In this document: piece after piece, positions 1 through 64,000 of the stretch | How the letters are laid out: each line of letters opens with the position of its first letter | Position numbering within the stretch: position 1 is the stretch's first letter | Assembly: GCA_963817955.1 (NCBI GenBank) | Contig: CAWFQK010000009.1 | Span: 32,001 to 96,000, forward strand | Length of the DNA: 64,000 bases | Source of the DNA: an uncultured Gemmatimonadaceae bacterium | GTDB taxonomy: Bacteria; Gemmatimonadota; Gemmatimonadetes; Gemmatimonadales; Gemmatimonadaceae | Direction: 5' to 3' | The notes under the pieces: model-generated | What the model was told of the DNA's origin: nothing | What the model saw: only the letters and a program-made list of their open reading frames with translations | The model's database searches: none | Translations under genes and position numbers: made by a program

Positions 1-714
<714 letters not shown>

Positions 715-762
715 TCAGGTCGAGGGCCACCACCAGAGGTTGGTCGTGTGCAGGTATCTCAT
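715..762 (-). CDS. Trp-rich attenuator leader peptide MRYLHTTNLWWWPST
   Basis: 15-aa ORF with three consecutive TGG codons ~150 nt upstream of trpS, followed by mutually exclusive hairpins. Confidence 0.85.
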   Translation of the reverse strand: MRYLHTTNLWWWPST

Positions 763-783
763 AGGTATAAACCTAATGGGTGT

Positions 784-900
784 GAGACGCGGGACGCGGG
801 ACACGAGAAACTCACAACGCACAACTCACAACTGGCAACCCGAAACTCGCCGACCGGTGGGCCGACCGCTACGGAGCAGCCAGCGACATCTAGCCGGTCA
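784..900 (+). repeat. Interspersed heptamer-array + hairpin repeat, copy 1
   Basis: 7-nt periodic run (gagacgc gggacgc gggacac gagaaac tcacaac gcacaac tcacaac...) then core ccgaccggtgggccgaccgctacggagcagccagcgacatc. Near-identical to copies at 1917 and 15585. Confidence 0.9.
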
Positions 901-974
901 ACACCCGGGGTCCAATCCATGTCGCACCATCGCTGCACCGGTGGCCGACTGCTACGAGGAAAAGCCGCATACGC

Positions 975-1790
975 TCTTACCTCGACTTTGGCCATTTCTC
1001 ACGTGCTGTGAGCGAGGCGCGGATAGCGGCCTCATGACGTGACGAAGCGGGTGACCTCGTAGACTGACACAACTCCTTGCAAGAGTACTGTGTCATGTCG
1101 ACGCTGCCGACCCGCTTCGCCTCGATCATCATAGCATTTTCCGGACTCTTTCGCCAGCGGACGTGGCGGTACGCGGAACGGCTCCTCGTCGGCGCCATGC
1201 TCGCGCCGGGTATTCGCACCGTCGCGAGCGCCCTGCGCGTGCTCGGGCTGGCCGACGAACGCCATTTCGTGAACTATCATCGCGTGTTGAGTCGAGCCCC
1301 ATGGTCCCCCCGCGCGGCGAGTCGGATCTTGCTTGCTCTGCTCGTGCGCGCCTTCGTACCGACCGGTCCGATCGTGCTTGGCCTCGACGACACCATCGAG
1401 CGCCGGCGCGGCGCCAAGATTCACGCCAAAAGCATCTACCGGGATCCGGTCCACTCCTCGCACAGCCACTTCGTGAAAACGAGTGGGTTGCGCTGGCTCT
1501 CGGTCATGCTCCTGGCCCCGATCCCGTGTCGGCCAACTCCAGCGCTGGTTGCCCGGGCGCGCCCGCATCATGGTGGCCGACGCGAGCTTCGCGGCCTTGG
1601 ACCTCCTTGGCGCCCCCGAAAGAAGGGGCGGCGCCTGCCGGCCCTGCATCAGGTCCTCGGTCGTCGAGCGACGGAGTAGACGCGTCTGACGGTGCCGGCC
1701 TGGTATGGCGAGACGAGCCGCGACATCGAGGTCACCTCCGATCATAAAGGAAAGGGCAATGCAGGCAGGTGGACGTACCATTCCGACCAG
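975..1790 (+). mobile_element. IS701-family insertion sequence remnant (internally deleted transposase, ATG at 1095)
   Basis: MSTLPTRFASII...VLGLDDTIERRRGAKI...IYRDPVHSSHSHFVKTSGLRW is an IS701-like DDE N-terminus. The frame breaks after ~1530 with only scraps of downstream sequence. CTCGACTTTGGCCA at ~981 resembles a terminal repeat. Ends are approximate. Confidence 0.75.
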
Positions 1791-1813
1791 GGGACACGAG
1801 ACGCCTGTCAAGT

Positions 1814-1912
1814 TGAGCGACGCCGTGTCAATCTGAGCGACGCCGTGTCAATCTGAGCGACGCCGTGTCAATCTGAGCGACGCCGTGTCATCCTGATCGA
1901 AGCGAAGGATCT
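1814..1912 (+). repeat. 20-bp tandem repeat (tgagcgacgccgtgtcaatc x3 + partial) running into a REP-like unit
   Basis: Identical adjacent units without spacers, ending in tgtcatcctgatcgaagcgaaggatct. Confidence 0.9.
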
Positions 1913-1916
1913 CTTA

Positions 1917-2034
1917 TGACCGGCTGGATGTCGCTGGCTGCTCCGTAGCGGTCGGCCCACCGGTCGGCGAGTTTCGAGTGTCCAGTTGTGAGTTGTGCGT
2001 TGTGAGTTTCTCGTGTCCCGTTTCCCGTGTCCCG
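1917..2034 (-). repeat. Interspersed heptamer-array + hairpin repeat, copy 2 (inverted relative to copy 1)
   Basis: Reverse complement of 784-900 with few mismatches. Confidence 0.9.
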
Positions 2035-2060
2035 TTGGCGTCACGAAGACAGAGCAAGCC

Positions 2061-2097
2061 ATGAAGAAAAGCTCGGCCCAGTGTTTGGGCCGAGCTT
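2061..2097 (-). terminator. Intrinsic terminator
   Basis: aagctcggccca-gtgtt-tgggccgagctt stem, followed on the minus strand by TTCTTC, just after the CDS ending at 2122. Confidence 0.7.
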
Positions 2098-2121
2098 GGC
2101 ACGACTACAGGCGGAATCAAC

Positions 2122-2838
2122 TCAACGCCAAACGACGTCGAAGGTGTAGTGCCCGTACCCTTGTTCCGGGTCACGAACCCGAAGGACAGCAGTGTAGCCG
2201 TTGTCGGGTGTCGGTTGTTGAATGACGTTCACCTGACCGCGACCTTCAAGCAGGTTGACGTCGACACCGGTCGCGCCCGCCGGTATTCCGTTGAACGAGG
2301 ATTCGATCCGGCGCGGTTCGTCGCCGGCCACCGTACGGTAGCTGACACCCCCTGGCCGCAGTGTGATGAGAAGATTGTCATCAACCTCACCACTCCATTG
2401 CAGCGCAACCCGGTTGGCGCGGCTGCGATTGAATGGCGGTCCGAGCTCGCCGGCTGCCGCTGGCTGCCAGTATGCATCGAGCCGGTAATCGCCGGTGCCG
2501 GGTTGCGGATCACGAATCCGAATCACCGCCATGTATCCGTTCTCGGCCGTAGGCTGCCGGATCACGTCGACGGTCCCGCGTCCGTCGAGCACCCGGACGC
2601 TGACTTGGCCATCAGTGTGCGGCAGGGGCGAAATCACCTCAGTCCGGCGTTGACCCGGCTCACTGGGGCCGAGGCTGGTTGTCGTCAGATTCCTGCCACT
2701 GATGGTCAGTTGGACCGCTTGATCGACGCGACCTGACCAGTGGAAGAGCTCGCGCTCCTGCGCACGCGCGATCGTCGCGATCCCCATCGTAATGGCTGCG
2801 CCCGCCGCGATGCTCGTCATCTTGCAATTTCCCCACAT
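2122..2838 (-). CDS. Secreted hypothetical protein with two tandem copies of a ~95-aa beta-rich domain
   Basis: Signal peptide (...IATIARAQ). Repeats WSGRVD...GRGTVDVIRQPTAENGY...IRDPQPG and WSGEVD...GRGQVNVIQQPTPDNGY...VRDPEQG. Start uncertain (2820/2838). Confidence 0.75.
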   Translation of the reverse strand: MWGNCKMTSIAAGAAITMGIATIARAQERELFHWSGRVDQAVQLTISGRNLTTTSLGPSEPGQRRTEVISPLPHTDGQVSVRVLDGRGTVDVIRQPTAENGYMAVIRIRDPQPGTGDYRLDAYWQPAAAGELGPPFNRSRANRVALQWSGEVDDNLLITLRPGGVSYRTVAGDEPRRIESSFNGIPAGATGVDVNLLEGRGQVNVIQQPTPDNGYTAVLRVRDPEQGYGHYTFDVVWR

Positions 2839-2967
2839 ACTCCCCTCCATGTTGGTCCTTCGAGCTACTGCGTTTTCGCAAGCACTGCGCCGCCGCTGTG
2901 GCACGGCGTCTGCCGCGACTTGCCACCTCGCGCACTCGAACGTTCATCCCTATGGCTGGAGGACACG

Positions 2968-3465
2968 ATGGCCAAAGCGAGAAGTCCCGTCCCCTCTGGA
3001 TTTCATACCGTGACCGCGCATTTGATTTTCGACAATAGCGATCAGGCCATTGACTGGTACAAGAAGGCGCTTGGTGCCGAGGAGAAGAGCCGTGCAGTCG
3101 GCCCCGACGGCAAGGTCATGCATGCCGACCTGCAGATCGGAGACTCGCATATCATGTTGAACGACGCGATGGGGGGTGCCAAGAGCGCGAAGACACTTGG
3201 CGCGTCGCCAATCTCATTGTGGGTGTACGTGCCGGATTGTGACACGCTCTTCAATCGCGCCGTGAAGGCCGGCGCTCAGGTCGCGCCCGGGCCAATGGGT
3301 CAACTGGCCGATCAGTTCTGGGGCGATCGAAGCGGCACGTTCACCGACCCCTACGGCTACCAGTGGACGATCGCCACGCGTAGGGAAGATCTCTCACCCG
3401 AAGAGATGGATCGTCGGTCGCAAGAGTTCTTCAGCCAATTCGCGGCGCAGACGGCACACGCATAG
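2968..3465 (+). CDS. VOC / glyoxalase (PhnB-like) family protein
   Basis: GFHTVTAHL...AIDWYKKALGAEE...GKVMHADLQIGDS...DQFWGDRSG.FTDPYGYQW; GGAGG RBS. Confidence 0.9.
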   Translation: MAKARSPVPSGFHTVTAHLIFDNSDQAIDWYKKALGAEEKSRAVGPDGKVMHADLQIGDSHIMLNDAMGGAKSAKTLGASPISLWVYVPDCDTLFNRAVKAGAQVAPGPMGQLADQFWGDRSGTFTDPYGYQWTIATRREDLSPEEMDRRSQEFFSQFAAQTAHA

Positions 3466-3495
3466 TCACACATCTAGCACACGTGTACCACAGCG

Positions 3496-3587
3496 TGTCA
3501 TCCTGAGCCGAAGGCGAAGGATCTGCGCGTTCAAGATGCAGATCCTTCGCTGCGCTCAGGACAACAGCGTACCGCTCAGGACGACAC
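3496..3587. repeat. REP-like inverted repeat between convergent genes
   Basis: tgtcatcctgagccgaaggcgaaggatctgc ... gcagatccttcgctgcgctcaggacaaca, plus a partial extra arm. Same motif as 1886-1912. Confidence 0.8.
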
Positions 3588-3592
3588 CGCGA

Positions 3593-4816
3593 TTACTTGG
3601 CGTCGCGGAGCCAGACCACGTACCAGGTGGGGTGCTCACCCATATCTTCGCGGCAATGTACGCCTGTGAATCGCGCGGCGAGCGTGCCGCCGGGGTCCGA
3701 GCGTGTGGGATAGACTTCGACGAGCTCCACGTCGCGCGCCATGAAACGGCGGAGCGGCGTGAAGCGCAGCTCCTTGCCGTTGATGAGTATGCAGGCGTCG
3801 CTATCGTCAAACGCGCCGATCGGTTGGGTGGGTGCCGGCGGTTGCCCACCAACACTCGGCATGGCCCGGGCCCTGCTCGGGATGTTACTCTGTGACTGTG
3901 GCGCCGAAACACGCGGCGCGGGGGGCTCCATGTGCGTCGGGATGGCTTTGCGCATGACCGCGAACTGTTCTGCGCCCGACACCCCCGCGTACAGCATCGC
4001 CATATCCAGCGAGATGCCTCCAAATCGTCGCAAGTCGTCCGGTCCGATGACGACATCGCTCGCCGCCGAGCGCCAGCGCTTGCGCTTGTCCAGTTCAGCC
4101 CATGCCGCTTCGCTGCGGCCATAGCCGCTCCGTTCGTTCACCACGACCGGGTCGAGCTGCGTCGGGAGTTGACGGATCTTGATCGCCATCTCCCGCTCGT
4201 CGCCATCCTGGAGTTGCACCGCCACCGCATTCGGCTCGTAACCGAGTTTCCGCGCCCGCACGAGGTAGGAACCCACCGGAAGCTGGCGAAAGGCGAACCC
4301 GCCATTCTCACGTGTGAGTCCCACGCGATCGGCGCCTACGAGCTGGACCTCGGCGTCGGCGACGGTTTCGCCCAGCGAGTCGACGACGAATCCCAAAATC
4401 GCCGAGCGTCCGCGCATTTTCTTGTCTTCCTGGGCACGGACGACGACCGGATCCAGCGTGTGCGGCAGGGCGCGGAGCGTGACCATCAAGTCCGTCTGCT
4501 CGTTCGCCCGCGCCAACCAGGTGTACGAGACGGTCGTGTAGCCCAGCTTCCGAAAGAAGACATCGTGTGAGCCCAGCGGGATGTCGGCGAGCGTGAATCG
4601 ACCGTCCGCACCTGTGCGCGTCGTGCGTCGCTGATCTAACGTCGTGACTTCGGCGTCGGCCATGGGAGCACCGGTGGAGTCACGCACGACCCCGACGAGC
4701 GACGCAAGCGCAGGCGCCGGCGTGCGTTGGCTATCAATCTGCGCGCTTACGCCGGCCGCACGAACCGTAGCGAATGCCAGCGCAATCAGGAAACGGTGAA
4801 GCGGTAAGGTTCGCAT
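3593..4816 (-). CDS. Secreted protein with two carboxypeptidase-regulatory-like domains and a C-terminal plug-like region
   Basis: Signal peptide; two GxVxDS.G...ADAEV...GxF...RKLGY...LDPVVV repeats; C-terminal VELVEVY. Confidence 0.8.
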   Translation of the reverse strand: MRTLPLHRFLIALAFATVRAAGVSAQIDSQRTPAPALASLVGVVRDSTGAPMADAEVTTLDQRRTTRTGADGRFTLADIPLGSHDVFFRKLGYTTVSYTWLARANEQTDLMVTLRALPHTLDPVVVRAQEDKKMRGRSAILGFVVDSLGETVADAEVQLVGADRVGLTRENGGFAFRQLPVGSYLVRARKLGYEPNAVAVQLQDGDEREMAIKIRQLPTQLDPVVVNERSGYGRSEAAWAELDKRKRWRSAASDVVIGPDDLRRFGGISLDMAMLYAGVSGAEQFAVMRKAIPTHMEPPAPRVSAPQSQSNIPSRARAMPSVGGQPPAPTQPIGAFDDSDACILINGKELRFTPLRRFMARDVELVEVYPTRSDPGGTLAARFTGVHCREDMGEHPTWYVVWLRDAK

Positions 4817-4962
4817 GCCGCAACTTGTATGCAAAAATGGATATGCGCAATAGGAAACAAACTCTGGCGCCCCATTGCCGCGCGCTCTTCAAACGCCAAC
4901 GCCCAACCAGATCCGATCTGCGATCTGGATATCGAACTCAGACGCCACGCGATACAAGTGTC

Positions 4963-5022
4963 TGCCAAGCTAACAATGCAAAACGACAAGAACATTTGTC
5001 ATAATGACAAGTACGGCTTACA
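4963..5022 (+). promoter_or_regulatory. Three phased imperfect palindromes (TGACAAG-N4-CTTGTCA-like), putative XRE operators
   Basis: 18-mers at 4963, 4984 and 5005 with exact 21-bp period, overlapping CATAAT at 5000-5005. Confidence 0.55.
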
Positions 5023-5039
5023 TTGACAACTGACACTTG

Positions 5040-5273
5040 ATGGAGGGTTCGATCGAAGCAGCGCGCTTGGAAAACCGGCTGAAGGTCGCCCGCGCCGAGC
5101 GGGGCTTGTCTCAGGGACAACTCGCCGACCTTGCCGGAGTCACCCGTCAAACGATCGGTTCCATTGAAACCGGACAGTACGTCCCGTCGGCGCTTCTTGC
5201 CTTCGTGCTCGCCGATCGCCTCGGCAAGCGCGTAGATGACCTGTTCACCCTGGTTGGAGGACCCAAGTCATGA
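5040..5273 (+). CDS. XRE/Cro-family HTH transcriptional regulator
   Basis: NRLKVARAERGLSQGQLADLAGVTRQTIGSIETGQYVPS...VDDLF. Confidence 0.92.
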   Translation: MEGSIEAARLENRLKVARAERGLSQGQLADLAGVTRQTIGSIETGQYVPSALLAFVLADRLGKRVDDLFTLVGGPKS

Positions 5274-5353
5274 CGGCCAAACCGATTCTGCGAGACGAAC
5301 GGACTGAGAATGCGGCCGTGATCGCAGCCGGTATCGTGCTGTTTCGCCGGTAG
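5270..5353 (+). pseudogene. 27-aa ORF coupled to the XRE gene; likely remnant of a membrane-protein partner
   Basis: ATGA overlap and GGAGG RBS; MTAKPILRDERTENAAVIAAGIVLFRR*. Confidence 0.4.
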
Positions 5354-5361
5354 GCAGCTGA

Positions 5362-8076
5362 GTGGTGATGAGCTCTCGCCTCACGCTATCCCTGACTCCG
5401 CATAACCGACTGCTGGTTGTGCCGGATGCCCAGGCGCCGGAACTCGATGAACTCGTCGCACAACGTCTGGTTGACGCGTTTGCGCGTGGTTCCGGCGACG
5501 GTCTGCTGCAACTCGGCGGCGCCGAGGTCGGACGGCCGCTGCCCCCCGTGTTCGCGTATTGGCGCGAGCTGGGCACGCGCTACGTCACCGCGGTGTGCAC
5601 CCGCCGGGATACGGGCGAGCATGACGTACCCCTTCCGCCACCAGAGATCTCTGATTTGGAAGCGCTCGCGCTCGGCGCTCCGGCTATGATGGGCGCGGAG
5701 TACGTCACCGCCGACGGGCTCCGTGCTTTGTGGGGCGAGATCGACGTGGCGTTTGCTATGCGGCGCCGAGAGGCAGGTTCGACTACCGCCGAGACGCTGA
5801 AGCAGCTCAACCCGGCCTGGAACGTGGTGGGGCACGTTCATTTCAATCTGGCGGAGAACGCCAAAGACCCGGACGCACCATTCGCCTTTCTCGCGACCTA
5901 CACGCATCAGCTCTCGCAGCGCGGCAAGGCGCAGCATGTCCCCCTGGGCGAGGCCCTCCGTGAATATGCGGGCGCGAAGAGCCGCCAGCGCCTGCTCGCG
6001 CTACTTGCGCCCGTGCAGCGCGCCGCCGAAGAGTGTTCTTGGCTGCGGACGTTGGTCGACACAGGCGAAGTATTCCACCCGTTGCGTTGGTCCGCCGCCG
6101 AGGCGTTCCAGTTGCTCACCGACCTGCCACGCCTCGAGCGCGCCGGCGTAATTGTTCGCGTGCCGGCGCGTTGGGGCCGGCGTGGGCCGCCGCGTCCGCG
6201 CGTCGCCGCGACCGTGGGATCGCGGCCACCAGCAAACGGCGGCGTCGGTGCCGACGCGCTGCTCGACTTCGACATGGCGGTGACCCTCGACGGCGAACGC
6301 CTGACGGCAGCCGAGATTAAACGGCTACTCCAGGGCACGCGCGGGCTCACGTTCATTCGCGGCCAGTGGATCCAGGTGGAGTCCGAGCAGCTCGCGCAAA
6401 CGATCGAGCGATTTCGTCAACTCCAACGGATGTCGTCTGAGCGTGGCCTGACGTTCGCCGAAGCCGCGCGGCTCGTCTCCGGCGCGGACGTCGTTGGCCA
6501 GGAATTATCCGAAGACAACGTTCGCGAATGGTCGCACGTCGAGGCGGGCCCTTGGCTCATGGATGTTCTGAAACGGCTACGGTCCCCCGAACGGCTGAAC
6601 GACGTCGAGCCCGGCGAGGCCCTTCACGGTACGCTGCGACCATATCAGCATATCGGCGTACGTTGGCTCACGCTGCTGTCGAAGCTCGGCCTCGGCGCCT
6701 GCCTGGCCGACGACATGGGACTTGGCAAGACCATTCAGGTACTCGCGCTGCTCCTCCTTCGGAAGCGCGAGGTCAGGCGCGCAAGCGAGCGAGCGCCGAG
6801 CCTGCTCGTCGTACCGGCGTCACTACTCGCCAACTGGCAATCGGAGATTGCGCGCTTCTCGCCGACGCTGCGCGTGATGGTGATGCATCAGTCCGCAATG
6901 CCGGCGTCGGCGCTGGCCGCGATCGACTCGCGCCGGTTTGACGAGACGGACCTCGTGATCACCACCTATGGCTCGTTGCTCCGATTGCGATCGGTCGCGG
7001 ACTACCGCTGGGATCTCGCCATACTCGACGAGGCGCAGGCAATCAAGAACGCTGGCGCCAAACAGACACGGGCGGCGAAACGTCTACAGGCCCGCGCGCG
7101 CATTGCGATCACGGGAACGCCGGTGGAGAACCATCTCTCTGATCTCTGGTCCATCTTCGACTTCATCAACCCTGGTCTCCTGGGATCGGCCAAGCAGTTC
7201 AGCGCGTACGTGAAGCGGCTCGCGGCAGACCAACACAACCCGTACGGGCCGCTCCGCGAGCTCGTTCGTCCCTACATCCTGCGTCGTCTCAAGACCGATC
7301 GGTCGGTGATCTCGGATCTTCCTGAGAAGGTGGAGGTGAAGGCGTACTGTCAGCTCAGCCGCGCACAGGCGGCGTTGTATGACCAAGCGGTCCGTGAGCT
7401 CCGAGAGCAACTCGCCATACTCGACGGCATGCAGCGTCGCGGCGTGGTGTTGAGCTTTCTCATGCGGCTCAAGCAGATCTGCAACCACCCCTCGCAGTGG
7501 CTCGGCGACGAGGCCTGGGCGGAGAGTGACAGCGGCAAGTGGGCGCGCCTTCGCGAGCTCGCCGAGGTAATCGCGGCGAAACAAGAGAAGGTGCTCGTCT
7601 TCACGCAGTTTCGCGAAGTGACGGCACCGCTCGCCGGGTTCCTCGGAACCGTCTTCGGTCAACCGGGCCTCACGCTGCACGGGCAGACTCCAGTGAACCG
7701 TCGCGGAGACATGGTTCGGCAGTTTCAGGACGACGACCGGGTGCCGTTCTTCGTGATCTCACTCAAGGCGGGCGGCTCGGGGCTCAACCTCACCGCCGCA
7801 TCACATGTCATCCACTTCGACCGGTGGTGGAATCCGGCAGTGGAGAACCAGGCGACAGACCGTGCCTTCCGCATTGGACAGCGCAAGAACGTGCTCGTTC
7901 ACAAGTTCATCTGTCGCGGCACGGTCGAGGAGAAGATCGACCGGCTCATTGAATCGAAGTCGCATCTCTCGGCCGGCTTGCTCGAAGGCGGCGGGGAGCT
8001 CAATCTTACAGAGTTGAGTGACGACGAGTTGCTCCGGCTCGTGTCGCTCGACATTGGATCCTCCATCAACGAATGA
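5362..8076 (+). CDS. SNF2-related DEAD/DEAH-box helicase/translocase
   Basis: LADDMGLGKT, DEAQ, TGTPVEN, SLKAGGSGLNL, WWNPAVENQATDRAFRIGQ motifs. Start may be 5368. Confidence 0.95.
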   Translation: MVMSSRLTLSLTPHNRLLVVPDAQAPELDELVAQRLVDAFARGSGDGLLQLGGAEVGRPLPPVFAYWRELGTRYVTAVCTRRDTGEHDVPLPPPEISDLEALALGAPAMMGAEYVTADGLRALWGEIDVAFAMRRREAGSTTAETLKQLNPAWNVVGHVHFNLAENAKDPDAPFAFLATYTHQLSQRGKAQHVPLGEALREYAGAKSRQRLLALLAPVQRAAEECSWLRTLVDTGEVFHPLRWSAAEAFQLLTDLPRLERAGVIVRVPARWGRRGPPRPRVAATVGSRPPANGGVGADALLDFDMAVTLDGERLTAAEIKRLLQGTRGLTFIRGQWIQVESEQLAQTIERFRQLQRMSSERGLTFAEAARLVSGADVVGQELSEDNVREWSHVEAGPWLMDVLKRLRSPERLNDVEPGEALHGTLRPYQHIGVRWLTLLSKLGLGACLADDMGLGKTIQVLALLLLRKREVRRASERAPSLLVVPASLLANWQSEIARFSPTLRVMVMHQSAMPASALAAIDSRRFDETDLVITTYGSLLRLRSVADYRWDLAILDEAQAIKNAGAKQTRAAKRLQARARIAITGTPVENHLSDLWSIFDFINPGLLGSAKQFSAYVKRLAADQHNPYGPLRELVRPYILRRLKTDRSVISDLPEKVEVKAYCQLSRAQAALYDQAVRELREQLAILDGMQRRGVVLSFLMRLKQICNHPSQWLGDEAWAESDSGKWARLRELAEVIAAKQEKVLVFTQFREVTAPLAGFLGTVFGQPGLTLHGQTPVNRRGDMVRQFQDDDRVPFFVISLKAGGSGLNLTAASHVIHFDRWWNPAVENQATDRAFRIGQRKNVLVHKFICRGTVEEKIDRLIESKSHLSAGLLEGGGELNLTELSDDELLRLVSLDIGSSINE

Positions 8077-8079
8077 TTC

Positions 8080-9021
8080 ATGTCGTATTACGACTGGAAC
8101 TGGAAACCTCGCCTGTCGGTCGGTGCGCTCCGTGCGGCAGCCAAGCGCGAGGCGGCGGCGCTCACGAAGAAGGGGCGGACGCTGGAGCCTGTCGTGATCG
8201 AGGGCCGTGCGATCACGCGCACCTTCTGGGGGACGGCGTGGTGCAAGAACCTCGAGAGCTATAGCGATTTCGAGAACCGATTGCCGCGGGGTCGTTCGTA
8301 TGTGCGCAACGGTCTCGTGCTGCACCTCGCCATCACGCCCGGGACGATCGAGGCGTTGGTCCGCGGGTCATCGCTCTACGAGACGACCATCGCCATCTCG
8401 CCGATCTCGAGCGAGCGATGGAAGTCCATCTGCACGGACTTGGCGGGCAGCATCGATTCCGTCGTCGAGCTACTGCAAGGCCGCCTCTCGGCTGCCGCAA
8501 TGGAGCGCATCTGCCGGCAAGGCTCCGGGCTCTTTCCGGCGCCCGCCGAGATCCGCCTCGATTGCAGTTGCCCGGACTACGCGTCGATGTGCAAGCACGT
8601 CGCCGCTGTACTTTACGGAATTGGTGCGCGATTGGATGAACAGCCTGAACTCCTGTTCACCCTTCGGCAGGCTGATGCGAGCGACCTGATCGCCAATGCG
8701 GATAGTGTTGCCACCATGGCCAAGCGCGCCCCGCGAAAGGACCGGATGCTCGCGCGTGCGAACCTGTCCGAGATGTTCGGATTGGAGATGGCGGCGAAGG
8801 ACGAAACTGCGACGACCACACGGCGCCAGAATCGAGATCGGCCTGCAGCGAGTGCGAAGAAGGGCGAGAAAGGACCCGGGAAGGTAAAGAAGGCGACGAA
8901 CGCGAAAGCCGCGCGAAAGAAACCGGCTCGCGCGGCACAAAAATCCGTGCGCAAGAAAGCCCCCGCGCGCAAGAAAGCCCCCGCGCGCAAGAAAGCCCCT
9001 GCGCGCACGAAAGCTCAATAG
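8080..9021 (+). CDS. SWIM zinc-finger protein with Lys/Ala-rich basic tail
   Basis: NRLPRGRSY, CSCPD...MCKHVAAVLY; tail with (RKKAPA)3. Confidence 0.92.
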   Translation: MSYYDWNWKPRLSVGALRAAAKREAAALTKKGRTLEPVVIEGRAITRTFWGTAWCKNLESYSDFENRLPRGRSYVRNGLVLHLAITPGTIEALVRGSSLYETTIAISPISSERWKSICTDLAGSIDSVVELLQGRLSAAAMERICRQGSGLFPAPAEIRLDCSCPDYASMCKHVAAVLYGIGARLDEQPELLFTLRQADASDLIANADSVATMAKRAPRKDRMLARANLSEMFGLEMAAKDETATTTRRQNRDRPAASAKKGEKGPGKVKKATNAKAARKKPARAAQKSVRKKAPARKKAPARKKAPARTKAQ

Positions 9022-9025
9022 TATC

Positions 9026-11326
9026 CTACTTCACGATCTCAAATGGCAGTGCCGGCAGTATGCCGGCAACCACTCGCTGGCGCTGCGGCGGGGCCTGTCC
9101 AGCCGGCCGCTGCGCATTCGCCGGGGGAACGCGCTCCCCGGTGATCTCCACGATCAAGTTCCCGCGCACCCCTGGTTTCACCTTCGCTGGGTCCACGGTG
9201 AGTGAAAATGTGATGCCCGAGGCGTCTAGCGTCGTGCCGGTCAGCGTGACTCCATCTGGCGGTTCACTCAGTCGGCATTGGATGGTCTCCAACGTGCGGT
9301 AACCGGGCGGAATTGCTGCACGTACCTGCACCGTTCCTCCGGTGGCGAACCGGAGCGGCAGTGGCGTCACCACGCGCGACGCCACCATGGTGCCGCCTCG
9401 AGCCAGCACCGACACCCAGGTATCATCGGCTGGGACGAGATGACGGTACGCGAACGCTTGCATCATGTCGTCCGCCGGGACCGCGTCATGCGTGACGGTG
9501 CGCCCGGCGATCGTCGCGTGTCCTGAGAATTGGAGTGCGACGGGCATTGGCGCGGCGCCTTGCCCGCCGATCGCGCGCACCGCCGCTGGCGCTGTGAGCG
9601 TCGTGCGGATCTGCTCCTGTCCCGCGGGTATGACACCGCCGCTGAAGAGAAAACCGCGCGGGGCGTTCGCCAGCGCCACGGCAATGTCCCCAGCAAAGCC
9701 GTCGCGCCGTATGGCGGTGACGGTCACTGGAACGGAGTTGCCACCCGGCACGCTGATGCTCGACGGTGACACCCGGAGCTCGAAGTCCGGTTGTGGGCTG
9801 CTGATGCGCAAACGGTAGGCGTACTCCGGTCCGCCGTGCTGCTGTACGTCGCGCAGTTGCACGTAATACGTACCGGCCGCTGGCAGCGTCGCCATCAACC
9901 ACGAGTCGGCGTGATGTGTCTCGAGCCCCGCGCCCTTGTCTTCGTGATCGTCGTTCCATGCCAGGCGCTTGCCGGCGGCATCGGACAGCTCGAGCACTGC
10001 GTCGAGCGGCGACTCCAATCTGCGGGCAGTCACCTCGGCAACGATGGTATCGCCGGCCTTGCCGGTGAAGCTGAAGATGTCCCGGTCGCCGGGATGGTCG
10101 ATGCGTCCGTTGATGATGACCGGAAGCGCAACGGATGTCGCGCGCGCGCGCGTATCATTCGGCTCCCGCTCGCTCACTTCGGGGAACGTATCGAGCGCAA
10201 CGGGAAGGCTGTTCGAGCGGTGAGCTCCGATTGCCGCGGCGATGGACGATCGGCCGGCTCGCTTGTTCGTTGCGTCCAACACCGTGCGATTGGACGCGAG
10301 ATTCCATCCGGTGAGCGCCAGATCGGTTCGCGCGCCAGCGCGCCCGCCGAGCGGATACACGCTGGTGAGGAATGGAAGCTCGCCGATGCTGATGCGGTAG
10401 ACGAAATCATCTCGGCCCCGATACAGTGCATCCTTGATCTCGATGACATACTCGCCATCCGCCGGGATGTCGTATTGAATCACGGGGTCCGGATGGAAGC
10501 GATAATCATCGTTGTAGGCGAGCTCGCGGCCGTGTGCGTCGTACAGCGTGAGTGTGGCCTGGATCCACCCGGGTACGGCGTCACCGAGATACGGCATCAA
10601 GGTCCGCGCATCCACCGTGGCGACCAGGTGCAATCCCTTTGGCGCATGGAAGCGATAGCGATCGACGTCGCCCGACGCGAATTGGTTCTGTGCGGCCTGC
10701 GGAGTCCGCGCACGAGCGATGTCGCCGGGAATGAGACGACCGTTGACGACTGCAGGCAGGGTGATCGCCAATTCGCCGTCGGCCTTCGTTTCCTTCCGGG
10801 CTATCTCGCGAAACTCGGGGAGCTGTCCCACGCAGAATACGAGAGGACTCGTGAGCCCGACCGGCGTCTGCAATCGCAACCGGCGTTGGCCCGGCTCCGC
10901 GTCCCCAGCAATGGTGACGTTGAGCGTGACGATCTCGGCCAACGAGGGATTTTGCTGGCGCCGCACGGACTCGATGATCGTATCCCGGATGGCCAGAATG
11001 CGCCGCTGCGTTGCCGGGTCCGCGCCCTGCTGCTGAATTCCTTTCACGAGGGCTTGCACGGTGTCGCGCAGTGCAGTGAGGGCCTGGCCAAGTATGGGCC
11101 GGTCCACGCCGGCCACAGACACGCTCACGCCGGTGCCCGACACGAATGCTCCGCCCACGCCGTTCAGATACTGCCCCCCAACCTGCACTTGAAACGTGGT
11201 GCCTTGCTGGCCTCCGGCTGGATAGACGTATCCGGCGTGCGGTATCTGCGCGGTTTGTTGCGCCCGTGCCGGCACCGCGGCCACCGTGGTCGCGACGAGC
11301 ACACCAGACAACGTGAGCAGTCTCAT
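9026..11326 (-). CDS. Secreted PPC (pre-peptidase C-terminal) domain protein
   Basis: Signal peptide; YVYPAGGQQGT, GDVDRYRF, EREPND, PGDRDIFSF, YAYRLRI...PDFEL. Typical partner of DUF1501/DUF1553 operons. Confidence 0.85.
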   Translation of the reverse strand: MRLLTLSGVLVATTVAAVPARAQQTAQIPHAGYVYPAGGQQGTTFQVQVGGQYLNGVGGAFVSGTGVSVSVAGVDRPILGQALTALRDTVQALVKGIQQQGADPATQRRILAIRDTIIESVRRQQNPSLAEIVTLNVTIAGDAEPGQRRLRLQTPVGLTSPLVFCVGQLPEFREIARKETKADGELAITLPAVVNGRLIPGDIARARTPQAAQNQFASGDVDRYRFHAPKGLHLVATVDARTLMPYLGDAVPGWIQATLTLYDAHGRELAYNDDYRFHPDPVIQYDIPADGEYVIEIKDALYRGRDDFVYRISIGELPFLTSVYPLGGRAGARTDLALTGWNLASNRTVLDATNKRAGRSSIAAAIGAHRSNSLPVALDTFPEVSEREPNDTRARATSVALPVIINGRIDHPGDRDIFSFTGKAGDTIVAEVTARRLESPLDAVLELSDAAGKRLAWNDDHEDKGAGLETHHADSWLMATLPAAGTYYVQLRDVQQHGGPEYAYRLRISSPQPDFELRVSPSSISVPGGNSVPVTVTAIRRDGFAGDIAVALANAPRGFLFSGGVIPAGQEQIRTTLTAPAAVRAIGGQGAAPMPVALQFSGHATIAGRTVTHDAVPADDMMQAFAYRHLVPADDTWVSVLARGGTMVASRVVTPLPLRFATGGTVQVRAAIPPGYRTLETIQCRLSEPPDGVTLTGTTLDASGITFSLTVDPAKVKPGVRGNLIVEITGERVPPANAQRPAGQAPPQRQRVVAGILPALPFEIVK

Positions 11327-12642
11327 ATGATCTCAGTCAGTATTCCGCCCGCGTTGAGGCCTTCGGCGGGTCCGGGAATGGCACGCATGTCGAGACCCTG
11401 TGGATGCGGCAGCTTGGCATTCGGATCGATGCCGAGCAATTGATAGATGCTGGCGATGAGATCGCTGGGCGACACCGGCCGGTCGCGCACCTCTTCGCCG
11501 CGAGCGTCGGACGATCCGATCACGTGACCGCCCTTGAATCCGCCGCCGGCGACGAGAGACGAGAACACGGCACCATGATGATTGCGGCCGCCGTTCCACG
11601 GAGCCTCCCAGTCGATACGAGGCCGCCGGCCGAATTCGCCGCCACACCACACGATGGTGCTGTCCAGCAACCCGTGATCGGACAGGTCCTGCAACAACAT
11701 CGCGAGACCCTTGTCCATCTGCGGGAGCTTCTGCCGCAGAATCTGGAAGTTCTGCTTGTGGGTGTCCCAGCCCTGATAGTTGATCGTGATGTACGGCACG
11801 CCGCGTTCGACGAGCCTCCGGGCAACGAGACAGGATTGTCCGAAGGTGTTGCGCCCGTAGCGGTCGCGAAGGTCGTTTGGCTCCTGCGAGAGATCGAAGA
11901 CCTTGCCAGCGTCGCCGAGGATGAGATCGTAGGCCTGGTCCTCGGAGTGCGTGAATGCGTCGAGCGATGCATCGGCGTTCAGGACGTGGCCGATGGTCTT
12001 GAGCTGGCGCAGCAATTCGCGGCGGCTGCGCTGCCGATCATCCGAGATGTTCTGCGCCACGACGCCTTCGACGACGAATCGCGCCTGCGCCGGGTCTCCG
12101 CCGGTCGCAAAGGGGGCATAGCGCGGTCCGAGGAAACCGGCTTCAGAAAATCGCCCCTGCGGTTGGGTGAGGACCACGTACGGCGGAACGAGACCCTTGT
12201 ATCCCGCATCCGCGCCCTTGAACAGCGATACGACGGCGCCAGCACAGGGAAAGACGTCGTGCCCGTTCGACTTCCGGCCCGTCTGCACGGTATAGGACGC
12301 CGTCTCGTGGGCGTTGATACCGTGGGTCATGCTGCGGATGATCGAGTACTTGTCGGCGTGCTTGGCCAATTCCGGCAGCAATTCGTTGATCAGCATGCCA
12401 TCGACATTCGTGGCAATCGGCTTGTTGAACGGACCGCAGTAGTCGTAGCCGGCATCCGGCTTGGGGTCGAACGTGTCCAGGTGGCCCGGACCGCCCCACA
12501 TCCAGATCTGGATGACGGACTTGGCCTTGGTGGCGCGCGCAGGCTCGGCAGCCCATGCGGCGCGCGGGAGCTGGTTCGCGACGAAGAGTGCGCCCGCGCT
12601 CAGCAGTCCGTGTTTCAAGGCATCGCGTCTGTTCATGCTCAT
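11323..12642 (-). CDS. DUF1501 domain protein (Tat-exported)
   Basis: MSMNRRDALK Tat motif; KSVIQIWMWGGPGHLDTFDPKP, YGRNTFGQSCLVARRLVERGV, GWDTH, GEFGRRPRI, GRNHH. Confidence 0.92.
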   Translation of the reverse strand: MSMNRRDALKHGLLSAGALFVANQLPRAAWAAEPARATKAKSVIQIWMWGGPGHLDTFDPKPDAGYDYCGPFNKPIATNVDGMLINELLPELAKHADKYSIIRSMTHGINAHETASYTVQTGRKSNGHDVFPCAGAVVSLFKGADAGYKGLVPPYVVLTQPQGRFSEAGFLGPRYAPFATGGDPAQARFVVEGVVAQNISDDRQRSRRELLRQLKTIGHVLNADASLDAFTHSEDQAYDLILGDAGKVFDLSQEPNDLRDRYGRNTFGQSCLVARRLVERGVPYITINYQGWDTHKQNFQILRQKLPQMDKGLAMLLQDLSDHGLLDSTIVWCGGEFGRRPRIDWEAPWNGGRNHHGAVFSSLVAGGGFKGGHVIGSSDARGEEVRDRPVSPSDLIASIYQLLGIDPNAKLPHPQGLDMRAIPGPAEGLNAGGILTEII

Positions 12643-12662
12643 GGCGTGTCCCTGGGTGAGGC

Positions 12663-14216
12663 CTAGTGCCGGTAGAGAAATTCGGGCGAGTTGATCAGCG
12701 CCCACGCGACGTCGATCGTGGTCGTGCGCCGATTGTTGCTGACCGACGCGGCGTAGGTCAGACCAGCTTTCAGCTCGTCGGCACTGGGCGAGCGTGAGAG
12801 AATCATCATGTAGAGATTCGTCACCAGCTCCGGCAGCCCCATGGGCGCGCGCACCAGCGCCTGCAAGGATTGGCTCTGCTCCAGCTTCCGTTGGATCTGC
12901 GTGGAGTTGAGCAGCGCGAGGCGCGCCGGGGCAGTTGGCTTGTTGTCGCGCTCGGACGCGGTGCCAAGATCTCGCGGTGAACGACCAAAGGTCTTGAGCA
13001 GCTCGTTCGTGATGCTCCCGTCGGCGAGCGTGATCGTGCGGCGACTTTCGGGCACGAAGGTGAATGGCTCCGGAATCGGACTGGAGTACTGCTCGGTTCC
13101 GCCGGTGATCTGATCGATGGCATCGATCAGCACCTCCGCATCGAGCGGCCGCTGGATATAGTGCGCGAAGTTGGCGTCGGCCCGTGCGTCGGCCGTCCCG
13201 GCGACCGCCGAGCGCTGGTACGTGGCCGACGTCAGAATGATCCGCATGAGATGTTTGAGGTCGTAGTGCGACCCCACGACCTCCTGCGCGAGATACGCCA
13301 GTAGCTCCGGATTGGCCGGCGGGTTGTCGGGCCGCATGTCGTCTGGCTCGGCGGTGATGCCGCGGCCGAGCAGCCACGCCCAGACGCGATTGGCGATCGC
13401 CGGCGCAAACCAGGGGTTCGTCGGTGCCGTGAGCCAGTCCGCGAAGATGACGCGCGGGTCCTGGTCGAGCGAGAGGGCGATGGTCGTGCCATCCGGGAAG
13501 GTGGCGCGACGTGGACCCGCCTTGTCCGGATCGAAGAACACGATCTCTTCCTTCCACTCCTGTGTGTACTTGTATGAAACATTCGCGAAGAACTCAGCCA
13601 TGCCGGCAAGGCGCGCTTTGGGCCAATGCTCCACGCGCGTCCCCATGAAGGTGAGCGCGACGGCCGCCGCGAGCGCCTCGGGCTGGCGACTCTGCACGGC
13701 GCGATAGAAGTTCACCGGCGGTTCGCGGAAGTTGCTGCCGCTCGACGTGAGCAGATCGCGGGCAAAGCGATCGAACGGGGTGTTCGCGCGAATGCTCGCC
13801 CGGATCCAGTGGTGGTACGACTGGACGGCGTTCGGCCAGAGGTTGATGGGATACTCGGACTTCACGCGGAGCACGTCGCTCCACTTCATTGCCCAGTAGT
13901 CGGCGAACTCGTCTCGCTCCAGGAGTGCGTCGATGAGCTTCTCGCGTTTGTGCGCGTCACGGTCGGCGAGAAAGGAGCGTGCTTCGTCGGCGGTTGGCAA
14001 CGTGCCGATGACATCCAGGTAGACTCGCCGGACGAACACCTCGTCGCTGCTCACGGGCGCCGGCTGAATCCCGAGCCGCTTGAGCTTTGCCGACACGATC
14101 GCGTCGATCTTCGAGACGGCGGGTGCACGGGCGGGAACCGTCGAGGCGCTCGCCGGGCAGGGTGCGACGGCGAGCACGGTCAGGACGAGGGCCAGGCGAA
14201 TCACTCGACGTGGCAT
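12663..14216 (-). CDS. DUF1549/DUF1553 domain protein
   Basis: FVRRVYLDVIGTLPT, LIDALL..EFADYWAMKWSD, ANRVWAWLLGRGI, PPANPELL, LINSPEFLYRH. Confidence 0.92.
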   Translation of the reverse strand: MPRRVIRLALVLTVLAVAPCPASASTVPARAPAVSKIDAIVSAKLKRLGIQPAPVSSDEVFVRRVYLDVIGTLPTADEARSFLADRDAHKREKLIDALLERDEFADYWAMKWSDVLRVKSEYPINLWPNAVQSYHHWIRASIRANTPFDRFARDLLTSSGSNFREPPVNFYRAVQSRQPEALAAAVALTFMGTRVEHWPKARLAGMAEFFANVSYKYTQEWKEEIVFFDPDKAGPRRATFPDGTTIALSLDQDPRVIFADWLTAPTNPWFAPAIANRVWAWLLGRGITAEPDDMRPDNPPANPELLAYLAQEVVGSHYDLKHLMRIILTSATYQRSAVAGTADARADANFAHYIQRPLDAEVLIDAIDQITGGTEQYSSPIPEPFTFVPESRRTITLADGSITNELLKTFGRSPRDLGTASERDNKPTAPARLALLNSTQIQRKLEQSQSLQALVRAPMGLPELVTNLYMMILSRSPSADELKAGLTYAASVSNNRRTTTIDVAWALINSPEFLYRH

Positions 14217-14226
14217 GGCTTAGTCG

Positions 14227-14847
14227 TTACCTGCGCCGGTCGCGCGGCATGACGGCGATTGCTTCGATCTCGATGAGCAGGTCCTCGCGGCACAGACGCG
14301 TCTGGATGCCAGTGCTCGCGGGGAGCGGATCGAGGCCGAGCCACTCGAAGAACTCCGTGCGGACTTCATTGAAATCCTTGTAATCACGCTCGATGTCGCG
14401 CAGGTAGCAGCTCGTGCGAACGATGTCGTGCCAGCTCGCTCCGTCGGCTGCGAGCAACTCGGAAATGTTGCGATAGGTTCGCCAGAGCTGCGCGCGGAAG
14501 TCGCCAACGTTGACCGTGCGTCCAGCCTCGTCGATGCTCGCGGTTCCGGAGATGAGCAGCACCGTCTTGTCGCCGAGATCGAAGCGGATACCGCGGGAGA
14601 AGGACGATGGCTTTGCGTAATCGAACGCTTCATTGAGGACGCCGGTCGCGTGCATAGCATGCCGCTCGATGATATCCAGCGTGCGTGATGCGTCGCGAAC
14701 GGATGCCGGCGTGCGCGTGCCTTCCTGCGTGATCATCCCGAGGGCCTGCATCTCGTCGTATTCGGCGCGGCCGAGGGCGTTCTCGGTGATGTGCGACGAA
14801 GGGTGCGGCGCAGTTGCCTCCGGATGGTGCTTGCCGTTGGTAAGCAT
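14227..14847 (-). CDS. Rid (YjgF/RidA) family protein, FkbO/Hyg5 C-terminal-like subtype
   Basis: PSSFSRG...LLISGTASID...GDFRAQ...LCREDLLIEIEAIA. Start uncertain. Confidence 0.8.
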   Translation of the reverse strand: MLTNGKHHPEATAPHPSSHITENALGRAEYDEMQALGMITQEGTRTPASVRDASRTLDIIERHAMHATGVLNEAFDYAKPSSFSRGIRFDLGDKTVLLISGTASIDEAGRTVNVGDFRAQLWRTYRNISELLAADGASWHDIVRTSCYLRDIERDYKDFNEVRTEFFEWLGLDPLPASTGIQTRLCREDLLIEIEAIAVMPRDRRR

Positions 14848-15008
14848 GAGGCTCGAGCGGAGAGGAGTGATGAATGTGGACCCTCGGATGACGACGCGAC
14901 GCGACTGTTGTTTGTCGGGGATTCCCTGATCTGCGCATAAGGAAAAACCAATGGTCACGGGATAGGGTCATCAGACGTAAGCACGCCCTTGCAGGGCTTC
15001 CGCGTTCC

Positions 15009-15410
15009 CTACCTGCGGCGTAACGGTACGAGCTCTTGGTGGGCCTGGTCGTAGAGATACGGAACCCGGTTGGGGACGCGCTCCAGCAAGCGCTCATCGA
15101 GGGCGCCGTAGTCGTATGCCACGAGCGTGCGCGCCGTACCTGGATCGGCGACGTTGGCCACCAGGGCGTATGTCCCAACGTGGTCCGGAGCATACCGGAC
15201 GAATACGATACGATTGCATTGCGGGAAGCTGCGCGATCTGCGTGCGGAAGCGGCGAGTGGCAACAATGCGTTGTTGCGTGATTCGCTGCGCGGCCAACAC
15301 GTCACTCATCGCGGGCACGAGCGCGATGATGACCAGCGCTGCCGTGGCGAGGGCGCTCTTCGTTGCGGTGCGTGCCTCCTGATAGACCGGCGAGCCGTGG
15401 ACGCGTCACG
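15009..15410 (-). pseudogene. 3' remnant of a membrane-protein gene
   Basis: TM-like ALATAALVIIALVPA, then in a shifted frame IVFVRYAPDH...YDYGALDERLL..VPNRVPYLYD. No start; upstream is the heptamer array. Confidence 0.45.
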
Positions 15411-15420
15411 GGTGGAGGAC

Positions 15421-15514
15421 ACGAGACACGAGACACGAGACACGAGACACGAGACACGAGACACGAGACACGAGACACGAGACACGAGACAACGGGACAA
15501 CGGGACAACGGGAC
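15421..15514 (+). repeat. Tandem heptamer (acgagac)x10 followed by (aacgggac)x3
   Basis: Counted directly from the sequence. Confidence 0.95.
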
Positions 15515-15584
15515 AACGGCCGACTACGTGTTCATGACCTTCACATGGGTCGGGTGAGACTGAGTCGGGTTGGGCTCCGTGTCT

Positions 15585-15742
15585 TGACTGGCCGGATGTC
15601 GCTGGCTGCTCCGTAGCGGTCGGCCCACCGGTCGGCGAGTTTCGAGTGTCCAGTTGTGAGTTGTGCGTTGTGAGTGTTCCACACTCGTCTCCCGTCTCCC
15701 GTGTCCCGTGTCCCGTGTCCCGTGTCCCGTGTCCCGTGTCTC
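15585..15742 (-). repeat. Interspersed heptamer-array + hairpin repeat, copy 3
   Basis: Same core as 784-900, with an expanded (gggacac)n arm starting a few bp after the Rieske gene stop. Confidence 0.9.
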
Positions 15743-15747
15743 TACCC

Positions 15748-17863
15748 TCACGAGATGTACAGTGTCGTATCCCCGGCGTTATAGGAAACCGTGCGCGCAA
15801 CGAGGTTCGTGGTTCGTTGCGGTGAGGACGGAAGAAGCTGGCCCGCAGAATCGAACAGCGCGTTATGGTTGGGGCAGTGGAACGCGGATCCCGTGCTGTG
15901 CCAGTTCTCTATCCGCACCGTGGTTCCCTGATGTGGACACCGCATTGAGAACGCAGCAAATGTATTCGCGCCAGTGCGAACGACGGCAGTCGGCGTGCCC
16001 TGAACGACGCCGACGCTGCCCGCTATACCTCCCACGGTGGCGAGTGTGGGCCAATTGGCGATGACCACTCCAAGCCCCGCCGGGCTCACGGCGAGCGTCA
16101 CGGCCACGGTCTTGGCGGCTACGCCTACGGCGGTGATCTGAACCGTTGCCGTGTACGTTCCAACGGAGAACGTGCTCGAGGCCGCTCGTAGGGTGAGCGC
16201 GGCCGGCGTTGTCGTGGTGTTGAGCGAGGACCCACTGAGCCACCCGGTTGCGCCAGATCCGTAGGTGACGCTGAACGCGAGGCCGCTCAGTATGGCGCTC
16301 CCACTACTCGTGATGTTCACCACCTGTCCGCCCGGGCTCGTGCCGGCGGGCGCGCTGAATGACACGCTCGCCGGCGACAGCACCAGCGCGGAACTGGCCC
16401 CGACTGTGAGCGTCACGGCGACAGTCCGCGGCGAATTGGCGACGCCGGCAGATGCCACCGACACCGTCGCCGTATAGGTACCAGGCGGCAGCGCCAGTGG
16501 AGAGGCGGTGAGTGTGAGAATCGCCGGCGCTGTCGTGGTGGAGAGCGCGGCCGTCAGCCACCCCGAGCCGCCCGTGCCATACGCGATTGCCGCGGTGAGC
16601 CCGGCGATGGTGCTGCCGCCGCCGTCTTGCACATTGATCGTTTGGGTTGCGGTGCTGCCGCCCCCTTGCGTCGTCAGGAATGACGCCGTGGTCACCGAAA
16701 GCGCCAAGCTGGGTGCTGCATTCGCCGCGGCCACCGTGAAGGTGACGGCAACTTGCAGCGGCGAGTTGGTCGCTCCGGACGCGACGATCGGAACCGTCGC
16801 CGTATATGTTCCCGCGTTCAGCGCGCCGAGCGTTGGCGTGAGGATGAGTGTAGAGGGTGCGGTGGCCGAGGTGAGTATCGCGCTCGAGCCACCCGGCGGC
16901 GCCCGCGCCGAATGCGATCGTTCCGATGCTGAGCCCCGCAAGCGTTCCACCGCCAACGTTCGTGATGGCGAGCTGCTGCGCCACGGGGCTTGCGCTGCCG
17001 GCCGCGGCGGCGAATGCGACGTTCGTCGATGCGACGGCGATTGTCGGCGCCGCCGCGGTAGACGAAACGAGGAGGGAAACGGGGAGCGCCTGCGGCGCAT
17101 TGACGGCCGTGGGCGCAGTGATCTGCACCGTCGCCGTGTACGCACCGGGGGCCAGCCCTGCGATCGACGGTTGCAGTGTGAGCGTCGCCGGGGCAGTGTG
17201 CACGTCGAGCGTGGCGGCGAGCCAGCCGCTTGGCTGAGCCAGTCCGTACCCGACGACGATATCCAGTCCCGATAGTGTTCCACCGCCCGTATTGGTGATG
17301 CTCGCCGTCTGCACGGCGGGATTGGTTCCGTTCTGCACGGCGGCAAAGACTTCGCTGGTGGGACTGACCGACATGCTTGGCGCCGGTCCCGCGCCCACAG
17401 GGCCGTTGATCGTCACGGTGCCGGCGTTGGGGTCGAACGTGACGCCCAGTTGCGTCAGGTCGCCCGTTTGATGGCCGCCGATCCACGTGCCGTCCGCCGC
17501 GAACTCAGCAAGATGGCTCGGGCATCGGAATGCCGGCGATCCCGCCAACTCCACGATCGCACCTTGATGCGGGCAGACCAACGAGACCGCCTCGAAGGAC
17601 GCGGTGCCGGTGCGAACGAGAGCGACCGGCTGTCCGGTGCCGCCGTCGAGGCGGGCCATGCCCCCGATCGGGGCAAGTTGAGGAAAGTCTGATAACTTGA
17701 TCGTGAAGGGCGTCGTGGGGAACGGATCGGTCGGATAGGTACCACCAATGTTGCGATCGCCGCACGCCGAGAGCACGAAGGCCCCGATCGTGCCGAGCGC
17801 GCCCCGACTGATGAACGCTCGGCGCGGGAGATTTCCGCCGCATGGGCAGTCTGGCGAACACAT
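15748..17863 (-). CDS. Tat lipoprotein with two Rieske [2Fe-2S] domains separated by four BACON/Ig-like repeats (one frameshift at ~16885)
   Basis: RRAFI...LSAC; CPHQG...FRCPSH and CPHQG...FHCPNH; four GWL...TAPA.LTL...GTYTATV-type repeats. Two track ORFs join if one base is removed at GWL/SAIL. Confidence 0.85.
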
Positions 17864-17920
17864 TGGATTACGGAACCAACAGCGAGTGTCTACGCCGCAT
17901 GTGACGACTGGTGGCGTGAG

Positions 17921-18568
17921 TCAATCATGGCGGAACGGGGACAGCATCATGACGTAGCTGACGACTGCGGTGCTGATGGAGCCGAGCGCGATGTCGCGGT
18001 GCAGCCGCCGAAGCTGATCCGATCGCTTTGCCTTGGTGGATAGAATTCCTGTTGCGGTGAACCCCGCGTCGGCAGTCAGCATGAGGAGGGCGTGTGCGGT
18101 TCGCCATCCGCGACCCGCTGGGTCGTTGCGGCCCGCCCAGAGATTCCAGCCGCCCGTCACGGTGTTCACGACAAAGAGCGCCGTGACTCCCGTCGCCAAC
18201 GGACCATGCGTATCGATTGCCCAACGCGGCGCCTGGTTGCCGGATTTGAGGAGTTGGCTTCCTGTGACGTAGTTCCCGGCGAAGAGCGGCAGCGTCAGGT
18301 AGCTGGCCCACCGATGAATAGTGAGACGACGGCTGTACCAGTCGCTGTACTCCACGGCAACCACGCGCTTCCGGCGCACCGTGTCATTGACCGTGGTCGT
18401 GACGGTCGGGTCCGGCACGAGGCTCCGTGGCATGGCGGGCACGGCCGGCGTCGTTGCCGCGACGACGTCACAAGTGAAGCGGTCCAGGTCCGCGTTCGCG
18501 TTTGCCGTCGGTGGGTTGATGGCTCCAGCGAACCACAGTCCGCCAGCCAACACTACACATTCAAGCAC
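17921..18568 (-). CDS. Hypothetical membrane protein, four helices each with a His (cytochrome b-like?)
   Basis: TIHRWASY, DTHGPLA, TAHALLM and RLHRDIA precede four hydrophobic segments. Confidence 0.7.
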   Translation of the reverse strand: MLECVVLAGGLWFAGAINPPTANANADLDRFTCDVVAATTPAVPAMPRSLVPDPTVTTTVNDTVRRKRVVAVEYSDWYSRRLTIHRWASYLTLPLFAGNYVTGSQLLKSGNQAPRWAIDTHGPLATGVTALFVVNTVTGGWNLWAGRNDPAGRGWRTAHALLMLTADAGFTATGILSTKAKRSDQLRRLHRDIALGSISTAVVSYVMMLSPFRHD

Positions 18569-18611
18569 TCGTTCTCCCCGATGGTCTTCACGGTTGACGA
18601 CAGAGGCTGAT

Positions 18612-18643
18612 CCAACGTGACTCTCTATCTAGAGTCACGTTGG
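18612..18643. promoter_or_regulatory. Perfect 13-bp inverted repeat (operator or hairpin)
   Basis: CCAACGTGACTCT-ctatct-AGAGTCACGTTGG. Confidence 0.55.
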
Positions 18644-18736
18644 CGCGACTTTACCCTGTCAGCGATTTCGTGGCAACCGGAAGGGACCCGGGGCTCCGCT
18701 ACGAGTGTTAGCCGGCGTCGGGCCGCATTGAGGATT

Positions 18737-19285
18737 TCATGTCGCCACTTCCCGGTGGAGTCGCTCCGCCAGCGCAAGCAGTTCTGCGTGGGTCGTGACG
18801 TCCATTTCCTCCACCTGCGCGAACGCCGCAATGACGTCGCCGTGCGCAGGCTCGGGGATCAGCTCGCTCGCCATAGGGAACAGCATCTCGTCCTCCTTGG
18901 CGATGTGGTCGCGAAGCAGTGCCGCGTAACTACGGGCGGCCGCTATGATGCGGCCGCTCGCGCGAGTGTCGCCCGCGTCCAGCTGCCTGGCAGCCTCGCG
19001 GAGCTGACGGACGTACGCCCGGCCCTGTTCGTGTTCCTCCAACATCATCTCGATCGCGCCGCCCCGCTCCGGGGCACCGTGCCGAGTCATCGTGGGGAAC
19101 AGGACTCCCTCCTCCTTCCGATGATGCGAGCCATCGGCGAAGCGGGCAGCGAAGTCCGCGGCATCGAGAAAGAAGCGCGCCGGCACGGCCTCGCCGCGCG
19201 CGAGCCGCGCGGCGCCGGCGTCAAGCGCATCGAGCACCTGCTCGATGACGCGGTGTTCCTGCAAGAGTACGTCGATGGCTTCCAC
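18737..19285 (-). CDS. Hemerythrin domain protein
   Basis: EHRVI, HHRKEEGVLFP, EHEQGR, HIAKEDEMLFP. Confidence 0.92.
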   Translation of the reverse strand: MEAIDVLLQEHRVIEQVLDALDAGAARLARGEAVPARFFLDAADFAARFADGSHHRKEEGVLFPTMTRHGAPERGGAIEMMLEEHEQGRAYVRQLREAARQLDAGDTRASGRIIAAARSYAALLRDHIAKEDEMLFPMASELIPEPAHGDVIAAFAQVEEMDVTTHAELLALAERLHREVAT

Positions 19286-19303
19286 GCGGTCCTCCCGCTT
19301 CCG

Positions 19304-20383
19304 TCAGGTGGGCGTGAGCACAACTCGCTTTGCGAGCTGTCCATGATGCGCGTCGTCGAAGACCTCATTGATGCGCGAGAGCGGGTGGCGCTCGACGAAT
19401 TGCTTCACGTGAATGCGTCCGTTGGCGATCCATTCCAACAGCTCGGGATAGATGAGTGGGTCGGCCCCCCAGTTGCCGCGTGCCTCGGCGTCGTACGCCA
19501 TGAGGTTCGAGAGACACAGTTCGACTCGTTCGGCGGTATAGCCGACCACCGACAGCACGGCGCCGAAGCCTAGCAGGGCGTATGCCGTTTCCTGGCCGGC
19601 GCGCGTGCCTGAGGTCTCGAAGATCTTCCAGCAGTGCGGTGGCGCACCCAGTGCATTTGCCAGATCTCGCACGGCCTTGCGCGTGTCCTTCACGCTCATG
19701 CCATGAACGTCGATGCCGCCCTGCGCGCCGGCGGCACGTGCCTGCTCGAGCTTTGCGGCGCTCACGTCTACCGCGGCGACGATGGCACCGGCCGCGGCCG
19801 CGATCTGCACGCCGTGCACACCAATGCCGCCCGCACCGACGAATACGGCGAAGTCGCCGGCTTCGAGGCCGGAGCGCTTCACCGCCTGGAAGGGTGTCGA
19901 TATGGCATCGGAGACCACGGCGAGCTCCCACAAGTCGTGGCTGGCAAGGAGCGCGGAAGGCACAGGGCAGAGATAGCGCGCGGGGACGACAACGTGCGAC
20001 GCGAATCCGCCGTGGCGGTCGTTGCCCGGCATGACCTGGTTACGGCAGATTGCGCGGCGGCCTGCGCGGCAGAGATCACACTCGCCGCACGGCAAAACCG
20101 CTGGCACGATGACGGCCTGGCCGATGAGCCCCGCATCGACGCCCGCGCCGATTTCGCGGACCCACCCACTGATTTCGTGGCCAAGGACGAGCGGCAACGC
20201 AGACCGAGTCTTCACGCCCTGCATGAGGAAGGAGACGTCGGTGTGACAGACGCCGCAGCCGGCGACCTCCACGACCGCTTCGCCCGGCTCGGGCTTCCGA
20301 TTGGGGAGCGGACGGTGCTCCAGGCGCGCGCCGGGCGCGGTCATGAACCAAGCGTTCCACTCGGAACCCGCTACGTGCGTCAT
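19304..20383 (-). CDS. had: 6-hydroxycyclohex-1-ene-1-carbonyl-CoA dehydrogenase (Zn-ADH family)
   Basis: GCGVCHTD, LGHEISG, CGECDLC..C, QVMPGND, LSNLMAYDA..RGNWG; cluster context. Confidence 0.88.
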   Translation of the reverse strand: MTHVAGSEWNAWFMTAPGARLEHRPLPNRKPEPGEAVVEVAGCGVCHTDVSFLMQGVKTRSALPLVLGHEISGWVREIGAGVDAGLIGQAVIVPAVLPCGECDLCRAGRRAICRNQVMPGNDRHGGFASHVVVPARYLCPVPSALLASHDLWELAVVSDAISTPFQAVKRSGLEAGDFAVFVGAGGIGVHGVQIAAAAGAIVAAVDVSAAKLEQARAAGAQGGIDVHGMSVKDTRKAVRDLANALGAPPHCWKIFETSGTRAGQETAYALLGFGAVLSVVGYTAERVELCLSNLMAYDAEARGNWGADPLIYPELLEWIANGRIHVKQFVERHPLSRINEVFDDAHHGQLAKRVVLTPT

Positions 20384-20387
20384 TGTG

Positions 20388-22277
20388 TCATTCTCCTGTG
20401 CTGGCGACGCCATTGGCGTCGTCAAAGATGAAGGCCCCGCACTCATGGCACTGCGCGAGCGTGCGATCTCGTCCGGCGAAACAGGGGCGGTGGTCGTCCG
20501 CCAGGCGCAGCACTTTGCGCAGGAAGCGGCACTCGCACGCGGCGCTCGGCTCGTACACGGCATCGACGTAGCCGTGGGCGCGCTCGAGCACTGTGCGTAC
20601 GCGCACTTTGAGCGACGGCGTCAGCTCGCCGTCCTCGATCGACAGCTCGGAGCTGATGACGACGAAGGCGTTGACGCGCTCGTACTTCACGGCATGCGAC
20701 CGGTTGAACTCGAGGATGGTGTCGCGCAGCGACGCCTTCACCTCGCGTTCGGCGGCTGCGCGATCGGTGCCGAACTCCTCGGCGATACGGAAATAGTCGG
20801 GGAACACGAGTGCGGCGACGAAGTCACGGCCGTCGCCGGTGATGATCACGTGCCGGATGTACTTGTTCATTCCGGCGAGGCGGTTCTCGATGTCCGTCGG
20901 GACGACCTTCTCCGCGTTGAGCATTTTGAACACACGGTCCTTCCTGCCGACAAGCCGGAGCCCGTCGCCAGAGAGCTCGCCGAGGTCCCCGGTGTGGAAC
21001 CACCCATCCCCGGGAAGAGCACGCGTCGTCGCCGTCTGGTCCATGTAGTAGCCGGCCATGACGTTCAGACCGCGGATGAGAATCTCGCCGTCGGGTGCGA
21101 TGCGGACGCTGACGCCGGGAATGGGATAGCCAACCATGCCCGGCACCGCTCTGGCCTCGGCGGGATCGGTGAGTGTGCAGCAGGGCGAGGTCTCCGTGAG
21201 GCCCCACCCTTCGACGACGGCAACTCCCTTGGACGCGAAAAATTGCGACAGGTTCGCGGGGAGCGGCGCCGCCGCTGTGAATACGAAGCGTAGATCGGGA
21301 TGGAAGATCGACGCGTCGTCTTCCGGATGCGCTTGCGCGTGGGCCACGAGTTGCTGGTAGACCTTCGGCACGCTGAAGTAGATCGTGGGGCGCGTCTCGA
21401 TCCAGTTGCGGAGCAGGGCAGCAAAGTCGCGGCCCAGGGAATCGTCGATATAGATGGTCGCGCCATTATGCAGCGCGGTGTACTTCTCGAAGATCCCGCC
21501 GAAGCTGTGGTGCCAGGGGAGATACGATAGGAAACGGTCGTTCGACGTGACGTCCCACAGCGCCGCGAGGGCACGCCGCTGCGAGAGAATGTTGTCGTGG
21601 GTGAGGAGCACCCCTTTGAGAGCGCCGCTGGTGCCTGACGTGTACATCATGAGGCAGGGCGCATCAACGTCGATCGCGCATGACTGAGCGATGAACTCGC
21701 GGCGCGTGACGTCGCTGGGCCGCAAACGACGCACGACCTCATTGAAGGCGAAGCGGCCGTGCTGCGCCTCCGGCGTACTGTCGAAGGTCAACACCGCCTT
21801 CGCCGACGCTGGAATCTTGATGCGGTCCGCGTTCGCCGCATCGGCGAAGATCACGATGCTCGGCGCCGCGTGCTCGAGGAGCTCCGCGGTCTGCTCCGGC
21901 GAGTACCCGGCGAAGAGCGGGACGTACACGGCACCAAGTGCCATCGTACCAAATTCCGCCGTCAACATCGCCGACCGGTTCCGCGAGACGACCGCTACGC
22001 GGTCGCCTGGGACGGTGCCTTGCTCCATGAGAAAGCAGCGGAAGGCGCAGGCGTCGTCCAGCAGTTGGACCCACGACGTTGCCCGGTATGCGCCGTCGCG
22101 CCGCTCGCAACATACGGCGAGATCACCGAAACGTGCCGCATTACGGGCCAGCAGCGCGCCAACGCTCTCGCGCTCTCCATGGGGAGCCAGCGAGCATGTC
22201 AGCGTGTCGTCCTGACGCACCGACGCTCGCGCGTGATTCAACGGGAGCCGCCTGGAAAGCTGCTCGTCAGATTTCAT
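20388..22277 (-). CDS. AMP-dependent acyl-CoA ligase (long-chain FACS-like) with Cys-rich C-terminal extension
   Basis: YTSGTSG, EGWGLTET, WFHTGDLG, GELTPSLKV. Confidence 0.9.
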   Translation of the reverse strand: MKSDEQLSRRLPLNHARASVRQDDTLTCSLAPHGERESVGALLARNAARFGDLAVCCERRDGAYRATSWVQLLDDACAFRCFLMEQGTVPGDRVAVVSRNRSAMLTAEFGTMALGAVYVPLFAGYSPEQTAELLEHAAPSIVIFADAANADRIKIPASAKAVLTFDSTPEAQHGRFAFNEVVRRLRPSDVTRREFIAQSCAIDVDAPCLMMYTSGTSGALKGVLLTHDNILSQRRALAALWDVTSNDRFLSYLPWHHSFGGIFEKYTALHNGATIYIDDSLGRDFAALLRNWIETRPTIYFSVPKVYQQLVAHAQAHPEDDASIFHPDLRFVFTAAAPLPANLSQFFASKGVAVVEGWGLTETSPCCTLTDPAEARAVPGMVGYPIPGVSVRIAPDGEILIRGLNVMAGYYMDQTATTRALPGDGWFHTGDLGELSGDGLRLVGRKDRVFKMLNAEKVVPTDIENRLAGMNKYIRHVIITGDGRDFVAALVFPDYFRIAEEFGTDRAAAEREVKASLRDTILEFNRSHAVKYERVNAFVVISSELSIEDGELTPSLKVRVRTVLERAHGYVDAVYEPSAACECRFLRKVLRLADDHRPCFAGRDRTLAQCHECGAFIFDDANGVASTGE

Positions 22278-23109
22278 GAGCGGCGCTCTCGGCTGTGGTC
22301 ATCATTGGGTGGGGTTTGGTGGCTGCCGGGCCGACGGATGAGGCTCCGTCCCGCGCGGCGAGTGCCGCGCCAAACGCGCCCATCTCCTGTGGGTGCGGCG
22401 GCACGACGATGTCTACATGCAGTTCGCGGGCGAGCAGCGTCACCATGGTCGGGTGATGTGCAATGACACCGCCCGTGGCGACGACGCGGCCTTGCAGCAC
22501 GTCCATGGCGACGATGCGCTTCACGAGCGAGCGATACGCGGCCATGGCGAGATCGGCCGGGCGCTTGCCGCTGCGAATGAGCGTGAGCAACTCGGTTCCG
22601 GCAAACACCGTGCAGAAGCTCGACAACTCCAGGTCCTCTCGCGTTTCGGCGGTGAGCGCGTCCATGTCCTCGATGGGGACGCCGAGACGCAGCGCGATTT
22701 CATCAAGAAAGCTCCCGGTCCCGGCGGCGCACTTGCGATTCATGCGGTGCGAAACGCGCTGGCCTCCAACGTCGAGGCGAATGACCTTGGCATCTTGTCC
22801 ACCGATGTCGATGACGGTCAACGGTCCGGGAACGTAGAAGGCGGCGCCGCGTGCGTGGCAATCGAGCTCGGTTCTGGAGCCATGCGCAAACGGCACACTC
22901 TGCCGCCCGAAACCGGTGGACCACACAGCGTGGATGTCGCCGCACGCGCACCCTGCGCGCGCGAGGGCATCGGCGTACGCGCGTTCGGCCGCTCCGGCGA
23001 GATCGGCACCGGACCGCACGACAGACGTGCCGAGCACTCGTGCATCGCTGTCGATGATGACAGCCTTGGTGTTCCATGAGCCGCTATCGATTCCCGCATA
23101 CTGCATCAT
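22267..23109 (-). CDS. ATP-dependent acyl-CoA dehydratase activase (HgdC/BcrAD family)
   Basis: GIDSGSWNTK, STGFGR, DIGGQDAK, KCAAGTGSFL, SSFCTVF. Confidence 0.9.
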   Translation of the reverse strand: MMQYAGIDSGSWNTKAVIIDSDARVLGTSVVRSGADLAGAAERAYADALARAGCACGDIHAVWSTGFGRQSVPFAHGSRTELDCHARGAAFYVPGPLTVIDIGGQDAKVIRLDVGGQRVSHRMNRKCAAGTGSFLDEIALRLGVPIEDMDALTAETREDLELSSFCTVFAGTELLTLIRSGKRPADLAMAAYRSLVKRIVAMDVLQGRVVATGGVIAHHPTMVTLLARELHVDIVVPPHPQEMGAFGAALAARDGASSVGPAATKPHPMMTTAESAAHEI

Positions 23110-24347
23110 GCGCTGCTACCCCGATTGGCGATCTTCGCATCGGCGAGCTGCTCGACAAATCCCTCCATGTTCGTGCGCGTCTGCTCATCGGACACGCAGC
23201 GAAGATCGTTCACGTCACCATCCAGGATGAGCGATGGGATGCCGATGCGCTCGGTGAGACGGGCGGGCATGCCGTAGCGGCTGTTCGTGTTGTTCGGGCA
23301 GGTACGGCAGTCATGGTAGATGATACCGTCGACGTGATACAACTCGGCCATGCGCGCGATATAGTCTTCCTTCGCCTGCTCCGACCGGACGATGAACAGC
23401 TCCAGCGAGGCGCGCGCCATCGACTGGATGGGATTTGCGGGATCGAGTGCGGAGAAGATCCAGCTATTGCAATAGGTGGAGGCGACGACCGCGCTGCGAA
23501 ACTCGGCGAACAATGTGGATAGCGCGCGCAGCCGGCCCCAGATCGGCATGCCGTCCCAGAACAGGCGAAACGTTTCACCCTCGACGGCCGCGGCGTTCTG
23601 TTGCGCGCGCGTTTCCAGTTCGGCGAGCAGGACGCGGTAATACGCGCACGCCTCTTCGGCGCCCCTCAGCACGACGGCTGGGCCCATGTGGATGGTGCCG
23701 TCGAAGAACGTGAGTGGCGCTGGCTCATGCGCTGCCGTACGAAGGCACAGCTCCCACAGGTCCGAGCAGTCACGCGAATGGCGCACCGCGGCTTCGAGCC
23801 GCTGCGAATCCAGCCGCGTGCCGGCCACGGCTTCGAGCGTCGGCACGAGGCGCTCGATCTGCTTGGCGATGGCGTCCACGTCGTCCTGTGTGACGACTTC
23901 AAGCGAACGAGGCGAGCGAATGCCGACGACCGGTACGTTCCATGTACGCCCGTACCACTCGAACCAGTCGCGCACGTCGCGGCACTGGTTGGTATTGAAC
24001 ACGAGCACGTCTGGTCGCGGCGTGCCTGCAAGACCGTACGCTGTCAGCGGTGACTCGCCGGCGAGATATGCGCCGACGTCGCTCGTCAGATACGAGCAGA
24101 TTTCCTGCGAGTAGCCGTGCGCGTGCGCGAGCGGCATGTATCGGTTGGCCGTACGTGCCGCGCCGAGCATGGCCGCGTGGTTCTCTGGAAAGAACACGCG
24201 GAAGCCCAGGGCGCGCAGCAGTTCGGCGGGGCCGACGCTCGTGCACCAGGCGACCGGCGCGGTTCGCCGTTCCGCGGCGTCACCGAGGTCGCGAAAGTAC
24301 GCGTCCATCGTTGCTTTGAGCGTGGCGGCCGATGCGAGCGTAGTCAT
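23106..24347 (-). CDS. 2-hydroxyacyl-CoA dehydratase subunit (HgdA/B, FldB/C family)
   Basis: FPENHAA, EICSY, NTNQC, HDCRTC; cluster Cys intact. Confidence 0.9.
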   Translation of the reverse strand: MTTLASAATLKATMDAYFRDLGDAAERRTAPVAWCTSVGPAELLRALGFRVFFPENHAAMLGAARTANRYMPLAHAHGYSQEICSYLTSDVGAYLAGESPLTAYGLAGTPRPDVLVFNTNQCRDVRDWFEWYGRTWNVPVVGIRSPRSLEVVTQDDVDAIAKQIERLVPTLEAVAGTRLDSQRLEAAVRHSRDCSDLWELCLRTAAHEPAPLTFFDGTIHMGPAVVLRGAEEACAYYRVLLAELETRAQQNAAAVEGETFRLFWDGMPIWGRLRALSTLFAEFRSAVVASTYCNSWIFSALDPANPIQSMARASLELFIVRSEQAKEDYIARMAELYHVDGIIYHDCRTCPNNTNSRYGMPARLTERIGIPSLILDGDVNDLRCVSDEQTRTNMEGFVEQLADAKIANRGSSA

Positions 24348-25138
24348 GACGGCTCTCCAGCACGCAGCGTCATGAGCGCGGCCCCGACCGCGGCCGTGTA
24401 GATCGGCTCTTGCACGGCGTGCACGGGAATGCCGGCCAGTGATTCCAGGGCTTGCAGCACGCCCGGGAAGAACTCGACGACGCCGCCGCAGACATACAGT
24501 GGCTCGCAGAACCCGCCGATCTCGACAATGCGCTCGGCGACCGACCGCATGCAGCCGAGCGCGACCTCTTCTCTCGTCGCGCCGTCGCGCAGTCGTTCGA
24601 GCACCTCGGTCGCCGAGAAGACAGAGCAGTAGCTGCTGACGGTGACGGAATGTTCGGCGGCGGCGGCGAGCTCCTGGAGCCGCGTCGGCGGCACATCGAG
24701 GTGGCGCGCAGTGAACATGAGAAAACTGCCGATGCCCAGCGCGCAGCGCCGCACGCCGCGCGCATCCGTGCGGCGGCCGAGGTCATCGACGCGGATCACA
24801 TGCGGATCGCGTCCGCCGATGTCCACGAGCGTCATGGAGTGCGAGACGTGCTGGAAGGCGCCGAGTGCGTGACAGGCCCCGTTGCTGGCGCGCAGCGTTG
24901 CGTCGGCAACGCAGTCCATACCGAATCCAGTCGCGCCGATCGCATCGATCGCGTCTGCGTCGAGCTGTGCATCCTCGAGGGCCGCGGCCAGCGCCTCAAA
25001 GGCGCACGCCTGGAAATATCCGCGGATCGGCGTCACGGCGCGTCCGAGCACGCGCCCGTCCTCGCTCGCCACGACGGCTTTGACGCACTCCGTTCCGACG
25101 TCGATGCCGGCAGCGATTCTCATCCGATGATCGGGCAT
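24344..25138 (-). CDS. Second acyl-CoA dehydratase activase subunit
   Basis: GIDVGTECVK, ATGFG, DIGGRD, RCALGIGSFL, SSYCSVF. Confidence 0.85.
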   Translation of the reverse strand: MPDHRMRIAAGIDVGTECVKAVVASEDGRVLGRAVTPIRGYFQACAFEALAAALEDAQLDADAIDAIGATGFGMDCVADATLRASNGACHALGAFQHVSHSMTLVDIGGRDPHVIRVDDLGRRTDARGVRRCALGIGSFLMFTARHLDVPPTRLQELAAAAEHSVTVSSYCSVFSATEVLERLRDGATREEVALGCMRSVAERIVEIGGFCEPLYVCGGVVEFFPGVLQALESLAGIPVHAVQEPIYTAAVGAALMTLRAGEPS

Positions 25139-25157
25139 GCGTATCGCTCCTGTCGCC

Positions 25158-27448
25158 TCAGTACGCCACGAGGCGGTCGGTGAAGAGCTCACGGTGCTCC
25201 TCGATGAAATCCGCAAGCTGGCGCTCGAGCCGCTCGGCGGAAAAGAGACGGGCGTCGTGCGCGTCGGCCTCGAGGACGAGTGTCGGAATGTCCGTGAGCC
25301 GTTGGCCGCGTGCGCCAAGACCGTAACCCAAATGACTTGCCTCATGCGACGTGCGGCAATGATGAAGCACGATCGCGTTGACGCCGTATTCCTCCAGCCG
25401 CGAATCCACCGACGCGTTCCGGTAAGCTTCCGAGCGATTGCCGGAGACTCCGGCGTAGGCGGCCCCCATGCTCGAGAGTGGATCGCGACCGTCGAGTGCC
25501 GTGAGCGCAAAGGTGCTCGCGTACGTGGACGCGACGATCGCTACGCCGCGGGCGGCAAAAATGTCGGCCAGGGTGTGGCGTGCGCACCAGACGGGCGGAC
25601 CTTCCCAGTACACGCGATGTGTCTGGTTGGGAACAGCGGCGATGCCGCGAGCCATCCGATCCTCGAGCTCCGAGGCGAGCAGGCGATAGTAATCGACCGC
25701 TGCGCGCGTTCCGCGGAGCAGCACCAGCGGTGCCAGGTGAACCTGCGCGTCGAAGAATGTCAGCGGTGCCGGATTCGTGCGCGCCATGCCGAGGATATGC
25801 GCCCACAACAGGGAGGCTTCGGCGCTCGCGCTCACGACCTCGGAGAGGCGGCTCATCTCGAGCGAGCGTCCCGTGACTGTCTCCAGGCGCTCGATCAGCC
25901 GAGCCAATTGTGCCGTTGCCCCATCGATGTCTGTTCGCTCCAGCACGTGTGAGCCCGGGCGGGAAATGCAGGCCCACAGTCGGCACATGAAAATGCGAAC
26001 CATAGAACTCGAACCAGGGCTGCAACTCGTGGCCGGTGTTCGTGCTGTACACGACCACGTCCGGCCGCGGTGGGCCAGCAATGCCGTGCGTGGCGACGAG
26101 CGGGCTGGTGCCTGCCAGCAGCGCCCCGATATCCGAGCGCATGGCCGAACTGACGAACGGCGAGTACCCCTCGGCGGCGGCACGGGCCAGCGCGGCGTGC
26201 GACTGCCCGGTCATGCTGATCAGCGCCGCATGATGCTCGGGCAAGTAGGGCGTGACATCGAGCGCGCGGAGGATCTCCACCGGAGCGAGCGACGAGCACG
26301 CAGCCACTGTACGCAGCGGATCGGCCGCCGCGGCCGCCAGATCGACGTAGTACTCGTGGACGATCTCCTTCAGTTTGCGCGTACTCTCGAGGGGCGGAAC
26401 TGTACGGCCCGCCATCGGACGCCGGTGACCAGTGTGCCGTCCCGTCGCACTCGCGACCGGTGGTCCGCCAGTCGCGCGATGCTCCACGATTCCCAGTTGC
26501 TGAACCACCTGCTCCTTCTGGAGGAAGGTGTTCCGCTCGCGCGAATGAATGAAGTGCGTGATTGCCGCATTGTGTGGCGCCTGCATTCCCAGCCGCGTGG
26601 CTTCAGCCACGACGGCGCCGTTCAGCGCGTCGACCTCGGTCCGCTTACCGCGCGACAGGTCCTGCCACATGGAAGGGCGATTCTTGCCGAGGGAGCGCAA
26701 CGAACTGATCACCGGGCGGAAGGGATCTTCCTCGTCGACGATCGGAATGCCTTTGGCGCGCATCACGGCGATGATTTCCTCACAGAGCGCGCGCATGAAC
26801 GCCATGAGGTCCGGATCGCCGAGCATTTCGCGGCAGGTGAGACCCGTGAGCGCCGACGTGGGATTCACGACCGCGTTGTGGAGAAGCTTCTGCCAGATCG
26901 CGTGCTCCACATTGTCAACGAGGTCAGTGTTCAGGCCCGCCCGATTGAAGATCTCGGCGACAGCCTCCGTGACAGGGGAGCGCTCACCAACGAACGGGGC
27001 GATCTGAATGGGCTTGATGCCCGTGCGGTAGTTCAGACGGCGCGGACCGGCGTGCTGGATGCTGTGATACGTGATGCCGCAGAGCACGCGCCCCGGAGCG
27101 ACGAGCGACGCCAGCTTCTGCGCGTTGCCAACGCCGTTCTGGAGCGAGAGAAACAGCGTCTTGTCTGAGCACGCTGGCAGTATGGCGCGGACGGCACTCT
27201 CCGTCTCATAACCCTTCACGGCCACGAAGACGAGATCGAGATCCGATAGCTCATCGACGCTCGAGACGACGTTCAGCGGAACGCATACCTCTTCTTCGCC
27301 GACGCGGGAGATGAGGAGGCCGTCCTGCCGCAGGAGATGTGCGCGTGCCGCGTTCACCTCGAGCAGCACGACGTCCTCGCCAGCTCGCGTCAGTTGCGCG
27401 CCGACGAGTCCGCCCAGCGCGCCGGCTCCGACGAATGAGTATTCGCAT
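25158..27448 (-). CDS. PanE/ApbA-family 2-oxoacid reductase fused to a 2-hydroxyacyl-CoA dehydratase-like subunit (indels near the start and at ~25950)
   Basis: VGAGALGG, VAVKGY, SLQNGVG, WQKLLHNAVVNP, PSMWQD...TEVDALNG, then in frame LPEHHAA...WEGPPVW...LVLEAD, paralogous to 23106-24347. Confidence 0.8.
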
Positions 27449-27476
27449 TTCGGGCCCCCTCCGACCGCCACGTGGC

Positions 27477-28264
27477 TCATTTATTACTCCAGACCGGCCG
27501 TCGCTTTTCGAAGAAAGCTGCGATGCCCTCGCGCACGTCGTCGGTCTGCATCAGTTCCTCGAGGAACACTCGCTCTGCCTCCTCTCGGGCCTCGCCGAAC
27601 GGCCGGTGCAAGAGCGCACGGGTCAGGCGCACGTTCATCCGCATCACGGCCGCACTCGACGCGGCGCAGGTCGGCCAGCACCTCGTCGAGCGCGCCGGCG
27701 AGCGCCTCCGGTGCGACGACGCGCGAGACCAATCCCAAGGCGCACATTTCATCCGCGGAGTACACGCGTCCGCGCGCCGTGACCTCGATCGCTCGGCCGA
27801 CACCGATGCGCGCGGGCGAGCCAGGCGACACCGACCGGCGCAAAGAAGCCGAGCCGGATCTCCGGTTGCCCGAAGGTGGCACGGTTGCTGGCGAGCAGGA
27901 TGTCCGCCATCATGGCGAGCTCGAACCCCGCACCGAGCGCCGCGCCATCGACCGCGACCACGATCGGCAGCTCGCTCTCGCCAAGCGCGGCAAAGAGGCG
28001 GCTGAAGGCTCGCGATCATTGCGGGCGCGTTCTCAGGCCGATGTTCGCCGACGTCGGCGCCCGCCGAGAAGGCGCGTCCCTCCGCTTGCAGCACGAATGC
28101 CTTGAGCGACGGCTCGCGTCCGGCGGCGTTCGACCGCGGTGGCGAGCTCGCAGCATTACCTCCGCCGTCGACAATATTCACCGGCGGCGCGCAGAGCGTG
28201 ACGAACGCCACGTCGTCTTGCGTGGCGTAGCGCACCAAATTCGTTACTTCTGTGCTGCTGGCAT
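27477..28264 (-). CDS. dch: Cyclohexa-1,5-diene-1-carbonyl-CoA hydratase-like crotonase (frameshifted)
   Basis: PPVNI, AFSAGADVGEH, ALGAGFEL, FGQPEIRLGFFAP, ERVFLEELMQTDDVREGIAAF across frames. Confidence 0.75.
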
Positions 28265-28276
28265 GCCGCTCTCCGG

Positions 28277-29039
<763 letters not shown>

Positions 29040-29041
29040 CG

Positions 29042-30039
29042 TCACATCTTACTCGGCTGCCTGATCATGCGATCCGGCAACGCCGCGCCGCAAGTGCCGC
29101 AGAAGGTGAACTGCTTCGGGAATGCCCTTCGCACCGCACTTCGCGCACGTCCTTTGCCGTACGGCCCCCAGAGGAATTCGCTGCTGCCGCTCTCGCTGCG
29201 GCCGCCTGCGCGCGCAGTCCGCATGAAATCGATCTTCCGCTTCTCGACGAACGCCTGCATGCCCTCGTACGGCTCGAGCGTCGTGAAATGCGTCGAGAGC
29301 CAGTCGCGCGCGTGGCCGACGGTCGCGTGCCACGGCGCTTCCTTCCAGTAGTTCACCTGCTGCTTGGTGTAGCGCGTGCACTCGGGGAACTTCTCGAGCA
29401 GCTGCTTGACGAGCGCGCGCACTTCGTCATCGAGCTGCGCGCGCGGCACCACGCGGTTCACGAGCCCCACTCCAGCGCCGTTTGCCGCGGGGATGCGCGG
29501 GTTCAGGAACAGCATCTCGCGAGCGCGGCGGTCGCCGACAGTGATCGAGAGCCACTGCGTGGCGCCGCCGCACGCGACGCTGCCTACGCTCGTCCCGACC
29601 TGGCCGAGGTACGTGTCGTCGGCCATCACCGCGAGGTCGCAGGCGAGCTGCGTCTCGTTGCCGCCGCCGACGGCGATGCCGTTGATGCGCGCGATCGTCA
29701 CCTTGCCGCTTCGCAGGATGCTCTCGATGTACTTGGCGAAGAGCCCCATGTACTTGAAGTAGTCGTGCGGGCTCTGCGTGTAGACGTGCCTGCGTACTCC
29801 TTCACGTCGCCGCCGGTGCAGAACGCCTTTTCGCCGGCGCCCGTCAGCACGATGACGCCGACGCTGTCGTCGTTCGACGCGTCGTCGATCGCCGTGATGA
29901 GCTCCTGCAGCGTGACGTGGTGTAGCAGTTGAAGGACTCCGGCCGGTTGATCGTGATGCGGCCCACCCAGTCCTTCTTCTCGTACAGGATGTCCTTGAAG
30001 CCGAAGCCTGGCAGCCTCCTTCGAGGCGAAATAGTTCAT
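29042..30039 (-). CDS. oah: 6-oxocyclohex-1-ene-1-carbonyl-CoA hydrolase (frameshifted)
   Basis: [35 protein letters not shown]-terminal EFLWGPY..CAKCG..FCGTCG. Confidence 0.82.
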
Positions 30040-30074
30040 TTGGGTGTCGTAATCCTCTCTGTCGTCCCGATCGT

Positions 30075-31301
30075 TCAGCGCACGCTGACTTTCAACACCA
30101 CCGCGGCGGCGCTGTCGCCCGCGGCACAGCCAGTGAACAGTCCATAGCCGCCGCCTGCGATCGCGAGATCCTCGATGAGCTCGATGATCGACCGGAGCCC
30201 GGTCGGTGCCTGCGGGTGTCCCCACACGAGCGAACAGCCGTGGCGGTTCATCTTCTCGGGATCGAGCGACAGCTCGCGCGAGAGGTAGACGTCGTTCACG
30301 GCGAACGGGTTGTGCGACGTCGATGCTCGCGAGCTGGTCCGCGCCGATGCCCGGCGCGTTCCAGTGCCATGCGCGGCGGCCGGCACGACGGCCATCGGCA
30401 TGAAGCCCTTCTTCACACGCGCTTGTCCGTACGAGAGCAGCTGCACGTCGATCGTTCGCCATTGCGTCGCCATGCTGCGCGCGCGCGGTCGCGATCGCCA
30501 ATGAGCACCATTGCCGCGCTCCCGTCGGCGGGATGCGTCTGCGTGCCGAAGGTGACCGTTCCGCCCTCGAGCACTGGCCGGAGACCGGCCAGTCCTGCCG
30601 CAGTTCGTTGCATGCACGCCCTCGTCGCCCGTGACGGTGGCCATGCACCTGCTTACCGCGGCGTCCTTCACCTCGAGCGGACCACGGCATATAGCGCCGC
30701 AGGAAGGCGGCGTCGTCGGCCAGCGCGCGCGCGTACTGCGCATAGCGCAGGAGCGTGATCTCCTCCTGCGCCTCGCGCGATCGATGCCCACTTCGCGCGC
30801 CACGTTCTCGGCGGTCTGCATCATCGAGTTCTTGGCGTACGGATCGTGACCGAAGCTGTCGAGCACGAGGTTCTCAGAGTCTCCCGTGCCGCCGGGGCCG
30901 GCCGGGTTGGGATAGAACACGTGCGGACCGTTGCTCGTGCGGTCGGCCGTCGCGGCGAGATAAGACGCTCGCCCCTCCAGCGTGAAGTTCCTCGGCGCCC
31001 TCGACCAGACAGCGCACCGACGTGGCGCATGCCTGATTGACCGTCGGGCCGCTCGCGTGGCAGAGGCCGGCGAGACCGGCGAACCACGGGGCGCCGTAGA
31101 AGGAGTCCTTGCTGGCACCGTCATGCCGAGGCACATGCCATCGACATCGCTCGGCGCGATGCCGCGCTCAGCGAGCGCGCGTGCTGTCACCTCGGCCGCG
31201 AACGGAATGGGCTGGAGGGTGGCAAAGCTGCCTTGCCACGCACAGAAGGGTGACGACCAATAGGCGCCATAGGGAATCCAGACATCGTGGAATTGTGTCA
31301 T
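30075..31301 (-). CDS. Thiolase family protein (frameshifted)
   Basis: [46 protein letters not shown]. Confidence 0.88.
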
Positions 31302-31337
31302 ATGTTCTCCGTCGCGACTGGCCGCAGCCGTCGAGGT

Positions 31338-32049
31338 TCACTGCGCGGTAGGCGTGGTGTTTTTCGTGGTGTGCTGCTTTGCACCCGGGGCTTCGGCGGC
31401 GGCGGACGCCGTTCAGCACGAGGTCGCAGCATCTCATTCCCGATCTGCTCCACTGTCCCATGCCGCGATGGAGTCGTACCACATGAAAATCCAGTTGAGC
31501 ATGCCGAAGACGAACAGCGCGCGTGGCGGCTCTTCCGCGACTCCTGCCGTTCGCGTGGCCGCTTCGCCCATCAACGTCGGCCCGAGCACGCGCGTCATCA
31601 ACCGGTAGTAGCGCCGGCGAATCGCCTCGACGGTCGCGTAGGGCTTGCTCGTGAGCGACTCGAGCTCGAACGTGCACGACCTTCAGCTCGTTCGGGTGCT
31701 TCGCGAATAGAACTGCCAGGTGTCCCGTGACCAACCGCGCGAGCCGCTCCTCCGGCGTACCCGGCTTGTGCGGCGACCTCCTGCTGCGCGGCGAGCAGCG
31801 ACTCGAAGGTGCGATACTGGAACTGGAAGAGCAGGTCTTCCTTGCTCGCGAAGTAGTGATAGATGCCGGCGAGGCTCGACGTCGATCGCCTTGCTCAGGT
31901 CGCGCATCGACGTGGCCTCGAATCCCTTTTCGGCGATGAGAGCGCGGCCGCCGTCAGCAGCGCGTCGAGCTTCTGCTGGGTGGCCGGACGCGGGCCGCGC
32001 CGCTCACGGCGGTGGCCCGTGATCGGATCGGCGTCGGTCGCGCGGTCAT
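31338..32049 (-). CDS. TetR/AcrR regulator (frameshifted)
   Basis: GFEATSMRDLSKA...AGIYHYFASKEDLLF...LFGMLNWIFMWY across frames. Confidence 0.8.
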
Positions 32050-32062
32050 GCAGCGGTCACGG

Positions 32063-34466
32063 TCATTCAGCGGTCGCCCGGGGAACAGCGGGGAACTCGT
32101 GCGGCAACGGGCCGGACAGGCTTGGTACCGTGCCGCGCCGGCTCGCGAGGCCGCGGAGAATCTTCTCCGGCGTGATCGGCAGTTCGGTCACGCGCACGCC
32201 GCACGCGTCGTAGATCGCGTTGGCGATCGCGCCCAGCACGGGCAGCAGCGAGCCCTCGCCGATCTCCTTCGCGCCGAACGGACCGCGCGGCTCGAAGCTC
32301 TCGACGGCGGCGGTGTGGATCTCCGGCGACGTCGCAGATCGTCGGAATGAGGTAGTCGTGCAGGTTCGCGATTCGAGAGCCGTCCGCCGGCGCCGACGAT
32401 CGTGTCCTCGAGCAGCGTTTCTCCCAGTCCCATGATGATCGCGCCCTCCACCTGGCCGTGGAAGCGTCACCGGATTGATCACCGTGCCTGCGTCGCTGTA
32501 ATCCGTGAAGCGGTCGACCGTGACGTAGCCGGTCTCGAGGTCGACGGTCACTTCGGCGATGGCGGTCGAGAAGCTGTACGCGGGCGAGGTGCCGACGGTG
32601 CCTCCCTTGAACTCGCCGCCGAGGTGCTTGCGGCGGCGTGTACGACCCCGTGCCGACCACCGGGCCGCCTTCCGAGAACGCGAGCCGCGCCGCGGTCGGC
32701 CCAGTCCATCCCCACCGACGGATGCTCGCGGACGAAGATGCGCCCATCGCGCGCCGCGAGGTGCCGCCGCGGTCGCAGCCGAGCTCGCGCGCCGCCACCT
32801 CGCGCAGCTGCGCCGTGACGTCGCGCCGCCATCTTCACGGCGTTGCCCGCCCATCAGCGTGACGCGGCTCGAGTACGAGCCGAGGTCGAGCGGGCTGACC
32901 GTGGTGTCGCAGTCGGCCATCCACACCCATTCGTACGGCACGCCGAGCTCCTCGGCGGCCATCTGCACGAGCACCGTGTCGGAGCCCTGGCCGATCTCGG
33001 CCGCCGCGATGTGCAGCGTAACGCCGGTGCCGTCCTCGTGCACGCGGATCATCGCGTTCGAGTGCGGGAATGTCCGAGCGGTAGATCGGGTAGCCCGCGC
33101 CCGACACGAATCCGCCGCACCCTACGCCGATCCCCTTGCCCGCCGGCAGCTGTCCCTTCTTCTCGGCCCAGCCGAGTCGCCTCGCGCGCCCGATCGAGCG
33201 TCTGCGATGAACTCGCACGACGAAATGTCGAGCGCGTTGCCGGTGCGCGTGTTCGGCTCCATCGCGTTCCGAAGCCGGATCTCGAACGGGATCGAGCCCG
33301 AGCTCCTCGGCCATCATGTCGAGCAGCGACTCGAACGCGAAGCGCGGCTGCGGCACGCCGTGGCCGCGGAACGCGCCGGAGGCGGGCAGGTTGGTGTAGA
33401 CGCGCGTGCCGTCGTACTTGTAGTTCGGAATCTTGTAGAGCGTCGGCAGCATCGAACCGGCGTAGTACGCGGTGATCACGCCGTACGACGTGTACGCTCC
33501 GCCGTCGAGCACCACGCGGTGCTCCACCGCGGTGATCGTGCCATCCTTCTTCACGCCGATCTTGAGATCGATGTACTGCTTGTGGCGGCCGCGGAAATGC
33601 CGGTACATCTCCTCGCGCGAGTACTCCATGCGCCACGGGACGGCCGGTGAGCCTGCGCGAGGATGGCCGCGCAGAAATCGAGCGGCGTGGCCTCGGCCTT
33701 GGCGCCGAACCCGCCGCCGACCGCCGGTCGGATCACGCGGATGTTGCCCATCGGGATGCCGAGCATACGCGACAGCGAGCGATGCAGGTAGTGTGGCGTC
33801 TGCGTGGACGACCAGAGCGTGAGACGCTCGCCGTGGTGCTCCCAGCGCGCGAGCGCCGCGTGCGGTTCCATCGGCGACTGGTACGTGCGGTTGCCGACGA
33901 AGCGCTGCTCGCGCACGAGGTCCGCCTCGGCGAATCCCGGCCTCGACGTCGCCGAAGTGCCAGTCCACGCGCGTGTTGATGTTGCCGGCATAGCGCGGCT
34001 TCTCGGGATGGATCACCGGCGCGCCTGGCGCCATCGCCGCCTCCGGGTCGAACACCGCGGGCAGTTCCTCGAACTCGACCTCGATGAGCGTCAGCGCGCG
34101 CTCGGCGGTCTCCTCGTCGATCGCGGCGACGGCGGCGATCTCGTCGCCCACGTAGCGCACGCGCTCCTTGGCGAGGATCTGCTCGTCCTCGCGCGCCGGA
34201 CTCACGCCGTACCACGCGTCCGGGCACGTCCGCCCCGGTGATCACCGCGAGCACGCCGGGCAGCGCGCGCGCCTTGCGACACATCGATGCGCCGTGATGA
34301 ATGCCGTGCGCGACCGGGCTGCCCGAGGATCTTGCCGACGAGCGTGTCTGGGAGCCGGATGTCAGCCGTGTACTTGGCGCGCCCCGTGACTTTGTCCGGC
34401 GCGTCGTACCGGGTTACCCGTGACCGACGACGCGTGATCGCGCTACTTGGTCGCGCTCTCCGTCAT
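32063..34466 (-). CDS. hcrA: 4-hydroxybenzoyl-CoA reductase alpha-like molybdopterin subunit (frameshifted)
   Basis: DKVTGRAKYTAD, GGGFGAKAE, AFRGHG, AEIGQGSDT, DLGSYSSRVT, GPFGAKEIGEG. Confidence 0.75.
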
Positions 34467-34965
34467 GCGCGTGCGGTGCGCGTCGAGCGGCGTCCGCTCG
34501 AAGTCCGAGCAACGTGCGACCGCCTTCAGCATCCGCGGATACGTGGCGCACCGGCAGAGGTTGCCGCGAGCGCGTCTGTGATTTCGTCGCGCGACGGATG
34601 CGGATTGTGGTCGATGAGCGCCTTGGAGGACATCAGCGCGCCGCTCGTGCAGTAGCCGCACTGCAGCGCCCCATGCTTGACGAACGACTTCTGCAGCGGA
34701 TGCAGTTCGCTGCCCTGCGACAGACCCTCGATCGTCGTGACTTCCGTTGCCCTCCGCCTCCGCGGCGAGCGTGAGACATGCCGCCGTCGCCTCGCCGTCG
34801 ATCTGCACCGTGCATGCGCCGCAGTCGCCGGTTCCACAGCCGCTTTTGGTGCCGGTGAGATCCAAGTTCGTCGCGCAGCGCGGCGAGCAGGGTCGTGTTG
34901 GGCTTCACCGCCAATGTGGCCGGCTGTCCGTTGACGGTCAGGTGAACGAGCCGCTCGCCGCTCAT
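34463..34965 (-). CDS. hcrC: 2x[2Fe-2S] subunit (HcrC/CoxS-like, frameshifted)
   Basis: TGTKSGCGTGDCGACTV, QCGYCTSG, GNLCRCATY. Confidence 0.8.
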
Positions 34966-35841
34966 GTGTGCCTCGTGTTGGCCGTGGCGCGTTTGGACGC
35001 GGATTCGAGCGCGCGGAACGCCAGCACCGCGATGATTTCACGCCGAAAGTCGGCTGATCCGCGGACGTCGCTGATCGGTCGCGCAGCGGCAACGCACGCC
35101 TGCGCCGCGCGTGAGAACAGCGCCTTGGAAGGTTGCTCGCCGCACGAGTATCGATGCGACTTCCGGCACCAGCATGGCGGTAGGTGCGACCGCGCCGAGT
35201 GCGACACGTGCGCCCACGATGCGGGGGCCGTCGAAGTCGAGACGAGCCGCGACGGACGCGACGGCAAGCGACATCCCGCGGCGCAGTCCGAACCGCTCGA
35301 AGCTCGTGCCGCTATTTGGCGGAGCCGACGGGAATCTCAGCTCCACGAGCAGCTCGCCGGGGGCGAGCACGGTGCGGCGCGCATCCACGAAGAACGCTCC
35401 GGCTGGAACCTGCCGCGTGCCATTCGCCGACGCGATGTGCAGCGTTGCGTCGCCGATCAATGCCGCGGGTGGCAGATCGGCGCACGACACGGCGCGACAG
35501 AAGTTGCCGCCCACCGTTGCTCGGCTGCGGACTTGCGGGCTGCCGATCGAGCGCGCGGCTTGGGCAAGTGCCGGAAGCCAACCCTCGACGAGCGGCGACC
35601 GCGCCAGCTCGGCCACGGTCGTGAGACTGCCAATCCGCAGCGCGTCATTCTCCACACTGATGCCGCGCAATGCCGCAATGTCGCGCAGAGCGATGAGGTC
35701 GACGGCCTGTTCCCGCCCACGCTGATAGTCGGGAATCAGCTCGGTGCCACCGGCGAGGAACACGGCGCTGCCGCCGAGCTGCTGTGCGAGTACGCAGGCG
35801 TCGCTCACGGTCGCCGGCCGATGGTACCGGAAATCGAGCAT
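34962..35841 (-). CDS. FAD-binding subunit (CoxM/HcrB-like, no [4Fe-4S] insert; frameshifted near 3' end)
   Basis: LAGGTEL, IGSPQVRSRATVGGN, ALGAVAPT, PISDVRGSADFR. Confidence 0.85.
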
Positions 35842-35843
35842 CG

Positions 35844-36718
35844 TTAGGCCGGCACCGCGGTAGCAGCCGCCCGCCACGAGGGCGTCGTTTGTCCGAGCTT
35901 CTTGTAGCGGAAGCCGCCCCATATCGCGGCGCCGATCGCGCCCGCGAAGATAGCATCGGGATGCGTGATGACCTCACGGGACATGCCATCGCGATCGGCC
36001 TTTCTCGCCAGCGCATCGTGCAATGCGCCGAGCATGCCGACATCCGACGCCAGGCCTCCGCTCACGAACACCGCGCCGTCGAACTCGCAGCGATCGCAGG
36101 AGACGCACGAACCGTTCGGCCATGCTCTCATGCACGCCGCGCAGGATGTCGGCTGTGGTGATCCCGCGCGACACCATGTTGATCACGTCGGTCTCCGCGA
36201 GCACGGCACAGATCGAGCTCACCTTTTCCGGCTTCGTTGCCTCGAGCGACAGGGCTGCCGATCTCGTCGTGCGACACACCGAGGTAGCGGGCGATGTTCT
36301 CCAGGAACTGCCCCGATCCCGACGCGCACTGGCTCGTCATCTTGTAGTCCGAGCACGCGGCCGTGCTCGTCCATGGCGACGCGCCCGCGTGTGGAGCGCG
36401 CCGACGTCGAGCACCGCGCTGATGCCGGGCGCCAGGTACAGCGCACCGCGAGCGTGGGTCGTCATGCCGTAGAAATGTCCCGTTGCGAAGGGGACATCCG
36501 CGCCCTCGCCCGTGGTCGCCACGTAGTGGATGGCGTCCACGCCAGCCGGCGTCCACCGCCTGCCTCGAATACTTCATCCACCACCTTCGATGATCTCGCG
36601 GCGACGGAGCGCGGACCGACACATGGGCGAGCACGTATGTTCGTCCGTGCCGCCGGTGCGCATGACGGTCACTTTCACGGCCCCACTGCCGACGTCGATT
36701 CCCGCGGTCACGTGACAT
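35844..36718 (-). CDS. bcrD: Benzoyl-CoA reductase subunit D (frameshifted)
   Basis: GIDVGSGAVK, ATTGEG, HFYGMTTHARGA, YKMTSQCASGSGQFLENIARYLG, VSSICAVLAETDVINMVSRG. Confidence 0.9.
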
Positions 36719-37996
36719 CAGGCCGCCATCCTCTTGGCGAAGAGAGCCGCGCCCAGGGCGCCGGTGTAGATGCTGTCGGGCGAAATATTGAGCTTGCGTC
36801 GCCGTAGTTCTCTTCCACCAGCTCACGGATGGCGCGCACGGCGGCGGGATTCTTGGCCACGCCGCCAGTAAACGTGAATTCGATCCGATCACGCCGCCCG
36901 ATCGTGCCAGCAGGCTCATAGCCCGCAGCACGATGGCGCGGTGCAATCCAGCGAGAATGTCCTCGCGCTTCTCGCCCAGCGATAGCCATTCGCGCAGTTC
37001 GGCGCCCGCGAACACGGTGCACGTGGAGTTGATCTTCACGCGCGCTTCGACTGTTCGGCAAGCGGGCCAAGCTCGTGGAGGCCGAGGTTCATCTCGTCGG
37101 CAATGTATCCGAGGTAGCGACCACAGCCCGGCGGCACAGCGGTCATTCATCTGGAAGCCCGTGACGATTCCGTCGGCATCTACCTGGATGGCCTTGGTGT
37201 CCTGGCCGCCGATATCGAGCACGGTCCGTGTATCCGGGAAGATCGCATGCGCTCCCAGCCCGTGACACAGGATCTCCGAGCGAATCTGCTCCTTGGGGAA
37301 GGGAAGGCGCGCGCGTCCATACCCCGTGCCAACCGTTGCGGCAGGTGTGAGGTCGGTCGTCACGGCGTATTCCACTGCGTCCGCGAGGGTGGCCGGTTTG
37401 CCGACACGTTCGAGTGCGTCCCCGATATGATCGCGGAAATCGAGGTCCAGTCGGCTCGTTCTCCGACGCGGATGATGCACTTGTCATACACGCCGAGGAG
37501 CCGGTCGTAGGTCACACCGCTGCGCGCCCGGCCGATCTGCTCCGCAATGCGCATGTACGCCGAGCCCGCCGCGTCGCGGAAGAAATCGGAACGCGCCACC
37601 GGTGGCTGCTTGAACCGGATCTCTTCTTCGTTGGCGATCGCTGCGCAGATTTCTTGAATTGCACCTCTGAGCGCCGACTGCGGCCCAGCGGGCATGGAGT
37701 GTTCGATTTCCTCGGCCAGGAGCTGCTCCAGACGACGAAGCTGGTGCAGGAACTGCTCCATCACGAATGCGCGGCGCAGGCTGTTCGACCGCCTGGCCGC
37801 CGTCTCGCCGGCCGCGACGCTGTTGAATGAGTCCGAACCGTGCGTTGATGAACGCTTCCGTCCGGGCGACCGCCGCCGCGAGATCGTAGTTCGATCGGGA
37901 GTTCGTGATGCCACGGCCGAGCATGAGGCCGTCTTCCCCGAGGATGACCGCCTTGGTGGTCGTCGAGCCCAGGTCGATGCCGATGACGCAGCTCAT
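36718..37996 (-). CDS. bcrA: Benzoyl-CoA reductase subunit A (frameshifted)
   Basis: [67 protein letters not shown]. Confidence 0.9.
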
Positions 37997-39316
37997 GCGG
38001 TCACCACGGCGTCTTCATGCGGTGCTTGGACGGTCTGTCCGGCGCCGCGGCGCCGATTTCGATCATCTGGAAATAGCTCTCCAGTCGGTTCTTGATGTTC
38101 GCGTTCGAGAAGTAGCGCGGGATCGACGAGGTCGCTCTCGATGAACGCCCCCGGGATGCCGGTCCGCTTCTCGACCTCGCGCAGGATCATCAGCTGGCCC
38201 GCCGAGAACGAGTTGCACGACTTCACCGAATTGATGAGGAATCCGTCGGCCTCGTACTCGCGGATGTATCGCGAGATCATCTCGATCCGCGCCGGCAAGT
38301 TCAGATTGGTGTAGCACCCGCTGCAGTAGTCAGCGAGCGTGCCGAGCGGATCGGACGGATCATGGCGGAAGCCGAAGTCGTACGTGCCGCCCACCTTCGT
38401 GTAGGTGGACGCGACGACCACCGCCTTCTCGTCGGCGAACATCTTCCAGAAATCGCGGAAGTGCGTCCAATTGGGCGGGCCTTCCACCACGATGCGGTAC
38501 CGTTCGTCGTCGAGCGGGCCGTCGGGCACAATGGGTCCCAGCCCTGCCGCCATCCGCGCCTCGACCTCCTCGCGCAGGGCGCGATAGTACTCCACGCCTT
38601 CCTCGGTGCCACGGAACGCGCTGAAGATCGGGCCGACGTAATACACCGTACCGAAATAGCCATCGATGGGGCTCGGCTTGTGCTTTGCCGACTGCAGCAC
38701 GGCGACTCAGATCGTCTTCGGCGCGCGCGGCTGAGCATCAGGTTGTGACGCAGCTTTTCCTCGTCGTACGCGCGGCCGGTCACCTTCTCCAACGCGGGAA
38801 TCACCTCTTCGCGGAGCTGCCGGATCATGTACTCGCGGTGCTCCGGTTCCAGCTTGCCGTCGCCCTGATACGGGCACGTGGAAGAAGACCGTCGGGCAGT
38901 CGTATTCCTCCCGCAGCAGCTCGAACCACTTCATGAACGTGTAGCAGCCGGTGTACGAGAGCAGCAGGAGATCGGGCTTTGGCAGCTTGGTTCCCGCGGG
39001 CGAGATGTTGCCCGATCGCGCCATGCCGATATCACACTTGACGTACGCGCAGACGTCCTCGGAATGCCCCTCACGCTCGGCTTCGACGATGTAGTCGCCG
39101 GAGAGCTTGCGCATGCCCGATTGCAGTGCATTGATCTCCGGCAGCACCGGTAATGCACCAAACGAGCGAATCAGCTCGGTCAGATTGCCCGGCACGAACG
39201 TGTAGACCACGGGTTCGTCGATTCTCCGGCGCCTTTTCCAGCCGCTCGAAGTGGCGGGCGATCATCTCCTTTTGCAGGACCATCGAGCGGTCCTTGAGAA
39301 CCTCTTTCGGGGCCAT
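37993..39316 (-). CDS. bcrB: Benzoyl-CoA reductase subunit B (frameshifted)
   Basis: [71 protein letters not shown]. Confidence 0.9.
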
Positions 39317-40483
39317 CAGACGGTCCCCGGTCCAGAGCTTGAGCGAATCGGCGAAGGTGCCGGCCTGCTCGCGAAATTGTTGAAACTGGCCGCTGTTCTC
39401 CGAGTACTTGAATGCGATACAGGGAAGCCCGGCCGCCTCTGCGCCATTGCGCAGCATGGGTTGGTCGAGCAACGCCGGATCACAGAAGCTGGGTGCCGCG
39501 AAGATCACGCCTTCGGCGTTGGCGGCCTGGACGCAGTGCTGCATCAGCCGGCGCTTGCCTTGCGGGTCGCGCTCATAGACGACCGACGTGCGCGTCTCTG
39601 TATTCACGAAGGCTTCGGCTAACGCGCGGAGTGGGTCGCCCTCCAGTGGCACTTCCCCGGTGAGGAAGCGCGTGCCGAGCACGAAATCGTCGTCGACAAC
39701 GTAGCAGCCCGCTCGTTCGATCGACTTGATGAGGCCGAGCGGCGGTTGCTCGCAGAAGGCGCCACTGATGACGACACGGCTGTTATCGCGCGGACGCCGG
39801 CGGTCTGTCTCGACGGCCGCCAAGTACCGTCGCGCCTGAGCGATGAACTCCTCGACGGGTACGACCTCGCCGGCGCGCAAGAGCAGGTAGAGCTCTTCCG
39901 TCGGCAGGTCCCACGGCCGCTCGCGCCGCGTGGCGTACAAGGCGCGGATGACGGTTCGCATCTCATTGTAGAGCGCGATGGAACGGCGCAGATCGTCGTC
40001 GCTCGGCACATGGCCCGAAACGGCGCCCAGATCGTTCACCAGGTGCCGCAACTCGGTGTCGTAGAAATCGACGGCGACGCCGGGCTGCGAGCCCTGCGGC
40101 ACGTCGATATACCGAACGTAAACGTCTGGGTACAACAGCTTCCACATTCCGGACAGGTTCCGGATGACGTCACACGTGGAGGGGAAGAGTACTGCCGAGA
40201 GCATCGACAACCGGCCGGATTGCGCGAGCTCGATGACCGAGCGAGGCAGGTGGCAGATGTACGATTGATAGAACGCGTCGCCGCGGATGATCTCGAGGCG
40301 GTCGCCACCGCCGTGAATGCCGACGGGCAGCATACCGCAGGCGTGGATGATCTCGCGTGGCACGTACACGGGGAGGTAGCCGCCCGCCTTCGCGCCCGGG
40401 TGATCGGCGAGCCAGCGATGAACGGCAGTGAACTCAAGATCCTCGTACCGCTCTCGCGCCCAGTCTACAACGGCAGTTCGCAA
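39316..40483 (-). CDS. bcrC: Benzoyl-CoA reductase subunit C
   Basis: PVYVPREIIHA, GDAFYQSYIC, FPSTCDVIRNLSGMW, GAFCEQPP, PSFCDPALLD, EQAGTFADSLKLW. TTG start with GGAGG; as assembled it reads through into bcrB. Confidence 0.92.
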
Positions 40484-40504
40484 GCGACCTCCGGAACATG
40501 TCTC

Positions 40505-40560
40505 TATTTCGAACGAACGTTCGATCGTATATAATGCAACTGCCGCGACTGCTGTCAAGA
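40505..40560. promoter_or_regulatory. Divergent promoters with palindromic operator
   Basis: TTGACA on the minus strand (40553-40558), TATAAT on the plus strand (40530-40535), near-palindrome TCGAACGAACGTTCGA at 40509-40524. Confidence 0.65.
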
Positions 40561-40636
40561 GTTCGCCGGCGGCCGGCGTCGTCCGGCCGCGCGCCGTGGG
40601 CACAGAAACGTCCGTCATGAACCGGAGGAGCGCGAC

Positions 40637-42667
40637 ATGAGCGTCCGCGTCAAGCACCTGACGATCGAACACGTCGGTGTCGTCGGTTCGGGCCAGATCG
40701 GGCCCGACATCGCCCTGCATTTCGCCAAAGCGCTGCACGAGCGCGGCGTCACCGTCACCGTTGTCGATGTCGCGCCGGAAGCGCTCGAGCGCGGCCGCGC
40801 GAAGCTCGAGCATAAAGTCGCCAAGGCGCGAGAGACCGGCGCGTTCACCCCTGCGGCTGCCGACGCCATTCAGGCCGCCGTCCAATTCACCACGGATTAC
40901 GAGGCGCTCCGCGGCGCCGACCTCGTGATCGAGGCCGCCACTGAAAATCTCGCGGTCAAGCGCCGCATCTTTGCGCAACTCGAGGCGCTGTGCGCCCCGA
41001 CCACCGTCCTCGCCTCCAACTCGTCACATATCGAACCGGCGCTCATTTTCGAGCAACTGCAGCACCGCGAACGTGCGCTGGTCGTTCACTATTTCTTCCC
41101 CGCCGAGCGCAACCCGCTGGTCGAGGTCGTGCCCGTGCCGGATCCGCGCGGCACCGATCCGGCGCTCACGGAAGCCATGATGGCGCTGTACGAGGAGATT
41201 GGCAAAGTGCCGATTCTCGTCGGCAGCAGATACGGCTACGCGGTGAATCCGGTGTTCGAGGGACTCTTCCTCGCCGCCGCGTTGGCTGTGGAAGAAGGGT
41301 TGGGCACAACCACGGAAGTGGACGCTGCCGCGCGCCATGCGCTCCGTCTCGGCATCGGGCCGTTCACCGCCATGAACCTCACTGGTGGCAATCCCATCAC
41401 GAGCCACGCGCTCGATGAGTACACCTCGCGAGTGGGTCCGTGGTTCCGAACGCCGCAACTCATGAAAGAGGCGATGGTCTCCGGTGCGCCGTGGACCGTG
41501 CCGAAACGCGATGAGAAGGTGGTGCTGCCGCCCGACCGCGAGCAACGGATTGCCGACAGCATGTTGGGCGCCTACTTCGGCATCTGCGGCGAGATCCTCG
41601 ACAGCGGCATCGTCTCGCTGTCCGATCTCGAACTTGGCGTGGAGACCGGCCTGGCCATGCGCGCGCCGTTCGCGTTCATGAACGACATTGGAGTGGCCCA
41701 CGCGCTGGAACTCGTCCAGTCATACGCCGCAGCGCACGAGGGATTTCCGGTTCCGCGCTGTCTCGTCGAGCAGGCGAAGGCTGGCACGCCGTTCCAGATC
41801 GACCGTGTCCTCCGTCGCGATATCGGCTCGGTCGCCGTCCTGACGATTCGCCGCCCGCAGGTGCTCAACGCGCTGAACGACGACGTCTACGCTGAGCTCC
41901 ATCGTCATTTCTTGGCGTTGCGCGACGACGCCCAAATCGACGGGGTGGTGCTGACGGGGTTTGGCACGAAAGCGTTCGTGTCTGGTGCCGACGTCAACTT
42001 CCTGGCGAACATCACGACCCCAGCTCACGGCGTGGCAACATCGGAACGCTCGAAGCTCGCGGGCGATCTCATCGAGAGTCTCGGGAAGCCTGTGATCTGT
42101 GCACTCAACGGCTTCGCGCTCGGCGGCGGAAACGAGCTCGCACTCTGCTGCTCGGCGCGCATGGTGAAGAAGGGGCTGTCTGTCGCGGTCTCACAGCCGG
42201 AGGCGAACCTCGGGATCGTACCGGGCGCCGGTGCGACGCAACGCTTGCCGCGGCTTGTCGGCGTCGAGCTTGCGGCGTCGATGCTGCGGACCGGCCGCTC
42301 GTTGTCCGGGTTGGAGGCCGTGGCGTGTGGACTGATTCGCGAGGAGGTGGACGGTGACTTGCTTGCTGCCGCGGTGACGCTGGCGCGCGACGCGGCCGCG
42401 GGACGGGTGAAACTCAAGACCGTCGATCCTCAGCCAGTTGGCGTGTTGCCGGCGCTGCCTGCTGTGGACCTCGGGCATCGCAGCCGCGCGATCGATGCAC
42501 TGATCTGTCGCGCCATTACCGAGGGCTGTCAGCGTCCGCTGCGCGAGGGGCTACGCTTCGAGTCGGAGATGTTCGGCGCCTGCTGTGCGACGGAGGACAT
42601 GCGCATCGGTGTCCGGACGTTCCAGGAGAGCGGACCGCGCGCCAAGGCAGCTTTTGTGCACCGGTGA
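40637..42667 (+). CDS. 3-hydroxyacyl-CoA dehydrogenase / enoyl-CoA hydratase bifunctional protein
   Basis: GVVGSGQIG, IEAATE, ASNSSH, HYFFP; C-terminal crotonase AFVSGAD, ALGGGNEL, PEANLGIVPGAGATQRLPR. Confidence 0.92.
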   Translation: MSVRVKHLTIEHVGVVGSGQIGPDIALHFAKALHERGVTVTVVDVAPEALERGRAKLEHKVAKARETGAFTPAAADAIQAAVQFTTDYEALRGADLVIEAATENLAVKRRIFAQLEALCAPTTVLASNSSHIEPALIFEQLQHRERALVVHYFFPAERNPLVEVVPVPDPRGTDPALTEAMMALYEEIGKVPILVGSRYGYAVNPVFEGLFLAAALAVEEGLGTTTEVDAAARHALRLGIGPFTAMNLTGGNPITSHALDEYTSRVGPWFRTPQLMKEAMVSGAPWTVPKRDEKVVLPPDREQRIADSMLGAYFGICGEILDSGIVSLSDLELGVETGLAMRAPFAFMNDIGVAHALELVQSYAAAHEGFPVPRCLVEQAKAGTPFQIDRVLRRDIGSVAVLTIRRPQVLNALNDDVYAELHRHFLALRDDAQIDGVVLTGFGTKAFVSGADVNFLANITTPAHGVATSERSKLAGDLIESLGKPVICALNGFALGGGNELALCCSARMVKKGLSVAVSQPEANLGIVPGAGATQRLPRLVGVELAASMLRTGRSLSGLEAVACGLIREEVDGDLLAAAVTLARDAAAGRVKLKTVDPQPVGVLPALPAVDLGHRSRAIDALICRAITEGCQRPLREGLRFESEMFGACCATEDMRIGVRTFQESGPRAKAAFVHR

Positions 42668-42912
42668 CGGTGGGTTTGGCGATTGAGGTGCAAAAGTCGA
42701 TGCATTTCAATCGGGCAGGGTAGCTTGTGCCAAAGCTCGAACGGCTAGAGCTTCCATGTGCGGACAAAGCGGCTTAACGCTTCGCGAGCGAGCTCCACAG
42801 CACGTTTGCTGCCGATGTGGAGCGGAAGGTGCGTCATGAGGATCGGCCACCGCCAACTTCGGCGGCTGACGCCAGTAGTTACACACAACGTTTTCGCTTG
42901 GAGACCGGCACG

Positions 42913-43218
42913 ATGCGCACGAAAGGGACAGTGAAGTGGTTCAACAACGACAAGGGGTTCGGGTTCATCACCCCTGAGGACGGCAGCAAGGACCTGTTCG
43001 TCCATCATTCGGCCATCCAAGGCGGCGGTTTCAAGTCGCTCGACGAAGGCGAGAGTGTGGAGTTCGACGTCGTGCAGGGGCAGAAGGGACCGGCCGCTGA
43101 GAACGTGACGCGGCTCGGCGGCGGAACGCCTGGCGGCAGTGGTGGTGGTGGCGGCCGTGGTGAAGGCCGTGGTGGATACGGCGGTGGTGGCGGCGGCGGT
43201 CGCGGTCGCGGCTACTAA
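42913..43218 (+). CDS. csp: Cold-shock protein with Gly/Arg-rich tail
   Basis: [31 protein letters not shown]. Confidence 0.95.
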
Positions 43219-43237
43219 GCAGCCTCAAGCAATCACA

Positions 43238-43277
43238 GCCGGCCCCGGCGCTCGTTCACTCGAGCGCCGGGGCCGGT
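43238..43277 (+). terminator. GC-rich hairpin after csp
   Basis: ccggccccggcgctcg-ttcact-cgagcgccggggccgg; weak U tract. Confidence 0.65.
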
Positions 43278-43408
43278 CTGCATTTCCGCAGGTCGTTGCA
43301 TTAGCGCAACAGACTGAAGCGTTCATGCGACGGAAAGCGTCGCCGACGGCACGACCCATGACGGCACCAAGCCTCGCATATTGAGAACGTCAGCAACGGG
43401 AGTGCCTG

Positions 43409-44599
43409 ATGGCCGGCAAGACGCGAACGATCGCAATTCTGACGGGTGGCGGCGATGTCCCGGGTCTCAACCCTGCAATTCGCGCCATCACGATCCGTGC
43501 ACTGCGCGAAGGGAATCGTGTCATCGGGATTCGGCGCGGATGGGCGGGCCTCGTGGATTACGTGCGCGACACGGGTGCGGACAATAGCGAGAACGTTCGC
43601 GATCTGTCGGAAGCGATCGTCAACCGCGCGGGACGCACTGGCGGGACGTTTCTGCACACGTCACGCACGCGGCCGAGCCACTTGCCGCGCGCTCGCGTGC
43701 CACAGCACATGACGGGGTACACGAACGAGATCAACGACGTCACGGTGGACGTGCTCAAGAATCTCGAGCACATCGGCGTCGACGTGTTGATTCCGATCGG
43801 TGGCGATGACACCCTCAGCTACGCCAAGCGGCTGCATGACGAGGGCGTGCACGTCGTCGCCATTCCGAAGACGATGGACAACGATGTCTACGGCACCGAC
43901 TACTGCATCGGATTCAGCACGTGCGTCACGCGCACGATCGAGTTGACGCACACCCTGCGCACATCGGCCGGATCACATGAGCGTTTTCTGGTGATCGAAG
44001 TGTTCGGCCGGTACGCGGGCTTCACCGCACTGCTCCCGACCATGGCGGGTGCAGCCGACCGTTGCGTCATCCCCGAGTACCCGGTGGACGTCGAGCATCT
44101 GTCGGAACTGATGACGTATGACCGCAACCGACACCCGAGCCACTATTCGGTTGTGCTCGTATCGGAGGGAGCGGGGCTCACGACGCAGCAGGGGATGAGC
44201 TTCGAGGGCGAGGAAAAGGACATGTTCGGGCATCGGAAGCTCGGCGGTATCGGTGACAAAGTCGCCGCGGCGCTCAAGGAGTACTCGCCGAAATTCAACA
44301 ATGGCCGTCGCATTGACGTGGTCAATCAGCGGCTCGGCTACCTCGTCCGCTCGGGCGATCCGGACGCGCTCGACTCCATCGTACCAATGGTGTTCGGCAA
44401 CCTCGCGTTGGATCTGATTCTCAAGAAGCAGTACGGGCGTCTGGTCAGCATCCACCGTGGTTTTTACGACAGCGTGCCCATCCAGAGCGTGACGTCGGAG
44501 AAGAAGGTGGTGAACGTGCCGAAGTACTACAGCACCGAGCGGCTGCGGCCGATCTATGAGTTCGAGGGTGCGCCGCTGTTCGTCATGACGAGCGACTGA
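43409..44599 (+). CDS. Phosphofructokinase, probably PPi-dependent
   Basis: TGGGDVPGLN, GGDDT, PKTMDND, EVFGRYAG, LGYLVRSG. Confidence 0.9.
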   Translation: MAGKTRTIAILTGGGDVPGLNPAIRAITIRALREGNRVIGIRRGWAGLVDYVRDTGADNSENVRDLSEAIVNRAGRTGGTFLHTSRTRPSHLPRARVPQHMTGYTNEINDVTVDVLKNLEHIGVDVLIPIGGDDTLSYAKRLHDEGVHVVAIPKTMDNDVYGTDYCIGFSTCVTRTIELTHTLRTSAGSHERFLVIEVFGRYAGFTALLPTMAGAADRCVIPEYPVDVEHLSELMTYDRNRHPSHYSVVLVSEGAGLTTQQGMSFEGEEKDMFGHRKLGGIGDKVAAALKEYSPKFNNGRRIDVVNQRLGYLVRSGDPDALDSIVPMVFGNLALDLILKKQYGRLVSIHRGFYDSVPIQSVTSEKKVVNVPKYYSTERLRPIYEFEGAPLFVMTSD

Positions 44600-44649
44600 T
44601 ACCGGTCGTGGGTTGCGCCGCCGGTGACCCGCCCGTACGTTGAAAAACG

Positions 44650-44730
44650 ATGGTCAATCGCGCGGCCGCCCACCCCTTCTTTTTTAGCAGCTTTCGGAGT
44701 TCCGGGAGCCGCTGGCGTGTGCACATCTAA
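44650..44730 (+). CDS. Phe-rich attenuator leader peptide MVNRAAAHPFFFSSFRSSGSRWRVHI
   Basis: TTC TTT TTT ... TTT codons directly upstream of a terminator and pheA. Confidence 0.8.
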   Translation: MVNRAAAHPFFFSSFRSSGSRWRVHI

Positions 44731-44757
44731 GTAGCTGAAATCCAAACGCCTCCAGAC

Positions 44758-44785
44758 GCTCCCGAAGAACTTCGGGAGCTTTTTT
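44758..44785 (+). terminator. Attenuator terminator upstream of pheA
   Basis: gctcccgaag-aa-cttcgggagc followed by T6, 27 nt before the pheA ATG. Confidence 0.85.
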
Positions 44786-44812
44786 GTATTCCCAAATCCG
44801 GATTTCCGTCCT

Positions 44813-45493
44813 ATGACTGCGTATCATCCCGGCAGCCTGGCCGCGGCGCCACGTTCCGCGGACGAGCCCGCCTTCCTCCCGCGCGTCGGATATCAGGGGG
44901 TCGCGGGCGCTTTCGGCGAAGACGCCGTTTGCCGCCGCTGGCAGGGTCGTGCACAGCCGCACCCTATGCGTACCTTCGGCGGCGTTCTCGATGCGCTGTC
45001 GAGCGGCGACGTCGAGTGGGCGGTCGTTCCGGTGTGGAATTCCGCCATCGGGCGCATCGCTTCGGCGTGGGACGCGCTCGATGAGCACGCCGAGGCCATC
45101 GTTTGCGTCGATGAGATCGACATGCCCGTGCAGCATTGCTTGCTCGCGCTTCCTGGATCGTCGATCGAAGACATCCGTTACGTGGGCAGTCACCCGGCGG
45201 CGCTCGCGCAGTGTGCCCAGTTGTTCGACGAACGCCGCGGCCTGATCGCCTGCGACGCATTCGATACGGCCGGCGCCGCGCTCGAGTTGTCGCGTCATGT
45301 CGATCGGGCATCGTTCGCCGAGCCGTGGTACGCCTGCCTGGAGGTCGACGGGCCTTCGCGTCTCGCAGTGATTGCCAGCGAGAGTGCTGCCCGCTGCTAT
45401 GGGTTGGCGGTTCTCGAACGGAGCGTGCAGGACGACGCGGAGAACGTCACGCGCTTCGCGGTCATTCGGGCCAGGGCAGGGACGCCATGTTGA
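44813..45493 (+). CDS. pheA: Prephenate dehydratase, catalytic domain only
   Basis: VGYQGVAGAFGE, VVPVWNS..G, SHPAALAQC, DTAGAA, VQDDAENVTRF. Confidence 0.88.
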   Translation: MTAYHPGSLAAAPRSADEPAFLPRVGYQGVAGAFGEDAVCRRWQGRAQPHPMRTFGGVLDALSSGDVEWAVVPVWNSAIGRIASAWDALDEHAEAIVCVDEIDMPVQHCLLALPGSSIEDIRYVGSHPAALAQCAQLFDERRGLIACDAFDTAGAALELSRHVDRASFAEPWYACLEVDGPSRLAVIASESAARCYGLAVLERSVQDDAENVTRFAVIRARAGTPC

Positions 45494-46677
45494 CCATTCG
45501 TCGTCACGTTGAGCCAGCGACGTCGGTGCTCTCGTTCGTTGCGGCCGCACGTTCCCTGGAGGAGCAGGGGAATCGAGTTGCCCGACTCGACATCGGCGAG
45601 CCACACTTCGCGACGGCCCCTCACATCATCGAGGCCGCCGCCGCGGCGATGCGAAACGGGCGCACGAAGTACGTGGCGCCGCAAGGCTTGCCGCTGCTTC
45701 GTCAGGCGATCGCGGAGTTCGCGGCCGTGCGCGGCCTGGATGCGTCGGCGCACGAAGTCGTCGTGTCGTCCGGCGTCAAACCGATGTTGGCGTATGTGCT
45801 GCTTGCCCTCGTGCAGCGGGGCGACGACGTGCTCGTTCCGGAGAGCGGGTACGCCGGCTATGCGGCGGCCGCACGATTGGCTGGAGCGTCCGCGCGAGGC
45901 TACCCGGTGGTTCCCTGCGGGGACGCCGTCCGTATTGATCTCGACGCGCTCGAGCGTTCGATCACGCCGGCAACACGCGTGCTCGTGCTCAATTCGCCGC
46001 ATAATCCCAGCGGTATGATCATCGATCGAGTGACGGTGTTCCGGCTCGCCGAAATCGCCGAGCAACACGATTTATGGATTGTGAGCGATGAGATCTATCA
46101 TGCGCTGACCTACGATGGCGGACCAGCGACGAGCATCGCGAGCGTGCCGGGAATGCGGCGGCGCACGATCGTGGTGGATGGATTCTCGAAGGCGTACGCC
46201 ATGACCGGTTGGCGGCTCGGGTTCGCTATTCTGCCGCCCGCGCTCGTCGCGACCATCACGAGCATCGTGGCCGATGCAGCGACGTGCACGCCGTCCTTCG
46301 TGCAGCATGCGGGCGTCGCGGCGTTGACGGGGCCGCAGGACTCCGTATACGACATGCGGCGCACGTACCGTGAGAATCGAGACCTGCTGGTTGGTCGGCT
46401 GCGCGCCATGCCGGGCGTTCGCATCGTGGCGCCTGCGGGGGCGCTCTACGCGTTCGCCGACGTCACGGACGTGATGAACAGGATGGGGACGACTTCGAGC
46501 GCCGCTGCCGCGATGGATCTCCTCGAACGCTATCGAGTCGCGTGCGTGCCGGGCACGGCCTTCGGGCCATGCGGAGCGGGGTACCTGCGCCTGTCCTTCG
46601 CCATTGCTGCCGATCAATTGGCGGGCGCAATTCTCTGCCTGGAGCAGTGGGCGCGGGACACGGGACATGAGATATGA
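45487..46677 (+). CDS. PLP-dependent class I/II aminotransferase
   Basis: IGEPHF, NSPHNPSG, SDEIY, GFSKAYAMTGWRLG, YLRLSFA. Overlaps the pheA stop. Confidence 0.92.
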   Translation: MLTIRRHVEPATSVLSFVAAARSLEEQGNRVARLDIGEPHFATAPHIIEAAAAAMRNGRTKYVAPQGLPLLRQAIAEFAAVRGLDASAHEVVVSSGVKPMLAYVLLALVQRGDDVLVPESGYAGYAAAARLAGASARGYPVVPCGDAVRIDLDALERSITPATRVLVLNSPHNPSGMIIDRVTVFRLAEIAEQHDLWIVSDEIYHALTYDGGPATSIASVPGMRRRTIVVDGFSKAYAMTGWRLGFAILPPALVATITSIVADAATCTPSFVQHAGVAALTGPQDSVYDMRRTYRENRDLLVGRLRAMPGVRIVAPAGALYAFADVTDVMNRMGTTSSAAAAMDLLERYRVACVPGTAFGPCGAGYLRLSFAIAADQLAGAILCLEQWARDTGHEI

Positions 46678-46793
46678 GACAACGGGTGTCTGACAAAGAA
46701 CTATTAGCAGGGCAGGCAGCTCAGCCGGAGTAACTTTCTTCTGCATGGCGCCCGCCGCTGCACGCACCTCCCACCCGCGAACCGCCGGATACC

Positions 46794-48584
46794 GTGCCTC
46801 ACCATCATCTCGTCATCGCATGCGTACTGGGCGTGAGTTTCGCCGAGATCGCTGGCGCGCAGGCAGGTCCCGCGGTGGTCGATACCGTAGTGATCGTCGC
46901 GTCGCGAACGCACACCGGCGACAGCGGCAGGAGCGTCGACGTCATTTCGCGCGCGGACATTGCACGATCCGGGGCGCGGACGATCGCCGACGTGCTTGCC
47001 CAAGCGATGGACGTCGACGTCTCGCCCCGTTCATCCGCGCAGGCCGACGTTTCCATCCGTGGTAGCTCCGCCGAGCAAGTGGTGATTCTCGTTGACGGCG
47101 TTCGCATGTCGGATGTGCAATCCGCGCACTATGCAATGGATCTCGCGGTGCCGCTGGCGTCGGTCGAGCGGGTCGAAATCCTGCGCGGTGCGGGCTCGGC
47201 GCTCTATGGACCTGACGCGATTGGAGGCGTCATCAACATCGTGACGCGGCGAGATGCGCCATCGGTCGTGGGGGTGCGCGGCGGGAGCTTCGGTACCGTC
47301 GGCGGCTCCGTCGTCACCTCGTCCAAGGCGGATGGAGTCTCGATCGTGTCCAGTGCAGATTATGAGAAATCTGACGGGCATCGTGACGGAAGTGACTACC
47401 GTGACGGCCAGGGACGGGTGTCGCTTCTCGTGCCGACGGCGCGGGGGCTGATGCGGACCAATGTTGGCCTCGGCGTGCGCGACTTTGGCGCGGCTGACTT
47501 CTATGCGCCCTATAATTCGGTAGAACGTACGGCGACGACGACCGTGGACTCTCGTTGGGAAGGTGGAGTTGGGCCGTGGTCGGTGTCGCTTGGTGGCAAT
47601 ACGCGACGGCACCAGGATCACTACGTCTTGGTTCGCGGCGATCCGGCCCTGTATGAGAACCGACATGAGAGCTGGCAATCGGGCGGCGACGTCACCGCCC
47701 GGTCGATGGCGGGTCCGCTCGCCCTCGCGATCGGCGCCGAAGGCGTGCACGACCAGTTGTCCAGCGCGCGGCTTGGCGGCCGGCGCGAGTCGAGGCTTGG
47801 TGCGTTCGCCGAAGGCAGTCTTGGGTCAGCCTCCTCGGCCGAGGCGGATTTTGGGGTTCGTGGCGACCGCTCCTCCGCGTACGGAGCATTCTTTTCGCCA
47901 TCGCTGAGTGCGACCGCGCGCCTCAGCGACTGGCTGCAGCTGCGAACGAGCGGAGCCGGGGGTTTTCGCGCGCCCACATGGACCGAGCGTTACTACATAG
48001 ATCCATCGAATATCGGCGACCCGAATCTGCGGCCGGAGCGTTTCTGGACGGCCGACGCAGGCGCGCGCATCACGGCCTCTCGCCTGTCGGTGGACGTCGC
48101 GGCATTCAGGCGGCGCGCGACGAATCTCATCGATTGGGTACGACCTGCCGGCGCACCGAGCAGCATACCCTGGCAAACGATGAACGTCGGAGACGCGACG
48201 TACGACGGTCTCGAGCTGACGGCCAATCTCCCGCCGATCGCCGGAGTCGCCTACTCCGCCTTTGGCACCGGTCTCAAACTCGAGGCGTCTCCGGGTGATG
48301 CGCTGGTGGGGAAGTACGCGCTTCGTCCTATCACTCGGCAGATTGGACTCCGGGCGGCGCTCGCGCGGAGTGGACCACTCGACGCGCGGATCGACTTGTT
48401 GCACGCTCAGCGCGCGGGCGAGCGTGGATATGTCACGGGGAACGCGCGCCTCGCATGGGCCCGTGCCTCGTACCGTATCACGGCCGATGTCATGAACCTG
48501 ACGGACGCAGAATGGCTCGATGCGTCCGGAAAGATCGTCGCGAGCCGGGGCGTCTATATCGGTTTGGAGCGCGCGCTACCGTGA
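46794..48584 (+). CDS. TonB-dependent receptor (BtuB-like plug)
   Basis: DTVVIVASR, SIRGSSAEQVVILVDG, ERVEILRGAGSALYGPDAIGGVINIVT, FRAPT...GDPNLRPE. Confidence 0.92.
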   Translation: MPHHHLVIACVLGVSFAEIAGAQAGPAVVDTVVIVASRTHTGDSGRSVDVISRADIARSGARTIADVLAQAMDVDVSPRSSAQADVSIRGSSAEQVVILVDGVRMSDVQSAHYAMDLAVPLASVERVEILRGAGSALYGPDAIGGVINIVTRRDAPSVVGVRGGSFGTVGGSVVTSSKADGVSIVSSADYEKSDGHRDGSDYRDGQGRVSLLVPTARGLMRTNVGLGVRDFGAADFYAPYNSVERTATTTVDSRWEGGVGPWSVSLGGNTRRHQDHYVLVRGDPALYENRHESWQSGGDVTARSMAGPLALAIGAEGVHDQLSSARLGGRRESRLGAFAEGSLGSASSAEADFGVRGDRSSAYGAFFSPSLSATARLSDWLQLRTSGAGGFRAPTWTERYYIDPSNIGDPNLRPERFWTADAGARITASRLSVDVAAFRRRATNLIDWVRPAGAPSSIPWQTMNVGDATYDGLELTANLPPIAGVAYSAFGTGLKLEASPGDALVGKYALRPITRQIGLRAALARSGPLDARIDLLHAQRAGERGYVTGNARLAWARASYRITADVMNLTDAEWLDASGKIVASRGVYIGLERALP

Positions 48585-48616
48585 GTACGAGGGCACGGCA
48601 ATAGCGTCAATCGGCG

Positions 48617-48665
48617 TGACAGGATATGACAAGAGTTGACACAAGCGCTCAGGAACGGCTAGAAT
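48617..48665 (+). promoter_or_regulatory. sigma70-like promoter with three 10-bp-phased TGACA direct repeats
   Basis: TGACA at 48617, 48627 and 48637; TTGACA(48636)-N18-TAGAAT(48660). Confidence 0.7.
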
Positions 48666-48682
48666 AACCACGCCTCCCTGTC

Positions 48683-49405
48683 TTGTGTCGATTGCCAGAC
48701 CTCCTGAGCCCCAAACAACTCGCCGAGTACCTCCAACTCTCGCAACGGACGATCTACCGTCTGTTGGAGCGTGGTGGCATTCCAGCCGTCAAGGTCGGCG
48801 GCCAGTGGCGCTTTCGAAAAGCCGCCGTCGACGAGTGGCTCGATGTCAGCATGCAGCGTCTCGATGTCGCGTCGCTGCGGGTACTCGAGGACGATGTCGA
48901 GCACCGCATGCCGCCGCCGCCGCTCGCCGATCTCCTGGATCCGACCAACGCGCGAATCGTCGTACCGGTGACTGGTGCGGCCGAGCGGGCCGATGTCGTT
49001 CGTTCGTTCATCGCGCAGGTTCACTTTCCCGAGCCGGTCTCGCCGGACCTTGTCGCCGATCGGGTGCTCGAGCGCGAGGAAATGTGCAGCACGGCTCTCA
49101 CCGACGGCGTTGCGCTGTTACACACACCGCGCAGCCGGCCGCGTGTGCTCGCGTCGCATGACCTGATCGCGATCGGACGCCTGCAGGCGCCAATTGATTT
49201 CAGCGCGATCGACGGCAGTCCGACTGACACATTCATTCTCCTGCTCGCCCGCAGCGAACGCGATCAGCTCGCCCTGCTCGCCAAACTCGCGCGCCTGTGC
49301 CGCGAGCCGGGTTTTCTCGCGGCTCTGCACGATGCGCACGGCGCGAACGACGCGTTGGCGCTGATCCGCACCACCGAACACCGTCTTTTCTCGGGCGCGC
49401 GCTGA
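48683..49405 (+). CDS. Excisionase-like HTH + PTS EIIA(Ntr/Fru) domain protein
   Basis: LSPKQLAEYLQLSQRTIYRL...IPAVKVGGQWRF; EREEMCST...GVALLH...DG. Start uncertain (48683/48692). Confidence 0.88.
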   Translation: MCRLPDLLSPKQLAEYLQLSQRTIYRLLERGGIPAVKVGGQWRFRKAAVDEWLDVSMQRLDVASLRVLEDDVEHRMPPPPLADLLDPTNARIVVPVTGAAERADVVRSFIAQVHFPEPVSPDLVADRVLEREEMCSTALTDGVALLHTPRSRPRVLASHDLIAIGRLQAPIDFSAIDGSPTDTFILLLARSERDQLALLAKLARLCREPGFLAALHDAHGANDALALIRTTEHRLFSGAR

Positions 49406-49420
49406 CGGCGCGCCGTACTC

Positions 49421-50140
49421 ATGCATCTGACTCTCCGACAAGCTGCTTCTTACCTGAACGTGACCGAGCGGACGGTTCGCAAATGGATCACGACGCGCGG
49501 ACTGCCTGCTCATCTGATCAACGAGCGCCTGCACTGCAACGCAATCGAGTTGTGGGAATGGGCCGTGGAAAACGGTATCGCGGTCTCAAAGGGATTGCTC
49601 GAACAGGCGCGCGGTGCGCCGGACGAGATTCCGCCGCTGTCACAATTGCTTGCGATGGGTGGCATTCACCGTGACGTCGGCGGCGGCGCGAAGTCGGACG
49701 TGCTGCGTGGGCTCGTCGGCGTGTTGCCGCTGCCGGCGGAGGTCGACCGGGAATTTCTCGTGACGGTGCTCGAGGCCCGTGAGGCGATGGGGTCGACGGG
49801 GATCGGCGATGGCATCGCGATTCCGCACGTACGCAATCCGATTCTGCTACACGTCGACCATCCATTCATCGCGCTGGCACTGCTCCGGCACCCCGTGGAG
49901 TTTGATGCGCTCGACGGAAAACCGGTCCATGCGTTATTCGCCGTCGTCAGCCCGAATGTGCCGGCGCACCTTCGCATACTCTCGCAGCTTGGCTACGCGC
50001 TGCGTGATCCAGAGCTCAGAGGACTGCTGCGCAGCGCGGCGCCCAGCGCCGCAATCCTGGCGCGCGTCGTCGCGCTCGAGTCGTCGGCAGGGGCATCGAG
50101 TCGGGCGGCGGCGACGGTCCCTGCCGTGAGGAACGGGTGA
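49421..50140 (+). CDS. Second excisionase-like HTH + PTS EIIA domain protein
   Basis: LTLRQAASYLNVTERTVRKWI; REAMGSTGIGDGIAIPHVR...FDALDGKPV. Confidence 0.9.
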   Translation: MHLTLRQAASYLNVTERTVRKWITTRGLPAHLINERLHCNAIELWEWAVENGIAVSKGLLEQARGAPDEIPPLSQLLAMGGIHRDVGGGAKSDVLRGLVGVLPLPAEVDREFLVTVLEAREAMGSTGIGDGIAIPHVRNPILLHVDHPFIALALLRHPVEFDALDGKPVHALFAVVSPNVPAHLRILSQLGYALRDPELRGLLRSAAPSAAILARVVALESSAGASSRAAATVPAVRNG

Positions 50141-52104
50141 ACGCACTCGGTGTCGCGCTCCTCGCATGGGGACTTAGTGCGGTGGCGGCGCTCTCGGCGC
50201 GGCGATGGCAGGGTGCACCCGCGGTGGGCGCGGCGGGCGCGGTGATCGGCGGCATTGCCGCTGCCGCTTCCGCCATTGGCGCGCTGAGTACCGGGGTATC
50301 GGAACACTGGACGACGCCATGGACCCTGCCGGGTGGCGCACTCTCGTTTCGCCTCGACGCGCTTGCCTCGGTCTTTCTCCTGCCGATCGCGGTCGTTGGT
50401 GCGCTCTGCGCGGTTTACGGCGTTGCCTACCTCCGGCAGCACGCGCATGGTCGTCCAATGGGGGGATCGTTCGCCGCGTACAATCTTCTGCTCGTCAGCA
50501 TGGCGGTCGTCGTCACAGCGGACGATGTGCTGCTGCTCCTGGTCGCCTGGGAGTTGATGACGCTGAGTTCGTGGGCACTCGTGGTGAGCGACCACGACGC
50601 ACCGGCAGTGCGCGCGGCGGGGTTGCAGTATCTCATCGCCGGGCATCTCGCGACGGTGGCGCTCCTGTTGCTCGGCGTTCTGCTCGCGAGCGCGAGCGGC
50701 ACATTTGCGATCTCTGCTCTCGCGGCGCCAGCAGCGATGACGGCCCGCGCTGCGTTGCCGGCTGGGTTGCTGTTCCTTCTGGCCCTCGTTGGGTTCGGCA
50801 CCAAGGCCGGCATCGTACCGATGCATGTGTGGTTACCGGATGCACATCCTGCGGCTCCGTCGCACGTATCGGCGCTGATGTCGGCGGTGATGATCACGAT
50901 GGGCTTCTACGGGTTCGCGCGCTTTGTTCCACTTCTTGGAGATCCATCGCCGTGGTGGGCGTACCTCCTGATGACCCTCGGCGCGGCCGGTGCCATCGGA
51001 GGCATCGTGTTCGGCATCGCGCAGCGCGATGTGAAGCGAACGCTTGCGTATTCGACGGTGGAGAACGCCGGCATCATCACGATGGCCATGGGTCTGGGCG
51101 TGCTCGGCACCTCGCTTCATGCGCCGTTGCTCGCCGGGCTCGCGTGGACGGCGGCGCTGCTGCACCTCTGGAATCACGCGTTGGCCAAAGCACTGCTCTT
51201 TCTTGGTTTCGGGGCCATTGCGCAGAGCGTCGGCAGCCGAAGCCTCGATGCAATGGGCGGGCTGCTGCGCAAATGGCCCACAGTAGGCGGCCTGCTCGTC
51301 ATCGGTGCCGTGGCGATCGCGTCGCTGCCCGGCCTCAACGTCTTTGCGAGCGAGTGGCTGCTCTTGCGCGCGCTGTTTGCCGGTGTGACCACGTTGACTG
51401 GTGGGTCGCAGATCGCACTGCTCGGCGGCGTCGTTGCGCTCGCGCTCACCGGTGCGATCAGCGTCGCGTGCTTCACACGGCTTGTCGGACTCGGACTGCT
51501 CGGCACACCGCGAAGCGCGGCAGTCGAGGCAGCGCCGGAGCCGGGATGGACGATGCGCGGGCCGCTCCTCGTGCTCGGCGGCAGCTGCATCGGGATCGCG
51601 GCGGTGCCGGCGCGTGTGACTGCTGCTCTCACTGACGCGGTGCACATTGTTGCGCCGAGTGCCGACGTCAGTATCGTTGCCGAAATCCTCCAGCCGCTGG
51701 CGGTGCTGCTTCCGCTGCTGATCGGGGCGATCGTGGTGCTCGTCGCGCTGCGCGAGCTCGCCGTACGACATGCGCTGCGACGTGATGGTGCAACGTGGGG
51801 GTGCGGGTATCCCGAACCGACCGCCCGTATGCAATACACGTCTACGTCCTTTGGCGAGCCGCTGACTCGCGTGTTTCAGCCGATGCTGCGCACCGACTCG
51901 CGCGCAACGACGACCGCGTGGTGGTCGGAGACTCCTGACCGCGTTCTGATGCAACTCTACATGCCGATGGTCGATGCCGTTCGACGGGCGGGGCAGAGAA
52001 TCCGGTCCCTGCATTCGCCGCGTGTCACACGCTCGCTGTTCTATGTGGTCGCGACCGTACTCGTTCTCATTGCGCTCCTCTTCCGCCCGGGGGGTGGACG
52101 GTGA
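50137..52104 (+). CDS. hyfB: HyfB-like antiporter membrane subunit
   Basis: AWELM, GTKAGIVPMHVWLPDAHPAAPSHVSALMS, LAYSTVEN, NHALAK, WGCGY. Confidence 0.88.
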   Translation: MNALGVALLAWGLSAVAALSARRWQGAPAVGAAGAVIGGIAAAASAIGALSTGVSEHWTTPWTLPGGALSFRLDALASVFLLPIAVVGALCAVYGVAYLRQHAHGRPMGGSFAAYNLLLVSMAVVVTADDVLLLLVAWELMTLSSWALVVSDHDAPAVRAAGLQYLIAGHLATVALLLLGVLLASASGTFAISALAAPAAMTARAALPAGLLFLLALVGFGTKAGIVPMHVWLPDAHPAAPSHVSALMSAVMITMGFYGFARFVPLLGDPSPWWAYLLMTLGAAGAIGGIVFGIAQRDVKRTLAYSTVENAGIITMAMGLGVLGTSLHAPLLAGLAWTAALLHLWNHALAKALLFLGFGAIAQSVGSRSLDAMGGLLRKWPTVGGLLVIGAVAIASLPGLNVFASEWLLLRALFAGVTTLTGGSQIALLGGVVALALTGAISVACFTRLVGLGLLGTPRSAAVEAAPEPGWTMRGPLLVLGGSCIGIAAVPARVTAALTDAVHIVAPSADVSIVAEILQPLAVLLPLLIGAIVVLVALRELAVRHALRRDGATWGCGYPEPTARMQYTSTSFGEPLTRVFQPMLRTDSRATTTAWWSETPDRVLMQLYMPMVDAVRRAGQRIRSLHSPRVTRSLFYVVATVLVLIALLFRPGGGR

Positions 52105-54071
52105 ACCTGCTCGCGCTCGGCTTGATGACAATCCTGCTGGCGGGGATTGCGGCCATTGCCGGCGCGAGGCTGGGCGTATTTAGAGGACTCGTCATTATCG
52201 GCTGCGTCGTGGGCATGGTGCCGGTCCTTCGCGTGCTGCGTGGCGCACCGGCGCTCGCCGTGAGCCTTGGCGCATCAGGTCCGGTTGGCGAGTGGGTGTT
52301 CGGGCTGGACGCGCTGTCGGCGTTGTTTCTCGTTGCCATCTTTGCGGTTGGTGCGGCGTGCGCGGTCTACGGAACCGTCTACCTCGCGCCAGTCCCACGC
52401 AATGGAGACAGTCATTCGCGGGGTGTCGTCGCGGCGCACGGCCTGATCGCGCTTCTCGTGGTCTCCCTGGCGCTCGTCGTCACCATCCGCTCGGCCATGG
52501 CGTTCCTCATGGCTTGGGAAGTAATGGCCGTCGTGTCGTATTTCCTCGTGGTCGTCGAATCCGACAAAGCCGCGGTCCGCCGGGCCGGCATGATCTATAT
52601 CGTTGCAACGCACACCGGGCTGCTCGCGCTTTTTGGTATGTTCGCATGGTGGGGGAAGTATGCCGCAGACCTGACCTTCACGTCTCTGGCCGCGGCGGCG
52701 CCGCGGCTTCCAGCCGGCGGCGCGGCGGTACTCGTGCTCGCGCTCATCGGCTTCGGGCTCAAGGCGGGCCTCGTACCGCTGCATTTCTGGCTTCCCGAGG
52801 CGCACGCCGCTTCCCCATCGCACGTGTCGGCGATCATGTCGGGTGTCGTGATCAAGATGGGCATCTACGGCCTGCTCCGCGTAATCGCGTTGATGGGCGT
52901 GGTGCCGGCGTGGTGGGCGTGGCTCCTCCTTGGCTTTGGAATGCTGTCGGGCGTGCTCGGCGTCGTGTGGGCCCTGGCGCAGCACGACATCAAGCGTCTG
53001 CTCGCCTTTCATAGTGTCGAGAACATCGGGATCATCCTGCTCGGCATGGGAATCGGGGCGCTGGGCCTCGCGTACGGCCATCCGGCGGTGGCGTTGTTGG
53101 GCTTCGCGGGCGCGACGCTGCACACACTCAATCACGCACTGTTCAAGAGCTTGCTCTTTCTGGGGGCCGGCTCGGTGATTCACGCAACGGGAACCCGCGA
53201 TATCGAACGGCTCGGCGGAGTCGCTCGGCGAATGCCGCAAACCGCGACCACGTTCCTCCTCGCGTCGGCGGCGATCGTGGGATTACCGCCGCTGAACGGA
53301 TTCGTCAGCGAGTGGATCGTATATCGTGCGATGTTGCGGATCGGACTCGTGGCCGACGTAAGTCGTCTGGCGGTTCTGTCGGCGCTTGCGCTCGCCCTCA
53401 TCGGCGGTCTGGCGCTCGCCTGCTTCGCGAAGGTGATTGGAACTATCTACCTTGGCACGCCGCGCGATATCTCAGTGGAGTCGAAGCACGAGTCCCCGCC
53501 AGGAATGACGCGTCCGCTCATTGGTCTCGCGGCGGGATGCGCCGTTATCGGCCTGCTGCCCGTGCTCGTGTTGCCGTCGATTCTGCGTGTCGCGGAGGTG
53601 ATGGCGGGCGCGATAGGAGCGGCTGACCCGGCGTCCGAAGCGCTTGTTCTGGCGTCGGGTACCGCGATGACGTGGCTGGCGTGTGGCTTGACGCTACTGG
53701 TGGCGTTGGTCTGGGCGGTGCGCGCCGCGTTTCCTCGCGATCGCGAGACCCTGGGGCCGACGTGGGGGTGCGGCTATCCCGGCGCGACGGCGCGCATGCA
53801 GTACTCGGCGTCGTCCTTCGCCGCGCCCGTACTGACGGTCTTCGTCGCAGTCGCCGGCGTACACGCGCATCGCACGCCGCGCTCCTTCGCGACGCACGCC
53901 GTCGACCCAATGCTAGACGATGCCGTTCGTCCGGTATGGCATCGGCTCAAAGCCGTCGCCGATGGCCTGCGGCCGATTCTTCAACGCGGCCGGCTCTCCT
54001 CCTATCTGCTTTACATCGTAGCAGCCTTGATGGCCGTGCTGCTCTATCTCCTGTTCGGCGGAGCTTCCTGA
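52101..54071 (+). CDS. hyfB: Second HyfB-like antiporter membrane subunit
   Basis: KAGLVPLHFWLPEAHAASPSHVSAIMSG, KRLLAFHSVEN, LPPLNGFVSEW, WGCGY. Confidence 0.88.
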   Translation: MNLLALGLMTILLAGIAAIAGARLGVFRGLVIIGCVVGMVPVLRVLRGAPALAVSLGASGPVGEWVFGLDALSALFLVAIFAVGAACAVYGTVYLAPVPRNGDSHSRGVVAAHGLIALLVVSLALVVTIRSAMAFLMAWEVMAVVSYFLVVVESDKAAVRRAGMIYIVATHTGLLALFGMFAWWGKYAADLTFTSLAAAAPRLPAGGAAVLVLALIGFGLKAGLVPLHFWLPEAHAASPSHVSAIMSGVVIKMGIYGLLRVIALMGVVPAWWAWLLLGFGMLSGVLGVVWALAQHDIKRLLAFHSVENIGIILLGMGIGALGLAYGHPAVALLGFAGATLHTLNHALFKSLLFLGAGSVIHATGTRDIERLGGVARRMPQTATTFLLASAAIVGLPPLNGFVSEWIVYRAMLRIGLVADVSRLAVLSALALALIGGLALACFAKVIGTIYLGTPRDISVESKHESPPGMTRPLIGLAAGCAVIGLLPVLVLPSILRVAEVMAGAIGAADPASEALVLASGTAMTWLACGLTLLVALVWAVRAAFPRDRETLGPTWGCGYPGATARMQYSASSFAAPVLTVFVAVAGVHAHRTPRSFATHAVDPMLDDAVRPVWHRLKAVADGLRPILQRGRLSSYLLYIVAALMAVLLYLLFGGAS

Positions 54072-54982
54072 TGACGATAGGCGCGCTGGCCGCGCTCGCG
54101 GTGCTATTGGTGTTCGCTCCGGCCATGCCGGGTATCGCGACGCGGACCAAGTCGTTGCTCACCGGGCGCCGAGGCGCGCCGGTGATGCAGCTCTACTACG
54201 ATTTGTGGAAATTGGTGCGCAAGGGAACTGTCTACAGCACCACGATCACCTGGGTGTTCCGCGCCGGGCCGCTGATCGTGCTCGCGTCGTTGTTCGTCGC
54301 GATCCTGTTTCTGCCGCTCGACGGCCAGAGCGCACTCGCGCACTTTGCCGGAGACCTGGTGGCGTTTGCCGCGCTGCTCGCACTCGGCCGCTTCGCGTTG
54401 GTGCTCGCCGGACTCGACACCGGTTCGAGCTTCGAGGGGATGGGCGCGAGCCGAGAGGTGATGGTCGCGACGTTCGCCGAGCCGACGCTGTTTCTTTGCT
54501 TTCTGGCGCTGGTGCTGGCCACGGGCGATCTGTCGCTGAGCGGCATGTTCGGCGCTCCGCTCGCGGCGGCCTGGCCGCATGCGGCGGCGTCGCTCACGCT
54601 CGTGGGCTTGAGTCTCTTCGTGCTCCTCCTCGCCGAGAACTCGCGTGTGCCGGTGGATGACCCGGCAACGCACCTCGAGTTGACGATGATCCACGAAGTG
54701 ATCGTGCTCGATCATAGCGGGCCGGATCTCGCCGTCGTGCTGTATGGAAGCGCGCTCAAGATGTCGGTGTTCTCGGCCTTGATCGTATGCCTGTTCGTGC
54801 CGCGCGCCGGCGTGACGCCTGCTGTCGCGATCGCCGTGCTCGTCGTGGGGCTCGCTGCGGTGGCCGCGATTGTGGGCGTTGTGGAATCGGTGATGGCGCG
54901 AGTACGGATGACGCGTATCCCGCAACTGCTCGTCGCCGCGGCGGCGCTCGCGGCGTTCGGGATCATTCTTCTGCTGCGCTGA
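54071..54982 (+). CDS. hyfC: HyfC/NuoH-like membrane subunit
   Basis: GRRGAPVMQLYYDLWKL, LDTGSSFEGMGASRE, RVPVDDPATHLELTMIHE. Confidence 0.9.
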   Translation: MTIGALAALAVLLVFAPAMPGIATRTKSLLTGRRGAPVMQLYYDLWKLVRKGTVYSTTITWVFRAGPLIVLASLFVAILFLPLDGQSALAHFAGDLVAFAALLALGRFALVLAGLDTGSSFEGMGASREVMVATFAEPTLFLCFLALVLATGDLSLSGMFGAPLAAAWPHAAASLTLVGLSLFVLLLAENSRVPVDDPATHLELTMIHEVIVLDHSGPDLAVVLYGSALKMSVFSALIVCLFVPRAGVTPAVAIAVLVVGLAAVAAIVGVVESVMARVRMTRIPQLLVAAAALAAFGIILLLR

Positions 54983-55686
54983 TGATGATGATGACTCCGT
55001 TCACCTTTCCGGTGGCAGTGGGTGACGCCGCACGGGCGCTTCCCATATCCCAGACCGCGCCCGAGTTGGTGCTGCTGCTGGTCGTGCTGACTGACTTTGC
55101 CGTGCTCGGTAGCACGCGCCTCAGCACCTGTATTCGCGCCCTTGCGGTTCAGGGGTTTCTCCTCGGGATGCTGCCGTTGTTGCTCGCGCCGAGTTTGTCG
55201 GTGCACGTCTCGGTGCTGGCGGTGGGGACTGTGGCGGTGAAGGGCGTCGCGTTGCCCTGGTTCCTGCGATGGGCCATTCGCGAGGCGTCGGTGCGGCGTG
55301 AAGTGGAGCCCATGGTGGGCTTCATCGCATCGCTGCTGCTGGGCGCGGCAGCGGTTGGACTTGCATTCGCCATTGCCGCGCGGCTGCCGCTGCCCGCTTT
55401 GAGCACCGAGCTCCTCGTGCCGGTGTCGCTCGCCACCGTGATGATTGGCTTCGTCGTACTCACCACGCGCCGCAAGGCGGTGACCCAGGTGGTCGGCTAC
55501 CTGATGCTCGAGAACGGCATCTACCTCTTTGGGCTGACGCAAACGGAGAGCGTGCCCTTTCTCCTCGAAGCCGGCGTGCTGCTCGACATCTTCGTTGGCG
55601 TGTTCATCATGGGCATCGTCGTCTTTCACATCAATCGTGAATTTGACTCAATCGACTCAACGCGTCTCACGGAGCTGAGCGACTGA
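54982..55686 (+). CDS. hyfE: HyfE-like membrane subunit
   Basis: RRKAVTQVVGYLMLENGI, PFLLEAGVLLD. Confidence 0.9.
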   Translation: MMMMTPFTFPVAVGDAARALPISQTAPELVLLLVVLTDFAVLGSTRLSTCIRALAVQGFLLGMLPLLLAPSLSVHVSVLAVGTVAVKGVALPWFLRWAIREASVRREVEPMVGFIASLLLGAAAVGLAFAIAARLPLPALSTELLVPVSLATVMIGFVVLTTRRKAVTQVVGYLMLENGIYLFGLTQTESVPFLLEAGVLLDIFVGVFIMGIVVFHINREFDSIDSTRLTELSD

Positions 55687-57131
55687 TGCGGCTTCTGCTC
55701 CTCTGCGTGCTGCCGCTCCTCGGAGCGATCGCGGCGGGTGTCCTTCCCGGCGGTCGTGCACGGGTGGCGATTGCACGGCTGGCTGTTCTTGTCGGCGTGG
55801 CGCTCGTTCACACCGCCATCGTTGCGTCGATCTGGATTGCGCCGCCGCCGCCAATGCTCGGTGGCTGGCTCGCCGCCGATGCGCTCGGCCTCATCGTGCT
55901 CACGCTCACGAGTGTGCTGTTCGTGCTCACGGCGCTCTACTCCATCGGATATCTACAGCGCGAAACCCCCCGTGGCGGTCGGTTCTTCGTCAGTGCGATG
56001 CTCGTGTTCCTTGGCGCGACGACGGTGGTGTCCGTCAGTCAGCATCTCGCGATGTTGTGGGTTGGCATGGAGGCAACGACGCTCGCTGTGGCGCCGCTGA
56101 TCTATCATCGCCACGACCGCCGTTCGCTCGAAGCGGTGTGGAAGTACCTCCTGATCTCGTCGGTCGGCATTGCGCTCGCCCTGCTCGGCACGTTCTTCCT
56201 CGCCAGCTCGCAGGGCGAAGGCGCGGGCCGGCCGCTGGTGCTCACTGATCTTCTCGCCCATGCGCGGATGCTTCATCCCGCGTGGTTGCGCGCCGCATTC
56301 CTGTTCCTCCTCGTCGGCTTCGGAACGAAGATGGGGCTCGCACCCATGCATACGTGGAAGCCGGATACATACGGCGAAGCGCCGAGTCACGTCAGCGGCT
56401 TGATGGCCGGCGCGCTGACGAGCTGCGCGTTCCTCGGTGTCGCGCGCATCACGGAAGTCGTGATGGCGGCGGGTCTGGGCGCATTCGCGCGGCCGGTGCT
56501 GATCGGCTTCGGCCTGTTGTCGCTCGTCGTCGCGGCGGCGTTTGTGATCGGGCAGAACGACGTCAAACGGCTGCTGGCGTACTCGAGCGTCGAGCATATG
56601 GGATTGTTGGTACTCGGGCTGGGACTTGGGGGCGTCGGTGCGTACGGCAGCGTGCTGCACATTCTCAACAATGGACTCACCAAAGGTTGGATGTTTCTCG
56701 TCGTCGGAAACGTCGTGCTGGCGAGTGGCAGCTCCGTCGCCGCGGCGAATCGCGGTCTGCTGCGCCGGCTACCTGTGTCCGGCACGCTGCTCGTGCTGGG
56801 GTTGTTCGCCGTCACGGGCTCACCGCCATTTGGAACCTTTCTCAGTGAATTCACGATCCTGCGCGCTGCCGTGAACGGCGATCACGTCTGGATCGCGGTG
56901 ATCACGCTGCTGCTGCTGGCGGTGATCTTCGTCGGCATGGGGGCGCTCGTGCTCGATATGGCGCTCGGGTCGCCGGAACCCGATACCGAACCGATGCGCG
57001 AGAGCGGCTGGTTGATTCTCGGACCGATCGTCCTCGCGGCCGCGGTGCTCGTGCTCGGTGTCTACATTCCCGGACCGCTACACGAAACGCTAGCACGAGC
57101 CGCCGTCGCGCTCGGAGGGACGGCACCGTGA
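55686..57131 (+). CDS. hyfF: HyfF-like antiporter subunit
   Basis: WVGMEATT, SLEAVWKY, GFGTKMGLAPMHTWKPD, KRLLAYSSVEHMG, GSPPFG.F.SE. Confidence 0.9.
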   Translation: MRLLLLCVLPLLGAIAAGVLPGGRARVAIARLAVLVGVALVHTAIVASIWIAPPPPMLGGWLAADALGLIVLTLTSVLFVLTALYSIGYLQRETPRGGRFFVSAMLVFLGATTVVSVSQHLAMLWVGMEATTLAVAPLIYHRHDRRSLEAVWKYLLISSVGIALALLGTFFLASSQGEGAGRPLVLTDLLAHARMLHPAWLRAAFLFLLVGFGTKMGLAPMHTWKPDTYGEAPSHVSGLMAGALTSCAFLGVARITEVVMAAGLGAFARPVLIGFGLLSLVVAAAFVIGQNDVKRLLAYSSVEHMGLLVLGLGLGGVGAYGSVLHILNNGLTKGWMFLVVGNVVLASGSSVAAANRGLLRRLPVSGTLLVLGLFAVTGSPPFGTFLSEFTILRAAVNGDHVWIAVITLLLLAVIFVGMGALVLDMALGSPEPDTEPMRESGWLILGPIVLAAAVLVLGVYIPGPLHETLARAAVALGGTAP

Positions 57132-58666
57132 CCGCACTGTCCAATACGGCCGCGACGAGCGGTTTCGACGCCCTCGGCCTCCGGAACCGCCGCGCGGTGC
57201 CGCTCAGTGCCGTTCCCGTAGAATCCCCGGAGCGATTCCGCGAGACAGTCATCGCCGCCACCGTTGCTGGCTGGCGTATCGCGGCGCTGTTCGGTGTTCC
57301 TGAAGATGGAGATCTCACGCGAATCCTCGTGATTCTCGCCGACGACGCGCACGGAGAGCTGGGGGCGACCAGCACCCTCGTCGGAGATCGCTATCCGGCC
57401 CTCACGCCGGACTGTCCCGAGGCGCATGCGTTCGAGCGGGAAATTGCTGAGCAGTGCGCGGTGATCCCCGAGGGACATCCCTGGCTCAAGCCGCTGCGTC
57501 GGCATCTGCCCGATCATCGCGTGGCGAACCGCACGAACGTGGTGCTCAACCCGGCGTCGTATCCATTCTTTCGTGTCGAGGGCGAGGAGGTGCACGAAGT
57601 TGCCGTCGGCCCGGTGCATGCGGGCATCATCGAGCCCGGACATTTCCGTTTTCAGGCGCATGGCGAGGAAATTCTATTCCTCGAGATCATGCTCGGGTAC
57701 CAGCATCGTGGTGTCGAGCGTCTGCTCGAAACGGTTGACGCCGCGCGGGCGGTGCTCGTCGCAGAATCGATCGCCGGGGATAGCGTCATCGCGCACGTCG
57801 GCGCGTACTGCGGGGCGATCGAGGCACTGTCGCGCACGCGCAAGACACCGTACGCGCAGACCATCCGCGGAATGGCGCTGGAACTTGAACGAATGGCGAA
57901 TCACATCGGCGATCTTGGCGCGATCAGCGGCGATGTGGCGTTCCAGCCGGCGGCGGCCTTCTTCGGCCGCATGCGCGGAGAATGTCTCAATCTGCTGATG
58001 ACACTATCCGGCAATCGGTACGGTCGCGGCCTCGTGCGGCCAGGCGGCGTCGCGTTCGATCTCCCACCCGCAATGGTGGCCGACATGCACGGACGGCTCG
58101 AGCGGCTGCGCGACGAGCTGGATCCGATCGCGGCCTTGCTGTTCGGCAGCGCGTCCGTGCAGGCGCGACTCGAGGGAGTGGGGGTGGTGACGCGGCAGCA
58201 GGTCCTGGAGCTTGGGCTTGTCGGTCCGGTTGCGCGGGCATGCGAAGTATCGCGCGACGTTCGGCAGGATCATCCGTACGGCATTTTCCGCTTTGCGCAC
58301 GTCCCGATTGCTACGGCGTGGGCGGGCGACGTCCATGCGCGAGCGCTCGTGCGCTGGCATGAGGTGCGACGCTCCCTGGCATTCGTCCTCGACCAGCTCG
58401 CGGCCCTGCCGAAGGGTGCGTTGCGCGTCGGCATCGGCGCCCTGCGGCCGAACGAGATGGTGGTGGCGATGCAGGAAGGCTGGCGTGGCGAAATCGTGCA
58501 CGTCGTAATCACCGACGATCGCGGCGGTATTCGCCGCCACAAAGTCGTCGACGCATCGTTCCACAACTGGTCAGCCGTGGCACAGGCGCTCCCCGGCAAT
58601 CAGATCTCTGATTTCCCGCTCTGCAACAAGAGCTTCAACCTGTCGTATGCTGGCCATGATCTCTGA
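57128..58666 (+). CDS. HyfG/NuoCD-like large subunit lacking Ni-binding cysteines (Ehr type)
   Basis: VGPVHAGIIEPGHFRF, LGYQHRGVE, AESIAGDS (no CxxC), DFPLCNKSFNLSYAGHDL (no DPCxxC). Confidence 0.9.
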   Translation: MTALSNTAATSGFDALGLRNRRAVPLSAVPVESPERFRETVIAATVAGWRIAALFGVPEDGDLTRILVILADDAHGELGATSTLVGDRYPALTPDCPEAHAFEREIAEQCAVIPEGHPWLKPLRRHLPDHRVANRTNVVLNPASYPFFRVEGEEVHEVAVGPVHAGIIEPGHFRFQAHGEEILFLEIMLGYQHRGVERLLETVDAARAVLVAESIAGDSVIAHVGAYCGAIEALSRTRKTPYAQTIRGMALELERMANHIGDLGAISGDVAFQPAAAFFGRMRGECLNLLMTLSGNRYGRGLVRPGGVAFDLPPAMVADMHGRLERLRDELDPIAALLFGSASVQARLEGVGVVTRQQVLELGLVGPVARACEVSRDVRQDHPYGIFRFAHVPIATAWAGDVHARALVRWHEVRRSLAFVLDQLAALPKGALRVGIGALRPNEMVVAMQEGWRGEIVHVVITDDRGGIRRHKVVDASFHNWSAVAQALPGNQISDFPLCNKSFNLSYAGHDL

Positions 58667-58701
58667 TCGTCTCCTTCCTCCGCCTCGCGCGGGCCATCTC
58701 C

Positions 58702-59511
58702 ATGTTTGAGCTATTGCGTGCGCGCCTGCAGCAGGGCACACGCACGTCTTCATATCCCGATGGTGGCGACGCGCTACCGGCCCGATTTCGTGGATTGCCT
58801 GTCGTCGATCCAACGCCCTGCACCGGATCGAATGAAGTCCCGTCATCGCTCGTGACGTCGGCGCCCGACGGGCGCGCGGTGCTCGACGTCGGCGCCTGTT
58901 TGTTCAGCCCCGAAGAGGCTGCCTGCACGACGGCCGGCAGGGTCGTATTCACGCGCGACTATCGCATGGCAACGTCCACGCGCGACGGCCTCGTTTCGGC
59001 CAGCGGGGAAGTGGAGCTCGCGCACGCGCTCGACGCCCGTATGAAATCCATGTTTGGCCGCGCGCTCCGACTGCGGTCGGTCGTGGCGGGGAGTTGTGGT
59101 GGATGCGAAGCCGAGTTGCAGGCGCTCAGCAACGTCGTGTTCGATCTCGCTCGGTTCGGCATCCAGTTCGTGGCTTCGCCGCGCCACGCCGATGGGATCG
59201 TCGTGACCGGCGCGCTGAGTCGCAACATGCGGGTTGCCCTCGAAAAGACGTTCGAGGCCATGCCGGCGCCGAGTCTCGTGATCGCGGTGGGAGCATGCGC
59301 CATCTCCGGCGGTCCGTTTCGCGGTAGCGACGCCGTGGCGAACGGGATGCCGTTGGACTGGCCGGTCGATCTCTACGTTCCCGGATGTCCGCCGCATCCA
59401 CTGACCATGCTGGACGGACTGCTGCGACTGCTCGATCGGTTGCCGCCGGAGCGCGTGGCGCCGGCGCGCGAGCGCTCGGAATCGGGGATCGCAGCTCAGA
59501 GCCCGGGCTGA
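58702..59511 (+). CDS. HyfI/NuoB-like small Fe-S subunit with degenerate ferredoxin-like N-terminus
   Basis: GSCGGCE, ASPRHAD, VGACAISGG, PGCPPHP. Confidence 0.9.
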   Translation: MFELLRARLQQGTRTSSYPDGGDALPARFRGLPVVDPTPCTGSNEVPSSLVTSAPDGRAVLDVGACLFSPEEAACTTAGRVVFTRDYRMATSTRDGLVSASGEVELAHALDARMKSMFGRALRLRSVVAGSCGGCEAELQALSNVVFDLARFGIQFVASPRHADGIVVTGALSRNMRVALEKTFEAMPAPSLVIAVGACAISGGPFRGSDAVANGMPLDWPVDLYVPGCPPHPLTMLDGLLRLLDRLPPERVAPARERSESGIAAQSPG

Positions 59512-62500
59512 GCCACGACTCCCGCGCCGAGTGTGACGATGACGGTGTGCGCCGCGCCGTCATCCAACAACACGATTGTGCGGTCTGCTGCCACAGCCCC
59601 GTCAACGGTAACGCCGCTGACCCCTCGGCAGACACCGTCCGGGTTGCGCACCTCGATCGCATACGTGCTGGCGCCGTAGGTATACCCGATCGTGAACTGC
59701 TGCCACGCGGCGGGAATGCACGGATCGATCTCGAGGCGATCGCCGCGCTTCGCGAAGCCAAGCATGCCTTCCAGCGCGACGCGGTAGCTCCAACTCGCCG
59801 AGCCGGTGTACCACGTCCAACCACCGCGGCCCTCCTGGCCGGCCGCCGAATATACGTCTGCCGCGACTACGTAGGGTTCGACCTTGTACCGTTCCGCGTC
59901 GGCAGGCGTGCGGGTGTGCGACAGTGGGTTGAGCATGCTCATGAGCTCACCGGCCAAATTCCCATCGCCCAGTTGTGCCATCGCCAGCACCGTCCAGAGG
60001 GCTGCGTGGGTGTACTGCGCGCCGTTTTCCCGTACGCCGGGTACGTACCCTTTGATGTACCCCGGATCACGCTCTGACCGGTTGAACGGCGGCGTCAGTA
60101 ACAGAATGATGCGCTCATCGTTACGAACCAGTCGCTGGTTGACAGCCTGCATGGCGGCACGTGCACGGACCGGATCGGCCGCGCCGGACAACACGGCCCA
60201 ACTCTGGGCAATCGCGTCGATCTGGCATTCGGGATCGGCGGATGTGCCAAGCGGCGCGCCGTCGTCGAAATAGGCGCGCCGATACCAGCCACCATCCCAG
60301 CTCGTGCGTTCCACCGCGGCCACATATGAGTTGGACTGAGCCAGGAAGCGCGCCGCGGTGTCGGCGTCGCCGCGCGCTGTAGCGTGGGCGGCAAATCGGC
60401 GGAGCGTTGTCGCGAGGAACCACGCGAGCCAGACGCTTTCCCCCTTGCCGTGCACACCGACGCGATTCAGACCGTCGTTCCAATCCCCCGACCCGATGAG
60501 CGGTAATCCATGCTCGCCGGATGTGCACGCATGATCGAGCGCCCGAACGCAATGCTCGTAGATGGTGCCGGTCTCGCCACTGTCTGTCGGCTTGTCGTAC
60601 ACCTCTTGCTCGCCGGGGGCAAGCAGTCGCATGGCGAGGTACGGCGCGCGCGCGTCCCAGAACGCGGCATCGCCGGTGATCTGCACGTAGTGATCTGCGA
60701 CGAACGGCAGCCAGGCGAGATCGTCGGAGAAACGCGTGCGGATGCCGCGACCAGACGGCTCGTGCCACCAATGTTGCACATCGCCCTCGAGGAACTGCCG
60801 CCCCGCGGCACGAATCAGATGGGCGCGCGCAAGTTCCGCGTCGGCGTAGACGAATGCCATGCAATCCTGCAACTGGTCGCGAAACCCGTACGCGCCGCTC
60901 GACTGATACAACGCCGAGCGCGCCCACATCCGGCATGAGAGCGCCTGGTACAGGGACCAGCGGTTGAACAGTGCATTGAACTCGGTATCCGGCGTCTGCA
61001 CGCGAATGACCGACAGGCGCTTGTCCCACGCCGCCGTTGCCTCCTGCATGGACCCCTCGGCCGCAGCCGGCGCTCCATGACGTCCGATCAATGCACGTGC
61101 GTCGTCGTCGCTCTGTGCGGCACCGAGCAGGACGACGACCATGCGCGTCTCGCCCGGCTCGAGTGTGATGTTGCATCGCAGCGCCGCGCACGGGTCGTGC
61201 CCGACGCCCGTGGCACCGGACAGTCGATCCTGGCGCATGCCGAGGGGCGTCGTCAGATCGCCATTGCGGCCGATGAAGTGATCGCGGCGCGCCGTGTAGC
61301 TCGTGGGCGTTTCACTGATCCATGAAAACGCCACGCGCGTCGTGAAATCGGGTGCGTAGAAGTTCTGGGCGAGGATTGCGCCCGACGCCGCATCGTGTCG
61401 CGTGTGAAGCTGATGTCGTGTGTGCTCACGTTCGGCGCCGAGCGTCAACTCGACATAACTGGTCAGCGAGAATCGCCGTGGCGTGCTGCCACCATTCGTG
61501 ATGCGCAGACGCGCGATCTTGACGGGATCGGCAAGCGGCACCGCGAGCGTCAGCTCGGTCTCGATATCGCCGCGCTCGTGGACGAACCGCGTCATTCCCG
61601 GAGCGTGTGTGACGGTGTACTCCGGCGCATTCGCTCCCATGGCGCAAGCCGGGCCGGGCGTGGGCGTCCAGACGACTCCACTGGCGAGGTCGCGCAGATA
61701 GAGTACTTCACCGCATGGGTCGGACACCGGGTCGTTGAACCAGGGCGTCAATCGGAAGAAATAGCTGTTTTCTGCCCACGTGAAACCGCCGCCACGTTCG
61801 GTGACGCAAAATCCAAACGACGGATTCGCGATGACGTTCGCCCAAGGCGCCGGTGGCACGCGGCCGCCCGCCACGCTCATCGCGAAATCGTCGGCCTCGG
61901 TCAGCGCGCCGTATCCGTTCGCGTACGTGGCCGGGACGCGCGCCGGCCGATGGGTGGCGAGCACCGTCTGCAGGACCGGCTCCATGGCAGCTACGCGCGG
62001 CTCGGGACGCGCGTGTGACGCAGCGTGGCTGAGAACGTTCGCGGCCACGATTGCACCGAGACCCACGCCGTCACACGACAAATGGATGCGCGCAGTCGTT
62101 CGCAGCAGTGCAGTGTCTTCTGGTGACAGGACGTCCGCTCGCCGAATGAACACGCCGCCAGGCTGCTCGAGCACACCGCCCTCGCTCGACGCCATCGCCA
62201 TGGTGACGAGTTGATCGTGCAATTCCTGGGCGTACGAATGCGGCTTCGCGTTCAGAATGACGAGGTCGGAACGAACGCCCTTCATGCGCCAGTAGTTGTG
62301 GGCCACCAGTAGTTGCCTGACGCTTGACAGGCCGGCCTCCGCTCTGACGGTTGCGAGGACGATCGGCCAATCGCCGGAAATCCCCTGCGCCCACAGTGCC
62401 GTCTGGCCGCGGGTGACGGCGGCCCGCTCGCTTTCCGGCGCGCGCAGCGCTTCGTGTGGGTAGATGAGGGCTCCGGCCAACTCGTGATACAAGGCGACAT

Positions 62501-64000
62501 CGGCGGGGGCGATGGCGAGATCGCGCAGTTCGATCTCCGCCTCGGTGCGCGACAGACTCAGCGCTCGCTCGGCCGCCGCGATCTCGCGATATCGATCCGC
62601 CAGTTGCAGCGCCGCCTCGCGGCTGCCGGCGACCGCTGTCGTAAAGGCCACCGCCGCCGACCGCCGAGGCTCGATGCGTATGCGAACGCGGAGCGCCACA
62701 ATCGGATCGAGAACCGCACCGACGGTACCGGACAGCGTCGCGTTCGCGTCGAGCGCGCGCGGCGCATGAATCGTTCGTCCGCGTCCCAGAAAGTGCGCGC
62801 GGTCCGTTTCATAGCTCACCTCGCCAACCCGTTCTGGTCCGGTGGCCACCACGTGCGCACACCAGGGCCGTGCCTCATCGTTCGAACGCGGCCGACGCGT
62901 CGCGAGGAGTGTCGCTCCCGGCACCCACTCCGTTTCGACGAAGAGTTTCTGAAATGCCTGATGGGCGCGGTCGGCGTCGGCGGGGCACAGGACGACCTCG
63001 CCGTAACTCGTGAGTTCGATCTCGCGCGTGACGTGCGAGCGGTTCACGAGCGTCACGCGCCGGACCTCGGCCTGTTCGCTCGCAATGACGACGATCTCGG
63101 TGTGCGTATCCACCCCGCCGTCGCGCCGCGTGAACGTGACGCGATCGGTCGCAAAGGTCGCGCGATACGACGATGGTAGCGCGCGCACTGGTTGATGCGC
63201 CACGGACCAGATGGTACGGGCGGTGAGATCCTTGACGTAGATCCACTGGCCACTGTCGTCCTGTGTCGCGTCCGCTCGCCACCGGATCACGTCCATGCCG
63301 TTCGCGCGGCTCTGTCCGGAGCCTGAGTTCGTGAGGAGCACGCTGTACCCGTTGCTTCCGAGCAGTCCCACGTGCGGCTCGGGCGTGTCGGGCGTATCGA
63401 CTTCGTGCACGAAGATCTGCATGCGCGTGGCGCCTTCCGCGCTGCGCACCGGTTCGTCCGTTTGCGACGGACGCGGCACGTAGCGGCGCGGGATGCGTTC
63501 GTCGAGCAAGAGGGCCGCGGCGCGCACCATGGCATCAGCCATGAAACGCCGCTGCCAGATTCCTTCCGTCTCCGTCTCACGCAGACTCAGAGCGTTGTCC
63601 AACGCGACGAGGCTCATACCCACGTGATGCGCCATGAAGGTACGCACGACCGCAACGCGCTGGTCAGGCCCGATGCGCGTATAATCGAGCGCGTCGTAGA
63701 AACCGTATTGACCGAGGGCACCCTGCCGCTCCAACTCGGCGAAATTGCGCAACGCCGCGTGGGCATCGACCGTGGCGGCCAGCGCCGTCGCATACGGCGC
63801 CACCACGAGTTCGCTCGCCAGGCCGCGCTTGAGCGCGAGGTCCGGAATGCCGAATGCGCGATACTGATACGTGTCGTGCCGGTCCCGGACGTTGTATGCG
63901 GATTCGGAGACGCCCCACGGAGTGCCCCGCGCGTGTCCGTAAACGATCTGGCGGTGAACCGCGGCGTGACAGGTTTGATCGAGCAGCGAGAACGGCCGCG
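59496..64000 (-). CDS. ndvB: Cyclic beta-1,2-glucan synthase (NdvB/Cgs-like), 3' part with GH94 domains; begins beyond window end
   Basis: PWGVSESAYN...YQYRAFG, FMAHHVGMS, PAPWANVIAN, YQSSGAYGFRDQLQD, GDWNDG, RENGAQYTH, GGWTWYTGSA. Confidence 0.92.
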   Translation of the reverse strand, partial: RPFSLLDQTCHAAVHRQIVYGHARGTPWGVSESAYNVRDRHDTYQYRAFGIPDLALKRGLASELVVAPYATALAATVDAHAALRNFAELERQGALGQYGFYDALDYTRIGPDQRVAVVRTFMAHHVGMSLVALDNALSLRETETEGIWQRRFMADAMVRAAALLLDERIPRRYVPRPSQTDEPVRSAEGATRMQIFVHEVDTPDTPEPHVGLLGSNGYSVLLTNSGSGQSRANGMDVIRWRADATQDDSGQWIYVKDLTARTIWSVAHQPVRALPSSYRATFATDRVTFTRRDGGVDTHTEIVVIASEQAEVRRVTLVNRSHVTREIELTSYGEVVLCPADADRAHQAFQKLFVETEWVPGATLLATRRPRSNDEARPWCAHVVATGPERVGEVSYETDRAHFLGRGRTIHAPRALDANATLSGTVGAVLDPIVALRVRIRIEPRRSAAVAFTTAVAGSREAALQLADRYREIAAAERALSLSRTEAEIELRDLAIAPADVALYHELAGALIYPHEALRAPESERAAVTRGQTALWAQGISGDWPIVLATVRAEAGLSSVRQLLVAHNYWRMKGVRSDLVILNAKPHSYAQELHDQLVTMAMASSEGGVLEQPGGVFIRRADVLSPEDTALLRTTARIHLSCDGVGLGAIVAANVLSHAASHARPEPRVAAMEPVLQTVLATHRPARVPATYANGYGALTEADDFAMSVAGGRVPPAPWANVIANPSFGFCVTERGGGFTWAENSYFFRLTPWFNDPVSDPCGEVLYLRDLASGVVWTPTPGPACAMGANAPEYTVTHAPGMTRFVHERGDIETELTLAVPLADPVKIARLRITNGGSTPRRFSLTSYVELTLGAEREHTRHQLHTRHDAASGAILAQNFYAPDFTTRVAFSWISETPTSYTARRDHFIGRNGDLTTPLGMRQDRLSGATGVGHDPCAALRCNITLEPGETRMVVVLLGAAQSDDDARALIGRHGAPAAAEGSMQEATAAWDKRLSVIRVQTPDTEFNALFNRWSLYQALSCRMWARSALYQSSGAYGFRDQLQDCMAFVYADAELARAHLIRAAGRQFLEGDVQHWWHEPSGRGIRTRFSDDLAWLPFVADHYVQITGDAAFWDARAPYLAMRLLAPGEQEVYDKPTDSGETGTIYEHCVRALDHACTSGEHGLPLIGSGDWNDGLNRVGVHGKGESVWLAWFLATTLRRFAAHATARGDADTAARFLAQSNSYVAAVERTSWDGGWYRRAYFDDGAPLGTSADPECQIDAIAQSWAVLSGAADPVRARAAMQAVNQRLVRNDERIILLLTPPFNRSERDPGYIKGYVPGVRENGAQYTHAALWTVLAMAQLGDGNLAGELMSMLNPLSHTRTPADAERYKVEPYVVAADVYSAAGQEGRGGWTWYTGSASWSYRVALEGMLGFAKRGDRLEIDPCIPAAWQQFTIGYTYGASTYAIEVRNPDGVCRGVSGVTVDGAVAADRTIVLLDDGAAHTVIVTLGAGVVAQPGL

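Follow-up and report, generated by a model that had tools for sequence, protein, structure and literature searches.

The window analyzed, a stretch of 64,000 nucleotides from an uncultured Gemmatimonadaceae bacterium, harbors five co-oriented genes on the minus strand (20388-27480), neighboring genes overlapping or lying at most 20 nt apart. As stated in the original prediction, this tightly spaced module is located between a dch-like gene and had. It encodes an acyl-CoA ligase, ATPase 1, a 413-aa HGD-D subunit (termed alpha), ATPase 2, and a ketopantoate reductase (KPR) domain fused to a second HGD-D subunit, as deduced from matches to the Pfam families AMP-binding (20388-22277), BcrAD_BadFG (22267-23109 and 24344-25510), HGD-D (23106-24347), and ApbA, ApbA_C, and HGD-D (25342-27480). 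The features of the module and of the flanking benzoyl-CoA pathway genes, compared with those of the congener G003, are the following:

19304..20383, minus strand: had, 6-hydroxycyclohex-1-ene-1-carbonyl-CoA dehydrogenase, downstream neighbor of the module (TIGR03201, 424 bits; cut-off 339)
20388..22277, minus strand: AMP-forming acyl-CoA ligase, 629 aa, FadD-like, AMP-binding_C_3 tail (Pfam AMP-binding, 238 bits)
22267..23109, minus strand: ATPase 1, BcrAD/BadFG "activase" type, 280 aa (PF01869, 152 bits)
23106..24347, minus strand: alpha, HGD-D family, 413 aa, three [4Fe-4S] cysteines (PF06050, 207 bits)
24344..25138, minus strand: ATPase 2, second paralogous BcrAD/BadFG ATPase, about 264 aa (PF01869, 115 bits)
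25158..25951, minus strand: HGD-D domain of the fusion gene, 3' part, in a frame different from the 5' part (PF06050 positions 94-340 of 342, 111 bits; ORF 25158-26183)
25945..25958, minus strand: frameshift site of the fusion gene, net +1 versus the G003 ortholog; tblastn segments change frame
25957..26382, minus strand: HGD-D domain of the fusion gene, 5' part (PF06050 positions 3-90); first two cluster cysteines absent
26530..27435, minus strand: KPR (PanE/ApbA) domain of the fusion gene (ApbA, 110 bits; ApbA_C, 122 bits); ORF start at 27480 or a nearby start codon
27480..28367, minus strand: dch-like enoyl-CoA hydratase, upstream neighbor of the module (TIGR03189 fragments; at least three frames, tblastn)
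28277..31301, minus strand: SDR, BadI/Oah-like ring hydrolase, and thiolase (partial Pfam/NCBIfam matches); all fragmented here, intact in G003
32063..35922, minus strand: fragmented genes of an Hcr-like molybdenum enzyme, comprising the FAD subunit and an Mo subunit to which a 2Fe-2S domain is fused
35856..40570, minus strand: bcrC (intact) and bcrB, bcrA, and bcrD (in pieces), Thauera-type class I benzoyl-CoA reductase (NCBIfam, tblastn)

The ligase remained below all NCBIfam cut-offs, its closest solved structures being feruloyl-CoA synthetase and fatty-acyl-CoA synthase (132 bits). ATPase 1 exceeded the cut-off of TIGR00241 (197 bits) and stayed below those of the BzdQ, BcrA, and BcrD models; HadI (166 bits) and MbdQ (158 bits) were its closest solved structures. 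The ORF of ATPase 2 was listed up to 25510, yet homology begins only at 25138, from where it matches the 264-aa G003 ortholog (88%) in a single frame (tblastn). Its product is 37% identical to ATPase 1, and both cluster cysteines line up with those of HgdC. Alpha is presumed to be the catalytic subunit.

The KPR domain shares with the ketopantoate reductase family (PanE/ApbA) both Pfam domains, a TIGR00745 score above the cut-off (248 versus 141 bits), the nucleotide-binding glycine motif, and the Lys/Glu positions; GAGALGG, the Lys of WQKLLHN, and the Glu of RTEVD showed little or no variation among 24 fusions, and PDB 3wfi was among the structure matches. In contrast to PanE/ApbA, it is never free-standing in this lineage; it forms the N-terminal part of a fusion with an HGD-D subunit or an ATPase and is encoded within a catabolic cluster. 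Some PanE/ApbA members are D-2-hydroxyacid or D-mandelate dehydrogenases. In public records, the whole 750-aa fusion is labeled "2-dehydropantoate 2-reductase".

Among the flanking genes, had lies in a single frame and is 83% identical to its G003 ortholog (tblastn); in each of five other genomes, the had beside the module was the only one detected. The original prediction of a complete bcrCBAD did not hold for this assembly, where only bcrC occupies one frame (TIGR02263, 493 bits; cut-off 421) and BcrA, BcrB, and BcrD were matched as fragments. The bcr genes are intact in G003, with BcrB (678 bits), BcrC (495 bits), and BcrD (339 bits) each above the cut-off and BcrA at 575 versus 578 bits. 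The intact G003 forms of the Hcr-like enzyme and the dch-like hydratase reached 936 bits on TIGR03194 (cut-off 995) and 144 bits on TIGR03189 (cut-off 292), respectively.

Integrity of the Gene Cluster

The fusion gene is distributed over two frames in this assembly, HGD-D positions 3-90 being encoded in ORF 25342-27480 (712 aa, its tail out of frame) and positions 94-340 in ORF 25158-26183. Alignment to the G003 DNA revealed a 2-nt insertion at 25945 and a 1-nt deletion at 25951, and residues 530-795 of the G003 protein aligned to 25958-25161 in frame -3 (tblastn). In G003, the fusion is an uninterrupted 795-aa ORF and the whole cluster is intact, whereas here each of bcrB, bcrA, bcrD, hcr, and the thiolase, BadI-like, SDR, and dch genes is broken up into two or three frames. 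The predicted PanE-like/dehydratase-like fusion is genuine despite not being one open frame here; at least 146 genome stretches, belonging to several phyla, contain it.

It appears unlikely that the frameshift and the indels at 28-38 kb represent real decay rather than sequencing error, leaving the module and most of the cluster nonfunctional in this genome. Decay would agree with the single net frameshift within the fusion gene and with the 4-21 single-base gaps per kb at 28-38 kb (10-21 per kb in the SDR/BadI-like/thiolase stretch), compared with 0-6 per kb where this alignment covers 19-27 and 39-42 kb. Furthermore, the cluster was found in only 1 of 24 other sampled genomes of the genus, suggesting that it is dispensable there. 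However, substitution divergence from G003 is flat over 23.8 kb (15-24% per kb), the protein pieces match G003 no less closely than the intact genes do, and all but one of the six module-and-had genes occupy a single frame. An excess confined to indels resembles consensus errors of long-read assembly (assembly of 4.5 Mb in nine contigs).

Conservation of the Module and Its Fusion Forms

The gene arrangement is conserved far beyond chance: ATPase 2 follows the fusion in 69 of the 69 genome loci with room, and a dch-like gene lies immediately upstream in 62 of these 69, the surveyed loci representing related genomes chosen by the query, with counts that are not independent. Where at least 6 kb was available on both sides, had was located within 10 kb of the fusion in 40 out of 40 loci, accompanied by Hcr-like genes in 37 and dch-like genes in 36, which shows conservation of the module alongside benzoyl-CoA pathway genes.

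KPR is joined to the alpha/ATPase unit through three independent fusions, namely with the cysteine-less HGD-D subunit (at least 120 protein clusters among the best listed), with a cysteine-bearing HGD-D subunit (P0124), and with the ATPase (L122:11211-13049; likewise at least 120 clusters among the best listed). Besides, 44 of 55 loci have KPR no more than 6 kb from alpha, and 49 of 55 have a CoA-activating gene within 3 kb of it, comprising ligase type A (30), ligase type B (11), and an ADP-forming enzyme (8). These three types are non-homologous, the AMP-forming type A ligase of the present module being swapped in 19 loci. The exchange of unrelated enzymes at a fixed position suggests that activation of a free acid belongs to the unit. 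The fusion forms and the CoA-activating neighbors support the originally proposed core logic of a 2-oxoacid reductase, CoA activation, and an ATP-activated HGD-D enzyme. A simpler architecture possesses only one alpha and one ATPase gene. The frameshift, the cysteine loss in the fused subunit, the significance of two different ATPases, and the replaceability of the AMP-forming ligase had escaped the original prediction.

Relationship to Known Radical Enzymes

Cys84, Cys122, and Cys350 of alpha align with the ligand cysteines common to HadB and BzdO (structure comparison), and all three are kept in 46 of 48 orthologs. The fused subunit possesses none of them in 78 of 78 fusions, Ser and Gly replacing the first two throughout. 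Both subunits are close paralogs (38% identity) and form one clade apart from HadB and BcrB, placed within an 81-member group that includes HadB and excludes BcrB, with weak deep branches. In the phylogeny, as called for in the original prediction, neither HGD-D subunit clustered with BcrB.

In family and structure matches, alpha was closest to HadB and the ATPases to HadI/HgdC. Alpha reached 189 bits on the HadB model (cut-off 750), 128 on BcrB (487), 66 on BzdO, and 55 on the double-cubane model; among solved structures, HadB (3o3m) scored 162, MbdO 104, and BzdO 68 bits. The HadB match is not specific, because the true BcrB of G003 also achieves 161 bits on the HadB model.

With the (R)-2-hydroxyisocaproyl-CoA dehydratase HadBC and its activator HadI from Clostridioides difficile (3o3m, 4eht), the module shares the three-cysteine [4Fe-4S] HGD-D subunit, a BcrAD-type ATPase with two cluster cysteines, and a co-encoded 2-oxoacid reductase and CoA-activating enzyme. 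Relatives of HadBC are the phenyllactate dehydratase FldABC/FldI and the 2-hydroxyglutaryl-CoA dehydratase HgdAB/HgdC. In contrast to the HadBC system, the module forms a separate clade, features two paralogous ATPases instead of one, a reductase of the KPR family fused to an enzyme subunit, and ATP-dependent ligases instead of a family III CoA-transferase, and resides in a context of oxidative aromatic degradation, not amino-acid fermentation. Furthermore, HadC carries a [4Fe-5S] cluster (PMC11971306), whereas the partner subunit of the module lacks cluster cysteines.

Class I benzoyl-CoA reductases (BcrCBAD; BzdNOPQ, 8s02; MbdONQP, 9g87/9gai) resemble the module in their two HGD-D subunits with two different ATPases, in their location within benzoyl-CoA pathway clusters, and in the three-cysteine [4Fe-4S] site of the catalytic subunit, a conserved Glu and Trp of the module aligning with Glu65 and Trp46 of BzdO (PMC11971306). 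His131 of BzdO is replaced by Val in alpha, and BzdN and BzdO are only 12.7% identical (PMC11971306), compared with the 38% of the module's subunits.

In an alternative reading, the module would be an ATP-dependent enzyme of the class I kind, either a reductase or a reductive dehydroxylase, whose substrate is a substituted aromatic or alicyclic CoA ester, e.g., hydroxylated benzoyl-CoA; the KPR domain would prepare the substrate or reduce a keto tautomer of the product. This interpretation is improbable in our assessment, even though the four subunits with two distinct ATPases, the position between dch and had near Hcr-like genes across all phyla seen, and the second-best solved relatives (MbdO and MbdQ) fit it, and the three KPR fusions to a catalytic or ATPase subunit would be sensible if KPR handled an unstable product. 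However, the double-cubane [8Fe-9S] site is absent, every Bcr/Bzd equivalog score is well below its cut-off, and the simpler architecture manages with a single alpha and a single ATPase gene. Moreover, a CoA-activating enzyme and a 2-oxoacid-type reductase next to alpha represent the pattern of a dehydratase pathway.

The gene content of the genomes bears on the same question. At least four HGD-D matches were found in 38 of 45 fusion-bearing genomes, fitting an additional pair of the class I type; five of the other seven encode an AOR-family gene, the single one tested being a BamB ortholog (1068 bits to 4z3w). The module thus also occurs in genomes with a class II reductase, a type assigned to strict anaerobes (PMC11971306). 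Since most of the genomes checked possess an apparent class I pair or a gene resembling BamB, ring reduction is probably not the function of the module, which weakens the "second aryl-CoA reductase" alternative of the original prediction.

Proposed Function and Substrates

The best explanation, with about even confidence, is that the module constitutes a new branch of the BCR/HAD radical enzymes and most likely acts as an ATP-activated dehydratase system for (R)-2-hydroxyacyl-CoA, equipped with feeder enzymes of its own; aryl-lactyl-CoA would be the likeliest substrate. Using NAD(P)H, the KPR domain would convert a 2-oxo acid into the (R)-2-hydroxy acid, and the ligase, or in other lineages a different AMP-ligase or ADP-forming acyl-CoA synthetase, would form the CoA thioester; alternatively, the CoA ester may be formed first and then be acted on by KPR. 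A heterodimer of ATPase 1 and ATPase 2 with a bridging [4Fe-4S] cluster would use ATP to drive one low-potential electron into the single [4Fe-4S] cluster of alpha, which would eliminate the alpha-hydroxyl via a ketyl radical, yielding 2-enoyl-CoA. The fused subunit, having lost its cluster, probably serves as structural partner of alpha and carrier of KPR. In class I reductases, the [8Fe-9S] cluster of the second subunit has been proposed as a two-electron store (PMC11971306); one [4Fe-4S] cluster per dimer would better fit redox-neutral, electron-recycling chemistry.

Several observations speak against a dehydratase. Two ATPase genes and four subunits follow the class I reductase pattern, the HAD pattern being one homodimeric activator, and alpha, judged by its sequence, falls well below the HadB equivalog cut-off and outside the HadB clade. 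Unless KPR uses the CoA ester, its step and that of the dehydratase are non-consecutive, which makes three independent fusions somewhat surprising. Finally, the neighboring ligase or CoA-transferase could be the benzoate-activating enzyme of the pathway.

For the dehydratase system, phenylpyruvate and 4-hydroxyphenylpyruvate would be the most likely substrates, judging from the surrounding pathway, the conservation of the Hcr-like enzyme, and indolepyruvate-oxidoreductase-like and PaaK-like genes adjoining KPR/alpha in L148, L168, and L169 and located nearby in L107, L114, and L162. The oxidoreductase genes lay near the unit in only these approximately six metagenome loci and in none of the Gemmatimonadota-type loci. 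The aryl-lactyl-CoA would be converted to cinnamoyl- or coumaroyl-CoA and, by hydratase, dehydrogenase, and thiolase, to benzoyl- or 4-hydroxybenzoyl-CoA for the Hcr-like enzyme and the co-encoded ring reductase. The ECH, SDR, and thiolase are also the sole candidates for Dch and 3-hydroxypimelyl-CoA oxidation, and in several genomes the set is the only Dch and ring-hydrolase candidate, as required by the canonical lower pathway; therefore, these genes do not discriminate in favor of cinnamoyl-CoA beta-oxidation. A canonical benzoate-CoA ligase was not found in G000, G003, G043, or G044, so benzoyl-CoA may come from another feeder.

The triad of KPR, CoA activation, and dehydratase applies equally to aliphatic 2-hydroxyacyl-CoA, e.g., a branched-chain substrate or (R)-2-hydroxyglutaryl-CoA, linking 2-oxoglutarate via glutaconyl-CoA, an intermediate of the lower benzoyl-CoA pathway, to that pathway. 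HadB, the best solved relative, acts on an aliphatic substrate, the CoA-transferase of L070 is most similar to succinate-glutarate CoA-transferase, and L133 harbors glutaconyl-CoA decarboxylase-like and acyl-CoA dehydrogenase genes near an alpha-type gene. An aliphatic substrate is nevertheless very doubtful: the AMP-forming ligase pushes the acid towards the CoA ester, and 2-oxoglutarate conversion to glutaconyl-CoA has no obvious use in a benzoate-degradation operon. Moreover, the genes tightly and universally linked to the module are had, dch, and Hcr-like ones rather than those of glutaryl-CoA enzymes, and the L070 CoA-transferase could equally be the benzoate-activating enzyme.

A similar route from phenylpyruvate via phenyllactyl-CoA and cinnamoyl-CoA to benzoyl-CoA was hypothesized for the benzene-degrading sulfate reducer BzS1, according to the accessible text of that study (PMC13416013). 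The proposed chemistry is alike, including the 2-oxoacyl-CoA variant, and the authors left the dehydratase step unassigned there; organism and genes differ, and that route is likewise a hypothesis. The accessible text describes no KPR fusion and lacks the terms dehydropantoate, ketopantoate, and activase (PMC13416013).

The module represents a previously undescribed set of genes in anaerobic benzoate-degradation clusters of many uncultured bacteria, and it may be an unrecognized anaerobic route for the breakdown of aromatic amino acids.

Gene content and sequence state of the cluster

A fusion of a reductase domain to a dehydratase-like subunit heads a module of five adjoining, co-oriented genes, with overlaps of a few bases or gaps of at most 20 nt between neighbors. 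The following features were assigned using the Pfam and NCBIfam models:

20388-22277, minus strand: AMP-forming ligase, 629 aa
22267-23109, minus strand: ATPase 1
23106-24347, minus strand: HGD-D subunit, 413 aa (alpha)
24344-25138, minus strand: ATPase 2
25158-27480, minus strand: ketopantoate reductase (KPR) domain (ApbA and ApbA_C) fused to a second HGD-D subunit (fused subunit)

According to the same models, the minus-strand order from high to low coordinates is bcrC, followed by bcrB, bcrA and bcrD as fragments, an Hcr-like molybdenum enzyme, a thiolase, a BadI/Oah-like hydrolase, an SDR, a dch-like gene, the five module genes and had, encoding 6-hydroxycyclohex-1-ene-1-carbonyl-CoA dehydrogenase. 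The window has a G+C content of 65%, and its source genome (4.5 Mb in 9 contigs) encodes only two HGD-D systems, both of them inside the window. All five genes of the original prediction were thus recovered side by side, but the fusion gene is spread over two frames in this genome: positions 3-90 of the HGD-D profile follow the KPR domain, while positions 94-340 are encoded by the ORF 25158-26183, with a net +1 shift at approximately 25945-25951.

A congeneric genome (G003) contains the same 23.8 kb, collinear at 79% identity; all cluster genes are open there, and the fusion ORF comprises 795 aa. Compared to G003, had, the ligase, ATPase 1, alpha, ATPase 2, bcrC and a fadJ-like gene occupy a single frame in the window, whereas dch, the BadI-like gene, hcrB, bcrD, bcrA and bcrB are distributed over two or three. 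The complete bcrCBAD set predicted originally is, therefore, intact in the window for bcrC, but broken for bcrB, bcrA and bcrD. Between 28000 and 39000, nearly all genes are frame-split (dch, SDR, BadI-like gene, thiolase, hcr and bcrD/A/B), due either to locally poor assembly quality or to decay that is very recent. Single-base gaps relative to G003 reach 4-21 per kb at 28-38 kb versus 0-6 per kb in the flanks, and substitution divergence is flat (15-24% per kb). This pattern looks more like local long-read consensus error than decay, and we doubt that the module copy of this genome is really defective.

Upstream of the aromatic cluster, a DUF1501 gene lies beside a PSD1/PSCyt2 (DUF1553/DUF1549) gene (11323-14216), a pairing best known in Planctomycetes. 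A pair of long minus-strand ORFs (532 and 519 aa) overlap at 15748-17863, and both encode a Rieske domain; they may represent one frameshifted gene or two neighboring Rieske proteins. A class I/II aminotransferase, considered as a candidate connection to amino acids but not counted in favor of it, is encoded at 45136-46677, with a phosphofructokinase gene between it and the cluster.

Distribution of the fusion and its gene neighborhood

The KPR::HGD-D fusion is genuine and widespread. The best 120 protein clusters listed all comprise 705-785 aa, are 56-93% identical and feature the same three Pfam domains; all but one of the named public records for the fusion are called '2-dehydropantoate 2-reductase'. 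In a scan using one genome per species, 146 stretches encoded a fusion relative. Close homologs from both searches carry Gemmatimonadota labels, and the 80 loci kept were labeled as Gemmatimonadota, Acidobacteriota, Krumholzibacteriota, Eisenbacteria, Myxococcota, 'Fibrobacteraceae' and unclassified bacteria. ATPase 2 follows the fusion in all 69 loci with sufficient room, and in 62 of them the gene preceding the fusion encodes a dch-like hydratase.

Genes within 10 kb of the fusion gene in 40 loci with flanks of at least 6 kb on either side
had: 40/40
Hcr-like alpha: 37/40
dch-like: 36/40
TetR: 36/40
SDR: 34/40
alpha and ATPase 1: 29/40
ligase of the window's type: 22/40
any bcr gene: 20/40

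The neighborhood survey with bcr and hcr, proposed originally as a check, hence revealed conservation throughout for had (40/40), in nearly all loci for the Hcr-like enzyme (37/40), and in 20/40 for any bcr gene. Within the genus, the cluster was found in only one of 24 other genomes sampled; since this patchy presence is accompanied by a gene order conserved across phyla, patchy inheritance or horizontal transfer is suggested.

Subunit anatomy and placement within the family

Cys84, Cys122 and Cys350 of alpha align to the [4Fe-4S] ligand cysteines of HadB and BzdO, and the three are retained in 46 of 48 orthologs. Furthermore, a Glu and a Trp of alpha align to BzdO Glu65 and Trp46, while Val replaces BzdO His131; the roles of these BzdO residues and of the ligand cysteines are as described in PMC11971306. 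In all 78 sequences of the fused subunit, which is 38% identical to alpha, the ligand cysteines are replaced by Ser, Gly and Ser/Thr/Ala, respectively; this subunit probably binds no cluster. ATPase 1 and ATPase 2 are 37% identical, and each contains the two bridging-cluster cysteines.

The KPR domain exceeds the curated cut-offs for ApbA (110 bits) and ApbA_C (122 bits) as well as that of TIGR00745 (248 bits versus 141). In 24 fusions, GAGALGG is nearly invariant, and K217 and E301 are invariant. With both Pfam domains, the glycine motif and this Lys/Glu pair, which we take to be the catalytic pair of E. coli KPR, the domain resembles PanE/ApbA enzymes. The genomic context nevertheless argues against a specificity for ketopantoate in pantothenate synthesis.

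Scores of alpha against models of known families (bits; cut-off)
HadB: 189; 750
BcrB: 128; 487
BzdO: 66; 449
double-cubane cluster protein (NF040772): 55; 350

The best scores of the Bcr/Bzd equivalog models were 66-128 bits against cut-offs of 313-578. The HadB match alone is weakly informative, because a genuine BcrB also scores 161 bits on this model. A double-cubane cluster in alpha was considered and rejected, as the additional Cys 35 and 293 vary across the clade, the six-cysteine set is missing, and the NF040772 score is far below its cut-off.

An exhaustive search with alpha yielded 1594 representatives at E ≤ 0.001. A quick tree with SH-aLRT support only was calculated from 84 full-length representatives together with window, G003 and locus sequences; it omits fragments shorter than approximately 380 aa, as well as FldB, HgdA, LcdA and other aryl-CoA reductase references. 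In this tree, a single clade (SH-aLRT 100) unites alpha and the fused subunit with ten further representatives, apart from BcrB and from the HadB clade, a member of which (representative P0232) exceeds the HadB cut-off. The clade of alpha and the fused subunit falls within an 81-row group that includes HadB and excludes BcrB (support 94); otherwise, the basal branching is unresolved. Regarding the phylogeny suggested in the original prediction, the subunits do not group with BcrB, but they are not members of the HadB clade either.

Compared to known 2-hydroxyacyl-CoA dehydratase (HAD) systems, the module shares the catalytic HGD-D subunit with a three-cysteine [4Fe-4S] cluster and the co-encoded 2-oxoacid reductase and CoA-activating enzyme, albeit from other enzyme families than in clostridia. 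In HAD systems, the second HGD-D subunit has its own Fe-S cluster and one gene encodes a homodimeric activator, whereas the partner in the module is devoid of ligand cysteines and two paralogous ATPases are encoded. With class I benzoyl-CoA reductases (BCR; Bcr/Bzd/Mbd type), the module has in common the two HGD-D subunits and two different ATPases. However, the non-catalytic subunit of class I enzymes contains an [8Fe-9S] double cubane held by six cysteines, as stated in PMC11971306, in contrast to the fused subunit without conserved ligand cysteines; the module also remains below every BcrA-D and BzdN-Q cut-off, with BcrB located elsewhere in the tree. Judged from sequence comparison, the module is a new variant inside a known family, its own cluster content, subunit make-up and fusions matching no described member.

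Other architectures and CoA-activating enzymes

Further arrangements of the same components were observed. The representative P0124 consists of KPR fused to an alpha-like subunit that retains the three cysteines. Ten metagenome loci (L105, L109, L118, L122, L124-L127, L147 and L171) encode, in this order, ligase, alpha, KPR, ATPase, thiolase and had; where the contig extends far enough, bcrCBAD is located upstream, and Oah-like, dch and fadJ genes are located downstream. In L122, which was read in detail, KPR and a BcrAD-type ATPase form one 612-aa protein (L122:11211-13049), this being the single ATPase gene, as in HAD systems. This second fusion form is widespread and represents a large family of its own: the best 120 clusters listed comprise 591-649 aa, named records are labeled as Bacteroidota-type (Chitinophagaceae, Saprospiraceae), Ignavibacteria and Calditrichaeota, and all but two named rows again read '2-dehydropantoate 2-reductase'. 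Additional loci feature alpha, ligase and a free KPR, with the ATPase divergently transcribed. In the simplest reading, an ancestral KPR/alpha/ATPase unit would have been duplicated, after which one HGD-D copy became cluster-less and the other KPR-less.

Among 55 loci with room on both sides, which are related and query-selected, so that the counts describe conservation rather than independent trials, a CoA-activating gene lies within 3 kb of alpha in 49 (30 AMP-forming ligases of the window's type, 11 AMP-forming ligases of a second type and 8 ADP-forming acyl-CoA synthetases) and a KPR within 6 kb in 44. These frequencies speak for the originally predicted logic of 2-oxoacid reductase, CoA activation and HGD-D subunit. 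The ADP-forming acyl-CoA synthetase (approximately 692 aa) is encoded beside or near alpha-type genes at L133:9974-13305, L148:10004-13527 and 17 further loci, in lineages without the AMP-forming ligase. Unlike the latter, this type of enzyme can also operate in reverse.

Ring reductases and lower pathway

At least four HGD-D matches were obtained in 38 of 45 fusion genomes, which fits a Bcr-type pair beside the module, bearing in mind that these are drafts and that matches do not equal copy numbers. Of the seven genomes with fewer matches, five have a single AOR-family gene; the one checked gave a full-length match to the BamB structure 4z3w (1068 bits). In one of the seven, likewise drafts, the search returned no AOR-family gene. 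Among four Bcr-carrying genomes, three were devoid of AOR genes and one had three matches. Since most genomes checked have either a Bcr-type pair or a BamB-like gene, the module appears to accompany either BCR class (class I, or class II of the BamB type) and is unlikely to be the dearomatizing enzyme. Its interpretation as the ring reductase was down-weighted on these grounds, which also weaken the second aryl-CoA reductase that the original prediction had listed as an alternative.

Each of five genomes examined possesses exactly one had, always adjoining the module, and one Dch-like hydratase. Canonical Oah (577-582 bits) was found in three of the five (G043, G044 and G045). At the place of Oah, a BadI-like hydrolase is encoded in the window (29042-30000) and in L009:14506-15477 (BadI 199 bits and Oah 186 bits, both below cut-off). 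G041 and G042 carry the BadI-like gene in the cluster and no canonical Oah, and the reverse applies to G043, G044 and G045. The BadI-like hydrolase may thus represent a non-orthologous ring-cleaving enzyme. Elsewhere in the source genome of the window, no further Dch or Oah scored above cut-off.

The Hcr-like enzyme (window 32063-35922; intact in L012:1745-5529) comprises a 2Fe-2S subunit fused to the molybdenum subunit (960 aa), unlike the textbook 4-hydroxybenzoyl-CoA reductase, and scores 936 bits on TIGR03194, just under the cut-off of 995. HcrB is an FAD subunit with an extra Fe-S insertion. The match of the Hcr-like FAD subunit to the HcrB model is confined to positions 3-120 of 321, and the subunit resembles ordinary XdhB; it may therefore lack this insertion. 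Regarding a ferredoxin donor, the CxxCxxCxxxC(P/A/G) motif was absent from all open frames of more than 45 codons, both in the window and in the G003 contig and four other loci.

Proposed function

The conserved triad of 2-oxoacid-type reductase, CoA-activating enzyme and HGD-D/ATPase pair would follow the logic of clostridial 2-hydroxyacyl-CoA dehydration. We give about even chances to a dehydratase-type system, with aryl-lactyl-CoA as the first-guess substrate. For BzdNO, PMC11971306 proposes that the [8Fe-9S] cluster stores the second electron; with one cluster per dimer and no such store, redox-neutral dehydration would fit the module better than two-electron Birch reduction. On the other hand, two ATPases and four subunits are the BCR pattern, and the fusions of KPR to a subunit are more easily explained if KPR acts on a CoA ester or an unstable product. 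An ATP-dependent enzyme that reduces or dehydroxylates a substituted CoA ester is nonetheless considered unlikely.

Concerning the substrate, an aromatic compound has modest support from the invariable benzoyl-CoA context, from the conserved Hcr-like enzyme, required for para-hydroxylated compounds only, and from indolepyruvate-oxidoreductase-like and PaaK-like genes, which are located beside KPR/alpha in L148, L168 and L169 and nearby in L107, L114 and L162. However, hydratase, SDR and thiolase are required by the canonical pathway regardless, and the ligase could be its benzoate-activating enzyme; a canonical benzoate-CoA ligase was not found in the source genome, G003, G043 and G044. Dehydration of an aliphatic 2-hydroxyacyl-CoA appears quite improbable, and the remaining probability falls to some other function.

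For the favored aryl-lactyl-CoA dehydratase, the route would lead from aryl-pyruvate via aryl-lactyl-CoA to benzoyl-CoA, would work with either ring-reductase class, and would bypass phenylacetate and phenylglyoxylate. In a 2026 study of a benzene degrader (PMC13416013), the conversion of phenylpyruvate via phenyllactyl-CoA and cinnamoyl-CoA to benzoyl-CoA was proposed, the dehydratase being unassigned. Our literature search returned no paper pairing ketopantoate reductase with 2-hydroxyacyl-CoA dehydratase, and only unrelated papers were among the matches listed for 3-methylbenzoyl-CoA reductase/MbdO. The Krumholzibacteriota study PMC10936416 counted bcrABCD genes, and the term dehydropantoate is absent from its main text, as far as accessible.

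We tentatively propose, as a possibility that is less likely than not, that the module represents a fourth BCR/HAD architecture (one [4Fe-4S] cluster per dimer, a cluster-less NAD(P)H-ketoreductase partner and a heterodimeric ATPase) and, at the same time, the key enzyme of a route from Phe/Tyr to benzoyl-CoA. According to PMC11971306, the family exhibits a series of cluster loss from double cubane via BCR to HAD. This series would be extended by the module with a partner subunit lacking any cluster, and the module would also provide an example, apart from the ring reductases, of a naturally heterodimeric activase.

The carriers are uncultured and labeled as Gemmatimonadota, Acidobacteriota, Krumholzibacteriota, Myxococcota, Bacteroidota, Ignavibacteria and others. 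Benzoyl-CoA is the convergence point of anaerobic aromatic degradation, and the feeder routes known to us originate from a handful of cultured Proteobacteria. In many uncultured lineages, a conserved, unstudied enzyme module is located at the core of this pathway, and metagenome pathway reconstructions miss it due to its naming as '2-dehydropantoate 2-reductase'. If it is an aryl-lactyl-CoA dehydratase, aromatic amino acids would enter benzoyl-CoA metabolism in a redox-neutral manner, with two carbons saved as acetyl-CoA, and uncultured bacteria would possess an unrecognized, widespread anaerobic route from Phe/Tyr to benzoyl-CoA.
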